Shown in pieces: positions 1 through 64,000 of a stretch of DNA of 64,000 nt; within the stretch, counting starts at the first letter, position 1; each line of letters opens with the position of its first letter. The DNA comes from Klebsormidium nitens. Taxonomy: Eukaryota; Plantae; Klebsormidiophyceae. The notes under the pieces are model-generated. The model was given only the letters and a program-made list of their open reading frames with translations. It did no database searches and was not told where the DNA came from. Where the stretch lies: contig DF238762.1 in the NCBI GenBank assembly GCA_000708835.1, positions 117,483 to 181,482 on the forward strand. The letters run 5' to 3'. The translations under genes were made by a program, and so were the position numbers.

Positions 1-1
1 T

Positions 2-2297
<2,296 letters not shown>

Positions 2298-2315
2298 AGA
2301 TTTGATAATTTAGAT

Positions 2316-2342
2316 GAGTCGGAGAGAATCGATCTCCGACTC
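2316..2342 (+). terminator. 3' stem-loop after psbC
   Basis: gagtcggaga / tctccgactc perfect 10-bp inverted repeat, with a T-rich tract shortly downstream. Confidence 0.7.
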
Positions 2343-2449
2343 GCCGTATTCTTTTTTTTCTAAGAAAAATCGATTGAATCATTTTTTAGTACATCTAAAA
2401 TTTTTATTCTTTAATTTTTAATACGTCTCTTTTTTATTTTATTCGGACG

Positions 2450-3340
2450 ATGAGCAAAGTACAAACTGGTCTTTCTGTGTTACGTGGCTGGGTTATACGT
2501 TTTTTAGATCAAGAATTAGAAATAGCTTGCACGGCGGTGCGCCAGATTCAAGAAATTGAAAGAGTTTACATTCGTTATCAAGATGCACCACATCTAACCT
2601 ATGATCAGTTTCAGACTTTAAGGCTTTATTTAGATACGATCCGAGAACAAGCTTTAGATGAAATGGAGCAAAGCCTACTTCATTTTGAAAGATTTTTTTG
2701 GTTCCGAACAGAACAAAAGCAACTTACTTTTCAAAACAAGCTTTGGTTTATTGAAGGGATTGTATGGGAAATGAATCAATCAACAGAAATTCTTCAACAA
2801 CAGCTTAAAATAAATGGTCTAACTGCTGACGAACCAATTGGGCTTATTCCTAGATCAATAGCTCGAACGTTTTCACGTTTACAAACCGAGTTGGATCCTG
2901 ATGCAGAACCTTTGCTTATGCAAGAGTTTAAACTGATTCGTTACCAAGCGATAGCCTCGTTTCAATTTTTAGGTCATTTGTTATTTTTTCCATGGGTATC
3001 TCAACAAATTCTTAAAATCTTTTTTTTTAAGCCCATCCTTTCGCATTGGTGGAATACAGGACAACGAGAGCTTTTTCTTAATTCTTTTCAAGAACAAAAA
3101 GCACTTGAAGAACTTCAAAAATTAGAGGACACTGCATGGCTTGATTTACTTATGACTTATTCATCTGAGGTTCCTCTATCTCTTTTTATCAATACGATTC
3201 ATGAAAGAGCATTACAACTTGTAGCAAGTACTAATGATTATAGTATCCAAGCTTTAGTGCAACTTTGTACTGATGGGATTTTTGTTTGCACATTGCTTTT
3301 ATTACTTGCATTTAGCCAAAGAAAATTGTCTCTTGCTCAA
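2450..3340 (+). CDS. cemA: CemA envelope membrane protein, exon 1 (join 2450-3340, 3832-3864, 4355-4606; 391 aa)
   Basis: CemA-like sequence (PRSIARTFSRL, WWNTGQRELFLNSFQE); 891 nt ending ...QRKLSLAQ immediately before GTGCG at 3341. Confidence 0.88.
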
Positions 3341-3831
3341 GTGCGTGCTGTCAAAGTTTGTGGGTTTTATAAAAATGAAAAAAAATGCTAACCAATCACA
3401 AAAAGTTTTTGGGACAGTAGCATGCATTGATTTATTTTAAGTTTTTAAAAACTTGAAAATTTTTGATGTCACAATTTAGTTTTTGTTATTTATTAACTTT
3501 GTCTTTAAACGTAGATTGTTTATTGCTTTGCTATTTTTGATAGCGTGCAGGTGGATATTAACCGGACCAGAGAGAGCGCTCCGGTTTATTTTAGTTAAAT
3601 ATGGTCCACAAGTTTGAAGAAAATTTTTAAGGACAACAAATATTGTGAAAAATCACCCTAATCTTTAAACAGTTATATCGGTTCAAAACGCTGGTAGAGC
3701 CCAAGAAATTTTCGGGCCAAAATGAAAATCTTGTATTCTCTTACAAGAAAGTCATTCTTGTGAGCCGAGTGTTCTATTTGGCACATGCTCGGTTCGAAAG
3801 TCAAAACAAAAATGATCAAGTTTTGTCTTAT
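3341..3831 (+). mobile_element. Group II intron 1 of cemA (ORF-less, 491 nt)
   Basis: 5' GTGCG; domain V GAGCCGAGTG...CACATGCTCGGTTC at 3762-3795; domain VI stem 3798-3829; ends in AT. Confidence 0.85.
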
Positions 3832-3864
3832 TCGTTAATATATGAGCTGTTTTATAGCTTGAGT
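3832..3864 (+). CDS. cemA: CemA exon 2, 33-nt micro-exon (SLIYELFYSLS)
   Basis: Lies between the end of a domain V/VI and a new GTGCG at 3865; supplies the ExFYxLS segment expected before the CemA motif DTxKAF. Confidence 0.85.
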
Positions 3865-4354
3865 GTGCGTCTTTTAACCTATTTGCAGCAAGCTTTCTTC
3901 GCTATAGTAAAACTAAAAAGGTCGCTGAGGAGCGGGCTATTACAGCTAGTGTTACTTTTTTTAATTCTTAAAAGGTAGTAAAAATGAATAAGCAATATGA
4001 ATCACCTTGTAGATTAGATCCCAAATGAAGTGGAAATTTTCAACGAAAGTGCTTGCTAATGCTCAATAGCGAGGTCTTGTGATTTTAGAGGGTGTACAAG
4101 CTTGACCTTAGTAAAGATAATTGAAAGCTGCAAAATATAGAAAAGTCAATTTCCATAGACAATATTCTCTATGGAGATCAGGAAAAAAGATATAATAAGC
4201 AAAGTACTTTGTATTTTTTCTTATCTAGCATCAATAAGAAGATTTTTGATTAACAGATTATTTGAAATTGAATGCTAGTGAAAGAGCCGTATGAAACTTG
4301 TATTCGTTTCACGTCCGGTTCAAAAGGAGGGAGATAAAAAGATCCTATCTCACC
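3865..4354 (+). mobile_element. Group II intron 2 of cemA (ORF-less, 490 nt)
   Basis: 5' GTGCG; domain V GAGCCGTATGAA...TTCACGTCCGGTTC at 4284-4321; ends CCTATCTCACC with an A at -8. Confidence 0.85.
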
Positions 4355-4606
4355 GATACCATGAAAGCTTTTTTAATTTTGCTTTTTACAGATTTATTAA
4401 TAGGTTTTCATTCTCCTCATGGATGGGAAATATTAATTGAATCTTTTATGACATATCTTGGTTTTGCTCCAAACCAATATGTTGTTTCTCTTTTTGTTTC
4501 TACTTTCCCAGTTATTGTAGATACAGTCTTTAAGTATTGGATCTTTCGTCATCTTAATCGCGTATCTCCCTCTATTGTGGTAACTTACCATACGATGAGT
4601 GAATAA
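4355..4606 (+). CDS. cemA: CemA exon 3
   Basis: [25 protein letters not shown]...[37 protein letters not shown], the conserved CemA C-terminus. Confidence 0.95.
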
Positions 4607-4704
4607 TCTTCCTTCTCCTTTGTTACGTCTAGAGGTACCATGAGGTAAGGGGTGAGCTTAGTCTCTAGGCGCAGGGGAGGATCATTGATACATTTATCCA
4701 AGAA

Positions 4705-5649
4705 ATGCTCCATCATAAAAGTTTTTTGTTCAAAACCTTTCTTTTTTTTATTTCCATTATAAGTTTACTAGGTTTGCCTAGCTTTTCTTATGCATATCCT
4801 GTTTTTGCCCAGCAAGGATATGAAAATCCTAGAGAGGCGACTGGTCGAATTGTTTGTGCGAACTGTCATTTGGCAAAGAAGCCAGTAGATCTTGAAGTTC
4901 CACAATCTGTTCTTCCCAATACAGTATTTGAAGCTGTAGTAAAAATTCCTTATGATTTACAAGCTAAGCAAGTGTTAGGCAATGGCAAAAAAGGAGGGTT
5001 AAATGTAGGGGCTGTTCTTGTACTGCCTGAAGGGTTTCAACTCGCACCTCCCGAAAGGCTTTCTCCCGAGCTTAAAGAAAAAGTAGGGAATTTAGCTTTT
5101 CAACCTTACAATTCTGAACGTAAGAATATACTTGTTGTAGGACCTTTACCAGGAAAAAAATACCAAGAGATCGTATTTCCGATCTTATCTCCTGACCCAA
5201 CTACCCAAAAAGGTGCATACTTTTTAAAATATAGCTTTCATGTTGGTGCAAATCGAGGACGAGGGCAAATTTATCCGAATGGTAGTAAAAGCAACAATAC
5301 TGTGTATAGCGCGTCTTCGACTGGAACAATTACCCAAATTTCTAATCGAGATAAGGGAGGTTTTGAAGTAACAATTGAAGCTGCTGATGGAGCTAAAGTG
5401 GTAGATGTAGTGCCGTCTGGGCCTACATTGATTGTATCGAAAGGCGATACTATTAAAGCTGATCAACCTCTTACAAATAACCCAAATGTTGGAGGTTTTG
5501 GACAGGCTGACGCCGAAGTTGTTTTACAAGATCCTACGAGGCTTACTGGCTTGATTTTATTCTTTGGTTCTGTTGTTATTGCTCAAATTTTCTTGGTTTT
5601 GAAGAAAAAGCAATTTGAAAAAGTTCAGCTTGCTGAAATGAACTTTTAA
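4705..5649 (+). CDS. petA: Apocytochrome f
   Basis: [25 protein letters not shown] heme-binding motif; C-terminus [15 protein letters not shown]. Confidence 0.99.
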
Positions 5650-6262
5650 GATGATTTAGTTCGCTAAAAAAAATTGACTCTTTCTATTTCAACAAATAAA
5701 CCAAGCATTCGTCCTTTTTGCTCAAAGCCTAAGTTAGTCAACTTTTTGCAAGGAATTTTATAATCAAAGTACTCACAATTGAGTACAATCAGGAACTATG
5801 AGCATCAATAGGCCCTGTCTATTTAGGTGTGCCGAACAACAACTATTTCTTTTAAAAAAGAAGTTTTTTGTTTTGCATAGTAGTGATTATAAGCCAATAT
5901 TTCATCAAACTATTCTTTTTTTTCGACTTCGAGAGAACAGATTGTTGTCGCAAAAGTGTGGCTTATTTTTTTTTCAAGCAAACATATGTTTTTTTGGATT
6001 TATAGTTCTTACGCATAGAAAAAAGAACTTCATTGATTTATTTCTTATAACGAGCAAAAAATCGTACGTTTATATAAAACCAAATTTGATATTTGGTGCT
6101 CACTTTCATGCCTATATGTTGAGTATTCGTTGTAGATCGAATTGCCTTGAACACACTTTTCAGTGGGATACGATTATCAATACTCATCCCTTGGCTAAAG
6201 AGGTAATCGATTACTTAGGTGGGGCTTTCTCTGCTTTTTAAAAGCACCGTTACTGAATATTT

Positions 6263-6291
6263 TTGTGATTCATATGCTTTAGTGGTATAAT
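6263..6291 (+). promoter_or_regulatory. Putative sigma70-type promoter of psbEFLJ
   Basis: TTGTGA (6263) - 17 nt - TATAAT (6286) with extended -10 TGn. Confidence 0.55.
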
Positions 6292-6397
6292 GATTGTGCA
6301 GGGAAAGGTTAATATGTGCTGCACAAAGTTTGTGTGCACTGATCTACCCAATTTAGCCGCTCCATCTACAAGGAGTAATCTAAGAAAGGAGGCTCTC

Positions 6398-6649
6398 ATG
6401 TCGGGAAACACTGGGGAACGCCCCTTTGCAGACATTCTTACAAGTATTCGCTATTGGGTGATTCATAGCATTACCATACCTTCTCTTTTTGTTGCTGGCT
6501 GGCTTTTTGTAAGTACCGGGTTGGCTTACGATGTGTTTGGAAGCCCTCGTCCAAATGAGTATTTTACAGAAGATCGTCAAGAAGTTCCCTTAGTGACTGA
6601 TCGTTTCGGCTCTTTAGAACAAATCAACGGCTTTACCAAAGGAATTTAG
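6398..6649 (+). CDS. psbE: Cytochrome b559 alpha subunit
   Basis: [31 protein letters not shown]...; AAGGAGG SD upstream. Confidence 0.99.
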
Positions 6650-6658
6650 GAGGCATTT

Positions 6659-6781
6659 GTGACTATCGATAACAGTTCTTATCCAATCTTTACTGTCCGA
6701 TGGCTCTCGGTGCACGCTTTGGCTGTTCCTACGGTGTTTTTCCTTGGAGCAATTACTGCAATGCAATTCATCCAGCGTTAA
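6659..6781 (+). CDS. psbF: Cytochrome b559 beta subunit (GTG start, 40 aa)
   Basis: Hand translation (M)[39 protein letters not shown]; AGGAGG SD upstream. Confidence 0.97.
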
Positions 6782-6802
6782 AAAATCTATAGGAGCATCG
6801 AC

Positions 6803-6919
6803 ATGACCGAGCCTAATCCAAACAAGCAGACCGTGGAGCTCAATCGGACAAGTCTCTACTGGGGGCTTCTTCTTATTTTTGTGCTTGCGATCTTATTTTC
6901 AAACTACTTTTTTAACTAG
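6803..6919 (+). CDS. psbL: Photosystem II protein L
   Basis: [38 protein letters not shown]. Confidence 0.98.
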
Positions 6920-7012
6920 CCTGCTAAGGGCAGATAGCCTCATAGGCTATCGTTTGCAAGCTATAAGGAAAGAGTTACCGCTTTGAGTGAATACCAAAAA
7001 TAAGGAGAGAGA

Positions 7013-7141
7013 ATGTCCAACACTGGAACCACTGGAAGGATTCCCCTGTGGCTGGTTGGCACAGTGGCTGGCCTAGCCGTCATTACCCTGGTAGGGGTGT
7101 TTTTTTATGGGGCCTATTCTGGTTTAGGATCATCCCTCTAA
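7013..7141 (+). CDS. psbJ: Photosystem II protein J
   Basis: [42 protein letters not shown]. Confidence 0.98.
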
Positions 7142-7273
7142 AACCTTAGGTCTCAAAAAAAAAGCTTCGAACCAATTGAAGGTCATAAGCCTTTTTACTA
7201 GCCTGGCAACTCAACTTTTAGAAAAAGTTGCCAGCGTTAGACGCTCACACTTTTTTTTTCATCTTTTACAAAT

Positions 7274-7597
7274 ATGAAGAAAAATATGAAGAAAGATAAA
7301 GAGTATTATATTTGGCTATATAATATAACTGAGTTCTGGGAGCTTAGGAAGATTGAAAATGATTGGACTTTAAAGTCTACCGCTAAACAGGCGCATAAAG
7401 ATTATATGATGAGTCTACTGGCAGGGAAGGACGCTACGGCAAATTGTTTTGCTACTCTCTTAGTCATTTGTACAATCGATAGAATCAATACTTTAGAATA
7501 AGCTTATAACAACTTTGTGTACTATCCCCTAAGAAATATTGCTTTTGTCATGTTTTTTATTGCCACAAACTTTAACAAAAAAACTAACTTTAAGTAA
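7274..7597 (+). pseudogene. Orphan family A copy with internal TAA (7499-7501); paralog of ORF274
   Basis: Ungapped hand alignment to ORF274 gives 28/91 identities and continues past the stop; the next stop TAA (7595-7597) overlaps the ATG of ORF180. Confidence 0.75.
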
Positions 7598-8139
7598 TGA
7601 CTAGGCAAAAAGACGTTCATCATTCTCTTTCAGAAGAAGAATTTGTTTTAAACAAGGAGTTAACTGGTGAAATTCCTTTACCAAGCTCTATAAATATAAA
7701 TGAGCAAAAGTTCAAAAATGAGAAGACTTGGTTCAGTAAGTTTATTTTTGTTTTTAAAGGATTAATCTTCAGCGGATTTTTTCTTTTACTGAGCGGAGGG
7801 TATATATTGTTTTGTTTTAGGCTGACTACTCGACAAAATTACGCCACCACATTTTATTCCAGGGTGGCCAGTCTCACTTCATCTTGTCATTTAAGTAATG
7901 CAATGCCAACGACTATTGCATTAGCTACGCCTAGTTCTGTTTCGAAGTCTGTTTCTGTTAATGCACAGACAACAATTCGCTCCGATCCTTCAAAAACTAG
8001 CTCTAGCTCTTTACATCGTAGTAAATCTTATAATATTCCAAAAAATATTCTTTCTATAGAACCACCGCCCGTTCACGCACGATATATACTTGTATTAAAA
8101 AAATGGACTCTAGTCCATCTTATTGTCGAGCAGTGCTAA
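7597..8139 (+). CDS. Orphan ORF180: hydrophobic (TM-like) segment plus Ser/Thr-rich region; possibly the N-terminal part of a fused ORF180/405
   Basis: 180-codon ORF; no recognisable family; weak similarity to ORF135 at 26533. Confidence 0.6.
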   Translation: MTRQKDVHHSLSEEEFVLNKELTGEIPLPSSININEQKFKNEKTWFSKFIFVFKGLIFSGFFLLLSGGYILFCFRLTTRQNYATTFYSRVASLTSSCHLSNAMPTTIALATPSSVSKSVSVNAQTTIRSDPSKTSSSSLHRSKSYNIPKNILSIEPPPVHARYILVLKKWTLVHLIVEQC

Positions 8140-9320
8140 AGAACGCAGATTGTGGGGCTAGGAGTAGGATTGAAATAACCAAACAAGATAAAAAAAAGAA
8201 AAAACACAGGCATTCTAAAGGTCGGAAAGGATCTTTTTGGCGTCCTCTGAAGAAAAAACTTCAAATCCGTAGAAGAAAGAGTGGTAAAAGAGCCCTAATT
8301 GGGATAACAGCTTCTACCCGAGATTATTCTCAAGAAAAAGATCTCTGCGAGGGGGAGGGCTTTAATCCAAGAATCATAGTATCTTCTCATAGTGAAATTG
8401 CCTTGATCGGGATGGCCTATTCGCTCTATTGCCAATCCTGTATGCAATTGCCGTATGCTATTCCTTTTTTGCCGCAAATTCTCCCTATCATCGTAAAAAC
8501 TGCGATTGCAAATTTTTCGACTTTACCAAACCTAGAAACTAGTGAAAGTGCACCTCAGGCTGTAGACAAGGTCGCAGAAGGCGTAGTCAAATTTTTACCC
8601 GTCATTGATTCGGGAATCAATGTTTTTGACGCTGTTCGTAAGAGAAATACTATCCCTATAGAGAAAAAAATTCAAATGGAAATTTCGTTTGTTCATAGAA
8701 AAGTTAAAGAGACTTTGCTTTCTGCTATTGATGATTCTGGTTTAATAGTAGTTGTCACAGAAGCTAAAATAAGAGATCTTCAGGGCATAAAAGAGATGGA
8801 TGGCAGCTCTCATAGGTTTAAAACCGCGGAGGAATTATGGCTTTCTGATGATATAGAAGATGCACAAATGGCTTTTTGTGATGGAAACCCTATACCTCTT
8901 TATAGTCGCATGGCGGCTACGCAGTATCTTTGTAGATGGGACGCACCGCTTATGATTTCTCCTGGTGCGCCTCAATTACGCCAGCGAATCCTTGATAACA
9001 CATTAGCTTTTCAAACTCGAATGAGAGTCCAGTTAAACAAGATTGTCATTTTCAAAAAACCAGTTTCACAATCGGAACCATTTTTTACACAATTGCATAT
9101 ATGGGCTAATTCTATGCCTTACATGCGAGAAAATCTTTATGAGACTCAAAAACACTCTTTTAAAAAAACAGATACATATTGGCAAGAAATAGAACCTCAG
9201 CTCATTGAGAGCAGCTTTCAAAAAGGTTGTGACAAGTATCAAGAGAAGTATGGAATTAAAATCTCTTCGATTGATCGACAAAACTGTATTAAGCAGTTTA
9301 TAGATAAAAAGTTTTTGTAG
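8103..9320 (+). CDS. Orphan ORF405, function unknown
   Basis: 405-codon ORF in AT-rich DNA; conserved block DGSSHRF..LW..D..ED.QM.F shared with a decayed paralog at 27421-27675; followed by a strong hairpin. Confidence 0.75.
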   Translation: MDSSPSYCRAVLKNADCGARSRIEITKQDKKKKKHRHSKGRKGSFWRPLKKKLQIRRRKSGKRALIGITASTRDYSQEKDLCEGEGFNPRIIVSSHSEIALIGMAYSLYCQSCMQLPYAIPFLPQILPIIVKTAIANFSTLPNLETSESAPQAVDKVAEGVVKFLPVIDSGINVFDAVRKRNTIPIEKKIQMEISFVHRKVKETLLSAIDDSGLIVVVTEAKIRDLQGIKEMDGSSHRFKTAEELWLSDDIEDAQMAFCDGNPIPLYSRMAATQYLCRWDAPLMISPGAPQLRQRILDNTLAFQTRMRVQLNKIVIFKKPVSQSEPFFTQLHIWANSMPYMRENLYETQKHSFKKTDTYWQEIEPQLIESSFQKGCDKYQEKYGIKISSIDRQNCIKQFIDKKFL

Positions 9321-9345
9321 CTTAGTAATTCGATGTGTTTATTTC

Positions 9346-9372
9346 TACCCTCATCCAACTTGGATGAGGGTA
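9346..9372 (+). terminator. Stem-loop after ORF405
   Basis: taccctcatcca-act-tggatgagggta, perfect 12-bp stem followed by ttttt. Confidence 0.8.
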
Positions 9373-9483
9373 TTTTTATTCATTTTTTCATGCAATTTTT
9401 TTTTTAACTGTGTTGAAAACACCTGATACGCTTATAATTCATGTAAATAATCTTTTTATTTATATAAATATTATTTCAGTACA

Positions 9484-10308
9484 ATGCTTCATCAAAAGCC
9501 AAAAGTATTGGTTATATGTTTGAAAACAAATGTAAAAAAAGCCTTTAAAAAAATAAAAGTTTCGACTATTGAAAAATTAAAGAGTACAGGAGCAATCGAC
9601 AAAATGGATTATGAAGATTATGAATATCATGAAGATTATCTTTGTTATTATGACATACCTAAAAAGTATTTCAATGCTAGGTATAATTTTTATTATAAAT
9701 ATCCCGATTATGAAAAGGATGATAAATTTGATATAGATCTATACACCGAACGTGAATCTTTCCGACTTGAGGGCATTAAAGATGATCCTATTTTATTACC
9801 TATTGTCCGACAGGCTTATAGAAGAGATATGATCAAGCCAGCAAGACATTTTAGGGGGACCATTCGTCACTTTCTCGCTCTTCAAGAAATTTTTTCGATT
9901 GATCGGATTAACACTGCACAAGAGTGTTATAGCAAAGGAATTATCTCAAAAATTCACAATATTCGATTTGCGAGTGAGTATTTGGCTGATACTGAGTACA
10001 GTCGCCCATTGTCTCCTAGGAAGTCGGATTACGTGAGAGAAATCATTGTAAAAAATTCATTTGTTTTTGTATTCAACAGGTTTGAAGGTAACATATTTAA
10101 AGACATTTCTAGATACGTGCAACCTTCTGATCTTTATGAGGTTGATAGAATAAATTTTGCGTTGTTAAGAATGTTTTCTTATAGCTTGTTTTTTTTGAAT
10201 AATTTAATAGATCGGTATGACGACGTTTTAGAATATTCACATTTTTTCGGAACGAAAAACCAAAAGCATTATTTCAAAAGCTCTTATCCAGGGTTTCGTA
10301 CATTATAA
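9484..10308 (+). CDS. Orphan ORF274 (family A), function unknown
   Basis: 274-codon ORF; homologous to the 7274-7597 pseudogene. Confidence 0.72.
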   Translation: MLHQKPKVLVICLKTNVKKAFKKIKVSTIEKLKSTGAIDKMDYEDYEYHEDYLCYYDIPKKYFNARYNFYYKYPDYEKDDKFDIDLYTERESFRLEGIKDDPILLPIVRQAYRRDMIKPARHFRGTIRHFLALQEIFSIDRINTAQECYSKGIISKIHNIRFASEYLADTEYSRPLSPRKSDYVREIIVKNSFVFVFNRFEGNIFKDISRYVQPSDLYEVDRINFALLRMFSYSLFFLNNLIDRYDDVLEYSHFFGTKNQKHYFKSSYPGFRTL

Positions 10309-10338
10309 AGAGCCAAAACAATACTCAAAAAAGACGAC

Positions 10339-11154
10339 ATGACGATCAACGTGAAAGAATTACTAAAGAATCCTGAAATTCAAGCTCGCTATATAACCTA
10401 TTCCAATAGATTAATTGATTGTCAACGAACTCTGAAACAAGATTTCAGAGACTTAGAATATTTTTTATATTCTTTTTCTGACTACAAGCATGTTTCGGAC
10501 TCAAAAAAACTTGAAGACAAAGAGATAGAATATATTTCTCAAGAAATGGATGCGGTAAAGCTACTTCTAACAACAGACTATAAAGAAAAAGATTCTACTA
10601 TAAACAAATTCAAACACTTTTTTTTTAATTCAAATCATTCTCGTTTTGCAGATGCAGGCATATTAGCTAAATATAAAAGCGAGAGATATATGTTGTTGGA
10701 AAAAGCTCTAAAAACCTACGTATTTCCAGAGCTCAAAGCTTCCCTCGCAGATAAGGTTGATGCTTTAAAACAGGATTTTACGCGAGCTCCAAATTCCCTA
10801 ACGCTCCAAGTTTATAGCCACATTTCCGAATATTTTCACGATAAGCACACTAAAATTGAGACGATTTTTTTGAATCATTTTAATTATAATTATATAAAGG
10901 GCAATAACCAAAATACAAAACTTTCAATTAGTTTGTCAATAAAAGCATCAGAAGAGGCTGTTAAATCCATAAGAACCGAAGACTTAATAGCTTACTTTAA
11001 TTCTAAAAATTTAGCTAAACCTCCATATCGTGAACGATATAAAGCTTTAACGGGGCGTGAGCCCGAAGTGTCGTTCAATCAGCATACGCTAGCTTATATA
11101 CCTGGAGCTTTTTTTAGTATTGGGGATTCTATTGATGACAGTGGGTATCTATAA
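10339..11154 (+). CDS. Orphan ORF271, function unknown
   Basis: 271-codon ORF starting 30 nt after ORF274 on the same strand; no recognisable motif. Confidence 0.65.
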   Translation: MTINVKELLKNPEIQARYITYSNRLIDCQRTLKQDFRDLEYFLYSFSDYKHVSDSKKLEDKEIEYISQEMDAVKLLLTTDYKEKDSTINKFKHFFFNSNHSRFADAGILAKYKSERYMLLEKALKTYVFPELKASLADKVDALKQDFTRAPNSLTLQVYSHISEYFHDKHTKIETIFLNHFNYNYIKGNNQNTKLSISLSIKASEEAVKSIRTEDLIAYFNSKNLAKPPYRERYKALTGREPEVSFNQHTLAYIPGAFFSIGDSIDDSGYL

Positions 11155-11387
11155 AAAACGAAAAATTATTTCAAAAAAAAAGTATGAGTCAATATTTTAA
11201 TGCAACAAAACAAAAAAGAAAATTGTTAAAAGAAAAGTTGGGCACTTAACATTTGAAATGGATATGGTTTGGTCCCGGTTGCACTGTGTGCATGTAGGCA
11301 TCATGCTCGAGATGTGCGATAATAGATGTGTGCGGTCTTGCTTCAGATGACTGCTGACTGGCAACTGTTCTAGCACCAGGCTATAGG

Positions 11388-11479
11388 ATAGGCAAAGACT
11401 CTGTGTTTTTGCTGTCTGTATTGGTGTCAGGGTCAATGGATTGAATGCAAGCCGCGTGTTTGTTTGTGTCGTCTGAAGA
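11388..11479 (+). repeat. psaA leader segment, copy 1 of a dispersed imperfect repeat
   Basis: Shares actctgtgt, tttgctgt, gggtcaatgga(t/c)tgaatgcaag and ttgtgtcgtctgaaga in the same order with 39213-39295. Confidence 0.85.
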
Positions 11480-11493
11480 GAGGAGAAATCTCG

Positions 11494-13740
11494 ATGACAA
11501 TAAGCCCTCCAAAACAAGAAGTAAGAGTTGTAGTTGAACGAGATCCCGTAAAGACATCCTTTGAGCGATGGGCAAAACCAGGCCATTTCTCTCGGACTCT
11601 CTCAAAAGGTCCTGCTACAACGACATGGATCTGGAATCTGCATGCAGATGCTCATGACTTTGACAGCCAGACAAGTGATCTTGAAGACATCTCACGAAAG
11701 GTGTTTAGTGCTCACTTTGGTCAATTATCAGTAATCTTTCTATGGCTTAGTGGGATGTACTTCCATGGCGCTCGTTTTTCGAATTATGAAGCATGGTTAA
11801 GTGATCCGACTCATATTAAGCCGAGTGCTCAAGTTGTATGGCCGATTGTAGGTCAAGAGATCTTAAACGGAGATGTAGGTGGGGGGTTTCAAGGCATTCA
11901 GATCACCTCTGGGTTTTTTCAATTATGGCGTGCAAGTGGGATTACTACTGAGCTTCAGCTCTATGCAACAGCGATTGGCGGGCTCGTAATGGCAGCTTTG
12001 ATGCTCTTTGCAGGCTGGTTCCACTATCATAAGTCAGCACCACGTTTGGAGTGGTTCCAGAATGTTGAGTCAATGCTCAATCACCATTTGGCAGGACTTC
12101 TCGGTCTTGGTTCTTTATCATGGGCCGGTCACCAAGTCCACATCTCATTGCCAGTCAACAAGCTGCTCGATGCTGGTGTAGATCCGAAAGAGATTCCTCT
12201 TCCTCACGAATTCTTGCTGAACAGAAGCTTAATGACATCTTTATTCCCAAGCTTTGAGAAAGGTCTCTCTCCTTTCTTTACCTTAGATTGGGCAAGTTAT
12301 TCTGACTTCTTAACCTTCCGTGGTGGATTGAACCCAGTAACGGGTGGGTTGTGGCTTACAGATACAGCGCACCATCACTTGGCAATTGCCGTGCTCTTTT
12401 TGGTAGCTGGGCATATGTACCGGACAAATTGGGGCATAGGCCATAGCACTCGCCAAATCTTAGAGGCTCATCGAGGGCCTCTTACCGGAGAGGGCCATCG
12501 TGGGTTGTACGAAACGTTAACCACTAGCTGGCACGCACAGTTAGCAATCAACTTAGCATTGTTGGGTTCGCTGAGCATTATTGTGGCTCATCACATGTAC
12601 TCGATGCCCCCTTATCCCTACCTCGCAACCGATTACCCAACTCAACTCTCTTTGTTCACTCATCATACGTGGATTGGTGGATTTTGCATTGTTGGTGCAG
12701 CAGCTCACGCTGCTATCTTTATGGTGCGCGACTATGACCCTGCAACTCATTACAATAACTTGTTAGATCGAGTCATTCGGCATAGAGATGCTATTATTTC
12801 GCATCTAAACTGGGTATGTATCTTTCTTGGTTTCCATAGCTTTGGTCTTTATATCCACAATGATACGATGAGTGCTCTGGGACGTCCTCAAGATATGTTC
12901 TCAGATACAGGCATTCAGTTACAACCTGTGCTGGCTCAATGGGTACAACGTATCCATAGCTTAGCCCCAGGTTTGACTGCTCCAAACGCAGGAGCAAGTA
13001 CGAGCCTAACTTGGGGAGAAGGGTTGGTCGCAGTGGGAGGAAAGGTTGCTATGACCCCAATCCCTCTAGGCACCGCAGACTTCCTTGTGCATCATATTCA
13101 TGCTTTTACTATCCACGTAACTGTGCTTATCTTGCTAAAAGGCGTATTGTTTGCCCGTAGTTCGCGTCTCATCCCAGACAAGGCAAATCTAGGCTTTCGA
13201 TTCCCTTGTGATGGTCCAGGCCGTGGAGGCACTTGTCAAGTCTCTGGCTGGGATCACGTATTTCTTGGTTTGTTCTGGATGTACAATTCAATCTCGGTAG
13301 CAATCTTTCACTTCAGCTGGAAACTTCAATCAGATGTGTGGGGAGCAGTCACCCCTCAGGGTGTCTCCCATATTACGGGCGGGAATTTTGCTCAAAGCGC
13401 AATCACTATCAATGGATGGCTTCGTGACTTCTTATGGGCCCAAGCTTCCCAGGTGATTCAGTCCTATGGGTCTTCTCTCTCAGCGTATGGTCTTCTCTTC
13501 TTGGGGGCTCACTTTGTATGGGCATTTAGCCTGATGTTTCTATTCAGTGGACGTGGTTATTGGCAAGAGCTTATTGAATCCATTCTATGGGCTCATAACA
13601 AGCTGAGAGTGGCCCCATCCATTCAGCCAAGAGCCTTGAGTATTGTGCAAGGCCGAGCCGTTGGGGTTGCTCATTATTTGTTAGGAGGAATTGCTACAAC
13701 GTGGGCCTTCTTCCTTGCACGGATTATTGCAGTTGGATAG
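11494..13740 (+). CDS. psaA: Photosystem I P700 apoprotein A1
   Basis: [36 protein letters not shown]; [14 protein letters not shown] motif; AGAGGAG SD upstream. Confidence 0.99.
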
Positions 13741-13747
13741 TGGATAG

Positions 13748-15970
<2,223 letters not shown>

Positions 15971-15988
15971 AAGGAAATTTGATCTGTT

Positions 15989-16010
15989 CCGCCTCTTTCT
16001 AAAGAGGCGG
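15989..16010 (+). terminator. Stem-loop between psaB and rps14
   Basis: ccgcctcttt-ct-aaagaggcgg perfect inverted repeat. Confidence 0.65.
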
Positions 16011-16073
16011 CAAAGCGAATTCCCTTTCTTTCAATCACCTCTTCCCATTCACTTTTTTACTTGAATCACTAAC

Positions 16074-16376
16074 ATGGCGAAAAAAAGCCTTGTCCAGAGA
16101 GATAAGAAACGAGAACTTCTTATTGCAAAGCACCGATCACAACGACATCTTCTTTTGCAAAAGGTTCGGCACGAAATAACACTTGAAAAACGTTGGGAGC
16201 TTTACAAGTCTCTGTTAGCACTTCCACGCGATAGCTCCCCGAGTCGCTTACGTCGACGTTGTTTCATAACAGGGCGTGCAAGGGGTTATTATCGGGACTT
16301 TGGAGTTTCTAGGCATGTACTTCGTAAGATGGCACATTTAGGGAATCTTCCTGGTGTGACCAAGTCAAGTTGGTAG
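16074..16376 (+). CDS. rps14: Ribosomal protein S14
   Basis: [13 protein letters not shown]...[43 protein letters not shown]. Confidence 0.99.
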
Positions 16377-17250
16377 TCCATGACAGTCGATTATCCTCTC
16401 CTATCCTAAGTGATAGGATGAGGTTTTTTTACGAGAAAAGTTTTTCACTCTTTGAAAGAATTGGATTGACAATTGCCTATCGATAAAACAATACATCGAG
16501 ATATGGACGACGTAGAATTAGAGTTAGGCGTCAGCTTTCCTCGATTTCAGATTACCCAAGAGCTATGCAGTCGTTACGAAGTTGACTATTTGCGGGCTGC
16601 TTTTTATCAAGGGACTTCTTAACTTCTTCATACGAATCTTTTTACTATTTTGTTTTTACTTCTATGGGATCCAAAGTTCTTGATTTCTTCTGGTTTTCCT
16701 ATCTTTCAGGGTCTTATTTTTTTGCAAGATTTTCGTTTTTCAAACTTATCATACTCAACTGCTGAGCCACTGTTTACAAAGCAGCTGATGTTTGGCTATA
16801 TATTGACTCGGATTCGTAATCAAATAAAACAAATAAAGCTTTTCCGTTGGCTTGGGATGAGTTTTGGAAGCCAAAAACGTATCATTTTTGTTTATATGTT
16901 TAAGTGAATGGCGGAAGTTGCATCAGGATGCAACGGGCTGAACCTTCTATAAGTTTGAAAAGATTTTTTGAAAGAATTCTAAGCTTGATTCAGCCCAATT
17001 CAATGCGTTTTCTTCTTTCGAGCTTTTTCAACTTATAAAAGTACGATAAAGCAAAAGAATAAACTGCTCTTGGTTTGATGATGTTTGATATTTATTAAAG
17101 ATCAGAGACCCTTCCGTAATGCAAATGAGGATTAGGCTTATCAGTTTGCCAAATCGCGAAGAATCCCTGCAATTTGAAATACTTCGTTTGAAAATTGAGT
17201 TTTTAGATTTTTTATATCGAATATATATGTTTTGTGGAAAAAAGCTTAGG

Positions 17251-17279
17251 TTGACACTTTGGGGTAGAGAGGCTATACT
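17251..17279 (+). promoter_or_regulatory. psbA promoter
   Basis: TTGACA (17251) - 17 nt - TATACT (17274), 65 nt upstream of the psbA ATG. Confidence 0.85.
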
Positions 17280-17298
17280 GAACAGTAACAGGTTGTAA

Positions 17299-19780
<2,482 letters not shown>

Positions 19781-19947
19781 CTTCTTTCTTTACTGATATA
19801 TATTTTATTTCATTTGACTGTCAAAATTTTTTATGGGTTTTTCAACCTCTCCATCCGTTTTATCTTGCTTGAAATAGCTCAAGCTGTTTTATTCAGTTAC
19901 AATGGTATTCGAAATCCTGTTACCTTTTTGTTGGTCATTTGTATGCA

Positions 19948-20937
19948 ATGGCTCAGTTATTACTGTTTGAGGCTCTACGAGAAGCTATATTAGAGGAAAT
20001 GGAGAGAGATTGCCGAGTCTTTGTGATGGGAGAAGACGTGGGCCACTACGGGGGTTCGTACAAAGTAACAAAAGGATTAGCAGAGAAGTACGGTGATTGG
20101 CGATTGTTGGATACTCCAATCGCAGAAAATAGTTTTACTGGGTTAGCAATTGGTGCAGCAATGACGGGCCTTCGTCCTATTGTTGAGGGGATGAATATGG
20201 GCTTTTTACTACTTGCTTTCAACCAAATTGCAAACAATGCAGGTATGTTGCACTACACTTCAGGTGGGAACTTTACCACACCTTTAGTCATTCGAGGCCC
20301 GGGCGGAGTAGGAAGGCAACTCGGTGCAGAGCATTCTCAGCGGTTAGAATCTTACTTTCAATCCGTGCCTGGCTTACAAATGGTTGCTTGCTCTACTCCT
20401 GTGAACGGTAAAGGGTTATTAAAGTCTGCAATCCGAAGTCAAAACCCCGTTCTTTTTTTCGAACATGTGCTCTTGTATAACATTAAACAGCCTATCCCAA
20501 CTGGAGAGAATTTGTCGAGTTTAGAAAGAGCGGAAGTAGTCCGTGAAGGGAAGGACGTGACTCTCTTGACTTACTCTCGTATGAGACACTATGTGATCCA
20601 AGCAGCACGAATACTAGTAAGTCAGGGATACGATCCCGAAGTCATTGATCTAGTATCGTTAAAGCCATTAGATATGGGGACCATCGCGCGATCAATTCAA
20701 AAAACTCATCGTGCTATCATTGTAGAAGAGTGTATGCGTACGGGAGGAATTGGTGCAACCCTACGTGCTAGCATTATGGAATATTTATTTGATGAGTTAG
20801 ACGGACCAGTTGTTTGTTTGTCATCTCAAGATGTCCCGACTCCTTACAGTGGTCTGCTTGAAGACATGACTGTTGTTCAGCCAGGACAAATCGTTCAAGC
20901 AGTAAAGTCAATGTGCACAAAAGAATCGGTTCAATAA
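19948..20937 (+). CDS. odpB: Pyruvate dehydrogenase E1 beta subunit
   Basis: [18 protein letters not shown]...[17 protein letters not shown]...[11 protein letters not shown]...[18 protein letters not shown]. Confidence 0.97.
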
Positions 20938-21550
20938 TTCTTGTTTTTTATTCTTTAGTCCATAAATACAACAAAAAGTCGTTTATCAATAGATAGGTAG
21001 GAAGAACTGCCAATATAACAAAAAAGTGCATATCAATATGTTTTATAGACTTGTTTGAAAAAAAAAAAGAATAAAAAACCTCTCTGTTTTTAGCTCTTTT
21101 CAAATGAAATTATAAACGTTCTTTTATTGTATCATGGCTTATTATCAGAAGCAACAGCTATAAAGAAAAACAAATAGATGATGAAAAATTTGTTTCAAAA
21201 AACAAGAAAAAGTAGAATTCAATATTCTCTTTCCAACTCAATCAAAGCTTGGTAGTTTTGAGCTGATCAGTTCCGTAAGTTGTCTTTTTTGCGATAGTAT
21301 TCTTTTTTATACAGTTATAAAGAGCAATAGACTGCATCATTTGTTTTTCAAAACAATCAAACGGATTCAAATTGACATGATCTTGTAAATGGAATCATAA
21401 AAAGCTTTCTCCTTTCTCATGGTACACTTATTACCTGATGGGGTGACACAAAGGTCAACCGTGGCCTTGCCCTGAATTATGCTCTACACCAAGACCCTAT
21501 TTATCGCAAGGGCCTACAGCGGGTATCTTGCGCGAAAAAAAAAGAGGCTT

Positions 21551-21661
21551 ATGACTGCATCCTATCTCTTTCCTGTGCTTGTGCCTCTTGTGGGGCTTGT
21601 TTTTCCTGCTCTTGCTATGGCAACTCTTTTTCTTTTCATTGAAGGGGATGAGGTAGTATAA
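21551..21661 (+). CDS. psaI: Photosystem I subunit VIII
   Basis: [36 protein letters not shown], directly upstream of ycf4. Confidence 0.93.
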
Positions 21662-21714
21662 GCAGTACAAGGCCGCATCCTTTTTTTTGGGGTGCGGCTT
21701 TGTAAATATCAAAA

Positions 21715-22293
21715 ATGAAGGTTCATATGGAACAACAGCTTGTTCAAGGGGTACGACGGGATGTTATTTTCGGGTCAAGGGCGAAAGAGAATTTCGTTTT
21801 AGCTTGGTTGATGTGCTTAGGAGGAGGATGTTTTTTGACCATTGGCATAGCAACCTATCTAGGTCAACCCGTTTTGTTTATGCTTTCAAAAGCTCCTTTG
21901 ACCTTTTTACCTCAGGGATTGGTTATGGGATTTTATGGGATTTTTGCTTTGTTTTTAGGACTTTATTTATGGGTTGTTGTATGGTGGAATATAGGGGGAG
22001 GCATGAACGAATTTGACTGCCAAAGAGGCCGCATCTCAATATTCCGATGGGGCTTTCCAGGCATCAATAGACGGATCCATTTCGCCTGTCAGTTGCAAGA
22101 AATAGAAGCTGTGCAGATAGAGAGTCGAGGAGGCTTGTGGCCCTTTTCTTTGGCTTATCTTAAGCGTAGGGGTAGGGTATCTGTTCCTCTTGGAGAGCTT
22201 GCTCGGGGTGGTAGTTCTCAAGAAGCAGAGGACGAGGCTGCAGAGCTTGCGCAATTCTTAGGAGTGCCTGTGGAAACGGGTTTCAAGCGCTAG
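21715..22293 (+). CDS. ycf4: Photosystem I assembly protein Ycf4
   Basis: FLPQGLVMGFYGI, WNIGGGMNEFD and IFRWGFPGINRRI motifs; start could be M at 21727. Confidence 0.96.
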   Translation: MKVHMEQQLVQGVRRDVIFGSRAKENFVLAWLMCLGGGCFLTIGIATYLGQPVLFMLSKAPLTFLPQGLVMGFYGIFALFLGLYLWVVVWWNIGGGMNEFDCQRGRISIFRWGFPGINRRIHFACQLQEIEAVQIESRGGLWPFSLAYLKRRGRVSVPLGELARGGSSQEAEDEAAELAQFLGVPVETGFKR

Positions 22294-22456
22294 CTTTGCA
22301 GGCTTTGAAAAATAAGAAGTTGGCGTCTGTATTTTCAATGAAACCTTTATTTTTTTTTAAGAAACTTGCATGACATAAAATCAACAATTCTTTTGATTAT
22401 TAAGATGCAAAATAAAAAAACATATAGTTTCTAGAATTTCTAAAACCTTGTTTGTA

Positions 22457-22529
22457 TGCCGAGAACCAGGATTGAACTGGTGACACGGGGATTTTCAGTC
22501 CCATGCTCTACCATCTGAGCTATCTCGGC
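22457..22529 (-). tRNA. trnF: tRNA-Phe(GAA)
   Basis: Reverse complement folds as a cloverleaf GCCGAGA...CT-GAA-AA...TTCAATC...TCTCGGC-A. Confidence 0.96.
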
Positions 22530-23258
22530 TTTTGATCCTATTATACTATTATACAACGTAAATCAATAAATGAGTCCCATTGCTATCAAACTCATTGATT
22601 TGATGTTATTCTTTTATTACCTTGCTTGTATAATCAAAAGCTAAAGAAAGGAGGATTGAATGACTTGGGCTTTTCCTCATATGAAGCCGCCTGTTTCGTA
22701 TGTACGTTCTATTCAAGAGCAGAAATGAAGGCCTATTCACGATCCATTTCTTCAACAACAAAACTTTCAATACACTCAATCTCTATCCTCGGATTATAAA
22801 ACTACTGTAAAATGTAAAAAATTCTCTTTTTTTTGAACCCCCGAATAAAAACAAAGAATCTCGTTTCAATTTTGACCACTGGAAACCACCGGAAAACAAT
22901 GTTCAAGCACGCGAATAAGAGGAGCAAGGAAAAGAAACTATCCGCGCTGTTGTAGCTGGGGTAGTAAACAAGTATTTTCAAATCCAAATCCCAGGCAAAA
23001 AACAAATGAATAATCTTGAATTACAATCTTTAGAAATATTAGCAAATAGGCAAAAAATTTTTAACTTAGATTTTTTACGTTGTGAAAAAAGAACAAAAAT
23101 GCGATTGATAAAATAAATACACAATCGTTAAAAAACATTAAGAAATTGAGGTGAATGTTTGGGGAACTGTTTGACTTTTCTTACTTGTGTACAGCATTCT
23201 TCTCTTATTTTCTCTTAATACACCTAAAAAAATGGCTCCATATGAAGAGGGAAGCAAC

Positions 23259-23287
23259 TTGACTTAGCGCCTTTTATGCGGTATGAT
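23259..23287 (+). promoter_or_regulatory. Putative rRNA operon promoter
   Basis: TTGACT (23259) - 17 nt - TATGAT (23282), about 55 nt upstream of 16S. Confidence 0.7.
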
Positions 23288-23340
23288 ATGGAACTAGTCA
23301 TGAGGAACGAGAGATTGGAAGGGAGCCCAATGGCTGTGGC

Positions 23341-23347
23341 TCTCTAT

Positions 23348-23378
<31 letters not shown>

Positions 23379-23610
23379 AGCGGTTTGCCTAACACATGCA
23401 AGTTGCACGGCGCCATGCCTCTCGAGGAATGGCGGAGTGGCGGACGGGTGAGGAACGCGTAAGGACCTGCCCCTGGGAGGGGGATAACAGCTGGAAACGG
23501 CTGCTAATACCCCATATCCTGAGGAGGGAAAGGAGAGATCCGCCCAGGGAGGGGCTTGCGTCTGATTAGCTAGTTGGGGGGGTAATGGCCTCCCAAGGCA
23601 ACGATCAGTT

Positions 23611-23681
<71 letters not shown>

Positions 23682-24204
23682 AGGAATCTTCCGCAATGGG
23701 CGAAAGCCTGACGGGGCAATGCCGCGTGGAGGATGAAGGCCCAATGGGTCGTAAACTTCTTTAGATCAGAGACGAAGAGATGACGGTACCTGAAGAACTA
23801 AGCATCGGCTAAACCCCGTGCCAGCAGCCGCGGTAAGACGGGGGATGCGAGCGTTATCCGGAATGATTGGGCGTAAAGGGTCCGCAGGTGGCCCGGTCAG
23901 TCCGCTGTCAAAACCTGGGGCTCAACCCTGGAGAGGCGGCGGAGACCACCGGGCTTGAGTCCGGTAGGGGCAGAGGGAATTCCCGGTGGAGCGGTGAAAT
24001 GCGTAGAGATCGGGAAGAACGCCAAGGGCGAAGGCACTCTGCTAGGCCTGATTTCGCGACTGACACTCAGGGACGAGAGCCAGGGGAGCGAATGGGATTA
24101 GATACCCCAGTAGTCCTGGCCGTAAACGATGGATACCAAGCCCTGCGCGTATCGACCCGGGCAGGGCTGTAGCTAACGCATGAAGTATCCCGCCTGGGGA
24201 GTAC

Positions 24205-24238
<34 letters not shown>

Positions 24239-24239
24239 A

Positions 24240-24277
<38 letters not shown>

Positions 24278-24851
24278 CAACGCGAAGAACCTTACCAGGG
24301 CTTGACATGCCGCGAACCCCCCTGAGAGGGGGGGGTGCCTTCGGGAGCGCGGACACAGGTGGTGCATGGCTGTCGTCAGCTCGTGTCGTAAGATGTTGGG
24401 TTCAGTCCCGCAACGAGCGCAACCCCCGTCTCTAGTTGCCCACAATTCGGCACCCTAGAGAGACCGCCGGTGTTAAGCCGGAGGAAGGTGGGGATGAGGT
24501 CAAGTCAACATGCCCCTTTTGCCCTGGGCGACACACGTGCTACAATGGCCGGGACAAAGAGATGCGACCCCGCAAGGGCCAGCCTGACCTCGTAAACCCG
24601 GCCTCAGTTCGGATTGTAGGCTGCAACCCGCCTACATGAAGGAGGAATCGCTAGTAATCACCGGTCAGCCATACGGTGGTGAATCCGTTCCCGGGCTTTG
24701 CACACACCGCCCGTCACACTATGGGAATCGGCCATGCCCCAAGTCGTTACCCCAACCCGTAGGGAGGGGGATGCCAAAGGCAGGGCTGGTGACTAAAGTG
24801 AAGTCGTAACAAGGTAGCCGTACTGGAAGGTGTGGCTGGATCACCTCCTTC
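23341..24851 (+). rRNA. rrs: 16S ribosomal RNA (ends approximate)
   Basis: AGAGTTTGATCCTGGCTCAG, GTGCCAGCAGCCGCGGTAA, AAGTCGTAACAAGG, GGATCACCTCCTT. Confidence 0.99.
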
Positions 24852-24987
24852 TTAGGGAGACATTGGGGTTCAAAACCCTCATCCTAGGCCGATCAGAACC
24901 CTCCCACGGGTAGCACGCCCTTCTCTCACACATACTATCAATCACAATATTGATTGAAGCCAATCCCCGTGGTTGGTTAGAATACTT

Positions 24988-25619
24988 GGGCTATTAGCTC
25001 AGTGGTTAGAGCGCGCCCCTGATAAGTGCGCCGCAAGAGGTGAGCCCAGGGTGGATCTCAGTTTCCTTTGAGAAAAGGTTTGAGGCCTTGCCAGCGCCTG
25101 ACCGGGCCAAGGATCCTAGGGACCCTAGCATGGCGCAAGAGCAGAGCAGTCGGGGCATGGAAAACATTGAATAGCAAACTGAAAAATAAGATGAGAAAAA
25201 GAATAGAGTAATATCTTTTCTTTCCTTCTTCCCCCTATGGCGGGATATCGGTGCTGAGAATCCAGGGCTTACTTATCCGTCCCAGGATCTATGGTCATCT
25301 CTTGGCTCACTCCACTCTTTTTTTATTTTTTTACAGGCAGGCTATACCCTCGACTGCATTCCCATGGGCTTTTCACTGCGGGATCCCTTTCTGAATAAGG
25401 GACGGCGACATCACACTTTGGAGGTTTTCTTTTTCCTTAAAACATTGAGAATGAATGGAAATGGATCTTTTCAAAAAAGATGTCAGGGTAGTCTATTTCG
25501 AATCAAATAGATACCTAGAGAGCGCAGTACGGCGAAAAGCTGTATGTTGTGCTTGAGGAACTTTCTTAGAATGAGAAGTTCCACGGGCGAGGCCTCTGGT
25601 TCAAATCCAGAATGGCCCA
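24988..25619 (+). tRNA. trnI: tRNA-Ile(GAU), exons 24988-25025 and 25585-25619, group II intron 25026-25584
   Basis: GGGCTATTAGCTCAG...CCCCTGATAA|GTGCG...; exon 2 GGGCGAGGCCTCTGGTTCAAATCCAGAATGGCCCA; domain V-like GAGAGCGCAGTACGG near 25520. Confidence 0.96.
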
Positions 25620-25728
25620 TCCGCGATTTGTGTGGTTAGTAGGCCTTCCTTCCAACTTTCAGTTGGAAAAACTGTTTGGCCGGAGGAAAAAAAGAGAAAT
25701 TCTTTTGTCTATTTTTTCCTATTGACTG

Positions 25729-26446
25729 GGGGGTATAGCTCAGTTGGTAGAGCGCTGCCCTTGCAATGGTGCCGTACGAATGACTCCTTTATAGGAGTCT
25801 TAGCTTTTCTACGCGGATTCAGCCAAATGAAAAAGTGAGCTTCATACCCAACGCCTTACCTCCCTTCCAAGTAGACGGGATGGGGACTATCACATGGCGT
25901 GTATCTGTTTCCAGCAAAGCCCCTTGTTAAAAAGAATTTGATGAAGCAGGTGGAAGAATGATGGGAGGTCAAGAATATTCTGTGTGAGTCGCAGGTTCAA
26001 AGGTGTTAGTAAGGCCAGGCAGGCCTTTCCAGAATGGAAATTATGGATGGGGGGTGGGCGGCCCCACACCTGTGCAAGCGGGGCGGTATACCCATTCCCT
26101 GAGTAAGCATCTAGGCTCGTCACGGAGGCTTGTTCCCCCACCTTGCTCCGCGTAGCAAAGGACAACGGGATTGCCTAAAGGGGCTATTTTTGCCCTACGG
26201 TTTCAGAGGGGCCACCTCAAAGAGAACGCGTGCGGCACCAAGCTGTGCGTATCCTTGGGAGAAGGCCTTGAGGTTGGTATAGGGTAGACTGTCGTTTGCT
26301 CAATGCTTTCCAAAGAGCTCACCATGGCACGAGCTGTCCGGTGTGTTCGGGGGGGAACGTATGTATTATTCTGGCTGTTAAGGCAGATAAACTATGCACA
26401 CGTTTCCTCATGGCAGATGTCAGCGGTTCGAGCCCGCTTACCTCCA
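25729..26446 (+). tRNA. trnA: tRNA-Ala(UGC), exons 25729-25766 and 26412-26446, group II intron 25767-26411
   Basis: GGGGGTATAGCTCAG...CCCTTGCAA|intron|GGCAGATGTCAGCGGTTCGAGCCCGCTTACCTCCA; G3:U70 Ala identity pair present. Confidence 0.96.
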
Positions 26447-26532
26447 TACCTTTTGTGTTTTTTTCTTCTCTCTCCCTCTCTTTTGGGAGGGAGGGGTTTC
26501 TTTTTTGCTTTTTTGTATGAGAAGTATATTTT

Positions 26533-27880
26533 ATGAAAGGTGAAAATAAAAACTGTCTTGATCTAAAAACAAATCAATCTAAGAGATTAGAATCAGGAAA
26601 AAGCTTTGTAAGACTCGATCCGTCTATTCAAGACAGCCCAAATGTCTCTTCTTTTCAAGAGGAGACAAAGAATTCTTTTTCTTCATTTTTGTTGATTTCG
26701 TTGGAGATAGGCCTGAGAGGTTTCGTAGTCTCGGTACTTTCTATTTTGTTGTTTAAGCTACAGCAGGTGTGTGCAACACCTTTGCCACTTGTAGCTGGGA
26801 CGACTGCTCAATTGAATCTTACACAAACCCCCGAGACCTCGATTGTTCCACTAACAGTAGATGCTTCCATTCCACTATCGCACTCTATTTTTCTAAATAG
26901 AATATGTTTGGCAACATTGGCTCGGCCCACCATGTTTTGAAGTCTGTTTGTTGATGATCGTCGACGTTCATGGTTCGATTGGTCTATCCATAGAAACCTA
27001 CCATCCAATAGCAAAAACACTCGTAATAAAATAATAAAAGAGGGGTTATAGCATCTTTGGGAGACGACAATGCGGCGAATAGCTTGTTTGATATGAATGA
27101 GCAATTGAATGTGATAACTTGGTCTGAGAATAGACAAAAATGAGTCATTATTACCACTTTGTTGGTAATTATTAGTTATTAATCGCAATTTCCCGTCCGG
27201 TATAGAATATGTTGCCACGCCTATTCAAAATTTTTAGTAAGAATTTACCGGCTTTAAAAGAACCCGCATTCACTATAGAAAGTGGAGTGAATATTTTGAA
27301 AGTAGCAGTAGAGGCGATAGAAAAACGCTCTAATATACAAACAAAAGGAAAAATGATAATTCCTTTCGATGTGCAAAAACAAGCAGACTAAGTGCTCCCA
27401 GATATAAAAAGAATGAGAGTTTGCGATCAACTGTTCAAAAGGGAAAATTTCGAAACATAGTCAACGGAGAATTCAATTTTGACGGCAGCTCGCATCGGTT
27501 TATGGCGCTTCAAGGTCTATGGACTCTAGATCTTTTTGAAGACTTCCAAATGATTTTCGGTACGTATATTTCTCAACCTTTCATTGATTACGAAGAGTTC
27601 CTTTCTTTATGGTCTACAGACATCGCAATCGCTCTTGGTAAAAAACTAGACGAAACGATCCAGAAGCAGACTTAGAGGGAATAATTGAAGAGTTGATCGA
27701 TGAGGGGTGAGTATGCAAATTGTGGGGTTTTCCTTGATAACACTTGACTTTGCTTCAAAATCAATTGTGCGAGCTGTGCGTTGCGCTGGTGGTGGAACGT
27801 CCCTTTGCTTGACAACTTGAGAAGGGGCCTTTATATTATGCAAGTAGAAAGAACACGCTCTTTCGACTCGCATATGCAAG
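26533..27880 (+). pseudogene. Fragmented paralog of ORF180/ORF405 in the trnA-23S spacer (3' limit approximate)
   Basis: Pieces TPIQNF / IESGVNI..EAIEKRSNI / DGSSHRFMALQGLWTLDLFEDFQMIF match ORF405 in collinear order, interrupted by stops and frameshifts. Confidence 0.82.
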
Positions 27881-27945
27881 TTTTTTGAGCGATTCTTTCT
27901 CTATGGCATACGATTTGTTTTAGCGTGGCCTTCGGGCGATGAAGG

Positions 27946-29025
27946 TTCAAGGGAAGAGGGGCTTACGGTGGATACCTAGGCATTCAGAGGCGAAGAAGGG
28001 CGTCGTGGCCGACGAAATGCTCCGGGGAGCTGGGATTGTGTGAGGATCCGGAGATTCCCGAATGGGGTAACCCCAATGTACTCGTGGGCTTTTGGCTTGC
28101 GAGGGGCAACCTGGCGAACTGAAACATCTTAGTAGCCAGAGGAAGAGAAAGCAAACGCGATTCCCCCAGTAGCGGCGAGCGAAGAGGGAACAGCCTAAAC
28201 CGGTTGATCCGGGGTTGTGGGAGGGCAGTTAGGGTGTTTCTTCGCTAGACGAAGCGGTTGAGTTCCGCACCGCAGATGGTGAGAGTCCAGTAGTCAAAAG
28301 CGTCGTTTCGCCCTTGTCCCAACCCGAGTAGCATGGGGCACGTGAAATCCCGTGTGAATCTGCGAGGACCACCTCGTAAGGCTAAATACTCCTGGATGAC
28401 CGATAGCGAACTAGTACCGTGAGGGAAGGGTGAAAAGAACCCTGGAGAGGGAGTGAAAAAGACCATGAAACCGTAAGCTTACAAGCGGTGGGAGGGGGCT
28501 TGAACCCCTGACCGCGTGCCTGTTGAAGAATGAGCCGGCGACTCATAGGCGGTGGCACGGCTAAGGCGATGCACGCCGAAACCGTAGCGAAAGCAAGTCT
28601 GACAAGGGCCCATGTCATCGTTTATGGACCCGAACCCGAGTGATCTAACCATGGCCAGGGTGAAGCTTTGGTGAGACTGAGTGGAGGCCCGTACCGACCG
28701 ATGTTGAAAGATCGGCGGATGAGCTGTGGTTAGGGGTGAAATGCCAATCGAACTCGGAGCTAGCTGGTTCTCCCCGAAATGCGTTGAGGCGCAGCGGTGT
28801 TCGAGGGTGGGCCAGGGGTAAAGCACTGTTTCGGTGCGGGCTGCGAGAGCGGTACCAAATCGAGGCAAACTCTGAATACTGGCCCTGCTTGCCGAACACC
28901 AGTGAGACGAAGGGGGATAAGCTTCTTTGTCGAGAGGGGAACAGCCCAGACCATCGGCTAAGGCCCCCAAATGGCCGCTAAGTGGCAAAGGATGTGGGAG
29001 TGCTCAGACAGCCAGGAGGTTTGCC

Positions 29026-29066
<41 letters not shown>

Positions 29067-30844
29067 ATCAAGCGCTCCCGCGCCAAAGATGAACGGGACT
29101 CAAGCGGCCTGCCGAGGCCATGGGATGTAAAAAGCATCGGTAGGGGAGCGTTCCGCGGCAGGTTGAAGCGTAAGCGAGAGCAGGCGTGGACGAGGCGGAA
29201 GTGAGAATGTCGGCTTGAGTAACGCAAACACTGGTGAGAATCCAGTGCCCCGAAAACCCAAGGGTTCCCCTGGAAGGCTCGTCCACGGGGGGTGAGTCAG
29301 GGCCTAAGGTGAGGCCGAAGGGCGCAGCCGATGGACAACAGGCATACATTCCTGTACCTCTCCGGGCTGGGGACGAGGGACGGAGCAGGCTCGGTTGGCC
29401 GAGGGATGGTATCTCGGTTGAAGGGCTCAAGGCGCGATGGGGGCAGTGATCCTGGCCCTAGCTAAGGCCCGAGTTAGTAAAGCGTCAAGGCGCTGAAGAA
29501 ACCTATGCCATGCTTCCAAGAAAAGCTCGTACCTCTTCAGGCTCGGAGGGCCTGTACCCGAGACCGACACAGGTGGGTGGGTAGAGAATACCTAGGGGCG
29601 CGAGGCAACCCTCTCTAAGGAACTCGGCAAAATAGCCTCGTAACTTCGGGAGAAGAGGTGCTCCCCTCTTTGGGGGGAGCCGCAGGGACCAGGCCCAAGC
29701 GACTGTTTACCAAAAACACAGGTCTCCGCCAAGTTGAAAAACGATGTAAGGGGGCTGACGCCTGCCCAGTGCTGGAAGGTTAAGGAAGTTGGTGGCCCCC
29801 TCCTTGAGAGGGGGGAAGCTGGCAACCGAAGCCCCAGTCAACGGCGGTCGTAACTATAACGATCCTAAGGTAGCGAAATTCATTGTCAGGTAAGTTCTGA
29901 CCCGCACGAAAGGCGTAACGATTTGGGCGCTGTCTCGGAGAGGGGCTCGGTGAAATAGACATGCCTGTGAAGATGCGGGCTACCTCCACTGGGACAGAAA
30001 GACCCTATGAAGCTTTACTGTTCCCTGGCATTGGGTCTCGGCCCTCCCTGCGCAGCCTAGGTGGGAGGCACAGAAGCTCTTCTTCCGGGAAGGGCCAAGC
30101 CATCCGTGAGAGACCACCCTGGAAGGGCTAAGATCCTAAACCGATGCCCTATGATAGGCGTTGGAACCGTGCCAGGCAGACAGTTTCTCTGGGGCAGAGG
30201 CCTCCCAAAGAGTAATGGAGGCGTGCAAAGGTTCCCTCAGGCTGGACGGGAATCAGTTGTAGAGTGTAAAGGCAGAAGGGAGCTTGACTGCAAGACCAAC
30301 AAGTCGAGCAGGGACGAAAGTCGGCCTTAGTGATCCGACGGTGCCGCGTGGAAGGGCCGTCGCTTATCGGATAAAAGTTACTCTAGGGATAACAGGCTGA
30401 TCTTCCCCAAGAGTCCACATCGACGGGAAGGTTTGGCACCTCGATGTCGGCTTAACACATCCTGGGGCGGTAGCACGTCCCAAGGGTTGGGCTGTTCGCC
30501 CATCAAAGTGTTACATGAGCTGGGTTCAGAACGTCGTGAGACAGTTTGGTCCATATCTAGTGGAGGCGTGAGAGCATTGAGGGGCCATCTCCCTAGTACG
30601 AGAGGACCGGGAGGCACGCACCGCTGGTGTGCCAGTTCTCGTGCCAACGGGACACGCTGGGTAGCCATGTGCGGAACGGATCACTGCTGAAAGCATCTAA
30701 GTAGGAAGCCTACCCCAAGATGAGTGCTCGTTATTAGGCCCCGGTCAGAACAACCGGACTCCAATCATAGGAGAACAGAGCTGCCATGTGGAAGTGCAGC
30801 GATGCATGCAGCAGAGGCAGGCTAACAGGCCGATACACTTGAAC
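27946..30844 (+). rRNA. rrl: 23S ribosomal RNA including a contiguous 4.5S-like 3' segment (about 30735-30844); ends approximate
   Basis: TTCAAG...GCTTACGGTGGATACCTAGG start; CTAGTACGAGAGGACCGG sarcin-ricin loop; GTGGAAGTGCAGCGATGCATGCAGC...CTTGAAC end. Confidence 0.98.
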
Positions 30845-30973
30845 CAACATTCGCCCCAAGCTCAAGCTACAAGCACGTGGTTTGCTTGAAACCTCTCTCA
30901 AAAAAAGAAAACGAATTGAGAGAGATTCAAAAGCAAGCCCCGTTTCGGAGCGTCGGTGAATGCCGACGCAAGT

Positions 30974-31095
30974 CATTTTGGTGCCCTAGGCACAGTGGAA
31001 CCACACTCATCCTATCCCGAACTGAGTTGTGAAACACTGCAGCGGTCAAAATACTATGGGGGATGCCCCATGGGAAGATAGCTAGGTGCCAAAAT
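30974..31095 (+). rRNA. rrf: 5S ribosomal RNA
   Basis: ATTTTGGTGCCCTAGG...GGAACCACAC...ATCCCGAAC...GTGAAAC...GATAGCTAGGTGCCAAAAT with complementary ends. Confidence 0.95.
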
Positions 31096-31742
31096 GACCA
31101 AACTCTTTATATATTCCATTAAAAATTTTATGTATTATTATTTATTGAAATTTATTTCCTGAAACTATGCTTTAACAAAAAACTTATTTAGCACATTTTG
31201 GGAATTTGTTCCGACTACTAAGATACTCAATATGCTCATATTATGAAAGAGAAACAATTGGCTGGTCCCATTTCGTACGTTATTCACTCCTACTAAGAGC
31301 AAATATCGTCAATTGCAAAAGCAGATTTTTTTTGAGTATAATTTGATTTTGTTGAAACAATAGGATTCTTTACAAAAAAATAGTCATTGTTATGACGCTT
31401 ATAACCGCTTTTTTGATTTGCTTTTCAACTTGTATAAAAACTTTCAATATTCTATTAAAATAAATGTGTGTACCATCTTTCTCTTAATCAGTAAGCAGAT
31501 AAGCAACGAAAACTGAGTTTAATTCCTTCGATAAGAAAAACTCGAATGAACTGTCTTATGCTCACCAACATATACAATTTTGCCGAGCAAAGAAAGTTTT
31601 TGTTTGATTCCTCTCTGATTTGAAAACGACTGCGCATGACATAGATATGAAAAGAACCAATGAAGTTGGATTGTTTAACAAATTTTCTGTTCATATTTAG
31701 CTTAGAAGTGCTGCTATTCAATCCATATTAAAAGACTTGCCT

Positions 31743-32945
31743 ATGATCTACGGCTTGACTCCAAAATCCGCACCTGCTGGGCTGCCCAATGCTATGGTTA
31801 TGAGCATGGGTCCCCAACATCCATCGATGCATGGGGTGCTACGATTGATCCTCACATTGGATGGCGAGAACGTGCTAGACTGCGAGCCTGTGTTAGGCTA
31901 CCTGCATCGAGGTATGGAAAAGATTGCAGAGGGTCGAACAGTCATCCAATACTTGCCGTATGTGACTCGATGGGATTATCTTGCAACTATGTTTGCAGAG
32001 GCTATTACAGTGAATGCTGCAGAGCGATTGGCAAACATTCAGGTACCCGCTCGAAGCAGTTATATCCGAATGATTATGCTAGAACTGAGTCGAATTGCTT
32101 CTCATCTTTTGTGGCTTGGCCCTTTTCTAGCAGACATTGGAGCACAAACGCCTTTTTTTTACATCTTACGGGAACGAGAAATGATCTCTGACCTATTTGA
32201 GTCGGCTACGGGAATGCGTATGATGCACAACTACTTTCGTATAGGAGGAGTGGCTTGTGATCTTCCCTACGGTTGGGTAGACAAATGCTTAGACTTTTGT
32301 GAGTATTTTTGGTTCAAAACAGATGAATACGAAAGATTGATTACTCACAATCCAATCTTTATAAAGCGTGTTGAAGGGGTAGGGGTGATTTCTCGTGAAG
32401 ATGCTATGAACTGGGGTCTTTCTGGCCCTATGCTTCGTGCCTCTGGTGTCCCTTGGGACCTTAGAAAGGTGGATCATTATGAATGTTATGATCAATTAGA
32501 CTGGTCGGTGCAATGGGCTACAGATGGAGACTGTTTGGCAAGATATCTTATACGAATTGGTGAGATGAGGCAATCGGTAAAAATCTTGCAACAAGCATTG
32601 AAAGCTTTGCCAGGTGGGCCTTACGAGAACTTAGAGGCAAGGAGGATAAACCAAGGACGAGGCTCAGAATGGGACTCATTTGAGTATCAGCATTTGAGTA
32701 AGAAGGCATCTCCAACTTTTCGGATTCCAAGCCAAGAGCATTATGTGCGGGTGGAAGCTCCTAAGGGAGAGTTAGGAGTGTTTTTAATAGGAGATGATAG
32801 CCCTTTCCCTTGGAGATGGAAGATCCGACCACCAGGCTTTGTCAATCTTCAAGTCCTGCCACAACTTGTTTGTGGTCGCAAACTTGCTGATATTATGAGT
32901 GTACTTGGCAGCATTGATATCATTATGGGTGAGGTAGATCGGTAG
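31743..32945 (+). CDS. ndhH: NDH subunit H
   Basis: [15 protein letters not shown]...GYLHRGMEK...[14 protein letters not shown]; ATG 31743 chosen over TTG 31737. Confidence 0.97.
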
Positions 32946-33034
32946 CCAAACTCGCTCATTCCCAAAAGCATATTTTGCAAACGAATGGGCGCCAACCGTA
33001 AAAAATCATTCCCTAGGATTGATTAGGAGATAAG

Positions 33035-34192
33035 ATGAATAATTGGATTCAAGCCCTATCACACCCATTTGCAGGCAGCTTGCAAGTTGGATCTTTTCTA
33101 TCCACTAGCCTTCTTCTCCAAATCGGATCTTTCAAGCCAATTGAGGCAAAATTCGTTGAACTGATAGGGGCTATAGGATTAATAGTAGGTATTTTATTTT
33201 TGCTGTTAGGAGCTACTTTAGGGGTGCTTGTTGTAGTGTGGTTAGAAAGAAAGGTATCCGCAGGTGTTCAACAGCGTGTAGGTCCAGAATTTGCAGGTCC
33301 TTTGGGTCTCTTACAAGCCCTAGCCGATGGTCTTAAGCTTGTTCTCAAAGAGGCTGTTCATCCTAGCAGGGCCGATGAAAGACTCTTTCGACTAGGGCCT
33401 GCTATGGTAGTCGTGCCAGTGTTCTTATCGTATTTGATAATTCCCTTTGGGCCTGGCATGATGTTGGAAGACTTAGGGGTTGGAGTTTTGTTTTGGATAA
33501 GTGTTTCTAGCATTGCTCCTCTTGGACTCCTTATGTCTGGTTATGCTTCAAATAACAAGTTTTCCTTTCTGGGGGGGCTTCGAGCGGCTGCACAATCTAT
33601 AAGCTATGAGATTCCATTGGCTTTATCTGTGCTTGCTGTGTGTCTTTTATCAAGTAGCTTGAATACCTCCGATATTGTAGAAGCTCAATCCGGCTTTGGT
33701 GTGCTGAGCTGGAACGTATGGCGTCAGCCTATTGGATTTATTCTATTTTTAATCTCTTCATTGGCAGAGTGTGAACGCTTGCCCTTTGATCTTCCTGAAG
33801 CAGAAGAAGAACTCGTTGCTGGATATCAAACGGAATACACAGGAATTCAATTTGGTCTCTTTTACGTTGGTTCTTATGTCAATTTGATTGCTTCGTCTTT
33901 GTTCGTTACTGTGCTTTATCTTGGGGGATGGGGACTGCCTCTCCCGGGCGTGGTGGAAAGAATTGTTCCTGCTGGATTACAAGGCTCACTCCTCCCAGCT
34001 CTTGTAGGATTCATAGGTCTTTTCGCAACTCTTCTAAAAGCCTATTGCTTTCTCTTCTTTGCGATCTTAACCCGATGGACCCTTCCAAGAGTGCGCATTG
34101 ATCAGTTACTAGATCTCGGTTGGAAGTTCCTGCTTCCGGTGTCTCTAGGGAACCTATTGCTTACAGCATGCTGCAAGCTGGCCTTTGTGTAA
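33035..34192 (+). CDS. ndhA: NDH subunit A (no intron)
   Basis: [56 protein letters not shown]. Confidence 0.98.
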
Positions 34193-34211
34193 ATACTAAG
34201 CCCCCTTTTTT

Positions 34212-34694
34212 ATGACAAATTCGCTATTGTCTTATACTCGCCAAGCTTCACAAGCTGCCCGGTTCATTGGGCAAGGTTTCCTCGTAACCTTGGACCATAT
34301 GAATCGATCTGCTATTACAATTCAATACCCATATCAAAAGCTTGTTCCGTCCGAACGCTTTCGAGGACGAATTCATTTTGAATTTGATAAGTGTATTGCC
34401 TGTGAGGTTTGTGTTCGCGTTTGCCCTATTAATTTACCAGTTGTTCATTGGCAATTTCAACCCGTTCAAAAGAAAAAACAATTGAAGGCCTATAGTATTG
34501 ACTTTGGAGCATGCATCTTTTGCGGGAACTGTGTAGAGTATTGTCCTACAAATTGCTTATCAATGACAGAAGAGTATGAAATGTCTGTGTATGATCGACA
34601 TGAGCTCAATTATGATCACATTGCGCTTGGTCGATTGCCCGCTTGTGCAGAGGTCGATGCAATGGTTGAAACAAGCCCAATTCTAGGAAAATAA
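34212..34694 (+). CDS. ndhI: NDH subunit I
   Basis: Two 4Fe-4S motifs, [12 protein letters not shown] and [12 protein letters not shown]. Confidence 0.98.
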
Positions 34695-34760
34695 GCTGCC
34701 CTATGAATAACCGAGGGGGACCGGGTGAGTAACAGATGATCGAAGAGAGGAGCCCACACA

Positions 34761-35312
34761 ATGGATATTGTGTTTGATACATATCGATCGAGCCTATTTA
34801 CTGCCATTGAGCTAGGCGTTTTTTTTGGATCCATAGGCGTAGTAGTTGCTCCTTCCATGATTTATGCAGCTTTTTCCTTAGGAATCACGCTATTATCGAT
34901 TGCTTTTGTTTATCTTTTATTCAATGCAGACCTATTAGCCGCAGCACAGGTACTTGTGTACATAGGAGCTATTAATGTGCTCATTGTATTTGCAATTATG
35001 CTCGTTGGGCCAGCCCCTTTGCTACCATCTCGACCCCTTGCTTATCGGTTGCTATGTTTTGGTGCCGCAAGTGGTCTCTGCCTACCCCTTGTATTCGCCA
35101 GTACCGAAGGATTGTGGAACAAAACCAAGCTCGAGATACCAGGAGAAGATGAAATTGTTCAAATTGGAATAGGCTTGTTTGATCGCTTCTTACTTCCTTT
35201 TGAGACAGTCTCTTTGCTCCTATTGGTTGCACTGATTGGTGCAATCTGGATTGCTCGAGCACGGCCGGAAATGAAGAGAGAGATGCCCTCTCAGGACAAG
35301 CCTCTTCTATAG
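34761..35312 (+). CDS. ndhG: NDH subunit G
   Basis: LFNADLLAAAQVLVYIGAINVLIVFAIML; FLLPFETVSLLLLVALIGAI. Confidence 0.95.
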   Translation: MDIVFDTYRSSLFTAIELGVFFGSIGVVVAPSMIYAAFSLGITLLSIAFVYLLFNADLLAAAQVLVYIGAINVLIVFAIMLVGPAPLLPSRPLAYRLLCFGAASGLCLPLVFASTEGLWNKTKLEIPGEDEIVQIGIGLFDRFLLPFETVSLLLLVALIGAIWIARARPEMKREMPSQDKPLL

Positions 35313-35353
35313 ACTATAGAGTAGCCAGCTGCCCGGGATGAACAACTTTGCTT

Positions 35354-35662
35354 ATGATTGATTTGAACCATTGCCTTGTATTAGGAGCTTGCCTCTTCTG
35401 TATCGGCCTTTATGGCCTGTTGACCGCAGATAACACGGTCCGGGCTCTTATGTGTCTTGAGCTTTTATTCAATGCTGTCAATATAAACCTTCTTGCATTC
35501 TCAAGCTTCTTAGACACAGTTCAATCGCGGGGACAAATATTTGCTTTGTTTGTGATTACAATCGCCGCTGCTGAGGCTGCCATTGGGCTCTCTATCGTGT
35601 TAGCAGTACACCGTGCACGGGGATCATCTCGGCTCAGTTTTCTTACTCTACTGCGTTGGTAA
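35354..35662 (+). CDS. ndhE: NDH subunit E
   Basis: [16 protein letters not shown]...[18 protein letters not shown]. Confidence 0.96.
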
Positions 35663-35762
35663 CGTTTGGTTAGCAATGCGAAACAAGATAGAATAGATCA
35701 CCCTGAGGGTTAGGGCTCACGAGCCCCAGGGTCAGCAAAGCGTTCTGATCTATTGTTATTGA

Positions 35763-36020
<258 letters not shown>

Positions 36021-36145
36021 TCGTCCCCTCGCTCGGCAGTGGTCCGCTCTACGTTGCTCTCTTTTCAAGCTAGCGAAGAGAGGGCCCTGCGAACGCCTTG
36101 CTTTAGAAAAGGCAGATCAATCCCCGGGCAAAGACCCAACCCTCT

Positions 36146-36536
36146 ATGAACACTTTTCCCTGGCTAAGCACTGTTGTAGCCCTTCCACTCCTTTCTAGTT
36201 TCCCTCTCCCTTGGCTAAGAGAGAGGGGCAACCATTTGGTTCGTTGGTATTGCCTAGTAGTCTGCCTAATTGACTTCTTACTGCTTGGGTATGTGCTTGG
36301 TTCTCACTATGACTTCTCTGTGCAGGGCTTGCAATTGCGAGAAGATTGGAGTTGGATCCCTGCTTTAGGCGTGCATTGGTCTTTAGGGCTCGATGGTCTT
36401 TCCATGTGTTTGGCACTCCTTACCGGTTTTGTTACGACTCTTGCCGTCCTTGGGGCTTGGCCTGTGACGCGCCATCCATGCTTATTTTATGTTCTTATGC
36501 TTGCGATGTACACTGGTCAGATGGGCCTGTTTGCTT
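36146..36536 (+). CDS. ndhD: NDH subunit D, exon 1 (join 36146-36536, 37303-38384; 490 aa)
   Basis: [14 protein letters not shown]...LGLDGLSM...[10 protein letters not shown], then breaks off; the splice gives [10 protein letters not shown]. Confidence 0.92.
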
Positions 36537-37302
36537 TTGTGAGCCGATAAAGATTCAACTCCTGATTGACTATTGCCAATCAGATCCTCTTCACCTCTTC
36601 CAATAGCATAAATCGCTAGGGGAGCATAGCACGTGAGGCAATTCTATTCGTAAAAAGACAAAACCTGTATACTCGAAAAAACTTTGTTTTTCACAGACCT
36701 TCTATCCTTTCGTAGAACAAAGCCCCAAGACTCAAAATGTCTGCGCTGTTCGATGGCTGGAAATATTGAAACGAAAAAACTATAGAATTCAAAGCGATTT
36801 TTCTTAAGGTATGAGGCTTTTGAATAGAAGTTAGGGAAGCGCTTTTTTCAGAAAGGGGTTTTCAACAGATTTGTTAGAACAGCAGGCGCTCTATTCTTAT
36901 GGACTATGGGAAAGAAGTGAGCCCAAAAGAACAGGCTAGATAGGCTAAAACATAAGAATTGTTGCAAAGAATAGCACTCCATATGAGAATAAAAAAATGC
37001 CCCTTGAAGAAGCTCATGGCCTTGAATCAAATCAGCTCGTTGTGGATCTTGCTTTGAAAGCATCATAATGAGCCAATCTTTGGGATGATACTCGCACTAT
37101 GCTGTGTTCGTCAAACCATTAAGGATGGCTATCAGTGTGAGCATTGAAAAAAAAGTTGCCTTGCTTATCTTATCTATATAGAAGAACAAAGCAGCATTAG
37201 ACTCAAAAAACCTCTCGCTGCCAAATAGCCGCATGCAATAGGAGTTGCTGGTGCGGTTTGGAGGGTATTGTTTGCAAATTCGAAAGCGTTGAACTACTCT
37301 AT
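36537..37302 (+). mobile_element. Group II intron in ndhD (ORF-less, 766 nt)
   Basis: 5' TTGTG; domain V AGCCGCATGCAA...TTGCTGGTGCGGTTT at about 37227-37259; 3' end CTACTCTAT with an A at -7. Confidence 0.85.
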
Positions 37303-38384
37303 CGCAAGACATGCTTCTTTTCTTTCTAATGTGGGAGCTTGAACTAGTCCCCGTCTATTTTCTTCTTTCTCTCTGGGGAGGACGAAAACGTCTTTATGCA
37401 GCAACAAAGTTTCTTCTTACTACAGGGATTGCATCTTTGTTTATCTTATTGTCAGCTATTGTTATGGCTCTTTATGGAAAACCAACGACATGGGATCTTT
37501 CACTCCTGTCCATTAAGTCATTTCCACTTGCTTTACAGATCACTCTCTATCTTGGGCTTTTCGTTGCTTTTGGGGTCAAGATTGCTAGCTTTCCTCTTCA
37601 CAGTTGGCTCCCAGACACGCATGGAGAGGCTCACCCTAGCACTTGCATGCTATTGGCTGGCATCTTACTCAAGATGGGTGGCTATGGTCTGATTCGGCTC
37701 AATGTCCAGATCTTCTCGCAGGCACATCATCTGCTTGCTCCGTGGCTTATAGCGTTAGGAGTCATCAATATTGTGTATGCAGCCCTTACATCTCTTGCTC
37801 AGCGAAACCTCAAAAGAAAGATTGCTTACTCCTCCATCTCTCATATGGGCTTTGTCCTGATTGGAATAGGCTCTTTGACAGATATAGGCATGAGTGGGGC
37901 TTTGCTCCAAATGATCTCTCATGGGCTTATTGGTGCAAGCCTCTTCTTTTTGGCTGGAGCCCTATATGATCGTACAAGAACACTCATCTTAGAGCATATC
38001 GGAGACATGGCACGACCCATGCCTAAGATGTTTGCTCTATTTACAGCTTCCTCTCTCTCCTCTCTTGCTTTACCTGGTATGAGTGGCTTCCCTGCAGAGC
38101 TCTTGGTCTTTTTTGGACTTGCACTCAGCCAAGCCTATCCTCTTTCTTTTCGGATTCCTGCCGTAGCACTTCAAGGACTTGGCATTGTGCTAACTCCCAT
38201 TTATTTGCTAGCGATGCTTAGGCAGATCTTCTATGGCAAACAAACACGTTTGAATCACAGACATTTTGTCGATCTAGGACCTAGAGAAACCTTTGTTAGT
38301 TTTGCTTTACTCTTGCCTATCGTTGGGATTGGCATCTGTCCTCAGCTTGTCACTCAGCTTTATCAAGGCAGCTTGTCTTGGTAA
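37303..38384 (+). CDS. ndhD: NDH subunit D, exon 2
   Basis: [55 protein letters not shown]. Confidence 0.95.
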
Positions 38385-39212
38385 AATCAAACCATCCTAC
38401 ACCCCTATAGGGGTGTGTGGATACAAATGAATGAGATTGAAAAGAAAGCCATATTTTTTCAAGCCTTCGCCCGAACACGACTAGGCAGCTCACTCTCGAT
38501 CATTCGCTTGTTCTTTTCAATTGCTGCCAAATCAGTATCATTGACATGATGAGTTCCAATCATAAGATAAGCAGCGCATCTTCGCATTTGGCCAAGCTAG
38601 TGTTCAGTCAGTAGCAAAAACCTTTCATTTCCTATCATTTCACAATGGCTTCTATGTGCCAATGTGCCAATGTTGGGCTCTAAGTGCACATGGGTGCATC
38701 AGTGGAAGATTGCGAAAAGGGAAGCTTGCTCGATTGACTCAAACAAAGGTATGATCAATTAGAATACTGATTGATTGGACTAAAAAAAGTTGACCATATA
38801 AAGCATTTTTTATTTGCTCTTTATTACTAAAGAGTTCAAAGGAATGGAGAAAAAGATAAGAAGCATTTTTCCTGCGCCTAGCAAATTCATAAAAATATCT
38901 TTTCTTACATCAAGGAATGGGAAGCTCAATGTTCAAGATTATTCAAATCAATCAAAGCTTTCCCTTCTTGGGAAATGAATTTTGATTGCTATAGAAGCAT
39001 GCACGAGAGCTTAAAAACCTGAATCAAGATCAAAATCTTCCACTTAGCATAAACAAATAGTTCAAGTCTTTTTTTTCATTTTTATTTATACAACAGTTGT
39101 AATTAAAGATGATAAAAAAGATGCTGTACAAATGAAAGCATACAGCACTTGTTATTCTACAGGAGAGCACTTTTGTTTGAGAGATGTTGAAACGCTAGGA
39201 TCATCAGTCCAA

Positions 39213-39295
39213 ATAGACAAAAACTCTGTGTGTTTGCTGTTTGTATCAAGGGTCAATGGACTGAATGCAAGACTTCTGCTTGTGTCGTCTGAAGA
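39213..39295 (+). repeat. Degenerate copy 2 of the psaA leader in the ndhD-chlL spacer
   Basis: See 11388-11479; similarity stops right before the psaA Shine-Dalgarno. Confidence 0.85.
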
Positions 39296-40035
39296 CAATC
39301 GTAGTTGTAAGCATTGCAGTTGACTCGCGGAAAAATTCAATGAAGAAAGCACATGAAAAAAAGAAAACTTCGCAATTGAGAGAATCGGTGTATCAAAGTT
39401 AGAAGATATTCAATCAACATTCCGGTATTGAGTATTCCGCAAAACTCTTTACTAAGATAAACAAGGATGTACCTTTTTACAAGAGGGCAGCCTGGTGGAA
39501 GTCTAAAAAAAAAAGAAAAAATAGCTCACTTATTGGTTCTTTAAATAGAAGAAGAGACAACGTTTCTATACGATACTTAGGGCTTTTTTACTTGATTTGA
39601 CTCGTTGAATATCAATAATCCATTTGGTTTTATACTTAGATATTTCCCGCTAACTATAAATCGTGTACATTCATTGTATATGCACACGAGAATAATGTGC
39701 GAATCATTTGATTGCTTTCTTTCAAAATCACGTATAAGTCTTTGCTTCAAGTTGTTTTGCTTTTTTTGTTCGTTTGGAAAGAGTTGTTTCATTTGTTTCC
39801 ATCTCTCTCTCTTCGTGTATTTCGTCTCTGATACTCTATACACTTTTGTTTGAATCATTCAAATGTATGCTCATTTTTGAAAGAATTAAATAAGAGTAAC
39901 TTTTTGATTGTATATTAGCTGCTTCAGGTGTACAATGAGAATCGCTGGCCCCCGATGAGTCTGCTTTCGGTAGTGCTCTTCTTTGGGTTTGGCGAAACTG
40001 TGGGCTAGGCCCCACTAATGAAAGGAGAGAGGCGC

Positions 40036-40905
40036 ATGAAGATTGCAGTGTATGGAAAGGGTGGGATTGGCAAGTCGACCACCAGTTGCAATATTTCGAT
40101 TGCTCTTGCCAGGCGGGGCAAGCGGGTGCTCCAGATTGGCTGCGATCCAAAGCACGATAGCACCTTTACTCTGACTGGATTCTTGATACCTACGATCATT
40201 GATACCCTGCAGTCTAAGGACTACCATTATGAAGATGTGTGGCCCGAAGATGTGATTTACCAAGGCTATGGGGGTGTAGATTGTGTAGAGGCGGGCGGGC
40301 CCCCTGCGGGCGCGGGATGTGGGGGTTATGTGGTGGGTGAGACAGTGAAGCTGCTAAAAGAGCTAAATGCATTCTATGAGTACGATGTAATCTTATTTGA
40401 TGTTCTCGGGGATGTTGTGTGTGGTGGTTTTGCTGCGCCTTTGAATTACGCAGACTATTGCATTATTATCACAGATAATGGATTTGATGCACTGTTCGCT
40501 GCAAACCGAATTGCTGCATCTGTGCGAGAGAAGGCACGTACCCACCCTCTTCGTCTTGCTGGCTTGGTAGGCAACCGTACTTCCAAAAGAGATCTAATTG
40601 ACAAGTATGTGGAGGCATGCCCCATGCCAGTTTTAGAAGTTTTGCCTCTAATCGAGGACATCCGGGTATCGCGTGTCAAAGGCAAGACTTTATTTGAGAT
40701 GGCTGAAACGGAACCCAGCCTTTCCTATGTATGCGACTTTTATCTCAATATTGCGGACCAAATCCTAGCAAGGCCAGAGGGAGTTGTGCCCAAAGAAGTG
40801 CCAGACCGTGAGCTGTTTAGCCTTCTCTCCGACTTCTATTTAAACCCTACGAACCAGAAGGCAGAGCAGGTACCGGGAGAGCACTTAGACTTTATGATGG
40901 TCTAA
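40036..40905 (+). CDS. chlL: Light-independent protochlorophyllide reductase iron-sulfur ATP-binding subunit
   Basis: [47 protein letters not shown]. Confidence 0.99.
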
Positions 40906-40954
40906 TTCGAAATCATTTTTTTTCCTGTTCATCTTTTTCAAGTTATAGATATAG

Positions 40955-42373
<1,419 letters not shown>

Positions 42374-42984
42374 AAAGAACTCTTCCAACTCCCTAGTGAG
42401 ACCAAATCACTAGGGATAACACAAATCCAAATTGTAGAGAATAGACAAATAAAAACTATGGACAAAATTTTCAAATTTTTCTTGATTTAGATGGTGCAAT
42501 TAGTACAGTAATAAAAAAACAAGCCAAAAAGTTGCAGGGCATCACCTTTTTGTTTTTTTACAATGTAGAGTACTTCTTTTTTTGTAAAGAGGAGTTTACG
42601 CTGAAACCAAACATTGGTTATAAATTGATATAACTATCGAACAATAAATATATGGCTTTAGCGACTAAAGTGAATGAAGTGCGTTTCGTTTATTGAATCT
42701 ACCGCCAAGTAGGTCAAAGTATCCACCCCTTCTTGTTTGTACCATATTATCAATAAAAATAGAATAGTAAGTTTCCAAGCGAGGGACCCCTCCCCCGCTT
42801 GGCCGACTAAAAGTTGTCCACCCGACGCCTACTATGCCCCATTTGTTCGTTTAACGAGTCCTATTCTCTTACCGAAAATAGATTGAAGAAGTGGTGCAAA
42901 TAGGTCATCATCCAAGATTGTCCCCTAAGTACGTGTTCTTTCAAGCTTTGAAAGAGGATTTCAAGGGGACGGGCTTTATTCTTC

Positions 42985-45900
42985 CTACTTATTCTTCCTA
43001 TTAGGCTTGTTGTAAGATCGAGACACAAGGAGGCGCCACAAGCTCTTGGGAACAAGTGGATAGGCCTTGTTTCGAGCCCATAGCTTGAACCCTTCGGGTT
43101 GCTTTTCGAATTCAGAGCGGATCGACTTCACAAGAAGTATACGCAACTCGGTTCGACCCAGTTGGGGGATGCCTGCCTTACGACCAAGCATCTCTACCCT
43201 CCATATGCGATCGGACCAACGAAGCATCCAGTCAAACCCTAGGTCTCGCAGGGCGCGTCTTAGCGGCTTGAGCCTCTCTCTCCATGTTTGTTGGTAGGGC
43301 TTCTCAGGGAAGTAATAGCGAGTTCTCCACCAGATTGATGATGCACGCCAAGTGCGCAAGGAATACATAGCTTTCTGGATAAAGTGTTCGGGAAGCCCAT
43401 GGAAGGAGTAGCTCATCTCATGGGCCATAGGTCTCGCAAGGGTACCCATAGACGTCATGTAAAGATCCTTCGTACGAATCTCCATTGTACGGGCGACGGA
43501 TGGGCCATCCTCGTATCCCTTTAGCTTGGACACTTGAAGGTCCATCCACTGGGAGAAGAAAGGCTGGAGGGGTACGGGCTCAGGAAGCCTATTTCCTACG
43601 TGACGCACCTTACGCTCGTACTTCCTTTTCGTCACTGGCTCTTCTTGTTCTATCTGCCCCAAACCCGACGACACACTGTTTTTCAATAGAAGATTCGAGT
43701 CATTATGACTCTTGCGGGAGCTTAGCATATGATGGAGCAACGCTTTACTTGCAAAGAGCCGATCCTGTTTGTTCCTGTCGGCTCCGTAAGAGGCTGATTC
43801 GTGGTTGGGGGAAGGCAAGTTTTTCGCTGGCAGGCGTCCGGCTAGCGGTTTTCCTTGACCGTTGCTCTGCAAGGACTGGACTGTCAATTTCCAGGTAGGC
43901 TGGACTTGGGCCCAGGTTTGGAACGGGTGAGTTCGGTGCTGGGATCCATCTTGAGCATTGGAGTGAGTCAGTTGGAGTAGCTTTGCGGGCAGATAAGACA
44001 AGGTGTTGATTTGAGTCTTAAGCCACCGGGATGTACGATTCGCCCATGCAGTTAGTTGAAAGATCCACTGATAGATTTGTTGAGATAGCTCGTGAGGGGA
44101 AAGCAAGACGGGTCTTGGCAGCCTGTTTTCTTCATTGGTACCTGGGAGCCTGTTCTCTGGGCGGATAGGCTGGCCAAACGCCCCGATGGCCTGGCATTGC
44201 CAAAGAGCAATTCCCTGTCGGGCCTCTCTGCCTAGGTGCCTGGTACCTTGCTGTCTAAGATTATTCTCTGCTATTGCATGCTTGGGGGAAGGAGGGCTAT
44301 ATACGAACTTCCTTTGTACTACTCCCATAGCCCAGCCTAGAGTTCGTACCTTCATTCGTGGGAGAGGTTGTACAAGGTTTCTTGTTCGTACCTGATTCGC
44401 TTCGTCGTGCCGTCGATTATCAAGCTGTGCAGTTCGTATTTTCCACATTTCCGGATTTTCTATCTCTCTGGCGAGAGGACACTGCAAGCTTGGTGGGAGA
44501 CCCTGGGGTTGTACAGGGCCCATGAAGAGAACGGGATCCAGGGGAGTATGAATGTCAAGCATAACTGACTTGCCAAGAGCCTTACCCATCAGCGCTCTCC
44601 AGGCTCGTATGTCCTGAACAGTGTGCCAATGGAGAAATTCCATGTGCACGCTTTCTTCATTCTTTTTCCATGCTATACTTTCTTCGGGTTGGTTTTTACC
44701 CCAAGCCCAGACGTCCTCTGAGCGCTCTCCGCGTCGTTGATAGACCACCACGTTCCCCTTAAGGTTAAACCGCACTCTGTTTCCAACAACAAAGCTGCCA
44801 AATAAGCTACTATCCCACGGCTCAACCCCATAGTAGTTATAATCGTCAACCCCATCGTAGTAGTAATCAATTCCAAAGTCAACAGAGTCCTCAAAGCCGG
44901 GCCTGTAGACCACGAGATCGCTTTGCGCGGGGCTGGTTCGAGAGGTAGATACCTTTTTTACGTAAGCCAAGGCATCCACTAGGCTCACCATCCTTGGATT
45001 CTTATCCATCTCGTTTATAACTTCTAATTTATTGTTCATTGGCATCTGCTGCTTGAGTTTCTCAAGCCTAGTACTGCTCTCAGAATCCAGAAGATCAGGT
45101 GTCGCCCTTTTCTCCAGAGAGAGCCGATCTCGCAAGTGTTTGTTATAGCTAAGGCTCTCAATCTCTTTGCTCAGTGTACGGAGCTGCCATTCGACCTCAA
45201 GGGGAATTTCCACCTTAGGTAAGGAACGAACTGCAAGCCCCCAGGGAGCATGCAGGCGACGAGTATCTCGCGTAGCGTGTAGGCTTGAAGAGGGTACGAG
45301 GATGCGCATGCTCTTTGTGGCCTCCTGTTGCAAAATGTGAGCAAGCTGACGAGAGGGCAGGCTTAAATCATATAGCGCAACCATTAATTTTGCCATGTCT
45401 TCTCTCACCCAAGATCCGCTGGTCTCTACTTGGCATGCTTTTCTTTCGTTCACATCCATGAAAAGACGAAGTAAGTCCAAGGCCTCTTCCAGGCCAGATC
45501 TAGACTTTCGAAGACCTGTCACTGCCCTCTCAATCACCTCAGGCACCTCCAGCAATGTTCTCTCCAACGCTTTTTGAGATTCACGATAAGCTTGCAGCAT
45601 CTCTTTCCGATGGCGCGCATAAAGACGAAGCCGACGATTGATATTATCCTCCATACTTGAGGAAAGCATAGACTTGGTTGTTGCACTGAGACAAACCAGG
45701 GCGGCCTCCCTTAGTCGAACAGGCATGGACCGCAAGTTCCTCTCTCGAAGTTTGGGGTCCCTACGGCTCCATAGTCTCTTGCCCTCTGCCAAGTTCATAG
45801 GCTCTTTCAGCCCCCTAGGATTTTTAAGGGCTTGCTCTATATTATCAATATCAAGTGCTAGGCCTTGAAACAAAACAATGAGTCTTTGTCGTTGGAACTC

Positions 45901-48900
45901 GCTAAGGTGTAAAGCCGCGCTACAGGTGCCATGTACGAGACGTTCAATTTCGGCCGTACGCCATGAGAAGGCTTTATCGCGAATTGTGCTCTTTTGCTTG
46001 AGGATCAAAGCTTCTCTCTCTCTTTGGGGGAGGCTCTTGTTGAACTGAAATAGTTGACCCTTGGAATGGTCTGTTAGGTTTAAATCACTCCGTCGTAGAG
46101 CGAAAGATTCCCATTTTATGGCCCACTCTTCCAGGCTCATGCTATCCTTTTCCCAAACTTCTTGAGGATTGAGCACGGCCGATTTAGCAAGGCAGGCTGT
46201 AGCTCTTTCTAGGCACCGTTTACAGCTTTTCAAGCAGTTTCTCTCTACCCTCGTCACTTCGCGCCGGCTTAGTTGATTGTCCACAGCTTGTGCCAAGTTG
46301 CCAGCAAGAGACATTGTTCGCTCAACCTTTTTGCGCTCTATAGCGTATAGCTTTGTATCAAATGCTTGGCTCTCGGGAGAATCTTGGTGCAAAAGCCTTG
46401 AACCTTCCAACACAGCCATTGCAATTGTGCTTTCTATGTTCCGTAGGCTTGTTAGGTAGGACATAGCTTGCACTTGGCGAACAAGGCTGTGGCTCACCGA
46501 GCCAGAGGGAAGAGCTTCTTCTGCCCAGGACAGTGTGACCCCAGTAATTCCCAAACTACTCTGATGGCAAATCGAACTCCTATTCGGTCTTTGTCCAATC
46601 CGATCGAAGATCAAGCCATAGCTGGGTTGCCTCCAAAATAGACGAACCTCGTCCCATAGCTTTGCTTGCCTCCACGGAGATAACATGTTCCAGCCTTCTT
46701 CTCGCCAATGAAGGACAAAGAAACGGGCCACATGGGCTAAAGAGTTCCAGCTGTCTTGAATCGGAAGGGACAAGGTATGGGCTTTATCTTTAAGACTTCC
46801 AAGTGTTTCCATCATTTTCGGCTTCCCGCGCTTGAGGCTAAGCGTCTCAAGATGTATTTGATTCCTCCATGCCTTGCCTGGTTCATGCCGGATCAAGCCC
46901 GCGAAAACCTCTCTTCTTGCTCGTTCTTGGCTCAGTGCAAACTTCCTTGTTTCACGCTCTCGTTGTTTTAGGGCTTTAAGACGGCTCATAACACCTTCTG
47001 TGTAGCTCTGGTTGGGAATCAAACCTTGACCCAGCTTGCTCAGAAGTGGAAGAGGTACCTGTAGACTGTAAGAGGAATGCTGCCATAGACGTTCCACCCA
47101 TAGGTGTAGCTTATGGCCTAGAGCTCTGCGACGGATCTTGTTCATTCTGCGTAGCATTCTTTGTCTGGAGGAGTCAGGCGCTAGCCTCTTCCAAAGAGCA
47201 AGGCTGCGTCGTATTAGACCGCTTGAAAATAGACCGTTCTGGTCTTTTTTCTCATATTCGAAGCCCTCCGGATCATACAGCTCCTCATAGCTGTTCAAGC
47301 TCTCTTTGTCCGAAAGCTCTGGTTGGGGCTCTTGAGGCTGAGGCTCTAGCTGGTGCTCTTGAGTCTGAGGCTCTGGCTGATGCTCTTGAGGCTGAAGCTC
47401 TGGTGAGAACTGCTCCTTCGAATGAACCTCGTCAATGTGCTGGGTTGTTTGGCCATCTAAGATATCAACCTTTTTCCGAAGAGGTTTCATCAACACGTCT
47501 GAGTCATAGAGTTCACCCCGGAAAGCAAAGTCTTTAATACTTGTATAGTGTGGCAGTCCCTTAGCTCGCCGCTTACCCGTCTTATTGGCTAGTGTGCTCA
47601 TGCGTTGAAAGCGTGTGGGGTTGTTCAACTGCAATATCCGCCAGTTTCGGTTTGTTAGCACTTGTATAGGATAAACGTATTGATTTTGGGCCTTAGAGGA
47701 ACCAGCTTTTACAACCCAGTCGTAATTTTGTAGGTCCATTCCTAGCCACCATGGCTTAACGCCCGGAACCTGTCCATAAGTCTTTAGAAAAAACGAGGGT
47801 ACTCGCTTATTAATATAGGGAAGATCATGATATGGGACTCTAGTAAAGCCAAAAAAGCTCCACAACTTCTTCGTTACAGCCTTGCGTCTACGGATAAACC
47901 GATTGTAGTATTTGCGGAGCCCCTCAGAACTGTTGTCTGGTGGGTACACCCGTTTGTATAGCTTGCGATAGTAGTTAAGGTTGTCGTAGTCATTTCGGGG
48001 AAGAAGAAAGCTCTTCACCTCTATCTCGTTCAGTGCTTTCCAGGGGTTATGCACAAAGGCTTGGAGAGCCAGCTGGAGAGCCTGGAAAGGGTTCTTGATG
48101 CGCACGGCTATCATGTGGTCGCTAAAATGGCTCGACCTGTTTCTTGTTCCAACAAAGGAGGGAATCTTCTTCCACTTGCCTTCACTGACCTTGCGCTCGT
48201 ACCGGTTCCAAGAAAAAAAGCCCTTATTAGACGGTTGATAGATGAGCTGTGGCTTGCCCAAGATCATGAAGGTCAGGTACACCTTACTGTCCGAGGTAGG
48301 AAGGAGTGGGATGAAGGACCGAAACATACCCTGAACCACGCCGAGATTGAATTGAATCACCCGACTGGCAATCTCTACAAACTTTCCTAGCCATACCCCT
48401 CCAATCATATGAGAATACCTATCCACAAGAACAAGTATTCCATCCTTACTACGTAAATCGTATTCCAACCTTTTAGTAAATCGGGCCATGCTTTCCATGT
48501 CCATAGCAAGACTTATACCCCTCCGGAACAGATCCCAGTCCGGGTGTTTTTGAAAGGTCTCATAGGATGGACTTAAACCAAAGAACACTTGTTCGCTGTC
48601 ATTGTTCGTCGGAACATACTTCTTTAAGTTCACGTGGTCCAAATTCTCAAAATCGCTGTCTAAAACTTTGCCAATACGCTTACGCTTACGCTTGAAGTAT
48701 TGAGTGTTCCGATAGAGGGGCTCCAAGATGGTAGGGTAAGACTTGTATTGGCGTAAAGAAGATGGGCTTACCCCCCGACCTAAGCTGCTCTCTGGCTTCA
48801 CAAGACGTGGGATTCCAAGGAATCCTCGACTGATTTGATAGGACCGTCGAGGCAATAAGCCTGGCTTGAGACGACGTATTGTCTCCATAGACATAGATTC

Positions 48901-51900
48901 TCGACCGAACATATCATCCCATAGCTGGCGCCAAGGCGAGCGGTGCTCATATGTGGGTAAAAACTCTTTGATTTTCGCCAACCGACGCATCTCGGCGTAC
49001 CAGAAAGACTCCTCTTCTATCTTGGTACGTGTATTGGGCCGATCGGCATTGGGTCCTACTAGCCCCAGAGATGGGCGTAGGTATGGCAAGAAGGGTTGGT
49101 GGCCCTGGCTCCACTCGATATGCCTCCTAACGCCCACCAGATAGCCTGAAAGTCCTAGTCGGCGCACAGGCATCTCAGGCTTCCAGCTTTGAATCGCTGG
49201 GAGCTCTTCCACGTGTTTTAGGCCTTGGGACGTTTGGATTCTCTTAGCTTGTAAGCACTTTTGTCCCAAATACATCTGCTTAGTAACCTGAGAACGCCTG
49301 GAATGGCTCTCTAAGTGAGCTTGTCGGGCCCGCAATTCTCTTAACCTGTCTCTTTGGTTGGTAAAAATAGGCTTGACAAGTAAAGGATCAGTAAGAGCCT
49401 TATCCATTGACTGAGCGAGTGGCTCGGACGAAGATCGCACCATTGCCGCTAGTAAGCCAGGCTCTTTCAAAGGTTTTAAGCCCCCCGCGGGAGGCAGCCC
49501 CTCTCCGGCACTCGTACCCCAGAACGTGAGTGACTCTGCGGCGTCTAGAAGATCTGTGATCGAAGCCACTTCGCCTATCTTATCGTTCAACCCAAGCTCG
49601 GTCTCGCTGCTGTCAGTTTTATGTACTGGCAGCATAGGGTCCTCAAAAAAAATCTCATCGCTTTTATTCAACAGATTGCTACTCATACCATGGAATCGCC
49701 AGAAATCTGCCCAAGCCCAGGCTTTCTCAAATAGAGTGGGTCGCCTCATACGCTGGGGATTTGACGACTTCAACCAACTGGATTGAAGATGCAGAGAAGC
49801 CAGTCGAATGGCAAGGCGCAGACGACGCATTATTCTTTTCATCAGATATAGGTCTCGGATTGCCACTTGGTCAAGGGCTGAAGTATGAAGCCTATCTGTG
49901 CCGCTTTGCTCGTCGGCTCTTTCCGCTTCGTACTCGAGTATGGCTTCTAGGTCAACAGGGGAGCCGGAGCGGGTTGCCCATCTTGCGGCATCACCACGCT
50001 CCCAAGCACGTCGCATTATGTCTTTTCGGACTCCCTCCTGCGTATCATCTGTTTCAATACGAGAGCGAAGCTCCCCAAGAGCCCAGCGGCTCAGGCGTGG
50101 CAGGTGTTGTTTTTCCATTTCTGCTACAACCTCTGGTTCAGGCATGTTGAAGCGAACTTCTTTGGGTTCAGCATCATCTATATGAGGATCCATTGCCATA
50201 CGTCCAAGAACTCTTTCTTCGGGAAGTCCCGAATGCCCTAGATAGAATCGTGCAATGGGTCCAATCGGATAGTGATACTTCTTTTTGGATATCAATCCTC
50301 TCCACCTATCTGCCTCATTGACTTTACCTACGCGTCGGCTTATACGCCTATGCCAAGCCTGCCGCAGACTCTTATCTTTTAGAGAAGGAATGACCCTTTG
50401 CTTACGATTTTCGACTTCTTCAATTCGTTCTTTTTGCTCATCTAAATAAGCTTTACGCTCTCCCGCTGGAAGGGAGCTCTGAGCAAACCATTCCTCCGCT
50501 ATAATACGAGCACGGGAAGGATTGCGCGTTTCCTCATACGAGTTATGATGAAATATCTTGCGAAAAGGAAGTGAGCTGGCCTGGTCATACTCATCCACTC
50601 TCTCTTCTTTATTTCGCCAATTGTCACGTCCGATTAAATGATCCTCCCCATGATCGATATCGCCCCACCAATCTTCTTGCCACCACAACGAGTAAAAGCA
50701 TTCATAGAGGTCGTCCAAAGAAAGGAAAAGTGACTCTGGCTTGAACAAGAAAGACGGGGAGCTTATCGTCTCACTCTTATCCATTGGCAATTCATACCCC
50801 ATTTCCTCGCTTTTTTCGGAAACCTTTCCCTCTTTTTGTCTGTCTCTTGAGCGGGCCGGTTGTTTTTCATCCCCCTTGTCTTTTCTTTTCACAATTGTGA
50901 GAGCATCTTTTTCATAGGGTTGTATGCCTGTATCGAATAGGCCAAATATCATCTGTGATCTTTCTATCTCTTCTCCAAAGCTGAAAGCCGGAGGAAACAA
51001 TTCCAAAGCTTGCCCTTGCCTGTGACTCGCGGATAACCCTAGGTTAGCAAGTTCAGATTGAGGAATGTACTTTTGGGCTGTAGAATCCCATGTCCTATAC
51101 CTGTGGGTTCGTCCTCTCATTGTTTTTAAGCTTTCGAGGGAGTGCCTTTGCTTGTTTCCCCTGGCCAACATCCTTCCTAGGGCTAAACGATATCTAGCTC
51201 CCCATGCCCGTCTCCGCAGAGAAGGGTCCACACGCGAATCGTCTAGGCGTACCAACGCCAGGACCCTCTCGTCGTCTGCAAAGAGAGAAAGAGGGTTCAG
51301 TCCTGCTAAGCTTGCCAGTGCTTTTCGTCCTTCTTGCTCATAAAGACGTAGGCTTGTAAGTCTCAGGCTATGAGTAAGCATAAGACGTAAGTTATTCTCA
51401 CGGTTCTGCCTAGTAATCATTGCTTGTTCCGTCAAAGGCAGGGTGTATTGTGTTCTCTGATAGCGTTGCATCTTCTTACTAGCCAGCTTGGCTAGCTCGT
51501 AGCGCTGGGTTCGTAATTTCTTGCCAAGCAACGGAGGCAGAGGATTGTACAGTAAAGACCGTTTGTCCCATTGAGAACGATGCAAGGCCAAAAGCATCCG
51601 ACGGCCCCGTTCTGTCACACCCGATGTACCCTGTCGCCATAGGTTCGCCCACCTGTCCTCTAAGGGCCCAACCCATTCTAAAGCACTCACAATACCGATC
51701 TCATTGGACGCCCGCCAAGGTGCTGTTTTCTCTTTCTGAATGGCCTCACCTAGACCAGACCAAGAGTGGGTTTTGCTTGGCTCCCCTAGCAAAGTATGTC
51801 TTAACGGGGGCAGCTGGATCTGAGCTCTTCTATGATGCCATGAATCAAAGATTGGCATAGGAAGGGGGCTTAAGGAGGGGGTAGGTCCAACCCAAGTGCC

Positions 51901-54900
51901 CGATTTTTTGTACAGCGCGCGCCAGGCTGACTTGGCCATCTCTTTTTCCTTTGCATGGAACAAAGCCTGGCGAAATATCCAGGGCACGGACGAGCTCAGA
52001 TGTGTGCTACTCGACATTTGACGTAGAGACTGTAAGGAAACTCGGAGGTCAAATACTTCCTGTCTAGCTTCTCTTTCTTTTTGAGCCCTCCAAAAAGAGA
52101 GGGCTTCGCTCACTTTTTTCTCTGGTTTCCGATGGGCCCGATTCCTTAGCACTTGGATTTCTGTGAAAGATGTAAGGCCTAGGTCAGATCCAACCCTCTT
52201 TTTATAACTCAAACTCTTCAAGTGGGTTTCTCTCTGCTTATCCGGGGTCTGTCCAAAAAAGCCGTTAGCCTGCATAGCTGTTTTTTCGGACAGTTCTTGA
52301 GAGAATTGATCATTCCACTGCCCTACAAGCCGTAAGGGCTGGTTTAGCAACTGAAATGCTTGCGTGTGGACAATTCTTCCCAAGATTAGCATATCCCATT
52401 GCCAAGATTTCATAATCTTATGAATAGGCCTGCTGGCTCTTTGAACTCTCCAAGCGTTGGCCGGAGACTTTAAAAGCCTCGGGCCTTCCCAGGTCGAAAA
52501 CCCGCTACGCTGATCAAGTGTTCTAGCAATCTTTCGTGTTGCCCATTCTAGCTTTCTTCCTTGATGCTTGGGGAGGAGAGCCTGCTTGCGTAGGGACTGT
52601 CGGCGCGCCCTATCTCCAGGACCCTGGGGGGCAGGGGTCGTTGCGACCAGGTTTGTGGTGATGGGATCCATGGAGCGAGAGAGCAAGCCAGGTCGATGGC
52701 ACGCGGGGCGAGGGCCTAAACGAGAAGATTTAAGACCTGGAGCTTGGACAAGAGAACGTAACTGGGGGAAGGGCAGCCTTCTATCAGAGGGTTGGAGAGA
52801 TTTATTGCTCAGTGCTTCCAGCAGCCTCGGAACCAGTAGAAAAGGAAATTGGCCCGGCGGGCCGGTAGGGAGCCGTGCATCCGGATTGTTTGCCCACCGT
52901 TGGCCTCTTGCATAAGAATGCAAGGGTCGGGTTGGTCTGAAAGAGGAGGTTGCCTCCGAGCCATTGCGTCGGAAGAGCTTTTCCGCTAGGAAACCTGCAG
53001 TGTGGGTGAAAAGCCCTTTTGCCCAAGAGTGAAGCTTACGGGGTAGGGAAGATGGGAGGGTCAGCCTCCCCTCCGACTCAAGACGAAGAGGTACCCTGCG
53101 CCCCTGTCTTGCTCTCTGGCGTAGCATTCTTGATTCTAAGATGGCTAACATTTGTGGCTTCCCTAGGCGTCGGGCTGCGAGGTCCCTCTTGTCTCGCTCT
53201 TTAGGAAAAGAGGGCAATCTTAGCTCCTTCATCATGTCTTGAGCTTCTTCTTTTTTGCCATAGAGGTAGACATAGATGTCTGCAATCCGTTCCTGGACCT
53301 GATAGCCGGGTCGGGTACGAGCAAGACCCGGTATTATAGAAAGACATAGGCGAGGCGCTCTATCAAGCTCGGGCCATGCTAGGTGGGTCTGAGGCCGCAT
53401 CACACAAGCAAAAGCCCTTTGATGTTGGGCATAGGCCATAAGACGCACACAGTAATCGAACAAGGCTTCGCTGGGGGAAAACAGACGCTGAACCACGTCT
53501 TGATACACGTCTTCGGAGCTAAACCAGCCTTTTGTTCTCTGCTTGAATAAGAGCAAGGCGCTAGACGTCGAACGCCGCTCCCAGAGTTGAAACACCCGTC
53601 TTAGCCTCTCTAATGTATGACCTTCGAAGAGTCTTTGAACCTGCTCAGAGTTGGCTTGTAAAGGGACATGAGTAAGCAAGATACCATTGGGGGGTTGCAA
53701 AGCAGTACCAAGCGTATGCAGCACTTGTCCCTCCCTTGTCCGCTGTTTTTTAATCGGAAACCCTTTCAGTCTTGTTTTCAAACTTTTATGCTTGAGCCTA
53801 CGGCGAGGTTTTTCTTTTTGACGAATCAAAATCGTACGTCTTGCTTGACGTTTTATGTCTTCAGCCGCATTTACAACCATCTCAGACTTCATCCACTTCA
53901 AGGTGCTCGGTGCCCATCTCGGCTTACGGTTTCTGGCTCTATCCCATGGTAGCACCCTAAGGTTAGCAGGCACTTTAGGCAAAAGACCCTTGTTGTTTTG
54001 CTGTTGTACTAAGCCCTGCTTCTGTCTCTTTCGACTGGCTCCCCCCCACCATGAAGGATACCTGCGCCTTGTAGGCAAAAGAATGTCTTGTTCCCAGTCA
54101 GTGTTGGCGGAGCGAGATGACGACCTCTGCTCTTCTTGGTATTCAGAAAAAGCCGTAAACCACGGTTTCTCTGCTTTCGAACCAAAGGCGTAAGTGTGCC
54201 ATGAGCCTAATACCCGTCCTTTTGGCAAAGAAAGAGGACTTAGGCGATGAGCGAGATCCTCTTTTTCCCAGGGAAAAGCAAAGCCTCTGCTCTCTTCTAC
54301 ATACTCTTGGGGAGTAATCCTCTCATAGGGGGGTTGGATGAGAAGGTTCTGACCCAGCGCCTGTCTTTCCAAAAGAGTTGCCCCCTCTTTTTTCAGCAAG
54401 CTTTCTCCATCTGAGCGAGTCTCACTTGAAACACTAGGTGAAAGACCCGCAGTAGGAAGCACCTCAATCTCTGTCTCTAGGCCTTTGAGGACAGGCTGCT
54501 CGCACAGATCTGGTAATAGATTGACCGATTGAAGGCTGTTCTTCTCATCGACTAAGGAGCGAAGTAAGAGCTGGTTGAATGCGCCCATTTCTTCTTCCAT
54601 CTGATAAACTCGGCCATAGAGAGCAAGGCGTTGCTTGGCAATGCTCGGCACCCAGTCGCTTACCCGGTCCTGGGCAATCAAGAGAGTCTGAGTACGGGCC
54701 TCTCTTAGCTGCATCAAGCTATATTCTATCTCAAAGGGACTTGTTCGGAACTGTATGAACATTGTCGCGTAAACCATCCCACTTAACACGCGGCTAAGGG
54801 GGCTGATCAGCTGGTAAAACGTCCTTTTAGTAACCAGACTCGTGATGGATCGGCTCAAGTACAGGCTCGCATAGAATAAAAGGTTGCCAATTCCATACCC

Positions 54901-55479
54901 TAAAAGGGTTCCCCACAAGAAGACTGGCTTTGTTCCATGAGAAAAGCCCAAAACAGAGGTTAGATCGTTTACCAAGCTGGCCCCACCACGGGGAATCAAG
55001 ACATATAAGCTTGTGCACAAAATAGAGTAGAGCAAAACACGAGGATCACGCAAACTCTTTACCTCTATTGGCAAGTCTGCCAAAGGTGTAAAGATCTTAA
55101 CATCGTGGCGAATCGCCGACGCCACAATTGGATCTCGAGGAATCACCAAGCCCACCAGACACATGGATAAAGAGATGGCCGTAACAAAGGCCGCATTATA
55201 ACGCCAGCGAATAGCTAAAGGTTGAGCCCACCCCCAAAATTCGATAGTGACGAGCACTGCCTGTCCAAGCAACATGGACCCAATGCACACCCCCCCTAGA
55301 AGATTGCCATGCATGTAGAAAGCACGCGCCGCTAGGACATGGACCAGGTGCAGGGACTGAGTTCCCATAAAACCATAGACTATTCCAATGCACAGAACAG
55401 GGTTAGCACTCAAACATCCCCCAATGGCTCCCACAGTGTACAAAGCAGCATGATAAACATTTAAAGATATTGGATTCAT
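42985..55479 (-). CDS. ycf1: Ycf1 (Tic214)-like protein, 4164 aa
   Basis: Uninterrupted 12.5-kb ORF; hydrophobic N-terminus with GIVYGFMGTQSL (compare Ycf1 GLYYGFLTTFSI); C-terminal LARPMAHEMSYSF; adjacent to chlN as in streptophyte plastids. Confidence 0.85.
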   Translation of the reverse strand: MNPISLNVYHAALYTVGAIGGCLSANPVLCIGIVYGFMGTQSLHLVHVLAARAFYMHGNLLGGVCIGSMLLGQAVLVTIEFWGWAQPLAIRWRYNAAFVTAISLSMCLVGLVIPRDPIVASAIRHDVKIFTPLADLPIEVKSLRDPRVLLYSILCTSLYVLIPRGGASLVNDLTSVLGFSHGTKPVFLWGTLLGYGIGNLLFYASLYLSRSITSLVTKRTFYQLISPLSRVLSGMVYATMFIQFRTSPFEIEYSLMQLREARTQTLLIAQDRVSDWVPSIAKQRLALYGRVYQMEEEMGAFNQLLLRSLVDEKNSLQSVNLLPDLCEQPVLKGLETEIEVLPTAGLSPSVSSETRSDGESLLKKEGATLLERQALGQNLLIQPPYERITPQEYVEESRGFAFPWEKEDLAHRLSPLSLPKGRVLGSWHTYAFGSKAEKPWFTAFSEYQEEQRSSSRSANTDWEQDILLPTRRRYPSWWGGASRKRQKQGLVQQQNNKGLLPKVPANLRVLPWDRARNRKPRWAPSTLKWMKSEMVVNAAEDIKRQARRTILIRQKEKPRRRLKHKSLKTRLKGFPIKKQRTREGQVLHTLGTALQPPNGILLTHVPLQANSEQVQRLFEGHTLERLRRVFQLWERRSTSSALLLFKQRTKGWFSSEDVYQDVVQRLFSPSEALFDYCVRLMAYAQHQRAFACVMRPQTHLAWPELDRAPRLCLSIIPGLARTRPGYQVQERIADIYVYLYGKKEEAQDMMKELRLPSFPKERDKRDLAARRLGKPQMLAILESRMLRQRARQGRRVPLRLESEGRLTLPSSLPRKLHSWAKGLFTHTAGFLAEKLFRRNGSEATSSFRPTRPLHSYARGQRWANNPDARLPTGPPGQFPFLLVPRLLEALSNKSLQPSDRRLPFPQLRSLVQAPGLKSSRLGPRPACHRPGLLSRSMDPITTNLVATTPAPQGPGDRARRQSLRKQALLPKHQGRKLEWATRKIARTLDQRSGFSTWEGPRLLKSPANAWRVQRASRPIHKIMKSWQWDMLILGRIVHTQAFQLLNQPLRLVGQWNDQFSQELSEKTAMQANGFFGQTPDKQRETHLKSLSYKKRVGSDLGLTSFTEIQVLRNRAHRKPEKKVSEALSFWRAQKEREARQEVFDLRVSLQSLRQMSSSTHLSSSVPWIFRQALFHAKEKEMAKSAWRALYKKSGTWVGPTPSLSPLPMPIFDSWHHRRAQIQLPPLRHTLLGEPSKTHSWSGLGEAIQKEKTAPWRASNEIGIVSALEWVGPLEDRWANLWRQGTSGVTERGRRMLLALHRSQWDKRSLLYNPLPPLLGKKLRTQRYELAKLASKKMQRYQRTQYTLPLTEQAMITRQNRENNLRLMLTHSLRLTSLRLYEQEGRKALASLAGLNPLSLFADDERVLALVRLDDSRVDPSLRRRAWGARYRLALGRMLARGNKQRHSLESLKTMRGRTHRYRTWDSTAQKYIPQSELANLGLSASHRQGQALELFPPAFSFGEEIERSQMIFGLFDTGIQPYEKDALTIVKRKDKGDEKQPARSRDRQKEGKVSEKSEEMGYELPMDKSETISSPSFLFKPESLFLSLDDLYECFYSLWWQEDWWGDIDHGEDHLIGRDNWRNKEERVDEYDQASSLPFRKIFHHNSYEETRNPSRARIIAEEWFAQSSLPAGERKAYLDEQKERIEEVENRKQRVIPSLKDKSLRQAWHRRISRRVGKVNEADRWRGLISKKKYHYPIGPIARFYLGHSGLPEERVLGRMAMDPHIDDAEPKEVRFNMPEPEVVAEMEKQHLPRLSRWALGELRSRIETDDTQEGVRKDIMRRAWERGDAARWATRSGSPVDLEAILEYEAERADEQSGTDRLHTSALDQVAIRDLYLMKRIMRRLRLAIRLASLHLQSSWLKSSNPQRMRRPTLFEKAWAWADFWRFHGMSSNLLNKSDEIFFEDPMLPVHKTDSSETELGLNDKIGEVASITDLLDAAESLTFWGTSAGEGLPPAGGLKPLKEPGLLAAMVRSSSEPLAQSMDKALTDPLLVKPIFTNQRDRLRELRARQAHLESHSRRSQVTKQMYLGQKCLQAKRIQTSQGLKHVEELPAIQSWKPEMPVRRLGLSGYLVGVRRHIEWSQGHQPFLPYLRPSLGLVGPNADRPNTRTKIEEESFWYAEMRRLAKIKEFLPTYEHRSPWRQLWDDMFGRESMSMETIRRLKPGLLPRRSYQISRGFLGIPRLVKPESSLGRGVSPSSLRQYKSYPTILEPLYRNTQYFKRKRKRIGKVLDSDFENLDHVNLKKYVPTNNDSEQVFFGLSPSYETFQKHPDWDLFRRGISLAMDMESMARFTKRLEYDLRSKDGILVLVDRYSHMIGGVWLGKFVEIASRVIQFNLGVVQGMFRSFIPLLPTSDSKVYLTFMILGKPQLIYQPSNKGFFSWNRYERKVSEGKWKKIPSFVGTRNRSSHFSDHMIAVRIKNPFQALQLALQAFVHNPWKALNEIEVKSFLLPRNDYDNLNYYRKLYKRVYPPDNSSEGLRKYYNRFIRRRKAVTKKLWSFFGFTRVPYHDLPYINKRVPSFFLKTYGQVPGVKPWWLGMDLQNYDWVVKAGSSKAQNQYVYPIQVLTNRNWRILQLNNPTRFQRMSTLANKTGKRRAKGLPHYTSIKDFAFRGELYDSDVLMKPLRKKVDILDGQTTQHIDEVHSKEQFSPELQPQEHQPEPQTQEHQLEPQPQEPQPELSDKESLNSYEELYDPEGFEYEKKDQNGLFSSGLIRRSLALWKRLAPDSSRQRMLRRMNKIRRRALGHKLHLWVERLWQHSSYSLQVPLPLLSKLGQGLIPNQSYTEGVMSRLKALKQRERETRKFALSQERARREVFAGLIRHEPGKAWRNQIHLETLSLKRGKPKMMETLGSLKDKAHTLSLPIQDSWNSLAHVARFFVLHWREEGWNMLSPWRQAKLWDEVRLFWRQPSYGLIFDRIGQRPNRSSICHQSSLGITGVTLSWAEEALPSGSVSHSLVRQVQAMSYLTSLRNIESTIAMAVLEGSRLLHQDSPESQAFDTKLYAIERKKVERTMSLAGNLAQAVDNQLSRREVTRVERNCLKSCKRCLERATACLAKSAVLNPQEVWEKDSMSLEEWAIKWESFALRRSDLNLTDHSKGQLFQFNKSLPQREREALILKQKSTIRDKAFSWRTAEIERLVHGTCSAALHLSEFQRQRLIVLFQGLALDIDNIEQALKNPRGLKEPMNLAEGKRLWSRRDPKLRERNLRSMPVRLREAALVCLSATTKSMLSSSMEDNINRRLRLYARHRKEMLQAYRESQKALERTLLEVPEVIERAVTGLRKSRSGLEEALDLLRLFMDVNERKACQVETSGSWVREDMAKLMVALYDLSLPSRQLAHILQQEATKSMRILVPSSSLHATRDTRRLHAPWGLAVRSLPKVEIPLEVEWQLRTLSKEIESLSYNKHLRDRLSLEKRATPDLLDSESSTRLEKLKQQMPMNNKLEVINEMDKNPRMVSLVDALAYVKKVSTSRTSPAQSDLVVYRPGFEDSVDFGIDYYYDGVDDYNYYGVEPWDSSLFGSFVVGNRVRFNLKGNVVVYQRRGERSEDVWAWGKNQPEESIAWKKNEESVHMEFLHWHTVQDIRAWRALMGKALGKSVMLDIHTPLDPVLFMGPVQPQGLPPSLQCPLAREIENPEMWKIRTAQLDNRRHDEANQVRTRNLVQPLPRMKVRTLGWAMGVVQRKFVYSPPSPKHAIAENNLRQQGTRHLGREARQGIALWQCQAIGAFGQPIRPENRLPGTNEENRLPRPVLLSPHELSQQIYQWIFQLTAWANRTSRWLKTQINTLSYLPAKLLQLTHSNAQDGSQHRTHPFQTWAQVQPTWKLTVQSLQSNGQGKPLAGRLPAKNLPSPNHESASYGADRNKQDRLFASKALLHHMLSSRKSHNDSNLLLKNSVSSGLGQIEQEEPVTKRKYERKVRHVGNRLPEPVPLQPFFSQWMDLQVSKLKGYEDGPSVARTMEIRTKDLYMTSMGTLARPMAHEMSYSFHGLPEHFIQKAMYSLRTWRASSIWWRTRYYFPEKPYQQTWRERLKPLRRALRDLGFDWMLRWSDRIWRVEMLGRKAGIPQLGRTELRILLVKSIRSEFEKQPEGFKLWARNKAYPLVPKSLWRLLVSRSYNKPNRKNK
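47316..47404. repeat. About 3.3 copies of an imperfect 27-nt tandem repeat within ycf1
   Basis: Units start at 47328, 47355 and 47382 (gctcttgag(g/t)ctga(g/a)gctct...); encodes ELQPQEHQP/EPQTQEHQL/EPQPQEPQP. Confidence 0.9.
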
Positions 55480-55514
55480 TTGTCAGTTTTTAATGATAGA
55501 GCAGACATGATAAG

Positions 55515-55544
55515 CCTCTCCCCCCCCTTTATGGGGGGGAGGGG
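55515..55544. other. C-run/G-run hairpin between rpl32 and the ycf1 start
   Basis: cctctcccccccc-tttat-gggggggagggg. Confidence 0.6.
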
Positions 55545-55546
55545 TC

Positions 55547-55774
55547 TCACTCCACTGGGCTATTTTTATTTATAAGAATCCCTTCCCTATTCCCAAAGCC
55601 CTTAGGAGGGTCTTTTGGGTTTTGATCCTTTCGATATACAAAGTGCGTACGACGAGTAAGAACTGCTTTCGATAGCGAGAATGAGTTTCTAGCCTCTTGA
55701 ATTGCTTTCTGGTTCCATGCAGACTTTCGCGTCCTCTTTTTTGTCTTAGAGGCCCTCTTCTTTGGAACAGCCAT
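55547..55774 (-). CDS. rpl32: Ribosomal protein L32 (75 aa)
   Basis: MAVPKKRASKTKKRTRKSAW...SLSKAVLT; true start is internal to the 130-aa ORF. Confidence 0.95.
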   Translation of the reverse strand: MAVPKKRASKTKKRTRKSAWNQKAIQEARNSFSLSKAVLTRRTHFVYRKDQNPKDPPKGFGNREGILINKNSPVE

Positions 55775-56124
55775 AATAATACTTTTTGTCGTTATAGGAC
55801 TTGGATGCATGGGTTTAAGGCTGGCTTTCGAGAGAGTAGCAGCCTTGGGTGGCTTGTATAAACCGACGTTTCGTTCGCCTTGGTTGATATAGCATAGAGC
55901 TGCATTCCCTAGCTTTACAATACTGAGTAGTTGGACCAATAGAAGAGCCTAGAGATTTTTGAAGATGGAATTGAGATCTAGAGGCCAATAAATAGGTTTG
56001 GTGTGAAAGCTTTGAGCAAAGCATGGGTGACGTGACTACTTTCCGAGTTCATTTTTAAAGAGTAGACGCCCATTATAAAAGAAATAAGCTTTTGTTCACA
56101 GATCAGAAGGATCCTAATGGCTGA

Positions 56125-58053
56125 TTAGGGGAGAGTTGAAAAAGTGACTATGGCAAGCAGACTTACTAGCGCGATGGTCATGCTCAACGCATAGTAGGTC
56201 AAGTTGCCCCCTTGCCAAGCCCTGTTCGCTTGACCTGAGACAAGCCCTATGAGTCCAGCCCCATTCGCCACACCATCAATCCACCAGCTATCTAAGGCAG
56301 ATGCTCTCTCAGCTAAGATCTGATTCGTTCGCACCCATGATCTATCGTAGATTTCATCGATGTGCCAGCGATTATAAGAGGCACGGTGGAGCTGTGGCCA
56401 TTGGTAAGAAAGTCCGCTGAGTCCAAGTGTGGCCCTTTGGTAGGCTAAGAAAGCCACACAACCTCCCAGCAGAGCAATCCCAACTGAGCTTACTGCCATG
56501 CTGCTAAATGCAATCAGACTCGGAGATGGGCCGGGCCCGAGATGAAACCAAGGAGTATTCATCCAACCAATTGCCACGGTAGGCAGGGCGAGTATGAGAA
56601 GGCATGACGTCATACCTCCATCTTCTTGAGGCTTAGCCTTTTGATGACTCCGATAAGGCAGTAGTGACCCTCCCCGGAAGCGTCCTTCGAAGGTGAGCAG
56701 GTATATGCGGAGCATGTATAGCCCTGTCATACCCGCTGTGGTCCAAGCAATTGTCCATAGAATAGGGTGGGCTGCCCAGGCCCCTGCCAATATCGCATCC
56801 TTGGACCAGAAGCATGCGAGGGGTGGGATACCACAAATCGATAGGGTGCCAAGAAGAAATGTGGTTCCTGTGATTGGCATGAATCTCCTAAGACCTCCCA
56901 TTAGTAGCATGTTTTGGCTCTTGGCGGGATCCCACCCGACTAAAGGTTCCATGCCATGAATAACGGAGCCGGCCCCTAAGAAGAGCAAGGCTTTGGAATA
57001 AGCATGGGTTACAAGATGGAAGAGACCCGCCTCGTAAGACCCTATTCCCATGGCCATGACCATGTACCCAAGCTGAGACATTGTAGAATAAGCAAGCCCC
57101 TTCTTAAGGTCAGTTTGTGTCAGCGCGATGCTGGCTCCGAGGAGCGAAGTGAGTGCACCAGCCCAAGCCATTGTCTCCATTACCGTGCCCAGTTGCTGGA
57201 AGATGGGGCACATACGAGCTATAAGGAAGACTCCTGCTGCAACCATTGTAGCGGCATGGATAAGAGCGGAGATGGGTGTGGGTCCTTCCATAGCATCCGG
57301 CAGCCAGACATGAAGGGGGATCTGCGCGGACTTGGCTAACGGCCCCAAGAGTAAAAGCAGGCAGCAGAGGGTAGGAAAGAAAAGACCAAGTGCTTGAGAT
57401 GCTAGCAAACGGGCAAGCCGCTCCGCAATCTCCCCAAACTCAAGGCTGCCGGTAGCCCAGTAGAGCCCAAGAATGCCAAGCAAGAGACCAAAGTCTCCTA
57501 TCCTATTTGTAACAAACGCTTTCTGGCAGGCCTTAGCAGCTCCTAACCGATTTGGCCAAAAACCTATCAGCAGGTAAGAGCACATGCCCACAAGTTCCCA
57601 GAACACGTATACTTGGACCAAATTAGGGCTAAGCACCAGACCTAGCATCGACGCGGTGAACAAGCTAAGATAAACAAAAAAGCGGACGTATCCCTGGTCA
57701 TAGGCCATATACTTGTGGCTGTATAACATGACAACTAACCCCACCGTAGTGATGAGTACAAGCATCATAGAGCTCAAAGGATCCACTAGATAACCCATCT
57801 GCAAGCGCAGGTGCCCTGAAACTATCCAGTCCATTGCCCAGCGGTAGGGTCCGGATCCGCCCAGCTGAGCCTGCACGAGTAAAAAGGACAAGATCATAGA
57901 CGTTGCTAAGCTGCCCATCAGAAAGGTCCGGTGCCATTCCCGGAGGCTGCGCGTTGCCTTGCGCAGAACGAGCAAGCCCCCCCCGGCTACCAGAGAGGCA
58001 AAGTATGGCAGGATTGCGACAAGCCAGGCGGATTCATAAAGCCATTCGTTCAT
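56125..58053 (-). CDS. ndhF: NDH subunit F
   Basis: KSAQIPLHVWLPDAMEGPTPISALIHAATMVAAG, LAYSTMSQLGYM, FHLVTHAYSKALLFLGAG. Confidence 0.98.
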   Translation of the reverse strand: MNEWLYESAWLVAILPYFASLVAGGGLLVLRKATRSLREWHRTFLMGSLATSMILSFLLVQAQLGGSGPYRWAMDWIVSGHLRLQMGYLVDPLSSMMLVLITTVGLVVMLYSHKYMAYDQGYVRFFVYLSLFTASMLGLVLSPNLVQVYVFWELVGMCSYLLIGFWPNRLGAAKACQKAFVTNRIGDFGLLLGILGLYWATGSLEFGEIAERLARLLASQALGLFFPTLCCLLLLLGPLAKSAQIPLHVWLPDAMEGPTPISALIHAATMVAAGVFLIARMCPIFQQLGTVMETMAWAGALTSLLGASIALTQTDLKKGLAYSTMSQLGYMVMAMGIGSYEAGLFHLVTHAYSKALLFLGAGSVIHGMEPLVGWDPAKSQNMLLMGGLRRFMPITGTTFLLGTLSICGIPPLACFWSKDAILAGAWAAHPILWTIAWTTAGMTGLYMLRIYLLTFEGRFRGGSLLPYRSHQKAKPQEDGGMTSCLLILALPTVAIGWMNTPWFHLGPGPSPSLIAFSSMAVSSVGIALLGGCVAFLAYQRATLGLSGLSYQWPQLHRASYNRWHIDEIYDRSWVRTNQILAERASALDSWWIDGVANGAGLIGLVSGQANRAWQGGNLTYYALSMTIALVSLLAIVTFSTLP

Positions 58054-58636
58054 AAGCCTCCTCTGCGCAAGCCCACACCAAGGACCAGGCCCTTTCTTTC
58101 TCTAGAAAGAGTATTAGGTTTTGGGTTTACCCCTATCCCTTTTCATCAGGATCTGGCTTCTTTTTTTAGGGGCTTGCAATTGTTCGTATATGTACTTTTT
58201 CTCATCTCTTATCTTACTACCAGAAGCATATCTAAGATGTCTTCAAAACACCATGCCTATTGAAAGGAAAGGCAAGTGGAAGAATTGGAACCAAATAAGA
58301 AAGCTTGGGCTTAGGTCTGCCGCACGACGAAAAAAATGGTTTGAGTATTTGGTGTGCTATCCTTGTTTATTATACCTTTTGCTGGCCATTTTTCTCAAAT
58401 TGTACATACATTAAATCTAGCATACCATAAAAGAGGGTCAGGGGCAACTCTTTCGTTTTACTTATCAAAAAAGATCAACTTTGTTCTGACTTCATTTCAT
58501 ACCTTATTCTATGATTCGGGCCGGGGTGCTTGACCTTTGTGCCCATCGACACTTACACTGCGGGATAGGCTTAGCTCTTGCTCGCCTGCTTATTATGCAT
58601 CCCTCTTGACTAGACACAGTGGATTGCGTGAAGTCT

Positions 58637-58981
58637 ATGGTATATGCAATTGTCGAGACAGGGGGTCAGCAACTTCGGATGGAGCCTGGTAGGTTCTACG
58701 ACGTACCCTGTATGCCCTCTCTGATGCCAGGCACCAAAGTGGTGTTGTGTCGAGTGCTTATGGTGCGGAACCAATCGGAGATTGGAGTTGGGAGGCCTTG
58801 GGTAGGGGGCGCCCTTGTCAGGGCAAGGGTAATGCATACCCTGAAAGCAGAGAAACAAGTTGTGTTGCGAAGAAGGGCAAAGAAAAAAAGCCGTCGTAAG
58901 CAGGGCCATCGTCGTAGATTCACCCGATTGCTAGTGGATAGCATCGAGGCACATGGGCAACAACTGCAAGTTCCAGCCTAA
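58637..58981 (+). CDS. rpl21: Ribosomal protein L21
   Basis: MVYAIVETGGQQLRMEPGRFY...GRPWVGGALV...KKSRRKQGHRRRFTRL. Confidence 0.93.
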   Translation: MVYAIVETGGQQLRMEPGRFYDVPCMPSLMPGTKVVLCRVLMVRNQSEIGVGRPWVGGALVRARVMHTLKAEKQVVLRRRAKKKSRRKQGHRRRFTRLLVDSIEAHGQQLQVPA

Positions 58982-59029
58982 GCTTCCAAGCTCAGCCATC
59001 TGCCAGTGTACAATAGAGCTGTCCAAGCA

Positions 59030-59103
59030 CGGAGCATAGCGCAGCTTGGTAGCGTGCCATCTTGGGGTGATGGAGGCCGTGGGTTCGAATCCCGCTGCTC
59101 CGA
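59030..59103 (+). tRNA. trnP: tRNA-Pro(GGG)
   Basis: CGGAGCA...CCATC-TT GGG GT-GATGG...TTCGAAT...TGCTCCG-A. Confidence 0.95.
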
Positions 59104-59214
59104 GGGGCACTAGGCGCTCCCTTCCTGGAGCAAGGCCACAAGGAGGGGGGCTAGCAGCCTCCCATTGCCCCCTTGTACAGATACGCATAGTATGCTACTA
59201 TACTGCATAAACAA

Positions 59215-59293
59215 GCCGCTATGGTGAAATGGTAGACACGCTGCCCTTAGGAGGCAGTGCGCGAGCATCTCGGTTCGAGTCCGAGTGGCGGCA
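59215..59293 (+). tRNA. trnL: tRNA-Leu(UAG)
   Basis: GCCGCTA...CTGCC-CT TAG GA-GGCAG, long variable arm, TTCGAGT, TGGCGGC-A. Confidence 0.95.
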
Positions 59294-59465
59294 GACCCTA
59301 GGCAGTTCAGCCTGAGTCGATTTGCAATTGCCCTCCCTATCTGGTCCACAAGGAAAGAGGATATGGGATAAAAGCTTGTTGGCATCGTGCTTAGGCAATG
59401 GGCTCCCAGGGACAAGGACTGAGACCTGTACCCAAGATAAGCTACCCAATGATGGGAGAGTTCAC

Positions 59466-60698
59466 ATGGCAAGAGAAAAATTTGAGCGTAAGAAGCCTCA
59501 TGTAAACATTGGCACAATTGGTCATGTAGATCATGGAAAGACCACCCTTACTGCAGCAATTACAATGACGCTTGCTGCCAACAGCGGTCTTACGCCTAAA
59601 AAGTATGATGAAATTGATGCTGCGCCCGAAGAGAGGGCACGGGGCATTACCATTAATACCGCCCACGTAGAATATGAAACAGAGAACAGGCACTATGCCC
59701 ACGTTGACTGTCCTGGACACGCAGACTATGTAAAGAACATGATCACAGGAGCAGCACAGATGGACGGTGCTATTCTCGTCGTCTCGGGGGCTGACGGGCC
59801 TATGCCCCAAACTAAGGAGCACATCTTGCTTGCTAAGCAGGTTGGGGTACCGACTGTGGTCGTATTCTTAAACAAAGAGGACCAAGTAGACGACGAAGAG
59901 CTTCTTCTGCTCGTCGAGATGGAGGTACGCGAGACCCTCAGTTACTACGAGTTCCCCGGGGACGACGTGCCGGTGGTTTCCGGCTCGGCCCTTCTAGCTC
60001 TGGAAGCATTGAGTGCAGAAAATGCTAGTATCTCAAGGGGAACAAACAAATGGGTGGACAAGATCTTTGAACTTATGGACCAAGTGGACGAGCACATCCC
60101 TACACCCACCCGCGACACAGACAAGCCTTTTCTTATGGCCGTTGAAGATGTTTTTTCCATTACAGGACGGGGGACAGTTGCAACAGGTCGTGTTGAGAGA
60201 GGATCTATCCGAGTTGGAGATACCGTAGAGGTGGTGGGCCTGAGAGACACTCGGACAAGTACCGTTACAGGGCTGGAGATGTTTCAAAAGACTCTGGAAC
60301 AGAGCCTCGCTGGGGATAATGTAGGAATGCTCTTAAGGGGTATACAAAAGCAGGATATCGAGAGAGGAATGGTAATCGCCAAACCAGGATCCATCAAGCC
60401 CCACACAAAGTTCGAAGCACAGGTCTACATCCTTAAAAAAGAAGAAGGAGGACGACATTCACCTTTCTTTAAGGGATACCGTCCACAATTCTATGTTCGG
60501 ACTACAGATGTCACTGGAAACATCGAGTCTTGCTGGAATGACTCTGGCGAATCTACGCGCATGGTCATGCCAGGAGACAGGATCAAGATGCATGTCGAGC
60601 TTATCCAACCGATTGCAATCGAAAAGCAGATGAGGTTTGCAATCCGAGAGGGAGGGCGCACCGTCGGTGCAGGCGTGGTCTCCGAACTGCTTGACTAG
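59466..60698 (+). CDS. tufA: Elongation factor Tu (410 aa)
   Basis: [60 protein letters not shown]. Confidence 0.98.
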
Positions 60699-61028
60699 CA
60701 TAAGAAAAAAACTGCCCATCTACTGAGGTGGGCGTTTGCAACTCTTGCAAAGTAGAAAATCATTCTTTTTATAGCTGATCCTACTATTCGCGACAATTTG
60801 CTCTCATTATTTTATCTTTTATTTTTTCTTTCAAGCTTGACGGTTCTATTCTATATAAACCGATCATCAATGCTTTGCTTTTGAAGCCTTTTTGAAATGA
60901 AACACAAGCGTTCAATTACGCATATTGAATACTAAAAATATTACTCATTCAAATCATTTTTATAATGAAATGCTAAATGAAACAATAAAGTCTTCACTAT
61001 AATAATTTTGTCATTATAAAGTTAAGAT

Positions 61029-61074
61029 TTTGGGTAAAAACGGATTCGAACCCTTGGCATTATGGTTTGTAGTT
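61029..61074 (-). pseudogene. Degenerate partial duplicate of the 3' part of trnR(ACG)
   Basis: tttgggtaaaaacggattcgaacccttggcattatggtttgtagtt aligns without gaps to tttgggcaaggagggattcgaacccccgacactatggttcgtagcc (61084-61129). Confidence 0.8.
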
Positions 61075-61085
61075 ATTATTGACTT

Positions 61086-61159
61086 TGGGCAAGGAGGGAT
61101 TCGAACCCCCGACACTATGGTTCGTAGCCATATGCTCTAGTCCACTGAGCTACAAGCCC
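61086..61159 (-). tRNA. trnR: tRNA-Arg(ACG)
   Basis: Reverse complement GGGCTTG...TATGG-CT ACG AA-CCATA...TTCGAAT...CTTGCCC-A. Confidence 0.95.
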
Positions 61160-61239
61160 GCTCGCTGTGTCTAACGCGTTCAATTGGACAGGGGCCCTCA
61201 CCGCCTTCTTTTCTTTTTTAAAGGAAGGCGGGGGCTTTT

Positions 61240-61614
61240 TTAGCTACCCAATTTGAACCCATCTACAAAGAGGCCATACACAAGTCCAATCTTCCACATG
61301 TTCGCTGCCTTCGCAGCCCAACCAGGCGCAGGGCTCTGAATAGAGAGAGGCAACTTGATTCTTCTAACTAAGACGAATACGATTTTTGCCTTTTTAAAGA
61401 AAAGGTGGAAAGACGACTTGTAAAGACAGACCCCCGCAAGTTCCGTAAGTGCTACAAGGCCCGCAGATGCCAAAACGTCCCAGTCCCCTGTTTGACCTAG
61501 CACGGTCGATAGAGTTGTTGCTTGAAAGAAGCCTGCTAGAAGAAAAAGCATAGCTGCAGTCAGGGAAAGCCCCTGTCTACTGCCTGTATGTAGGACGGGG
61601 ATTGAATTGGGCAT
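61240..61614 (-). CDS. ycf20: Ycf20 (ATG 61614; TTG 61629 possible)
   Basis: GFFQATTLSTVLGQTGDWD and KIGLVYGLFVDGFKLGS*, typical Ycf20 motifs. Confidence 0.9.
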   Translation of the reverse strand: MPNSIPVLHTGSRQGLSLTAAMLFLLAGFFQATTLSTVLGQTGDWDVLASAGLVALTELAGVCLYKSSFHLFFKKAKIVFVLVRRIKLPLSIQSPAPGWAAKAANMWKIGLVYGLFVDGFKLGS

Positions 61615-61692
61615 GAGACACTTGTACAATTTAGGTAATACGTTGATTTGTCTCGGGTGGCGACAAATCTCACGACCCTCCTTAAAGAATCC

Positions 61693-61765
61693 CTCCCCAG
61701 GTAGGGATTGAACCTACGACCGTTCGGTTAACAGCCGACTGCTCGTACCACTGAGCTACTAGGGA
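61693..61765 (-). tRNA. trnN: tRNA-Asn(GUU)
   Basis: Reverse complement TCCCTAG...GTCGG-CT GTT AA-CCGAA...TTCAATC...CTGGGGA-G. Confidence 0.94.
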
Positions 61766-61898
61766 CTTCTCAATGTCAAAAATAATAGAGTTTTATTCCT
61801 GCTACAAGTATTGTATAATAGTCAGTACTTTCTGGCAAGGCTTGCCTGACTGGATATATATATGAATCAAATTCTCTTCATTTTTTTCTTAATTTTCT

Positions 61899-62174
61899 AT
61901 GGAAAACAGTGACTGGTATGAAAATACTGATTGGTTTGAGGATAATGATTGGCTTTTAGGTGGAACTTTAGTAATGGATCTAACATTTAAATGTGTTTAT
62001 ATTATGGGCTCTCGTGACTCTATGATGATGAAAAACAAGCATGAAGAAATAGAAATCCCATTTTCTCTTTTAAATGTAGAACCTGAAGGGATGCCCAAGG
62101 AAATGCTTGGGCATTTAATTGCAAAAAAAGTTAAGCTGAGATTTTATCTTATGGCTTGCTATATGAAAACGTAA
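61899..62174 (+). CDS. Orphan ORF91 (family E), paralog of ORF167
   Basis: 29/71 identities with ORF167 by hand alignment (WL.GGTLV..L...CV.I.GS ... RFYL..CY). Confidence 0.7.
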   Translation: MENSDWYENTDWFEDNDWLLGGTLVMDLTFKCVYIMGSRDSMMMKNKHEEIEIPFSLLNVEPEGMPKEMLGHLIAKKVKLRFYLMACYMKT

Positions 62175-62205
62175 AAAGTCAATAAAGTAATTTATTGACT
62201 TTTTA
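62172..62205. terminator. AT-rich stem-loop between convergent ORF91 and ccsA
   Basis: taaaaagtcaataaa-gtaa-tttattgacttttta perfect 15-bp stem; a second stem at 62301-62336. Confidence 0.7.
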
Positions 62206-62357
62206 TAAATTCAATAAAAAAAGAAAATAAATTATTATTTAATATCAAAATATACTTTTGTATTAAAGTAATTAAACATTTAAAAGTTTTTTATAAAAGT
62301 TTTTTACTTCTCTTTTTTTTTTAAGAGAAGTAAAAATATTACTTTATTTTTATTTTT

Positions 62358-63284
62358 TTAAATTTTATTTGTAAAAAGCCCATACGTATGTAATCCTTGG
62401 CCTAACCAATTTAACCCAAAATAACATATCCATAAAGTAATAAGTCCAAATGAAGCTAAAATAGCTGATCTAAAACCTTCCCATCTTTGAAAAACCCTAA
62501 AGTGTAAATAAGTTGCAAACACAAGCCAAGTAATAAAAGCCCACGTCTCTTTTGGATCCCAACTCCAATAAGAACCCCAAGCTTCATTTGCCCAAACTGC
62601 TCCTGAAAGAATACCAATAGTTAACAAACAAAACCCGGTAGTAATACTTCGAACACTTATTTGATCAAGAGTTTTCAAAAATAAAATATTTTTTTCTTTT
62701 TCTAAAAGCATATGGTTTAGAAATTGTAATGAAAAAGAAATCTCTAGTTTTTTTTTTGAAACAGCTAAAAAAATTAATGAAACTAATGAACCAAAAAAAA
62801 GACAAGAATAACTGAGCATCATTACACTTACATGCATAAGCAACCAATTAGATTGAAGAGCTGGAATCAAATAACTCGGTGTTCGCATACTTAAAGGAAG
62901 AGAAAGATTTGCAAATCCGTTTATTAAAAGTGCAGAGGAACTAATTACTGCAACAACTGATGAATGAGTTATTTCTGATTGATTCCCAAGTAAACCAAAA
63001 GTAAGAATTCCCCAGCAAAGCCAAAGAAGAGATTCATAAAGATTGCTTAAAGGAGCATGTTGAGATATAAACCACCGTGTTATTAAAATAGTTCCCAAAA
63101 ATAAGCTTGAAAACCAAACAAATAGTCTACTTTGAAAAAGAAATTTATTTTTTTGATAATAAAAAATTATTTTCTTATTAAAAACATTTGTAAATGTTGT
63201 TTCCCACCAAGAAAATAATGTTGCACAGAATAAGCTTATAAAACACCCATTTTGAAGTATAGATTCAAACTCAAAATAATTCAT
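62358..63284 (-). CDS. ccsA: Cytochrome c biogenesis protein CcsA
   Basis: HAPLSNLYESL, PALQSNWLLMHVSVMMLSY, SGAVWANEAWGSYWSWDPKETWAFITW. Confidence 0.98.
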   Translation of the reverse strand: MNYFEFESILQNGCFISLFCATLFSWWETTFTNVFNKKIIFYYQKNKFLFQSRLFVWFSSLFLGTILITRWFISQHAPLSNLYESLLWLCWGILTFGLLGNQSEITHSSVVAVISSSALLINGFANLSLPLSMRTPSYLIPALQSNWLLMHVSVMMLSYSCLFFGSLVSLIFLAVSKKKLEISFSLQFLNHMLLEKEKNILFLKTLDQISVRSITTGFCLLTIGILSGAVWANEAWGSYWSWDPKETWAFITWLVFATYLHFRVFQRWEGFRSAILASFGLITLWICYFGLNWLGQGLHTYGLFTNKI

Positions 63285-63436
63285 ATTTATATTTAAATAT
63301 TAGTTAAAGATTTAGAATTAAGTATAAGACTTATAATCTTATTTATAAAGATTTTTTAAATAAAAGTTTAAATTTATTTGACTTTTAACTTTTAATAATT
63401 TTATTTATTAACTCTTAAGTTAAAAAATAATTTTTA

Positions 63437-63490
63437 TAAATTAACTTTCAATTCAGTTCAATAAAAATAATTGAATTGAAAGTTAATTTA
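63437..63490. terminator. Long AT-rich stem-loop after the ORF167 stop
   Basis: taaattaactttcaattcagtt...aattgaattgaaagttaattta, a 22-bp stem with one G:T pair. Confidence 0.7.
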
Positions 63491-63496
63491 CAAAAA

Positions 63497-64000
63497 TTAA
63501 AACTCTTCTGATTTTATTATATTTTTAATCTGTTCTAAATGAACAGAAATAGCGGCTGCTTTTTTTTTTAAGCTTTTTACTTTCTTTTTTACCCATTTCT
63601 CAGAAATAAGTAAAAAAGGGACTAAATTGCTTCGATTTTTTTCTTCATTTTCGTAAATACAAATTTCCTCGTAACATGACGTGAGGTAAAAGCGGGATAT
63701 TAATTTGAGCTCTACCGTGTTCCAAAGCTCTTCAGTAGTTAATCCTGTTGGATTTATACCTAATAAATCAAGTGGTAATATAATCTCGGAATTGTTTCTT
63801 CGACGCAAACCGTGTGACCCATAAATTATTACACAATTCTCGTGCAAGTTTAAAACTAATGTTCCACCGCGGAGCCACGTTTTCTCCGTTTTCCACTTGT
63901 GAGTCTTAAGCCAAACGAAGGGAATAAAGGCCTCGCTTGGCCATCGAAGCCCCACCCAAGACATACTTTCGTTATCAATCTTACTATCTTTCGGGTCCAT
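63497..64000 (-). CDS. Orphan ORF167 (family E), possibly 5'-partial at the window edge
   Basis: Paralog of ORF91; its ATG coincides with the last base of the window. Confidence 0.7.
   Translation of the reverse strand: MDPKDSKIDNESMSWVGLRWPSEAFIPFVWLKTHKWKTEKTWLRGGTLVLNLHENCVIIYGSHGLRRRNNSEIILPLDLLGINPTGLTTEELWNTVELKLISRFYLTSCYEEICIYENEEKNRSNLVPFLLISEKWVKKKVKSLKKKAAAISVHLEQIKNIIKSEEF

Follow-up and report, generated by a model that had tools for sequence, protein, structure and literature searches.

The window, by which we mean the whole stretch of 64,000 nucleotides that was analysed, is the last 64 kb of the plastome of Klebsormidium nitens NIES-2285 (DF238762.1). Between the stop codon of psbJ and the start codon of psaA it contains a spacer of 4,352 bp, in which ORF180 (B), ORF405 (C), ORF274 (A) and ORF271 (D) all lie on the + strand. 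The features of this interval, and related sequences elsewhere in the window, are as follows.

7013–7141, + strand: psbJ, the last standard LSC gene on this side, a 42-aa ORF with a PF01788 call in the same record
7274–7597, + strand: A', a broken A/C-domain fragment with one in-frame stop, covering about a third of the domain
7597–9320, + strand: the B-C gene, an N-terminal anchor module (ORF180) plus ORF405, with one frame change that gives two overlapping ORFs
8658–9317, + strand: A/C domain in C, residues about 186–405 (alignments A1 and A2)
9346–9372, + strand: stem-loop downstream of C, with a 12-bp stem and a 3-nt loop followed by a T-run (dG −22.7 kcal/mol, z −5.1)
9484–10308, + strand: A, an A/C-domain gene without an anchor module, its 3' end cut at the inverted-repeat border
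10307–10338, no strand: LSC/inverted-repeat junction, the repeat running rightwards from about 10307 (junction alignment)
10339–11154, + strand: D (ORF271), a D-domain ORF within the inverted repeat, with an identical copy at L023 8846–9658
11494–13740, + strand: psaA, the first standard gene inside the inverted repeat
16482–16700, + strand: degenerate A/C-domain remnant between rps14 and psbA exon 1 (tblastn with P0022–26 and P0046, E about 1e-5 to 3e-6)
27343–27675, + strand: degenerate A/C-domain remnant in the 16S-23S spacer (tblastn with many members, E down to 5e-9)
27728–27836, + strand: promoter-like element of about 90 nt just upstream of the 23S rRNA (blastn, alignment A8)

The first-pass annotation had described the interval as five same-strand ORFs in AT-rich DNA, arranged in two operon-like modules that each began with a family-A gene. 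Its reading of the letters was largely accurate. B, C, A and D are on the + strand, TAATG stands at 7595–7599, the gap between A and D is 30 nt, the 12-bp hairpin folds as described, and the GC content is 0.30–0.39 compared to 0.45–0.49 in psaA. The frame given to A', the make-up of the modules and the operon spacing did not hold, and A' is not an intact ORF owing to its in-frame stop. The island ORFs are far beyond chance length; shuffling the region 2000 times produced no ORF of 150 codons or more, and the longest had 143. GC1 was higher than GC2 and GC3 in C, A and D, and GC3 in the island genes (0.27–0.32) was similar to that of neighbouring single-copy plastid genes.

One all-alpha domain was common to A', to A and to C, in which it takes up the last 220 residues. 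As had been proposed, A' and A are related (32% over 72 aa, E about 1e-5), but the family is not limited to these two since C carries the same domain. A' matched A and the paralogues P0030 and P0014 with E-values of 1e-5 to 2e-9 (tblastn/BLASTP). Copies with 89–91% amino acid identity were found at the same place in two relatives (L006 and L025); A' was absent from L001, L008 and L011, in which homology to the window ends near 7223–7257. The relatives of A include P0010 (86% identical) and P0011 (58%), and A is three frame-changing indels apart from the gene of its closest relative. Homology between A and L004 ends at window 10307, the L004 gene continues for 86 nt beyond this point, and A is without the last conserved helix of the family. 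The remnant in the 16S-23S spacer gave a 67–76% match to two short ORFs from relatives, P0069 and P0070. Counting fragments, the window contains the A/C domain five times or more. The family comprises about eight deep paralogue clades, and paralogues at about 20% identity share invariant residues.

ORF180 contains a hydrophobic segment followed by a Ser/Thr/Pro-rich stretch (hydropathy and composition), and ORF405 contains a Lys/Arg-rich stretch followed by the A/C domain. In the relatives P0002 (512 aa) and P0004 (548 aa), the B and C parts are contained in a single ORF. On comparison with these proteins, B is the predicted membrane-anchor module of C, split off by one frame change, and ORF180 and ORF405 are one gene rather than the two genes of a module. 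Judged from their sequences, A', A and B/C are all broken or cut in this genome. The stem-loop downstream of C occurs only once in the window and was kept after every C orthologue (L001, L002, L003 and L006), where the C genes were just 58–78% identical; it is probably a plastid mRNA 3'-end element. Copies of the promoter-like element were found upstream of many island ORFs in relatives and nowhere in the window's own island. A promoter scan of the region was at shuffle level, with 18 found and 15.4 expected.

The large inverted repeat begins within the 30-nt gap between A and D. The copy in the window (L022) and the other copy in the same record (L023, reversed) were 100% identical over 13,434 nt, and the identity begins at L022 8814, which is window 10307. 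The record contains psaA twice, and the far end of the repeat would lie near window 62,000. The junction alignment showed that the 3' end of A abuts the 5' region of D and that the other junction retains the upstream extension of D. The A-D spacing, previously taken as that of an operon, is the inverted-repeat border, and the division between the two proposed modules is a rearrangement scar at this border, with broken or cut genes on the psbJ side. The only inverted pair flanking the cassette, at 7244–7259 and 11173–11188, is a homopolymer-rich 16-mer that ignores the structural border at 10307.

D is present twice because it lies inside the inverted repeat. A 479-codon ORF, orf479 (L023 8222–9661), extends across the other junction, and D is the repeat-borne 3' part of orf479. 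The truncated copy retains an in-frame start that is used in some relatives (P0013), so it may still code. The relatives of D are P0012 (84%), P0013 (50%) and P0034–36. The D and A/C domains were unrelated by hhalign; the anchor module was common to D-type orf479 and A/C-type P0014 (50% identity, E 2e-29). A second island occupies the other junction of this genome; it carries a minus-strand ORF of 619 aa and an A/C-family gene of 502 aa, together with a degenerate D-like copy and a fragment of the anchor module. In Contig_30943, where both junctions are present, the repeat border is at the equivalent of window 11236 and the gene sets differ. The suggestion that the system had duplicated within the plastome was borne out by the copies of the A/C domain, by the two copies of D and by the second island.

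AlphaFold2 modelled the A/C domain of C with pLDDT > 90 and D as an all-alpha protein with pLDDT 75.5 and pTM 0.74, from shallow alignments of 35 and 12 sequences, respectively. The Foldseek comparison that the first-pass annotation had proposed gave no match for the A/C-domain model in PDB or BFVD (E > 0.1, TM < 0.25) and no structural match for the D model in PDB, and both all-alpha models, having no structural relatives, are candidate new folds. An exhaustive search of 1.84 billion representatives with the A/C profile returned 38 clusters, and each context that was checked was a Klebsormidium-like plastid contig, in agreement with the proposal of a lineage-specific system. A word search with D, narrower than the exhaustive search, returned two relatives, both of Klebsormidium type. 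Database records label the relatives 'hypothetical protein'. Pfam, NCBIfam and PHROGs gave nothing at or near threshold for all window ORFs, the island proteins of relatives and 35 A2 members, and nothing below 1e-3 was found in PHROGs except one borderline D match of unknown function (E 9.8e-4). No recombinase, integrase, transposase, RT, primase, DNA polymerase or nuclease domain was found in the window ORFs or in the island proteins of relatives, and the earlier impression that the cassette resembles no standard plastid gene, RT, nuclease or recombinase was upheld by the domain searches. Scanning IMG/VR with profiles of C and of D yielded no relatives, and prokaryotic genomes yielded none either. 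PADLOC matched none of the window ORFs and gave one lone weak match in the relative P0023 (REase_II, 18.9 bits). Terminal repeats of mobile-element type were absent from the island ends save for the homopolymer-rich 16-nt pair.

Between plastomes, the flanks were 98.7–99.4% identical and the islands were 69–96% identical or not alignable. Among strains with 99% identical flanks, the gene content, the gene order and the repeat border of the islands all vary, and the island edges vary between genomes. The C genes of L001 and L002 are 96% identical, yet they are located at opposite junctions. C-type genes were present in all K. nitens-like contigs seen. No single paralogue was intact across all genomes and breaks were frequent, although several relatives come from metagenome contigs at 2–4x coverage, so that an apparent break may be an error and orthology is not secure. 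The non-coding baseline divergence was 1.6–6.2%, compared to 14–23% for C and 7–31% for D, and the divergence of C and D was 4–14 times that of the flanking spacers. This excess could originate from paralogue replacement, from local hypermutation or from copies replicating elsewhere. A, with its frame-changing indels, diverged at about the neutral spacer rate, and some of the island may therefore be dead. The first-pass annotation had named neutral divergence, combined with a lack of transcription, as evidence against its proposal, and in divergence the genes differed. The dN/dS ratios were 0.50–0.68 for C and 0.5–0.7 for the 530-type genes, in both cases with bootstrap upper bounds below 1, and C is under weak purifying selection. 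For D the ratio was about 0.7–0.9, and the closest pair gave 0.92 with a bootstrap interval that includes 1.

With the location, the families, the duplication of D and the turnover between near-identical plastomes established, we consider that the cassette is probably one of two fast-changing, Klebsormidium-only accessory islands that flank the LSC, one at each inverted-repeat border. A full-length island gene would begin with an anchor module, in which a short N-terminus is followed by one hydrophobic segment and a Ser/Thr/Pro-rich linker. A Lys/Arg-rich stretch often comes next, and the C-terminal part would be an all-alpha domain of either the A/C type or the D type, which are mutually unrelated. 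The psbJ-side island would then be made up of the A' fragment, the frame-split B-C gene with its stem-loop, the border-cut A and the duplicated 3' part of the D gene. The end states suggest that shifts of the repeat border reshuffle the islands: an expansion would place a copy of a gene at the opposite junction, and a contraction would leave behind diverging or truncated copies. Recombination between paralogues may contribute as well, because the two islands are in inverted orientation, and no dedicated mobility enzyme would be required. The full-length proteins are predicted to be membrane-anchored plastid proteins, and the composition of the basic stretch suggests that it may bind nucleic acid. 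We infer that the island genes are dispensable enough for frequent loss or breakage.

Recent integration of a foreign element with its own genes, be it viral, plasmid or mitochondrial, would explain why the genes are absent from the other streptophyte plastomes searched, why the DNA is AT-rich, and why position and copy number vary. It would also fit a divergence far above that of the flanks, as seen in the fern MORFFO genes, which were proposed to replicate outside plastids (PMC13000998). The foreign origin put forward in the first-pass annotation nevertheless appears very unlikely, since no integrase, polymerase, primase or RT domain and no PHROG, BFVD, IMG/VR or prokaryotic relatives were found, the composition, GC3 included, is like that of neighbouring single-copy plastid genes, and the sole flanking inverted pair is not at the real border. 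The family is also deeply diversified inside Klebsormidium plastomes, and its deep paralogue clades argue for long residence there. Decay in an expanded junction spacer, leaving non-functional ORFs without a useful protein, would be in keeping with the A' fragment, the split B-C gene, the cut and frame-shifted A, the two further remnants, the dN/dS of the closest D pair and the varying presence among close strains. It is unlikely, however, in view of frames of 271–405 codons at 31–38% GC that were never seen in shuffles, dN/dS ratios of C and of the 530-type genes that are significantly below 1, and invariant residues across such distant paralogues. In addition, the A/C domain was predicted with high confidence from just 35 sequences, conservation of the 3' stem-loop exceeds that of C, and full-length anchor-plus-domain forms persist in many genomes.

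Purifying selection on C, the conserved stem-loop, the confidently predicted folds, the C-type gene in every K. nitens-like contig seen and the co-orientation with psbE-J and psaA-psaB-rps14 could also suggest ordinary lineage-specific plastid genes with a host function (e.g. in the thylakoid or envelope), co-transcribed as an operon and variable through relaxed constraint only. We find this unlikely, because no paralogue is intact in all genomes, the same gene type is found at different junctions in the close strains L001 and L002, breaks are frequent, the divergence is well above the spacer baseline and the adjacency of A and D is a junction scar. A more far-reaching interpretation, to which we give only a slim chance, is that the A/C and D proteins represent two new folds in a plastid-only, membrane-anchored modular family, whose genes would be self-propagating and would drive border movement and plastome rearrangement, either through extraplastomic copies that re-enter, as proposed for MORFFO, or by promoting breakage and repair at repeat borders.

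As accessory islands at the two repeat borders, the Klebsormidium loci appear to have their closest analogue in behaviour, without homology, in the fern MORFFO genes. In evolutionary rate these outpace canonical plastid genes by about an order of magnitude, with dN/dS < 1, and they are often pseudogenised (PMC13000998), and the island genes are likewise fast, with dN/dS < 1 and frequent pseudogenes. In both systems, clusters of orphan ORFs enlarge plastome spacers, and place and copy number shift between close relatives. In contrast to MORFFO, the islands keep to the two junctions between the LSC and the inverted repeat, with genes co-oriented with their neighbours, and the proteins combine a modular predicted membrane anchor with an all-alpha domain; searches with the island A/C profile and D returned no named fern or Roya ORF. 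Junction-spanning genes with a truncated repeat copy are familiar from land-plant plastomes (ycf1/psi-ycf1 and rps19/psi-rps19). Similarly, the full orf479 lies across one junction and its identical 3' part is duplicated at the other, and the repeat border varies between close Klebsormidium strains, but the island genes are orphans and not conserved plastid genes. Foreign genes described in green-algal plastomes include int and dpoB in Oedogonium and int and primase ORFs in zygnematophyceans (PMC4877394). Such integrase, primase and RT genes share with the island genes their free-standing, non-standard nature and, in many cases, a location within or close to the inverted repeat, but they carry recognisable Pfam domains and the tested island proteins carry none.

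The cassette had been put forward as a candidate for an undescribed system, which is only partly so. In the K. flaccidum plastome, spacers of 6,340 and 4,231 bp with ORFs of 1,785 and 1,425 bp without a database match were noted in 2014 (Civan et al. 2014, PMC4007539), and these extended spacers are very probably the same regions as the islands. Neither that paper nor Lemieux et al. 2016 (PMC4877394) describes the family relationships, the position at two borders or the turnover.

For annotation, the islands account for the "extended spacers with unidentified ORFs" of Klebsormidium plastomes, and they call for caution, as ORF271 is best annotated as a partial, repeat-borne copy of a larger gene and ORF180 and ORF405 as one gene. 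Plastomes are usually stable, yet at both junction islands the genes present, their order and the position of the inverted-repeat border are not the same in two near-identical strains. Klebsormidium thus offers a natural series of snapshots of moving repeat borders and of the birth, module shuffling, duplication and loss of orphan plastid genes.

Measured between the stop codon of psbJ and the start codon of psaA, the spacer separating these genes is 4,352 bp long in the window, and it contains an island of ORFs.

Island ORFs and flanking genes in the window
7013-7141, plus strand, psbJ, left flank of the island
between psbJ and psaA, plus strand, ORF180 (B), ORF call
between psbJ and psaA, plus strand, ORF405 (C), ORF call
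9484-10308, plus strand, ORF274 (A), ORF call
10339-11154, plus strand, ORF271 (D), ORF call
11494-13740, plus strand, psaA, right flank of the island

When 7274-11154 was shuffled 2000 times, no ORF was as long as 150 codons; the longest had 143. In the unshuffled sequence, ORFs of at least 150 codons covered 3390 of the 3881 bases, and the minus strand of the island held short ORFs only. The first-pass annotation had also placed a gene, A', at 7274-7597, but one in-frame stop within this range showed that it is not a single open frame. The TAATG letters that had been read as a stop-start overlap are present at 7595-7599, and a hairpin with a 12-bp stem and a 3-nt loop (dG -22.7 kcal/mol, z -5.1) is present at 9346-9372.

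When the unannotated ORFs of the window and of related contigs were compared with one another by all-against-all BLAST, A' and A turned out to share one domain with the last 220 residues of C. Paralogues of 502-642 aa connect the three: C matched a 605-aa ORF (E 1e-28), which matched a 530-aa ORF (E 4e-17), which in turn matched A (E 5e-12), and A and C matched directly with E 4e-4. An alignment of this domain (A1) had 6 invariant positions over 18 sequences at about 20-70% identity. From the N- to the C-terminus, long members carry one hydrophobic segment, a Ser/Thr/Pro-rich part and a Lys/Arg-rich part, with up to 20 Lys/Arg in 40 residues, followed by the domain. In two proteins of relatives, P0002 and P0004, a B-like part and C lie within a single ORF. 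In the window, B and C are overlapping ORFs in different frames, one frame change away from P0002 and P0004. Since the single ORF of the relatives holds both and the split in the window amounts to that one frame change, B is the predicted anchor module of C, now detached.

D belongs to a second family, and profile-profile comparison with hhalign found no relationship between it and the A/C family. The full D-type gene, orf479, and P0014, a 530-aa protein of the A/C type, are 50% identical over their first 120 residues (E 2e-29). As judged from these alignments, the putative anchor module is exchangeable and has been swapped between the D and A/C families. The islands of relatives also carry, on their minus strand, a third family of orphans, about 600 aa in length, of which the window has no copy. 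Its members (596-633 aa; in L002, L003, L004, L008, L011 and L023, the last being the other psaA surroundings of the same genome) adjoin ndhK/J or lie inside an island. They have several hydrophobic segments, and no Pfam or PDB match and no hhalign relationship to A/C was found. The families are modular. Full-length island proteins are predicted to be membrane-anchored, and the Lys/Arg-rich stretch may bind nucleic acid. PEND and MFP1 are membrane-anchored nucleoid proteins, and they serve as a lead only for the island proteins.

The petA and psaA proteins of the window match DF238762.1 (GCA_000708835.1) exactly, a 181,482-bp record that is the plastome scaffold of the Klebsormidium nitens NIES-2285 assembly, and the tail of this scaffold is identical to the window. 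The scaffold has two psaA copies. The surroundings of the window copy (L022) and the reversed surroundings of the other copy (L023) were 100% identical over 13,434 nt from window position 10307. Thus, the large single-copy region ends with A', B-C, the hairpin and A, while D falls within the inverted repeat and so occurs in two copies. The inverted-repeat border runs through the cassette, and D is duplicated by the repeat. In a junction alignment, the window tracked the A gene of the related contig L004 to the left of 10307 and the 5′ region of D to the right of it. Because the L004 gene runs 86 nt past 10307, the window A gene is cut at its 3′ end at the repeat border. The other junction keeps the upstream extension of D, and the resulting ORF has 479 codons and includes an anchor module. 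ORF271 is therefore the portion of a junction-spanning gene that the repeat carries, and D resembles other such genes that have truncated repeat copies. In land plants, ycf1 and psi-ycf1 are a junction-spanning gene and its partial repeat copy, a pattern matched by orf479 and ORF271. The 30-nt gap between A and D, listed earlier among the features of an operon-like system, is present, but the junction alignment identified it as a junction scar of the repeat border and not as operon spacing.

In this genome the other junction, located after ndhC-ndhK/J, bears an island as well, and degenerate remnants of the A/C domain were found further into the window.

Second island and degenerate remnants
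second island, minus strand, 619-aa ORF
second island, 502-aa A/C-family gene
second island, D-like copy, degenerate
second island, fragment of the anchor module
16482-16700, plus strand, A/C-domain remnant, degenerate, between rps14 and psbA exon 1
27343-27675, A/C-domain remnant, degenerate, within the 16S-23S spacer

A D-like remnant lies in the same rps14-psbA exon 1 spacer of a related contig (L010 10100-10516). The 16S-23S spacer of the window (24852-27944) is 3.1 kb long and lacks trnI and trnA. Both junctions could be followed in contig_30943, whose flanks are 97.9% identical to the window on the single-copy side and 99.4-99.5% identical on the repeat side. In this contig the repeat begins at a point corresponding to window position 11236. 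On its ndhJ side D comes before A, and neither is part of the repeat; its psbJ-side island consists of A', a C-type gene spread over two frames, a fragment of A and a long but broken D-type gene. The C genes of two other contigs, L001 and L002, share 96% identity and occupy opposite junctions. Near-identical strains thus differ in both repeat border and island content.

The divergence of the island genes was compared to that of non-coding single-copy flanks.

Divergence between the window and related contigs
window vs L006: flank 1.6%; C 22%; D 7.4%; A –
window vs contig_30943: flank 3.1%; C 14%; D 31%; A 3.8% plus three frame-changing indels
window vs L001: flank 6.2%; C 23%; D –; A –

From these values, C and D diverged 4-14 times as much as the flanking spacers, and A diverged at about the spacer rate. 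The dN/dS ratios were estimated by the Nei-Gojobori method with a codon bootstrap. C is under weak purifying selection, with a dN/dS of 0.50-0.68 and upper bounds of 0.68-0.98 in the window comparisons. The ratio was 0.69 (0.50-0.95) for the 530-type paralogues, 0.54 (0.33-0.88) for the 600-aa family, 0.66-0.92 for D and 0-0.02 for psaA, psaB and petA. The value for A between the window and L004 was discarded because frame-changing indels invalidate the codon alignment. With regard to the neutral divergence that the first-pass annotation had named as speaking against its reading, C is not neutral, A is near-neutral, and the interval of the closest D pair includes 1. The excess divergence of C and D could come from paralogue replacement, from local hypermutation or from copies replicating elsewhere, the last of which has been proposed for the fern MORFFO genes (PMC13000998).

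The stem-loop 3′ of C was nearly unchanged after every C orthologue, while the C genes themselves are just 58-78% identical, and it fits a candidate plastid mRNA 3′-end element. Many island ORFs of relatives are preceded by a promoter-like element about 90 nt long. Its sole copy in the window, at 27728-27836, is directly upstream of the 23S rRNA, beside the spacer remnant. A consensus promoter scan of the island did no better than chance. Separately, the stretch at 11388-11451, 5′ of psaA, has 81% identity with 39213-39271 in the inverted repeat, and the two sites may have a promoter or leader element in common.

Word searches found few relatives, all unnamed or labelled "hypothetical protein [Klebsormidium nitens]". 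When the A1 profile was run against 1.84 billion representative proteins, all of which were scanned, 38 were found. Every context checked (L001-L011) was a plastid contig with Klebsormidium gene order, and a neighbour-joining tree of the A/C domain had about eight deep paralogue clades. All window ORFs and the island proteins of relatives gave only chance-level matches in Pfam, PHROGs, NCBIfam and PADLOC, two of them being a La domain for A' (E 0.017) and vWF_A for D. ORF180, ORF405 and the pieces of A' entered the searches and folds as separate sequences. The third match, of residues 337-423 of P0023, an island-family protein of a relative, to the PADLOC type II restriction enzyme model REase_II (E 1.9e-4, 18.9 bits) occurred in no other member and is probably due to chance. 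Sequence-profile searches of the PDB returned nothing useful for A/C, for D or for the 600-aa family. A structure model of C residues 92-405 was all-alpha with pLDDT above 90 across the shared domain, and the model of D was also all-alpha (pLDDT 75.5, pTM 0.74). At E below 0.1, Foldseek matched neither model to the PDB, nor the C model to BFVD.

The foreign origin suggested earlier is not borne out by composition, as the GC3 of 0.27-0.32 is like that of petA, cemA and orf453. No evidence for a virus-like element was found for the island, and scans of IMG/VR and GTDB (prokaryotic) genomes found no relatives. The sole pair of terminal inverted repeats was rejected as element ends, being of low complexity and at odds with the repeat border. 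Rfam found nothing on the island at E up to 1. Elsewhere in the window, an Rfam match to an IsrR RNA gene (1326-1512, minus strand), antisense within psbC, was dismissed as the expected cross-match from the kinship of isiA and psbC. A 5S rRNA was found at 30977-31094 on the plus strand (Rfam 70.6 bits, E 7e-13); rrn5 was reported lost in Klebsormidium by Civan et al. 2014 (PMC4007539). Between petA and psbE, orf147 (5798-6241, plus strand) had no Pfam match and was 99% identical in a relative. None of the Klebsormidium-like contigs seen lacked this ORF, which is conserved but unannotated in the plastid and separate from the island families. A giant ORF of 4164 codons (GC 0.50) occupies 42985-55479 on the minus strand.

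The genes around the island fit the published Klebsormidium plastome, with a psbA exon accompanied by orf453 and a piece of a group II intron, and with an inverted repeat of very large size (PMC4877394, PMC4007539). Civan et al. 2014 described two "conspicuous" K. flaccidum spacers of 6,340 and 4,231 bp with unidentified ORFs and no database matches (PMC4007539). The island ORFs were already known as unmatched ORFs, and in PMC4007539 and PMC4877394 there appears to be no description of how they group into families, of their modularity, of their place at the junctions or of their turnover. In behaviour, the fern MORFFO clusters are closest to the island. However, no homology to MORFFO and no integrase, primase or RT domains were found, so the island is a member neither of MORFFO nor of that class of plastid insertions. 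Expansion and contraction of the repeat border would move, duplicate, truncate and recombine island genes without a mobility enzyme, and recombination between paralogues of the two inverted islands would add to this shuffling, likewise without such an enzyme.

Follow-up and report, generated by a model that had tools for sequence, protein, structure and literature searches.

MORFFOs (Mobile ORFs in Fern Organelles) are clustered orphan plastid ORFs that occupy variable intergenic sites, including sites in the inverted repeat (IR) near the rrn genes (PMC13000998). They show purifying selection together with frequent pseudogenes, a divergence well above that of canonical genes, and a presence that varies among close relatives (PMC13000998). 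The plastid of Klebsormidium flaccidum contains unidentified ORFs of 6,063, 1,785, and 1,425 bp (PMC4007539), and unidentified Klebsormidium ORFs also appear in earlier plastome papers, where no relationship among them is drawn (PMC4007539, PMC4877394). Zygnematophycean plastomes carry phage-derived int and primase ORFs, some of them in the IR (PMC4877394).

The DNA analyzed here, referred to as the window, is a stretch of 64,000 nucleotides from the plastome of Klebsormidium nitens. Its gene set comprises psbD-psbC-cemA-petA, psaA/B, a split psbA with a maturase, odpB, ycf4, rrn, ndh, chlL/N, tufA, and ccsA. It also contains members of two orphan gene families, A and B; related loci from other assemblies are cited by their L numbers. 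Like the MORFFOs, family A occurs at several sites (the psbJ side, the ndhJ side, rps14-psbA, and trnA-23S) with a content that varies among close strains, and its intact pairs show a dN/dS of ∼0.5 with several copies broken. Same-site A genes of the window and L001 reach a dS of 0.43, to which paralogy may contribute, compared to a difference of 0.052 at the third positions of psbC; these copies have therefore been replaced or are fast evolving. In contrast to the MORFFOs, A and B have so far been found in Klebsormidiaceae plastomes only and not in fern organelles, and the named relatives of A or B include no fern- or land-plant-named match, most of the 39 profile matches to A carrying no name. 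No mitochondrial or nuclear contig with a copy was seen. A and B are co-oriented with their flanking genes, whereas MORFFOs are often opposite to theirs (PMC13000998), and the A/B arrays are apparently tied to IR junctions and contain captured copies of a 23S promoter. The A/B system behaves like the MORFFOs but is not classed as one, as its host range is another and no homology was found.

Like A and B, the K. flaccidum ORFs are orphans from long intergenic stretches in this genus, and the 1,785-bp ORF matches in size, and in size only, a 596- to 607-aa ORF beside the arrays (PMC4007539). For these ORFs and the GenBank entries of K. nitens hypothetical proteins, no link to an rrn spacer or an IR junction is reported, and neither they nor family A are described as a family in the literature searched. 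The zygnematophycean int and primase ORFs are, like A and B, free-standing noncanonical ORFs in streptophyte algal plastomes, but they have recognizable integrase or D5-primase domains, which A and B lack (PMC4877394).

A dead family-A gene in the trnA-23S spacer

The spacer between trnA-UGC and the 23S rRNA gene holds a real but dead paralog of the new orphan plastid gene family A. The spacer and its flanks contain the following features.

26411 to 26447, + strand: 3' exon of trnA-UGC, with a group II intron upstream; assigned by sequence, with the same letters in L016 and L026.
26465 to 26506, + strand: hairpin (26465 to 26496) and U-tract after trnA, a terminator-like or processing signal; native, predating the insert.
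26533 to 26940, + strand: ORF135, the 5' part of the dead family-A gene; ends in a premature stop at an end common to L026.
26941 to 27414, + strand: middle of the pseudogene with several stops and 1- to 8-nt indels; three-way alignments with L016, L010, and L026.
27415 to 27675, + strand: remnant of the helical A domain (first half), with DGSSHRF at 27481; profile and tblastn.
27676 to 27710, + strand: candidate remnant of the last helix of family A, read in a different frame (EELIDEG-stop) behind an internal deletion; by eye against family C termini.
27734 to 27944, + strand: native 23S upstream block with a sigma-70-like promoter; conservation and consensus match.
27945 to 30846, + strand: 23S rRNA gene; Rfam.

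With trnA-UGC ending at 26447 and 23S starting at 27945, the spacer is ∼1.5 kb long and has a GC content of 38.7%, compared to 52% and 57% in its flanks, which bears out the long, AT-rich spacer of the first-pass annotation. The usual length of 100 to 200 nt that served there as a yardstick does not apply, as the default in this genus is long: spacers without the insert in more distant assemblies measure 695 and 919 nt and show no trace of family A. In L036 to L038, NdhI is identical to an Interfilum protein, and L041 matches K. crenulatum identically; the trnA intron of L036 to L038 and L041 shows ∼77 to 81% identity. The spacer sequence was found, whole or in part, in 20 runs from 14 studies, which together with independent assemblies rules out an assembly artifact. 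L016 carries the spacer with the insert at 97.6% identity, and the L026 spacer is 80.5% identical to that of the window over its whole length. The L010/L011 version is only 681 nt long, two deletions having removed most of the gene and retained the hairpin and the promoter. Contigs from two soil metatranscriptomes contain 32 to 41% of the sequence words of the spacer, with strand and level not readable from contigs.

Alignments of the window, L016, L010, and L026 spacers show one gene, running from the ATG at 26533 to ∼27710 and broken by stops and small indels. The tBLASTn search of ORF405, a family-A reading frame after psbJ, against the window had been suggested as a check and gives a significant match at 27319 to 27672 (31% identity; E = 2e-5). 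The stop-free piece from 27334 to 27672 also matches a profile made from relatives of ORF405 with the spacer left out (E = 1.5e-8). Short peptide matches had been read as a decayed copy of ORF180/ORF405. One of them, IESGVNI..EAIEKRSNI, starts at 27275 within the pseudogene middle and is indeed collinear, in the frame common to the relatives. The TPIQNF match is due to chance and lies off this frame; L016 and L026 carry 8 extra nucleotides at ∼27209, the 8-nt deletion is peculiar to the strain of the window, and the ancestral frame at the site reads ILLPRL.., fitting the "LP" helix of the family. Chance also produced the FLDNT match, which falls into the native noncoding block upstream of 23S, where L010 reads FPDKA and L026 reads FPHKA.

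ORF135 consists of a hydrophilic N terminus, one predicted transmembrane (TM) helix near residue 53, and a Ser/Pro-rich linker. The resemblance to ORF180 that had been claimed for it is an architecture in common, namely, the TM helix, and not a significant similarity: tblastn shows no match at an E value of ≤1, the pairwise shuffle p value is ∼0.03, and the comparison with the N-terminal profile gave 7 of ∼490 shuffles. ORF135 is assigned to the family-A gene because of its position and frame. As a live gene it was rejected; its L026 counterpart is frameshifted, and its dN/dS between the window and L026 of ∼0.8 (P = 0.29) is neutral.

The window and L026 have three stops in common, after ORF135, near 27143, and at 27673, and the spacer gene therefore died before these two lineages split. 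The stop that ends the remnant at 27415 to 27675 is common to L010, L016, and L026, and this remnant shows a dN/dS of ∼0.97 against L026. For the spacer copy as a whole, dN/dS is 0.92 (P = 0.38) with the observed substitution types allowed for, similar to the values of its two off-frames; a value of 0.64 disappears once transition bias is allowed for. As intact A pairs are constrained and the spacer copy behaves like its off-frames, constraint, past or present, applies to the family but not to the spacer copy. The spacer copy is a neutral pseudogene, vertically inherited from a single ancient insertion.

In a midpoint-rooted tree built from short rows, the spacer copies from other strains fall into a separate clade with long branches (100/100), nested in a group with the ORF405-like and 627-aa subfamilies. 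This separate subfamily contradicts a recent duplication of ORF405. The spacer gene is a broken member of family A, as supposed, but an old paralog of its own subfamily rather than a copy of ORF405. Homing endonuclease genes and intron ORFs occur in plastid rrn operons. The spacer gene resembles them as coding DNA within the rDNA cluster, but it is not intronic, shows no LAGLIDADG, GIY-YIG, HNH, or reverse transcriptase (RT) match, and belongs to a family with a helical predicted fold. Rfam finds no intron RNA in the spacer, and no mobility enzyme was found for the insert. Terminal inverted repeats and target site duplications are absent from the L026 spacer, where they were searched, and an insertion of this age could have lost such marks.

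Candidate transcription signals around the insert

A hairpin similar to that after trnA is present in six of six spacers folded or scanned, including the insert-free spacers of L036 and L041 (the scan misses L041), and is followed by a U-tract in L036. On the 23S side, the candidate promoter of the window, TTGACA-17-TATATT, lies at 27809 to 27837; single consensus matches of this kind are near chance. The insert-free spacers of L036 and L041 keep the 23S upstream block, with TTGACA-18-TATCTT or TATGCT. As insert-free relatives and L010 keep the hairpin and the promoter, the insert sits between two older signals. Conservation and consensus matches indicate that 23S probably has its own promoter in the Klebsormidiaceae and that the insert probably landed between two transcription units. 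A 27-bp stem (L026:16895-16948, with an equivalent block in all spacers) separates the promoter from the 5' end of 23S and may serve a separate 23S transcript as leader or processing structure.

The promoter block, in the form of the insert-bearing lineage, recurs in eight copies among the array genes of L001 to L004, L008, and L023 (E ≤ 5e-24), most of them with good -35 and -10 elements. The L023 copies carry two 23S 5'-end fragments, and the block therefore moved from the rrn locus into the arrays. Duplicated 23S promoter/5'-end pieces at L023:13590-13812 and 14488-14680 flank a family-B ORF in the array. The psbJ array of the window itself has no promoter block, and the DNA pattern of the block has no match in viral or metagenome contigs.

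Further features were observed in the rrn region. Rfam places a 5S rRNA gene at 30977 to 31094 of the window (70.6 bits); rrn5 is reported as absent from the K. flaccidum plastome (PMC4007539). The trnF-16S interval (∼22530 to 23150) contains a broken remnant of orphan ORFs of 362 and 103 aa, which are open in L016:14309-15767 and a remnant in L026/L027 and show no match to the family-A profile.

Family A, family B, and their arrays

The live arrays and further copies of the two families in the window, all on the + strand, are listed below.

7241 to 7564, + strand: broken family-A fragment after psbJ; tblastn with ORF274 (E = 5e-7) and profile (E = 6e-12).
7597 to 9320, + strand: ORF180 and ORF405, a single family-A gene interrupted by a -1 shift in an A-run near 8096 to 8103; homolog comparison.
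9484 to 10308, + strand: ORF274, family-A domain without the TM region; tblastn, profile, and tree.
10339 to 11154, + strand: ORF271, family B, the orphan partner closing the arrays; profile and family search.
16470 to 16904, + strand: family-A relic of older date, between rps14 and exon 1 of psbA; profile (E = 2e-4).

ORF180 and ORF405 had been taken as separate genes. They are one frameshifted gene and are counted as such, as the homolog P0004, which occupies this locus in L008, runs unbroken over 548 aa and the A-run of the window near 8100 is short by one base. The shift is either genuine or due to a homopolymer error in the assembly, the latter being conceivable at an A-run because 454 reads were used. 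Together with the spacer copy, the window contains five family-A copies. The relic between rps14 and psbA has an equivalent in L010 (profile E = 3e-7), and the region is present in L025 and L026 too. In L026, the rps14-psbA interval has an extra insertion (L026:3786-5494), in which a decayed gene of family B (E = 1.5e-7) is accompanied by an ORF with a TM segment and by copied psbJ-flanking DNA.

An exhaustive profile search, likewise suggested beforehand, yielded 39 family-A matches among 1.84 billion representatives, of which one or two weak tail matches look spurious (P0164 is a repeat protein). The named matches are hypothetical proteins of K. nitens, three of them deposited in GenBank as "hypothetical protein [Klebsormidium nitens]," and those that could be placed are all on Klebsormidiaceae plastome contigs. 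Intact A proteins comprise 500 to 640 aa. Most full-length members have one predicted TM helix at residues 40 to 75, followed by a Ser/Pro-rich linker, a basic linker, and an all-alpha domain of ∼245 aa, for which the AlphaFold model is wholly helical (pLDDT, 86.6; pTM, 0.80). Fold searches with this domain (PDB, BFVD, Atlas, and VIA) found generic four-helix bundles at most (best Z, 7.6), and A shows no significant match in Pfam, PHROGs, PADLOC, NCBIfam, or PDB sequences. Coexisting subfamilies are deeply diverged, with 17 to 30% identity. Across 18 diverse members, I, A, R, and L residues are invariant and D, W, L, and Q residues are near-invariant, the near-invariant D sitting thirteen residues upstream of the invariant R. 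The motif DGSSHRF-x5-LW, put forward as the signature of the family, does not hold: within DGSSHRF only R is invariant, and D is found in 5 and H in 4 of the 18 members. A structure prediction had been suggested as a check for an active site of D, H, R, and E residues; the predicted fold is an all-helical bundle, and the D, H, and E residues of the motif vary. This pattern of conservation is more in keeping with a structural core than with an active site.

The original proposal of an amplifying family of orphan genes with an unrecognized domain is supported, the intact members being under purifying selection. With substitution types allowed for, intact A pairs show dN/dS values of 0.49 to 0.60 (P ≤ 0.03 in five of six pairs), comparable to the 0.46 of the intron maturase; a value of ∼0.5 is weak, and past selection could give the same. 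GC and GC3 are within the host range. Family A is probably an orphan plastid family restricted to the Klebsormidiaceae, with a previously unrecognized domain, that evolves by birth and death.

Family B is unrelated to A (hhalign probability, 0.1%), and fold searches with its model (pLDDT, 63) found generic helical bundles in VIA (best Z, 9.6) and BFVD. Co-oriented A arrays lie after psbJ in the window, L001, L008, L010, L016, L023, and L025 and after ndhK-J in L002 and L003. Six of the seven arrays seen to their end show the order A(n)-then-B, the exception being L010, which has A but no B gene in the psbJ-psaA interval. The spacer copy has no accompanying B. Between the window and L016, B shows no constraint (dN/dS ∼1.3). 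Array content differs among the close strains compared (the window, L001, L010, L016, and L023), and in L003, which comes from the L016 sample, an ORF180/405-like gene with 84% DNA identity lies on the ndhJ side. Many array copies are broken, some of them on low-coverage long-read contigs that break petA and psaA too, and therefore not every break in an array gene is real. An orphan ORF of 596 to 607 aa, rich in K, I, L, and F, lies antisense beside the arrays (L002:8005-9795, L003:4804-6174, and L023:11372-13195, all on the - strand); its copies are 76 to 80% identical, on the ndhJ side in L002/L003 and on the psbJ side in L023.

The contigs of L023 and L004 stop upstream of psaA (window position ∼11,210 to 11,330), as expected at the start of a repeat. 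The IR of K. flaccidum is 51,118 bp long, with ccsA alone in its small single-copy region (SSC) (PMC4007539), and an IR from ∼11,210 to 11,330 to ∼62 kb of the window would, at ∼51 kb, match this size (PMC4007539). Judged from the contig ends, the two array sites are apparently the two junctions between the large single-copy region (LSC) and the IR. The spacer copy would lie inside the IR and thus be present twice per genome. One contig holds both L037, with an insert-free spacer, and the A-B-B array of L025; this suggests that the arrays are older than the spacer insertion, although the 310-kb contig could be chimeric.

Other orphan ORFs occur near these sites and elsewhere. Two ORFs of 91 and at least 167 aa at 61899 to 62174 (+) and 63497 to 64000 (-) of the window flank ccsA in opposite orientation. 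They are 37% identical over 83 aa, show no Pfam match, and may represent a third orphan family at the IR/SSC borders. An ORF of 147 aa at 5798 to 6241, between petA and psbE, is open in L001 (83% identical), L023, L024, and L025; hypothetical ORFs in psbJ-petA are mentioned for Zygnematophyceae (PMC4877394). The ndhD-chlL interval of K. crenulatum-like plastomes contains an orphan ORF of 300 aa (L041:15202-16104 and L042:8812-9945) that belongs to neither A nor B. At 42985 to 55479, the window has an ORF of 4,164 aa (∼4,166 aa in L036 and L037) with ∼50% GC that is ycf1-like by position and N terminus.

Origin of the copies and significance

The account that best explains the observations as a whole, considered probable though well short of certain, combines an A/B birth-death family, junction arrays, an old neutral spacer copy, and spread through host recombination. 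One old A copy entered the trnA-23S spacer, broke before the window/L026 split, and has drifted neutrally since. The insert would have been tolerated between the trnA terminator or processing hairpin and a separate 23S promoter, with the rRNA supply independent of it. The array sites would be both LSC/IR junctions, and copies would spread through the recombination and repair of the host (shifts of the IR border, gene conversion, and microhomology joins) without an enzyme of their own. The strong promoter block of 23S would have reached the arrays by the same traffic and probably serves there to drive the gene that follows. The intact A product may be a dispensable, nonenzymatic, membrane-anchored binding or scaffold protein with B as a partner, and the most likely role of A and B would be the persistence of the cassette itself.

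The coexistence of deeply diverged subfamilies, same-position copies several-fold more diverged than host genes, and the lack of a cellular homolog would also suit A and B as cargo of an unsequenced extrachromosomal element (plastid plasmid or virus) that integrates repeatedly at recombination-prone sites, an origin proposed for the fern MORFFOs, with the spacer copy as an old integration; the high divergence of same-position copies is equally expected from an outside reservoir. Such an origin is unlikely, as A has no match in phages, plasmids, viral contigs, prokaryotic genomes, or JGI metagenomes, where the contig scans with ORF405-subfamily words reach close relatives only. Furthermore, the surroundings of the arrays revealed no gene for replication or integration, GC and GC3 are host-like, and all placed contigs are the chromosomal plastome or a short piece of it. 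Hardly credible is the first-pass reading, in which an autonomous insertion element is aimed at the co-transcribed rrn spacer and encodes an enzyme with a DGSSHRF active site. The location within the rrn cluster, the copies at several loci, and the invariant R with its near-invariant upstream D agree with it, but it is largely refuted by the variable D, H, and E of the motif, the all-helical predicted fold with no nuclease, integrase, or RT match, and the lack of terminal repeats in the L026 spacer. What had been seen as a niche of selfish elements holds a neutral pseudogene, vertically inherited from one ancient insertion, between a hairpin and a 23S promoter that are both older.

A toxin-antidote (addiction or drive) cassette, in which membrane-anchored A harms plastids or cells without B, agrees with the A(n)-then-B order recurring at both sites across wide divergence, the predicted TM anchor and helical bundle, the fast turnover, and the frequent decay. 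The feature neighbors of A in Atlas include Cry-toxin N-domain-like families, but their scores of 0.80 to 0.82 are at chance level; the Cry endotoxin N-domain has no Pfam match and is absent from the best 50 fold matches. With no pore-forming or toxin fold among the generic bundles matched, no significant PADLOC, Pfam, or NCBIfam match, an A without B in the psbJ-psaA interval of L010, and an unconstrained B between the window and L016, this cassette is very unlikely. A broader version is quite unlikely: A-B would be a plastid-resident selfish addiction or drive cassette of two domains without known fold and without a mobility enzyme, riding IR-border recombination and repeatedly capturing the promoter of a 23S transcribed apart from 16S, with the spacer copy as the fossil that unites gene and promoter. 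It is highly improbable that A and B serve the host as plastid membrane proteins specific to the lineage and shaped by diversifying or dosage selection, with the broken copies as ordinary duplicates. Purifying selection on intact copies, the confident predicted fold, and the presence of A in five of five assemblies seen at the psbJ site speak for a host function; however, there is no stable one-to-one ortholog, close strains hold different subfamilies at the same site, and the sole TM-bearing copy at psbJ is frameshifted in this assembly.

Plastomes are usually regarded as closed gene sets, with the fern MORFFOs as the main known exception. A and B represent an independent, apparently nonhomologous MORFFO-like case in streptophyte algae, with a well-predicted domain matching nothing searched and with a second, linked family. 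The spacer copy is dead, and its value is that of a marker of family history. Spread through IR junctions with promoter capture would be a plastid-internal route, in contrast to the idea that MORFFOs replicate outside the plastome. The hairpin and the 23S promoter conserved across the Klebsormidiaceae suggest that the rrn operon is transcriptionally split despite its intact gene order.
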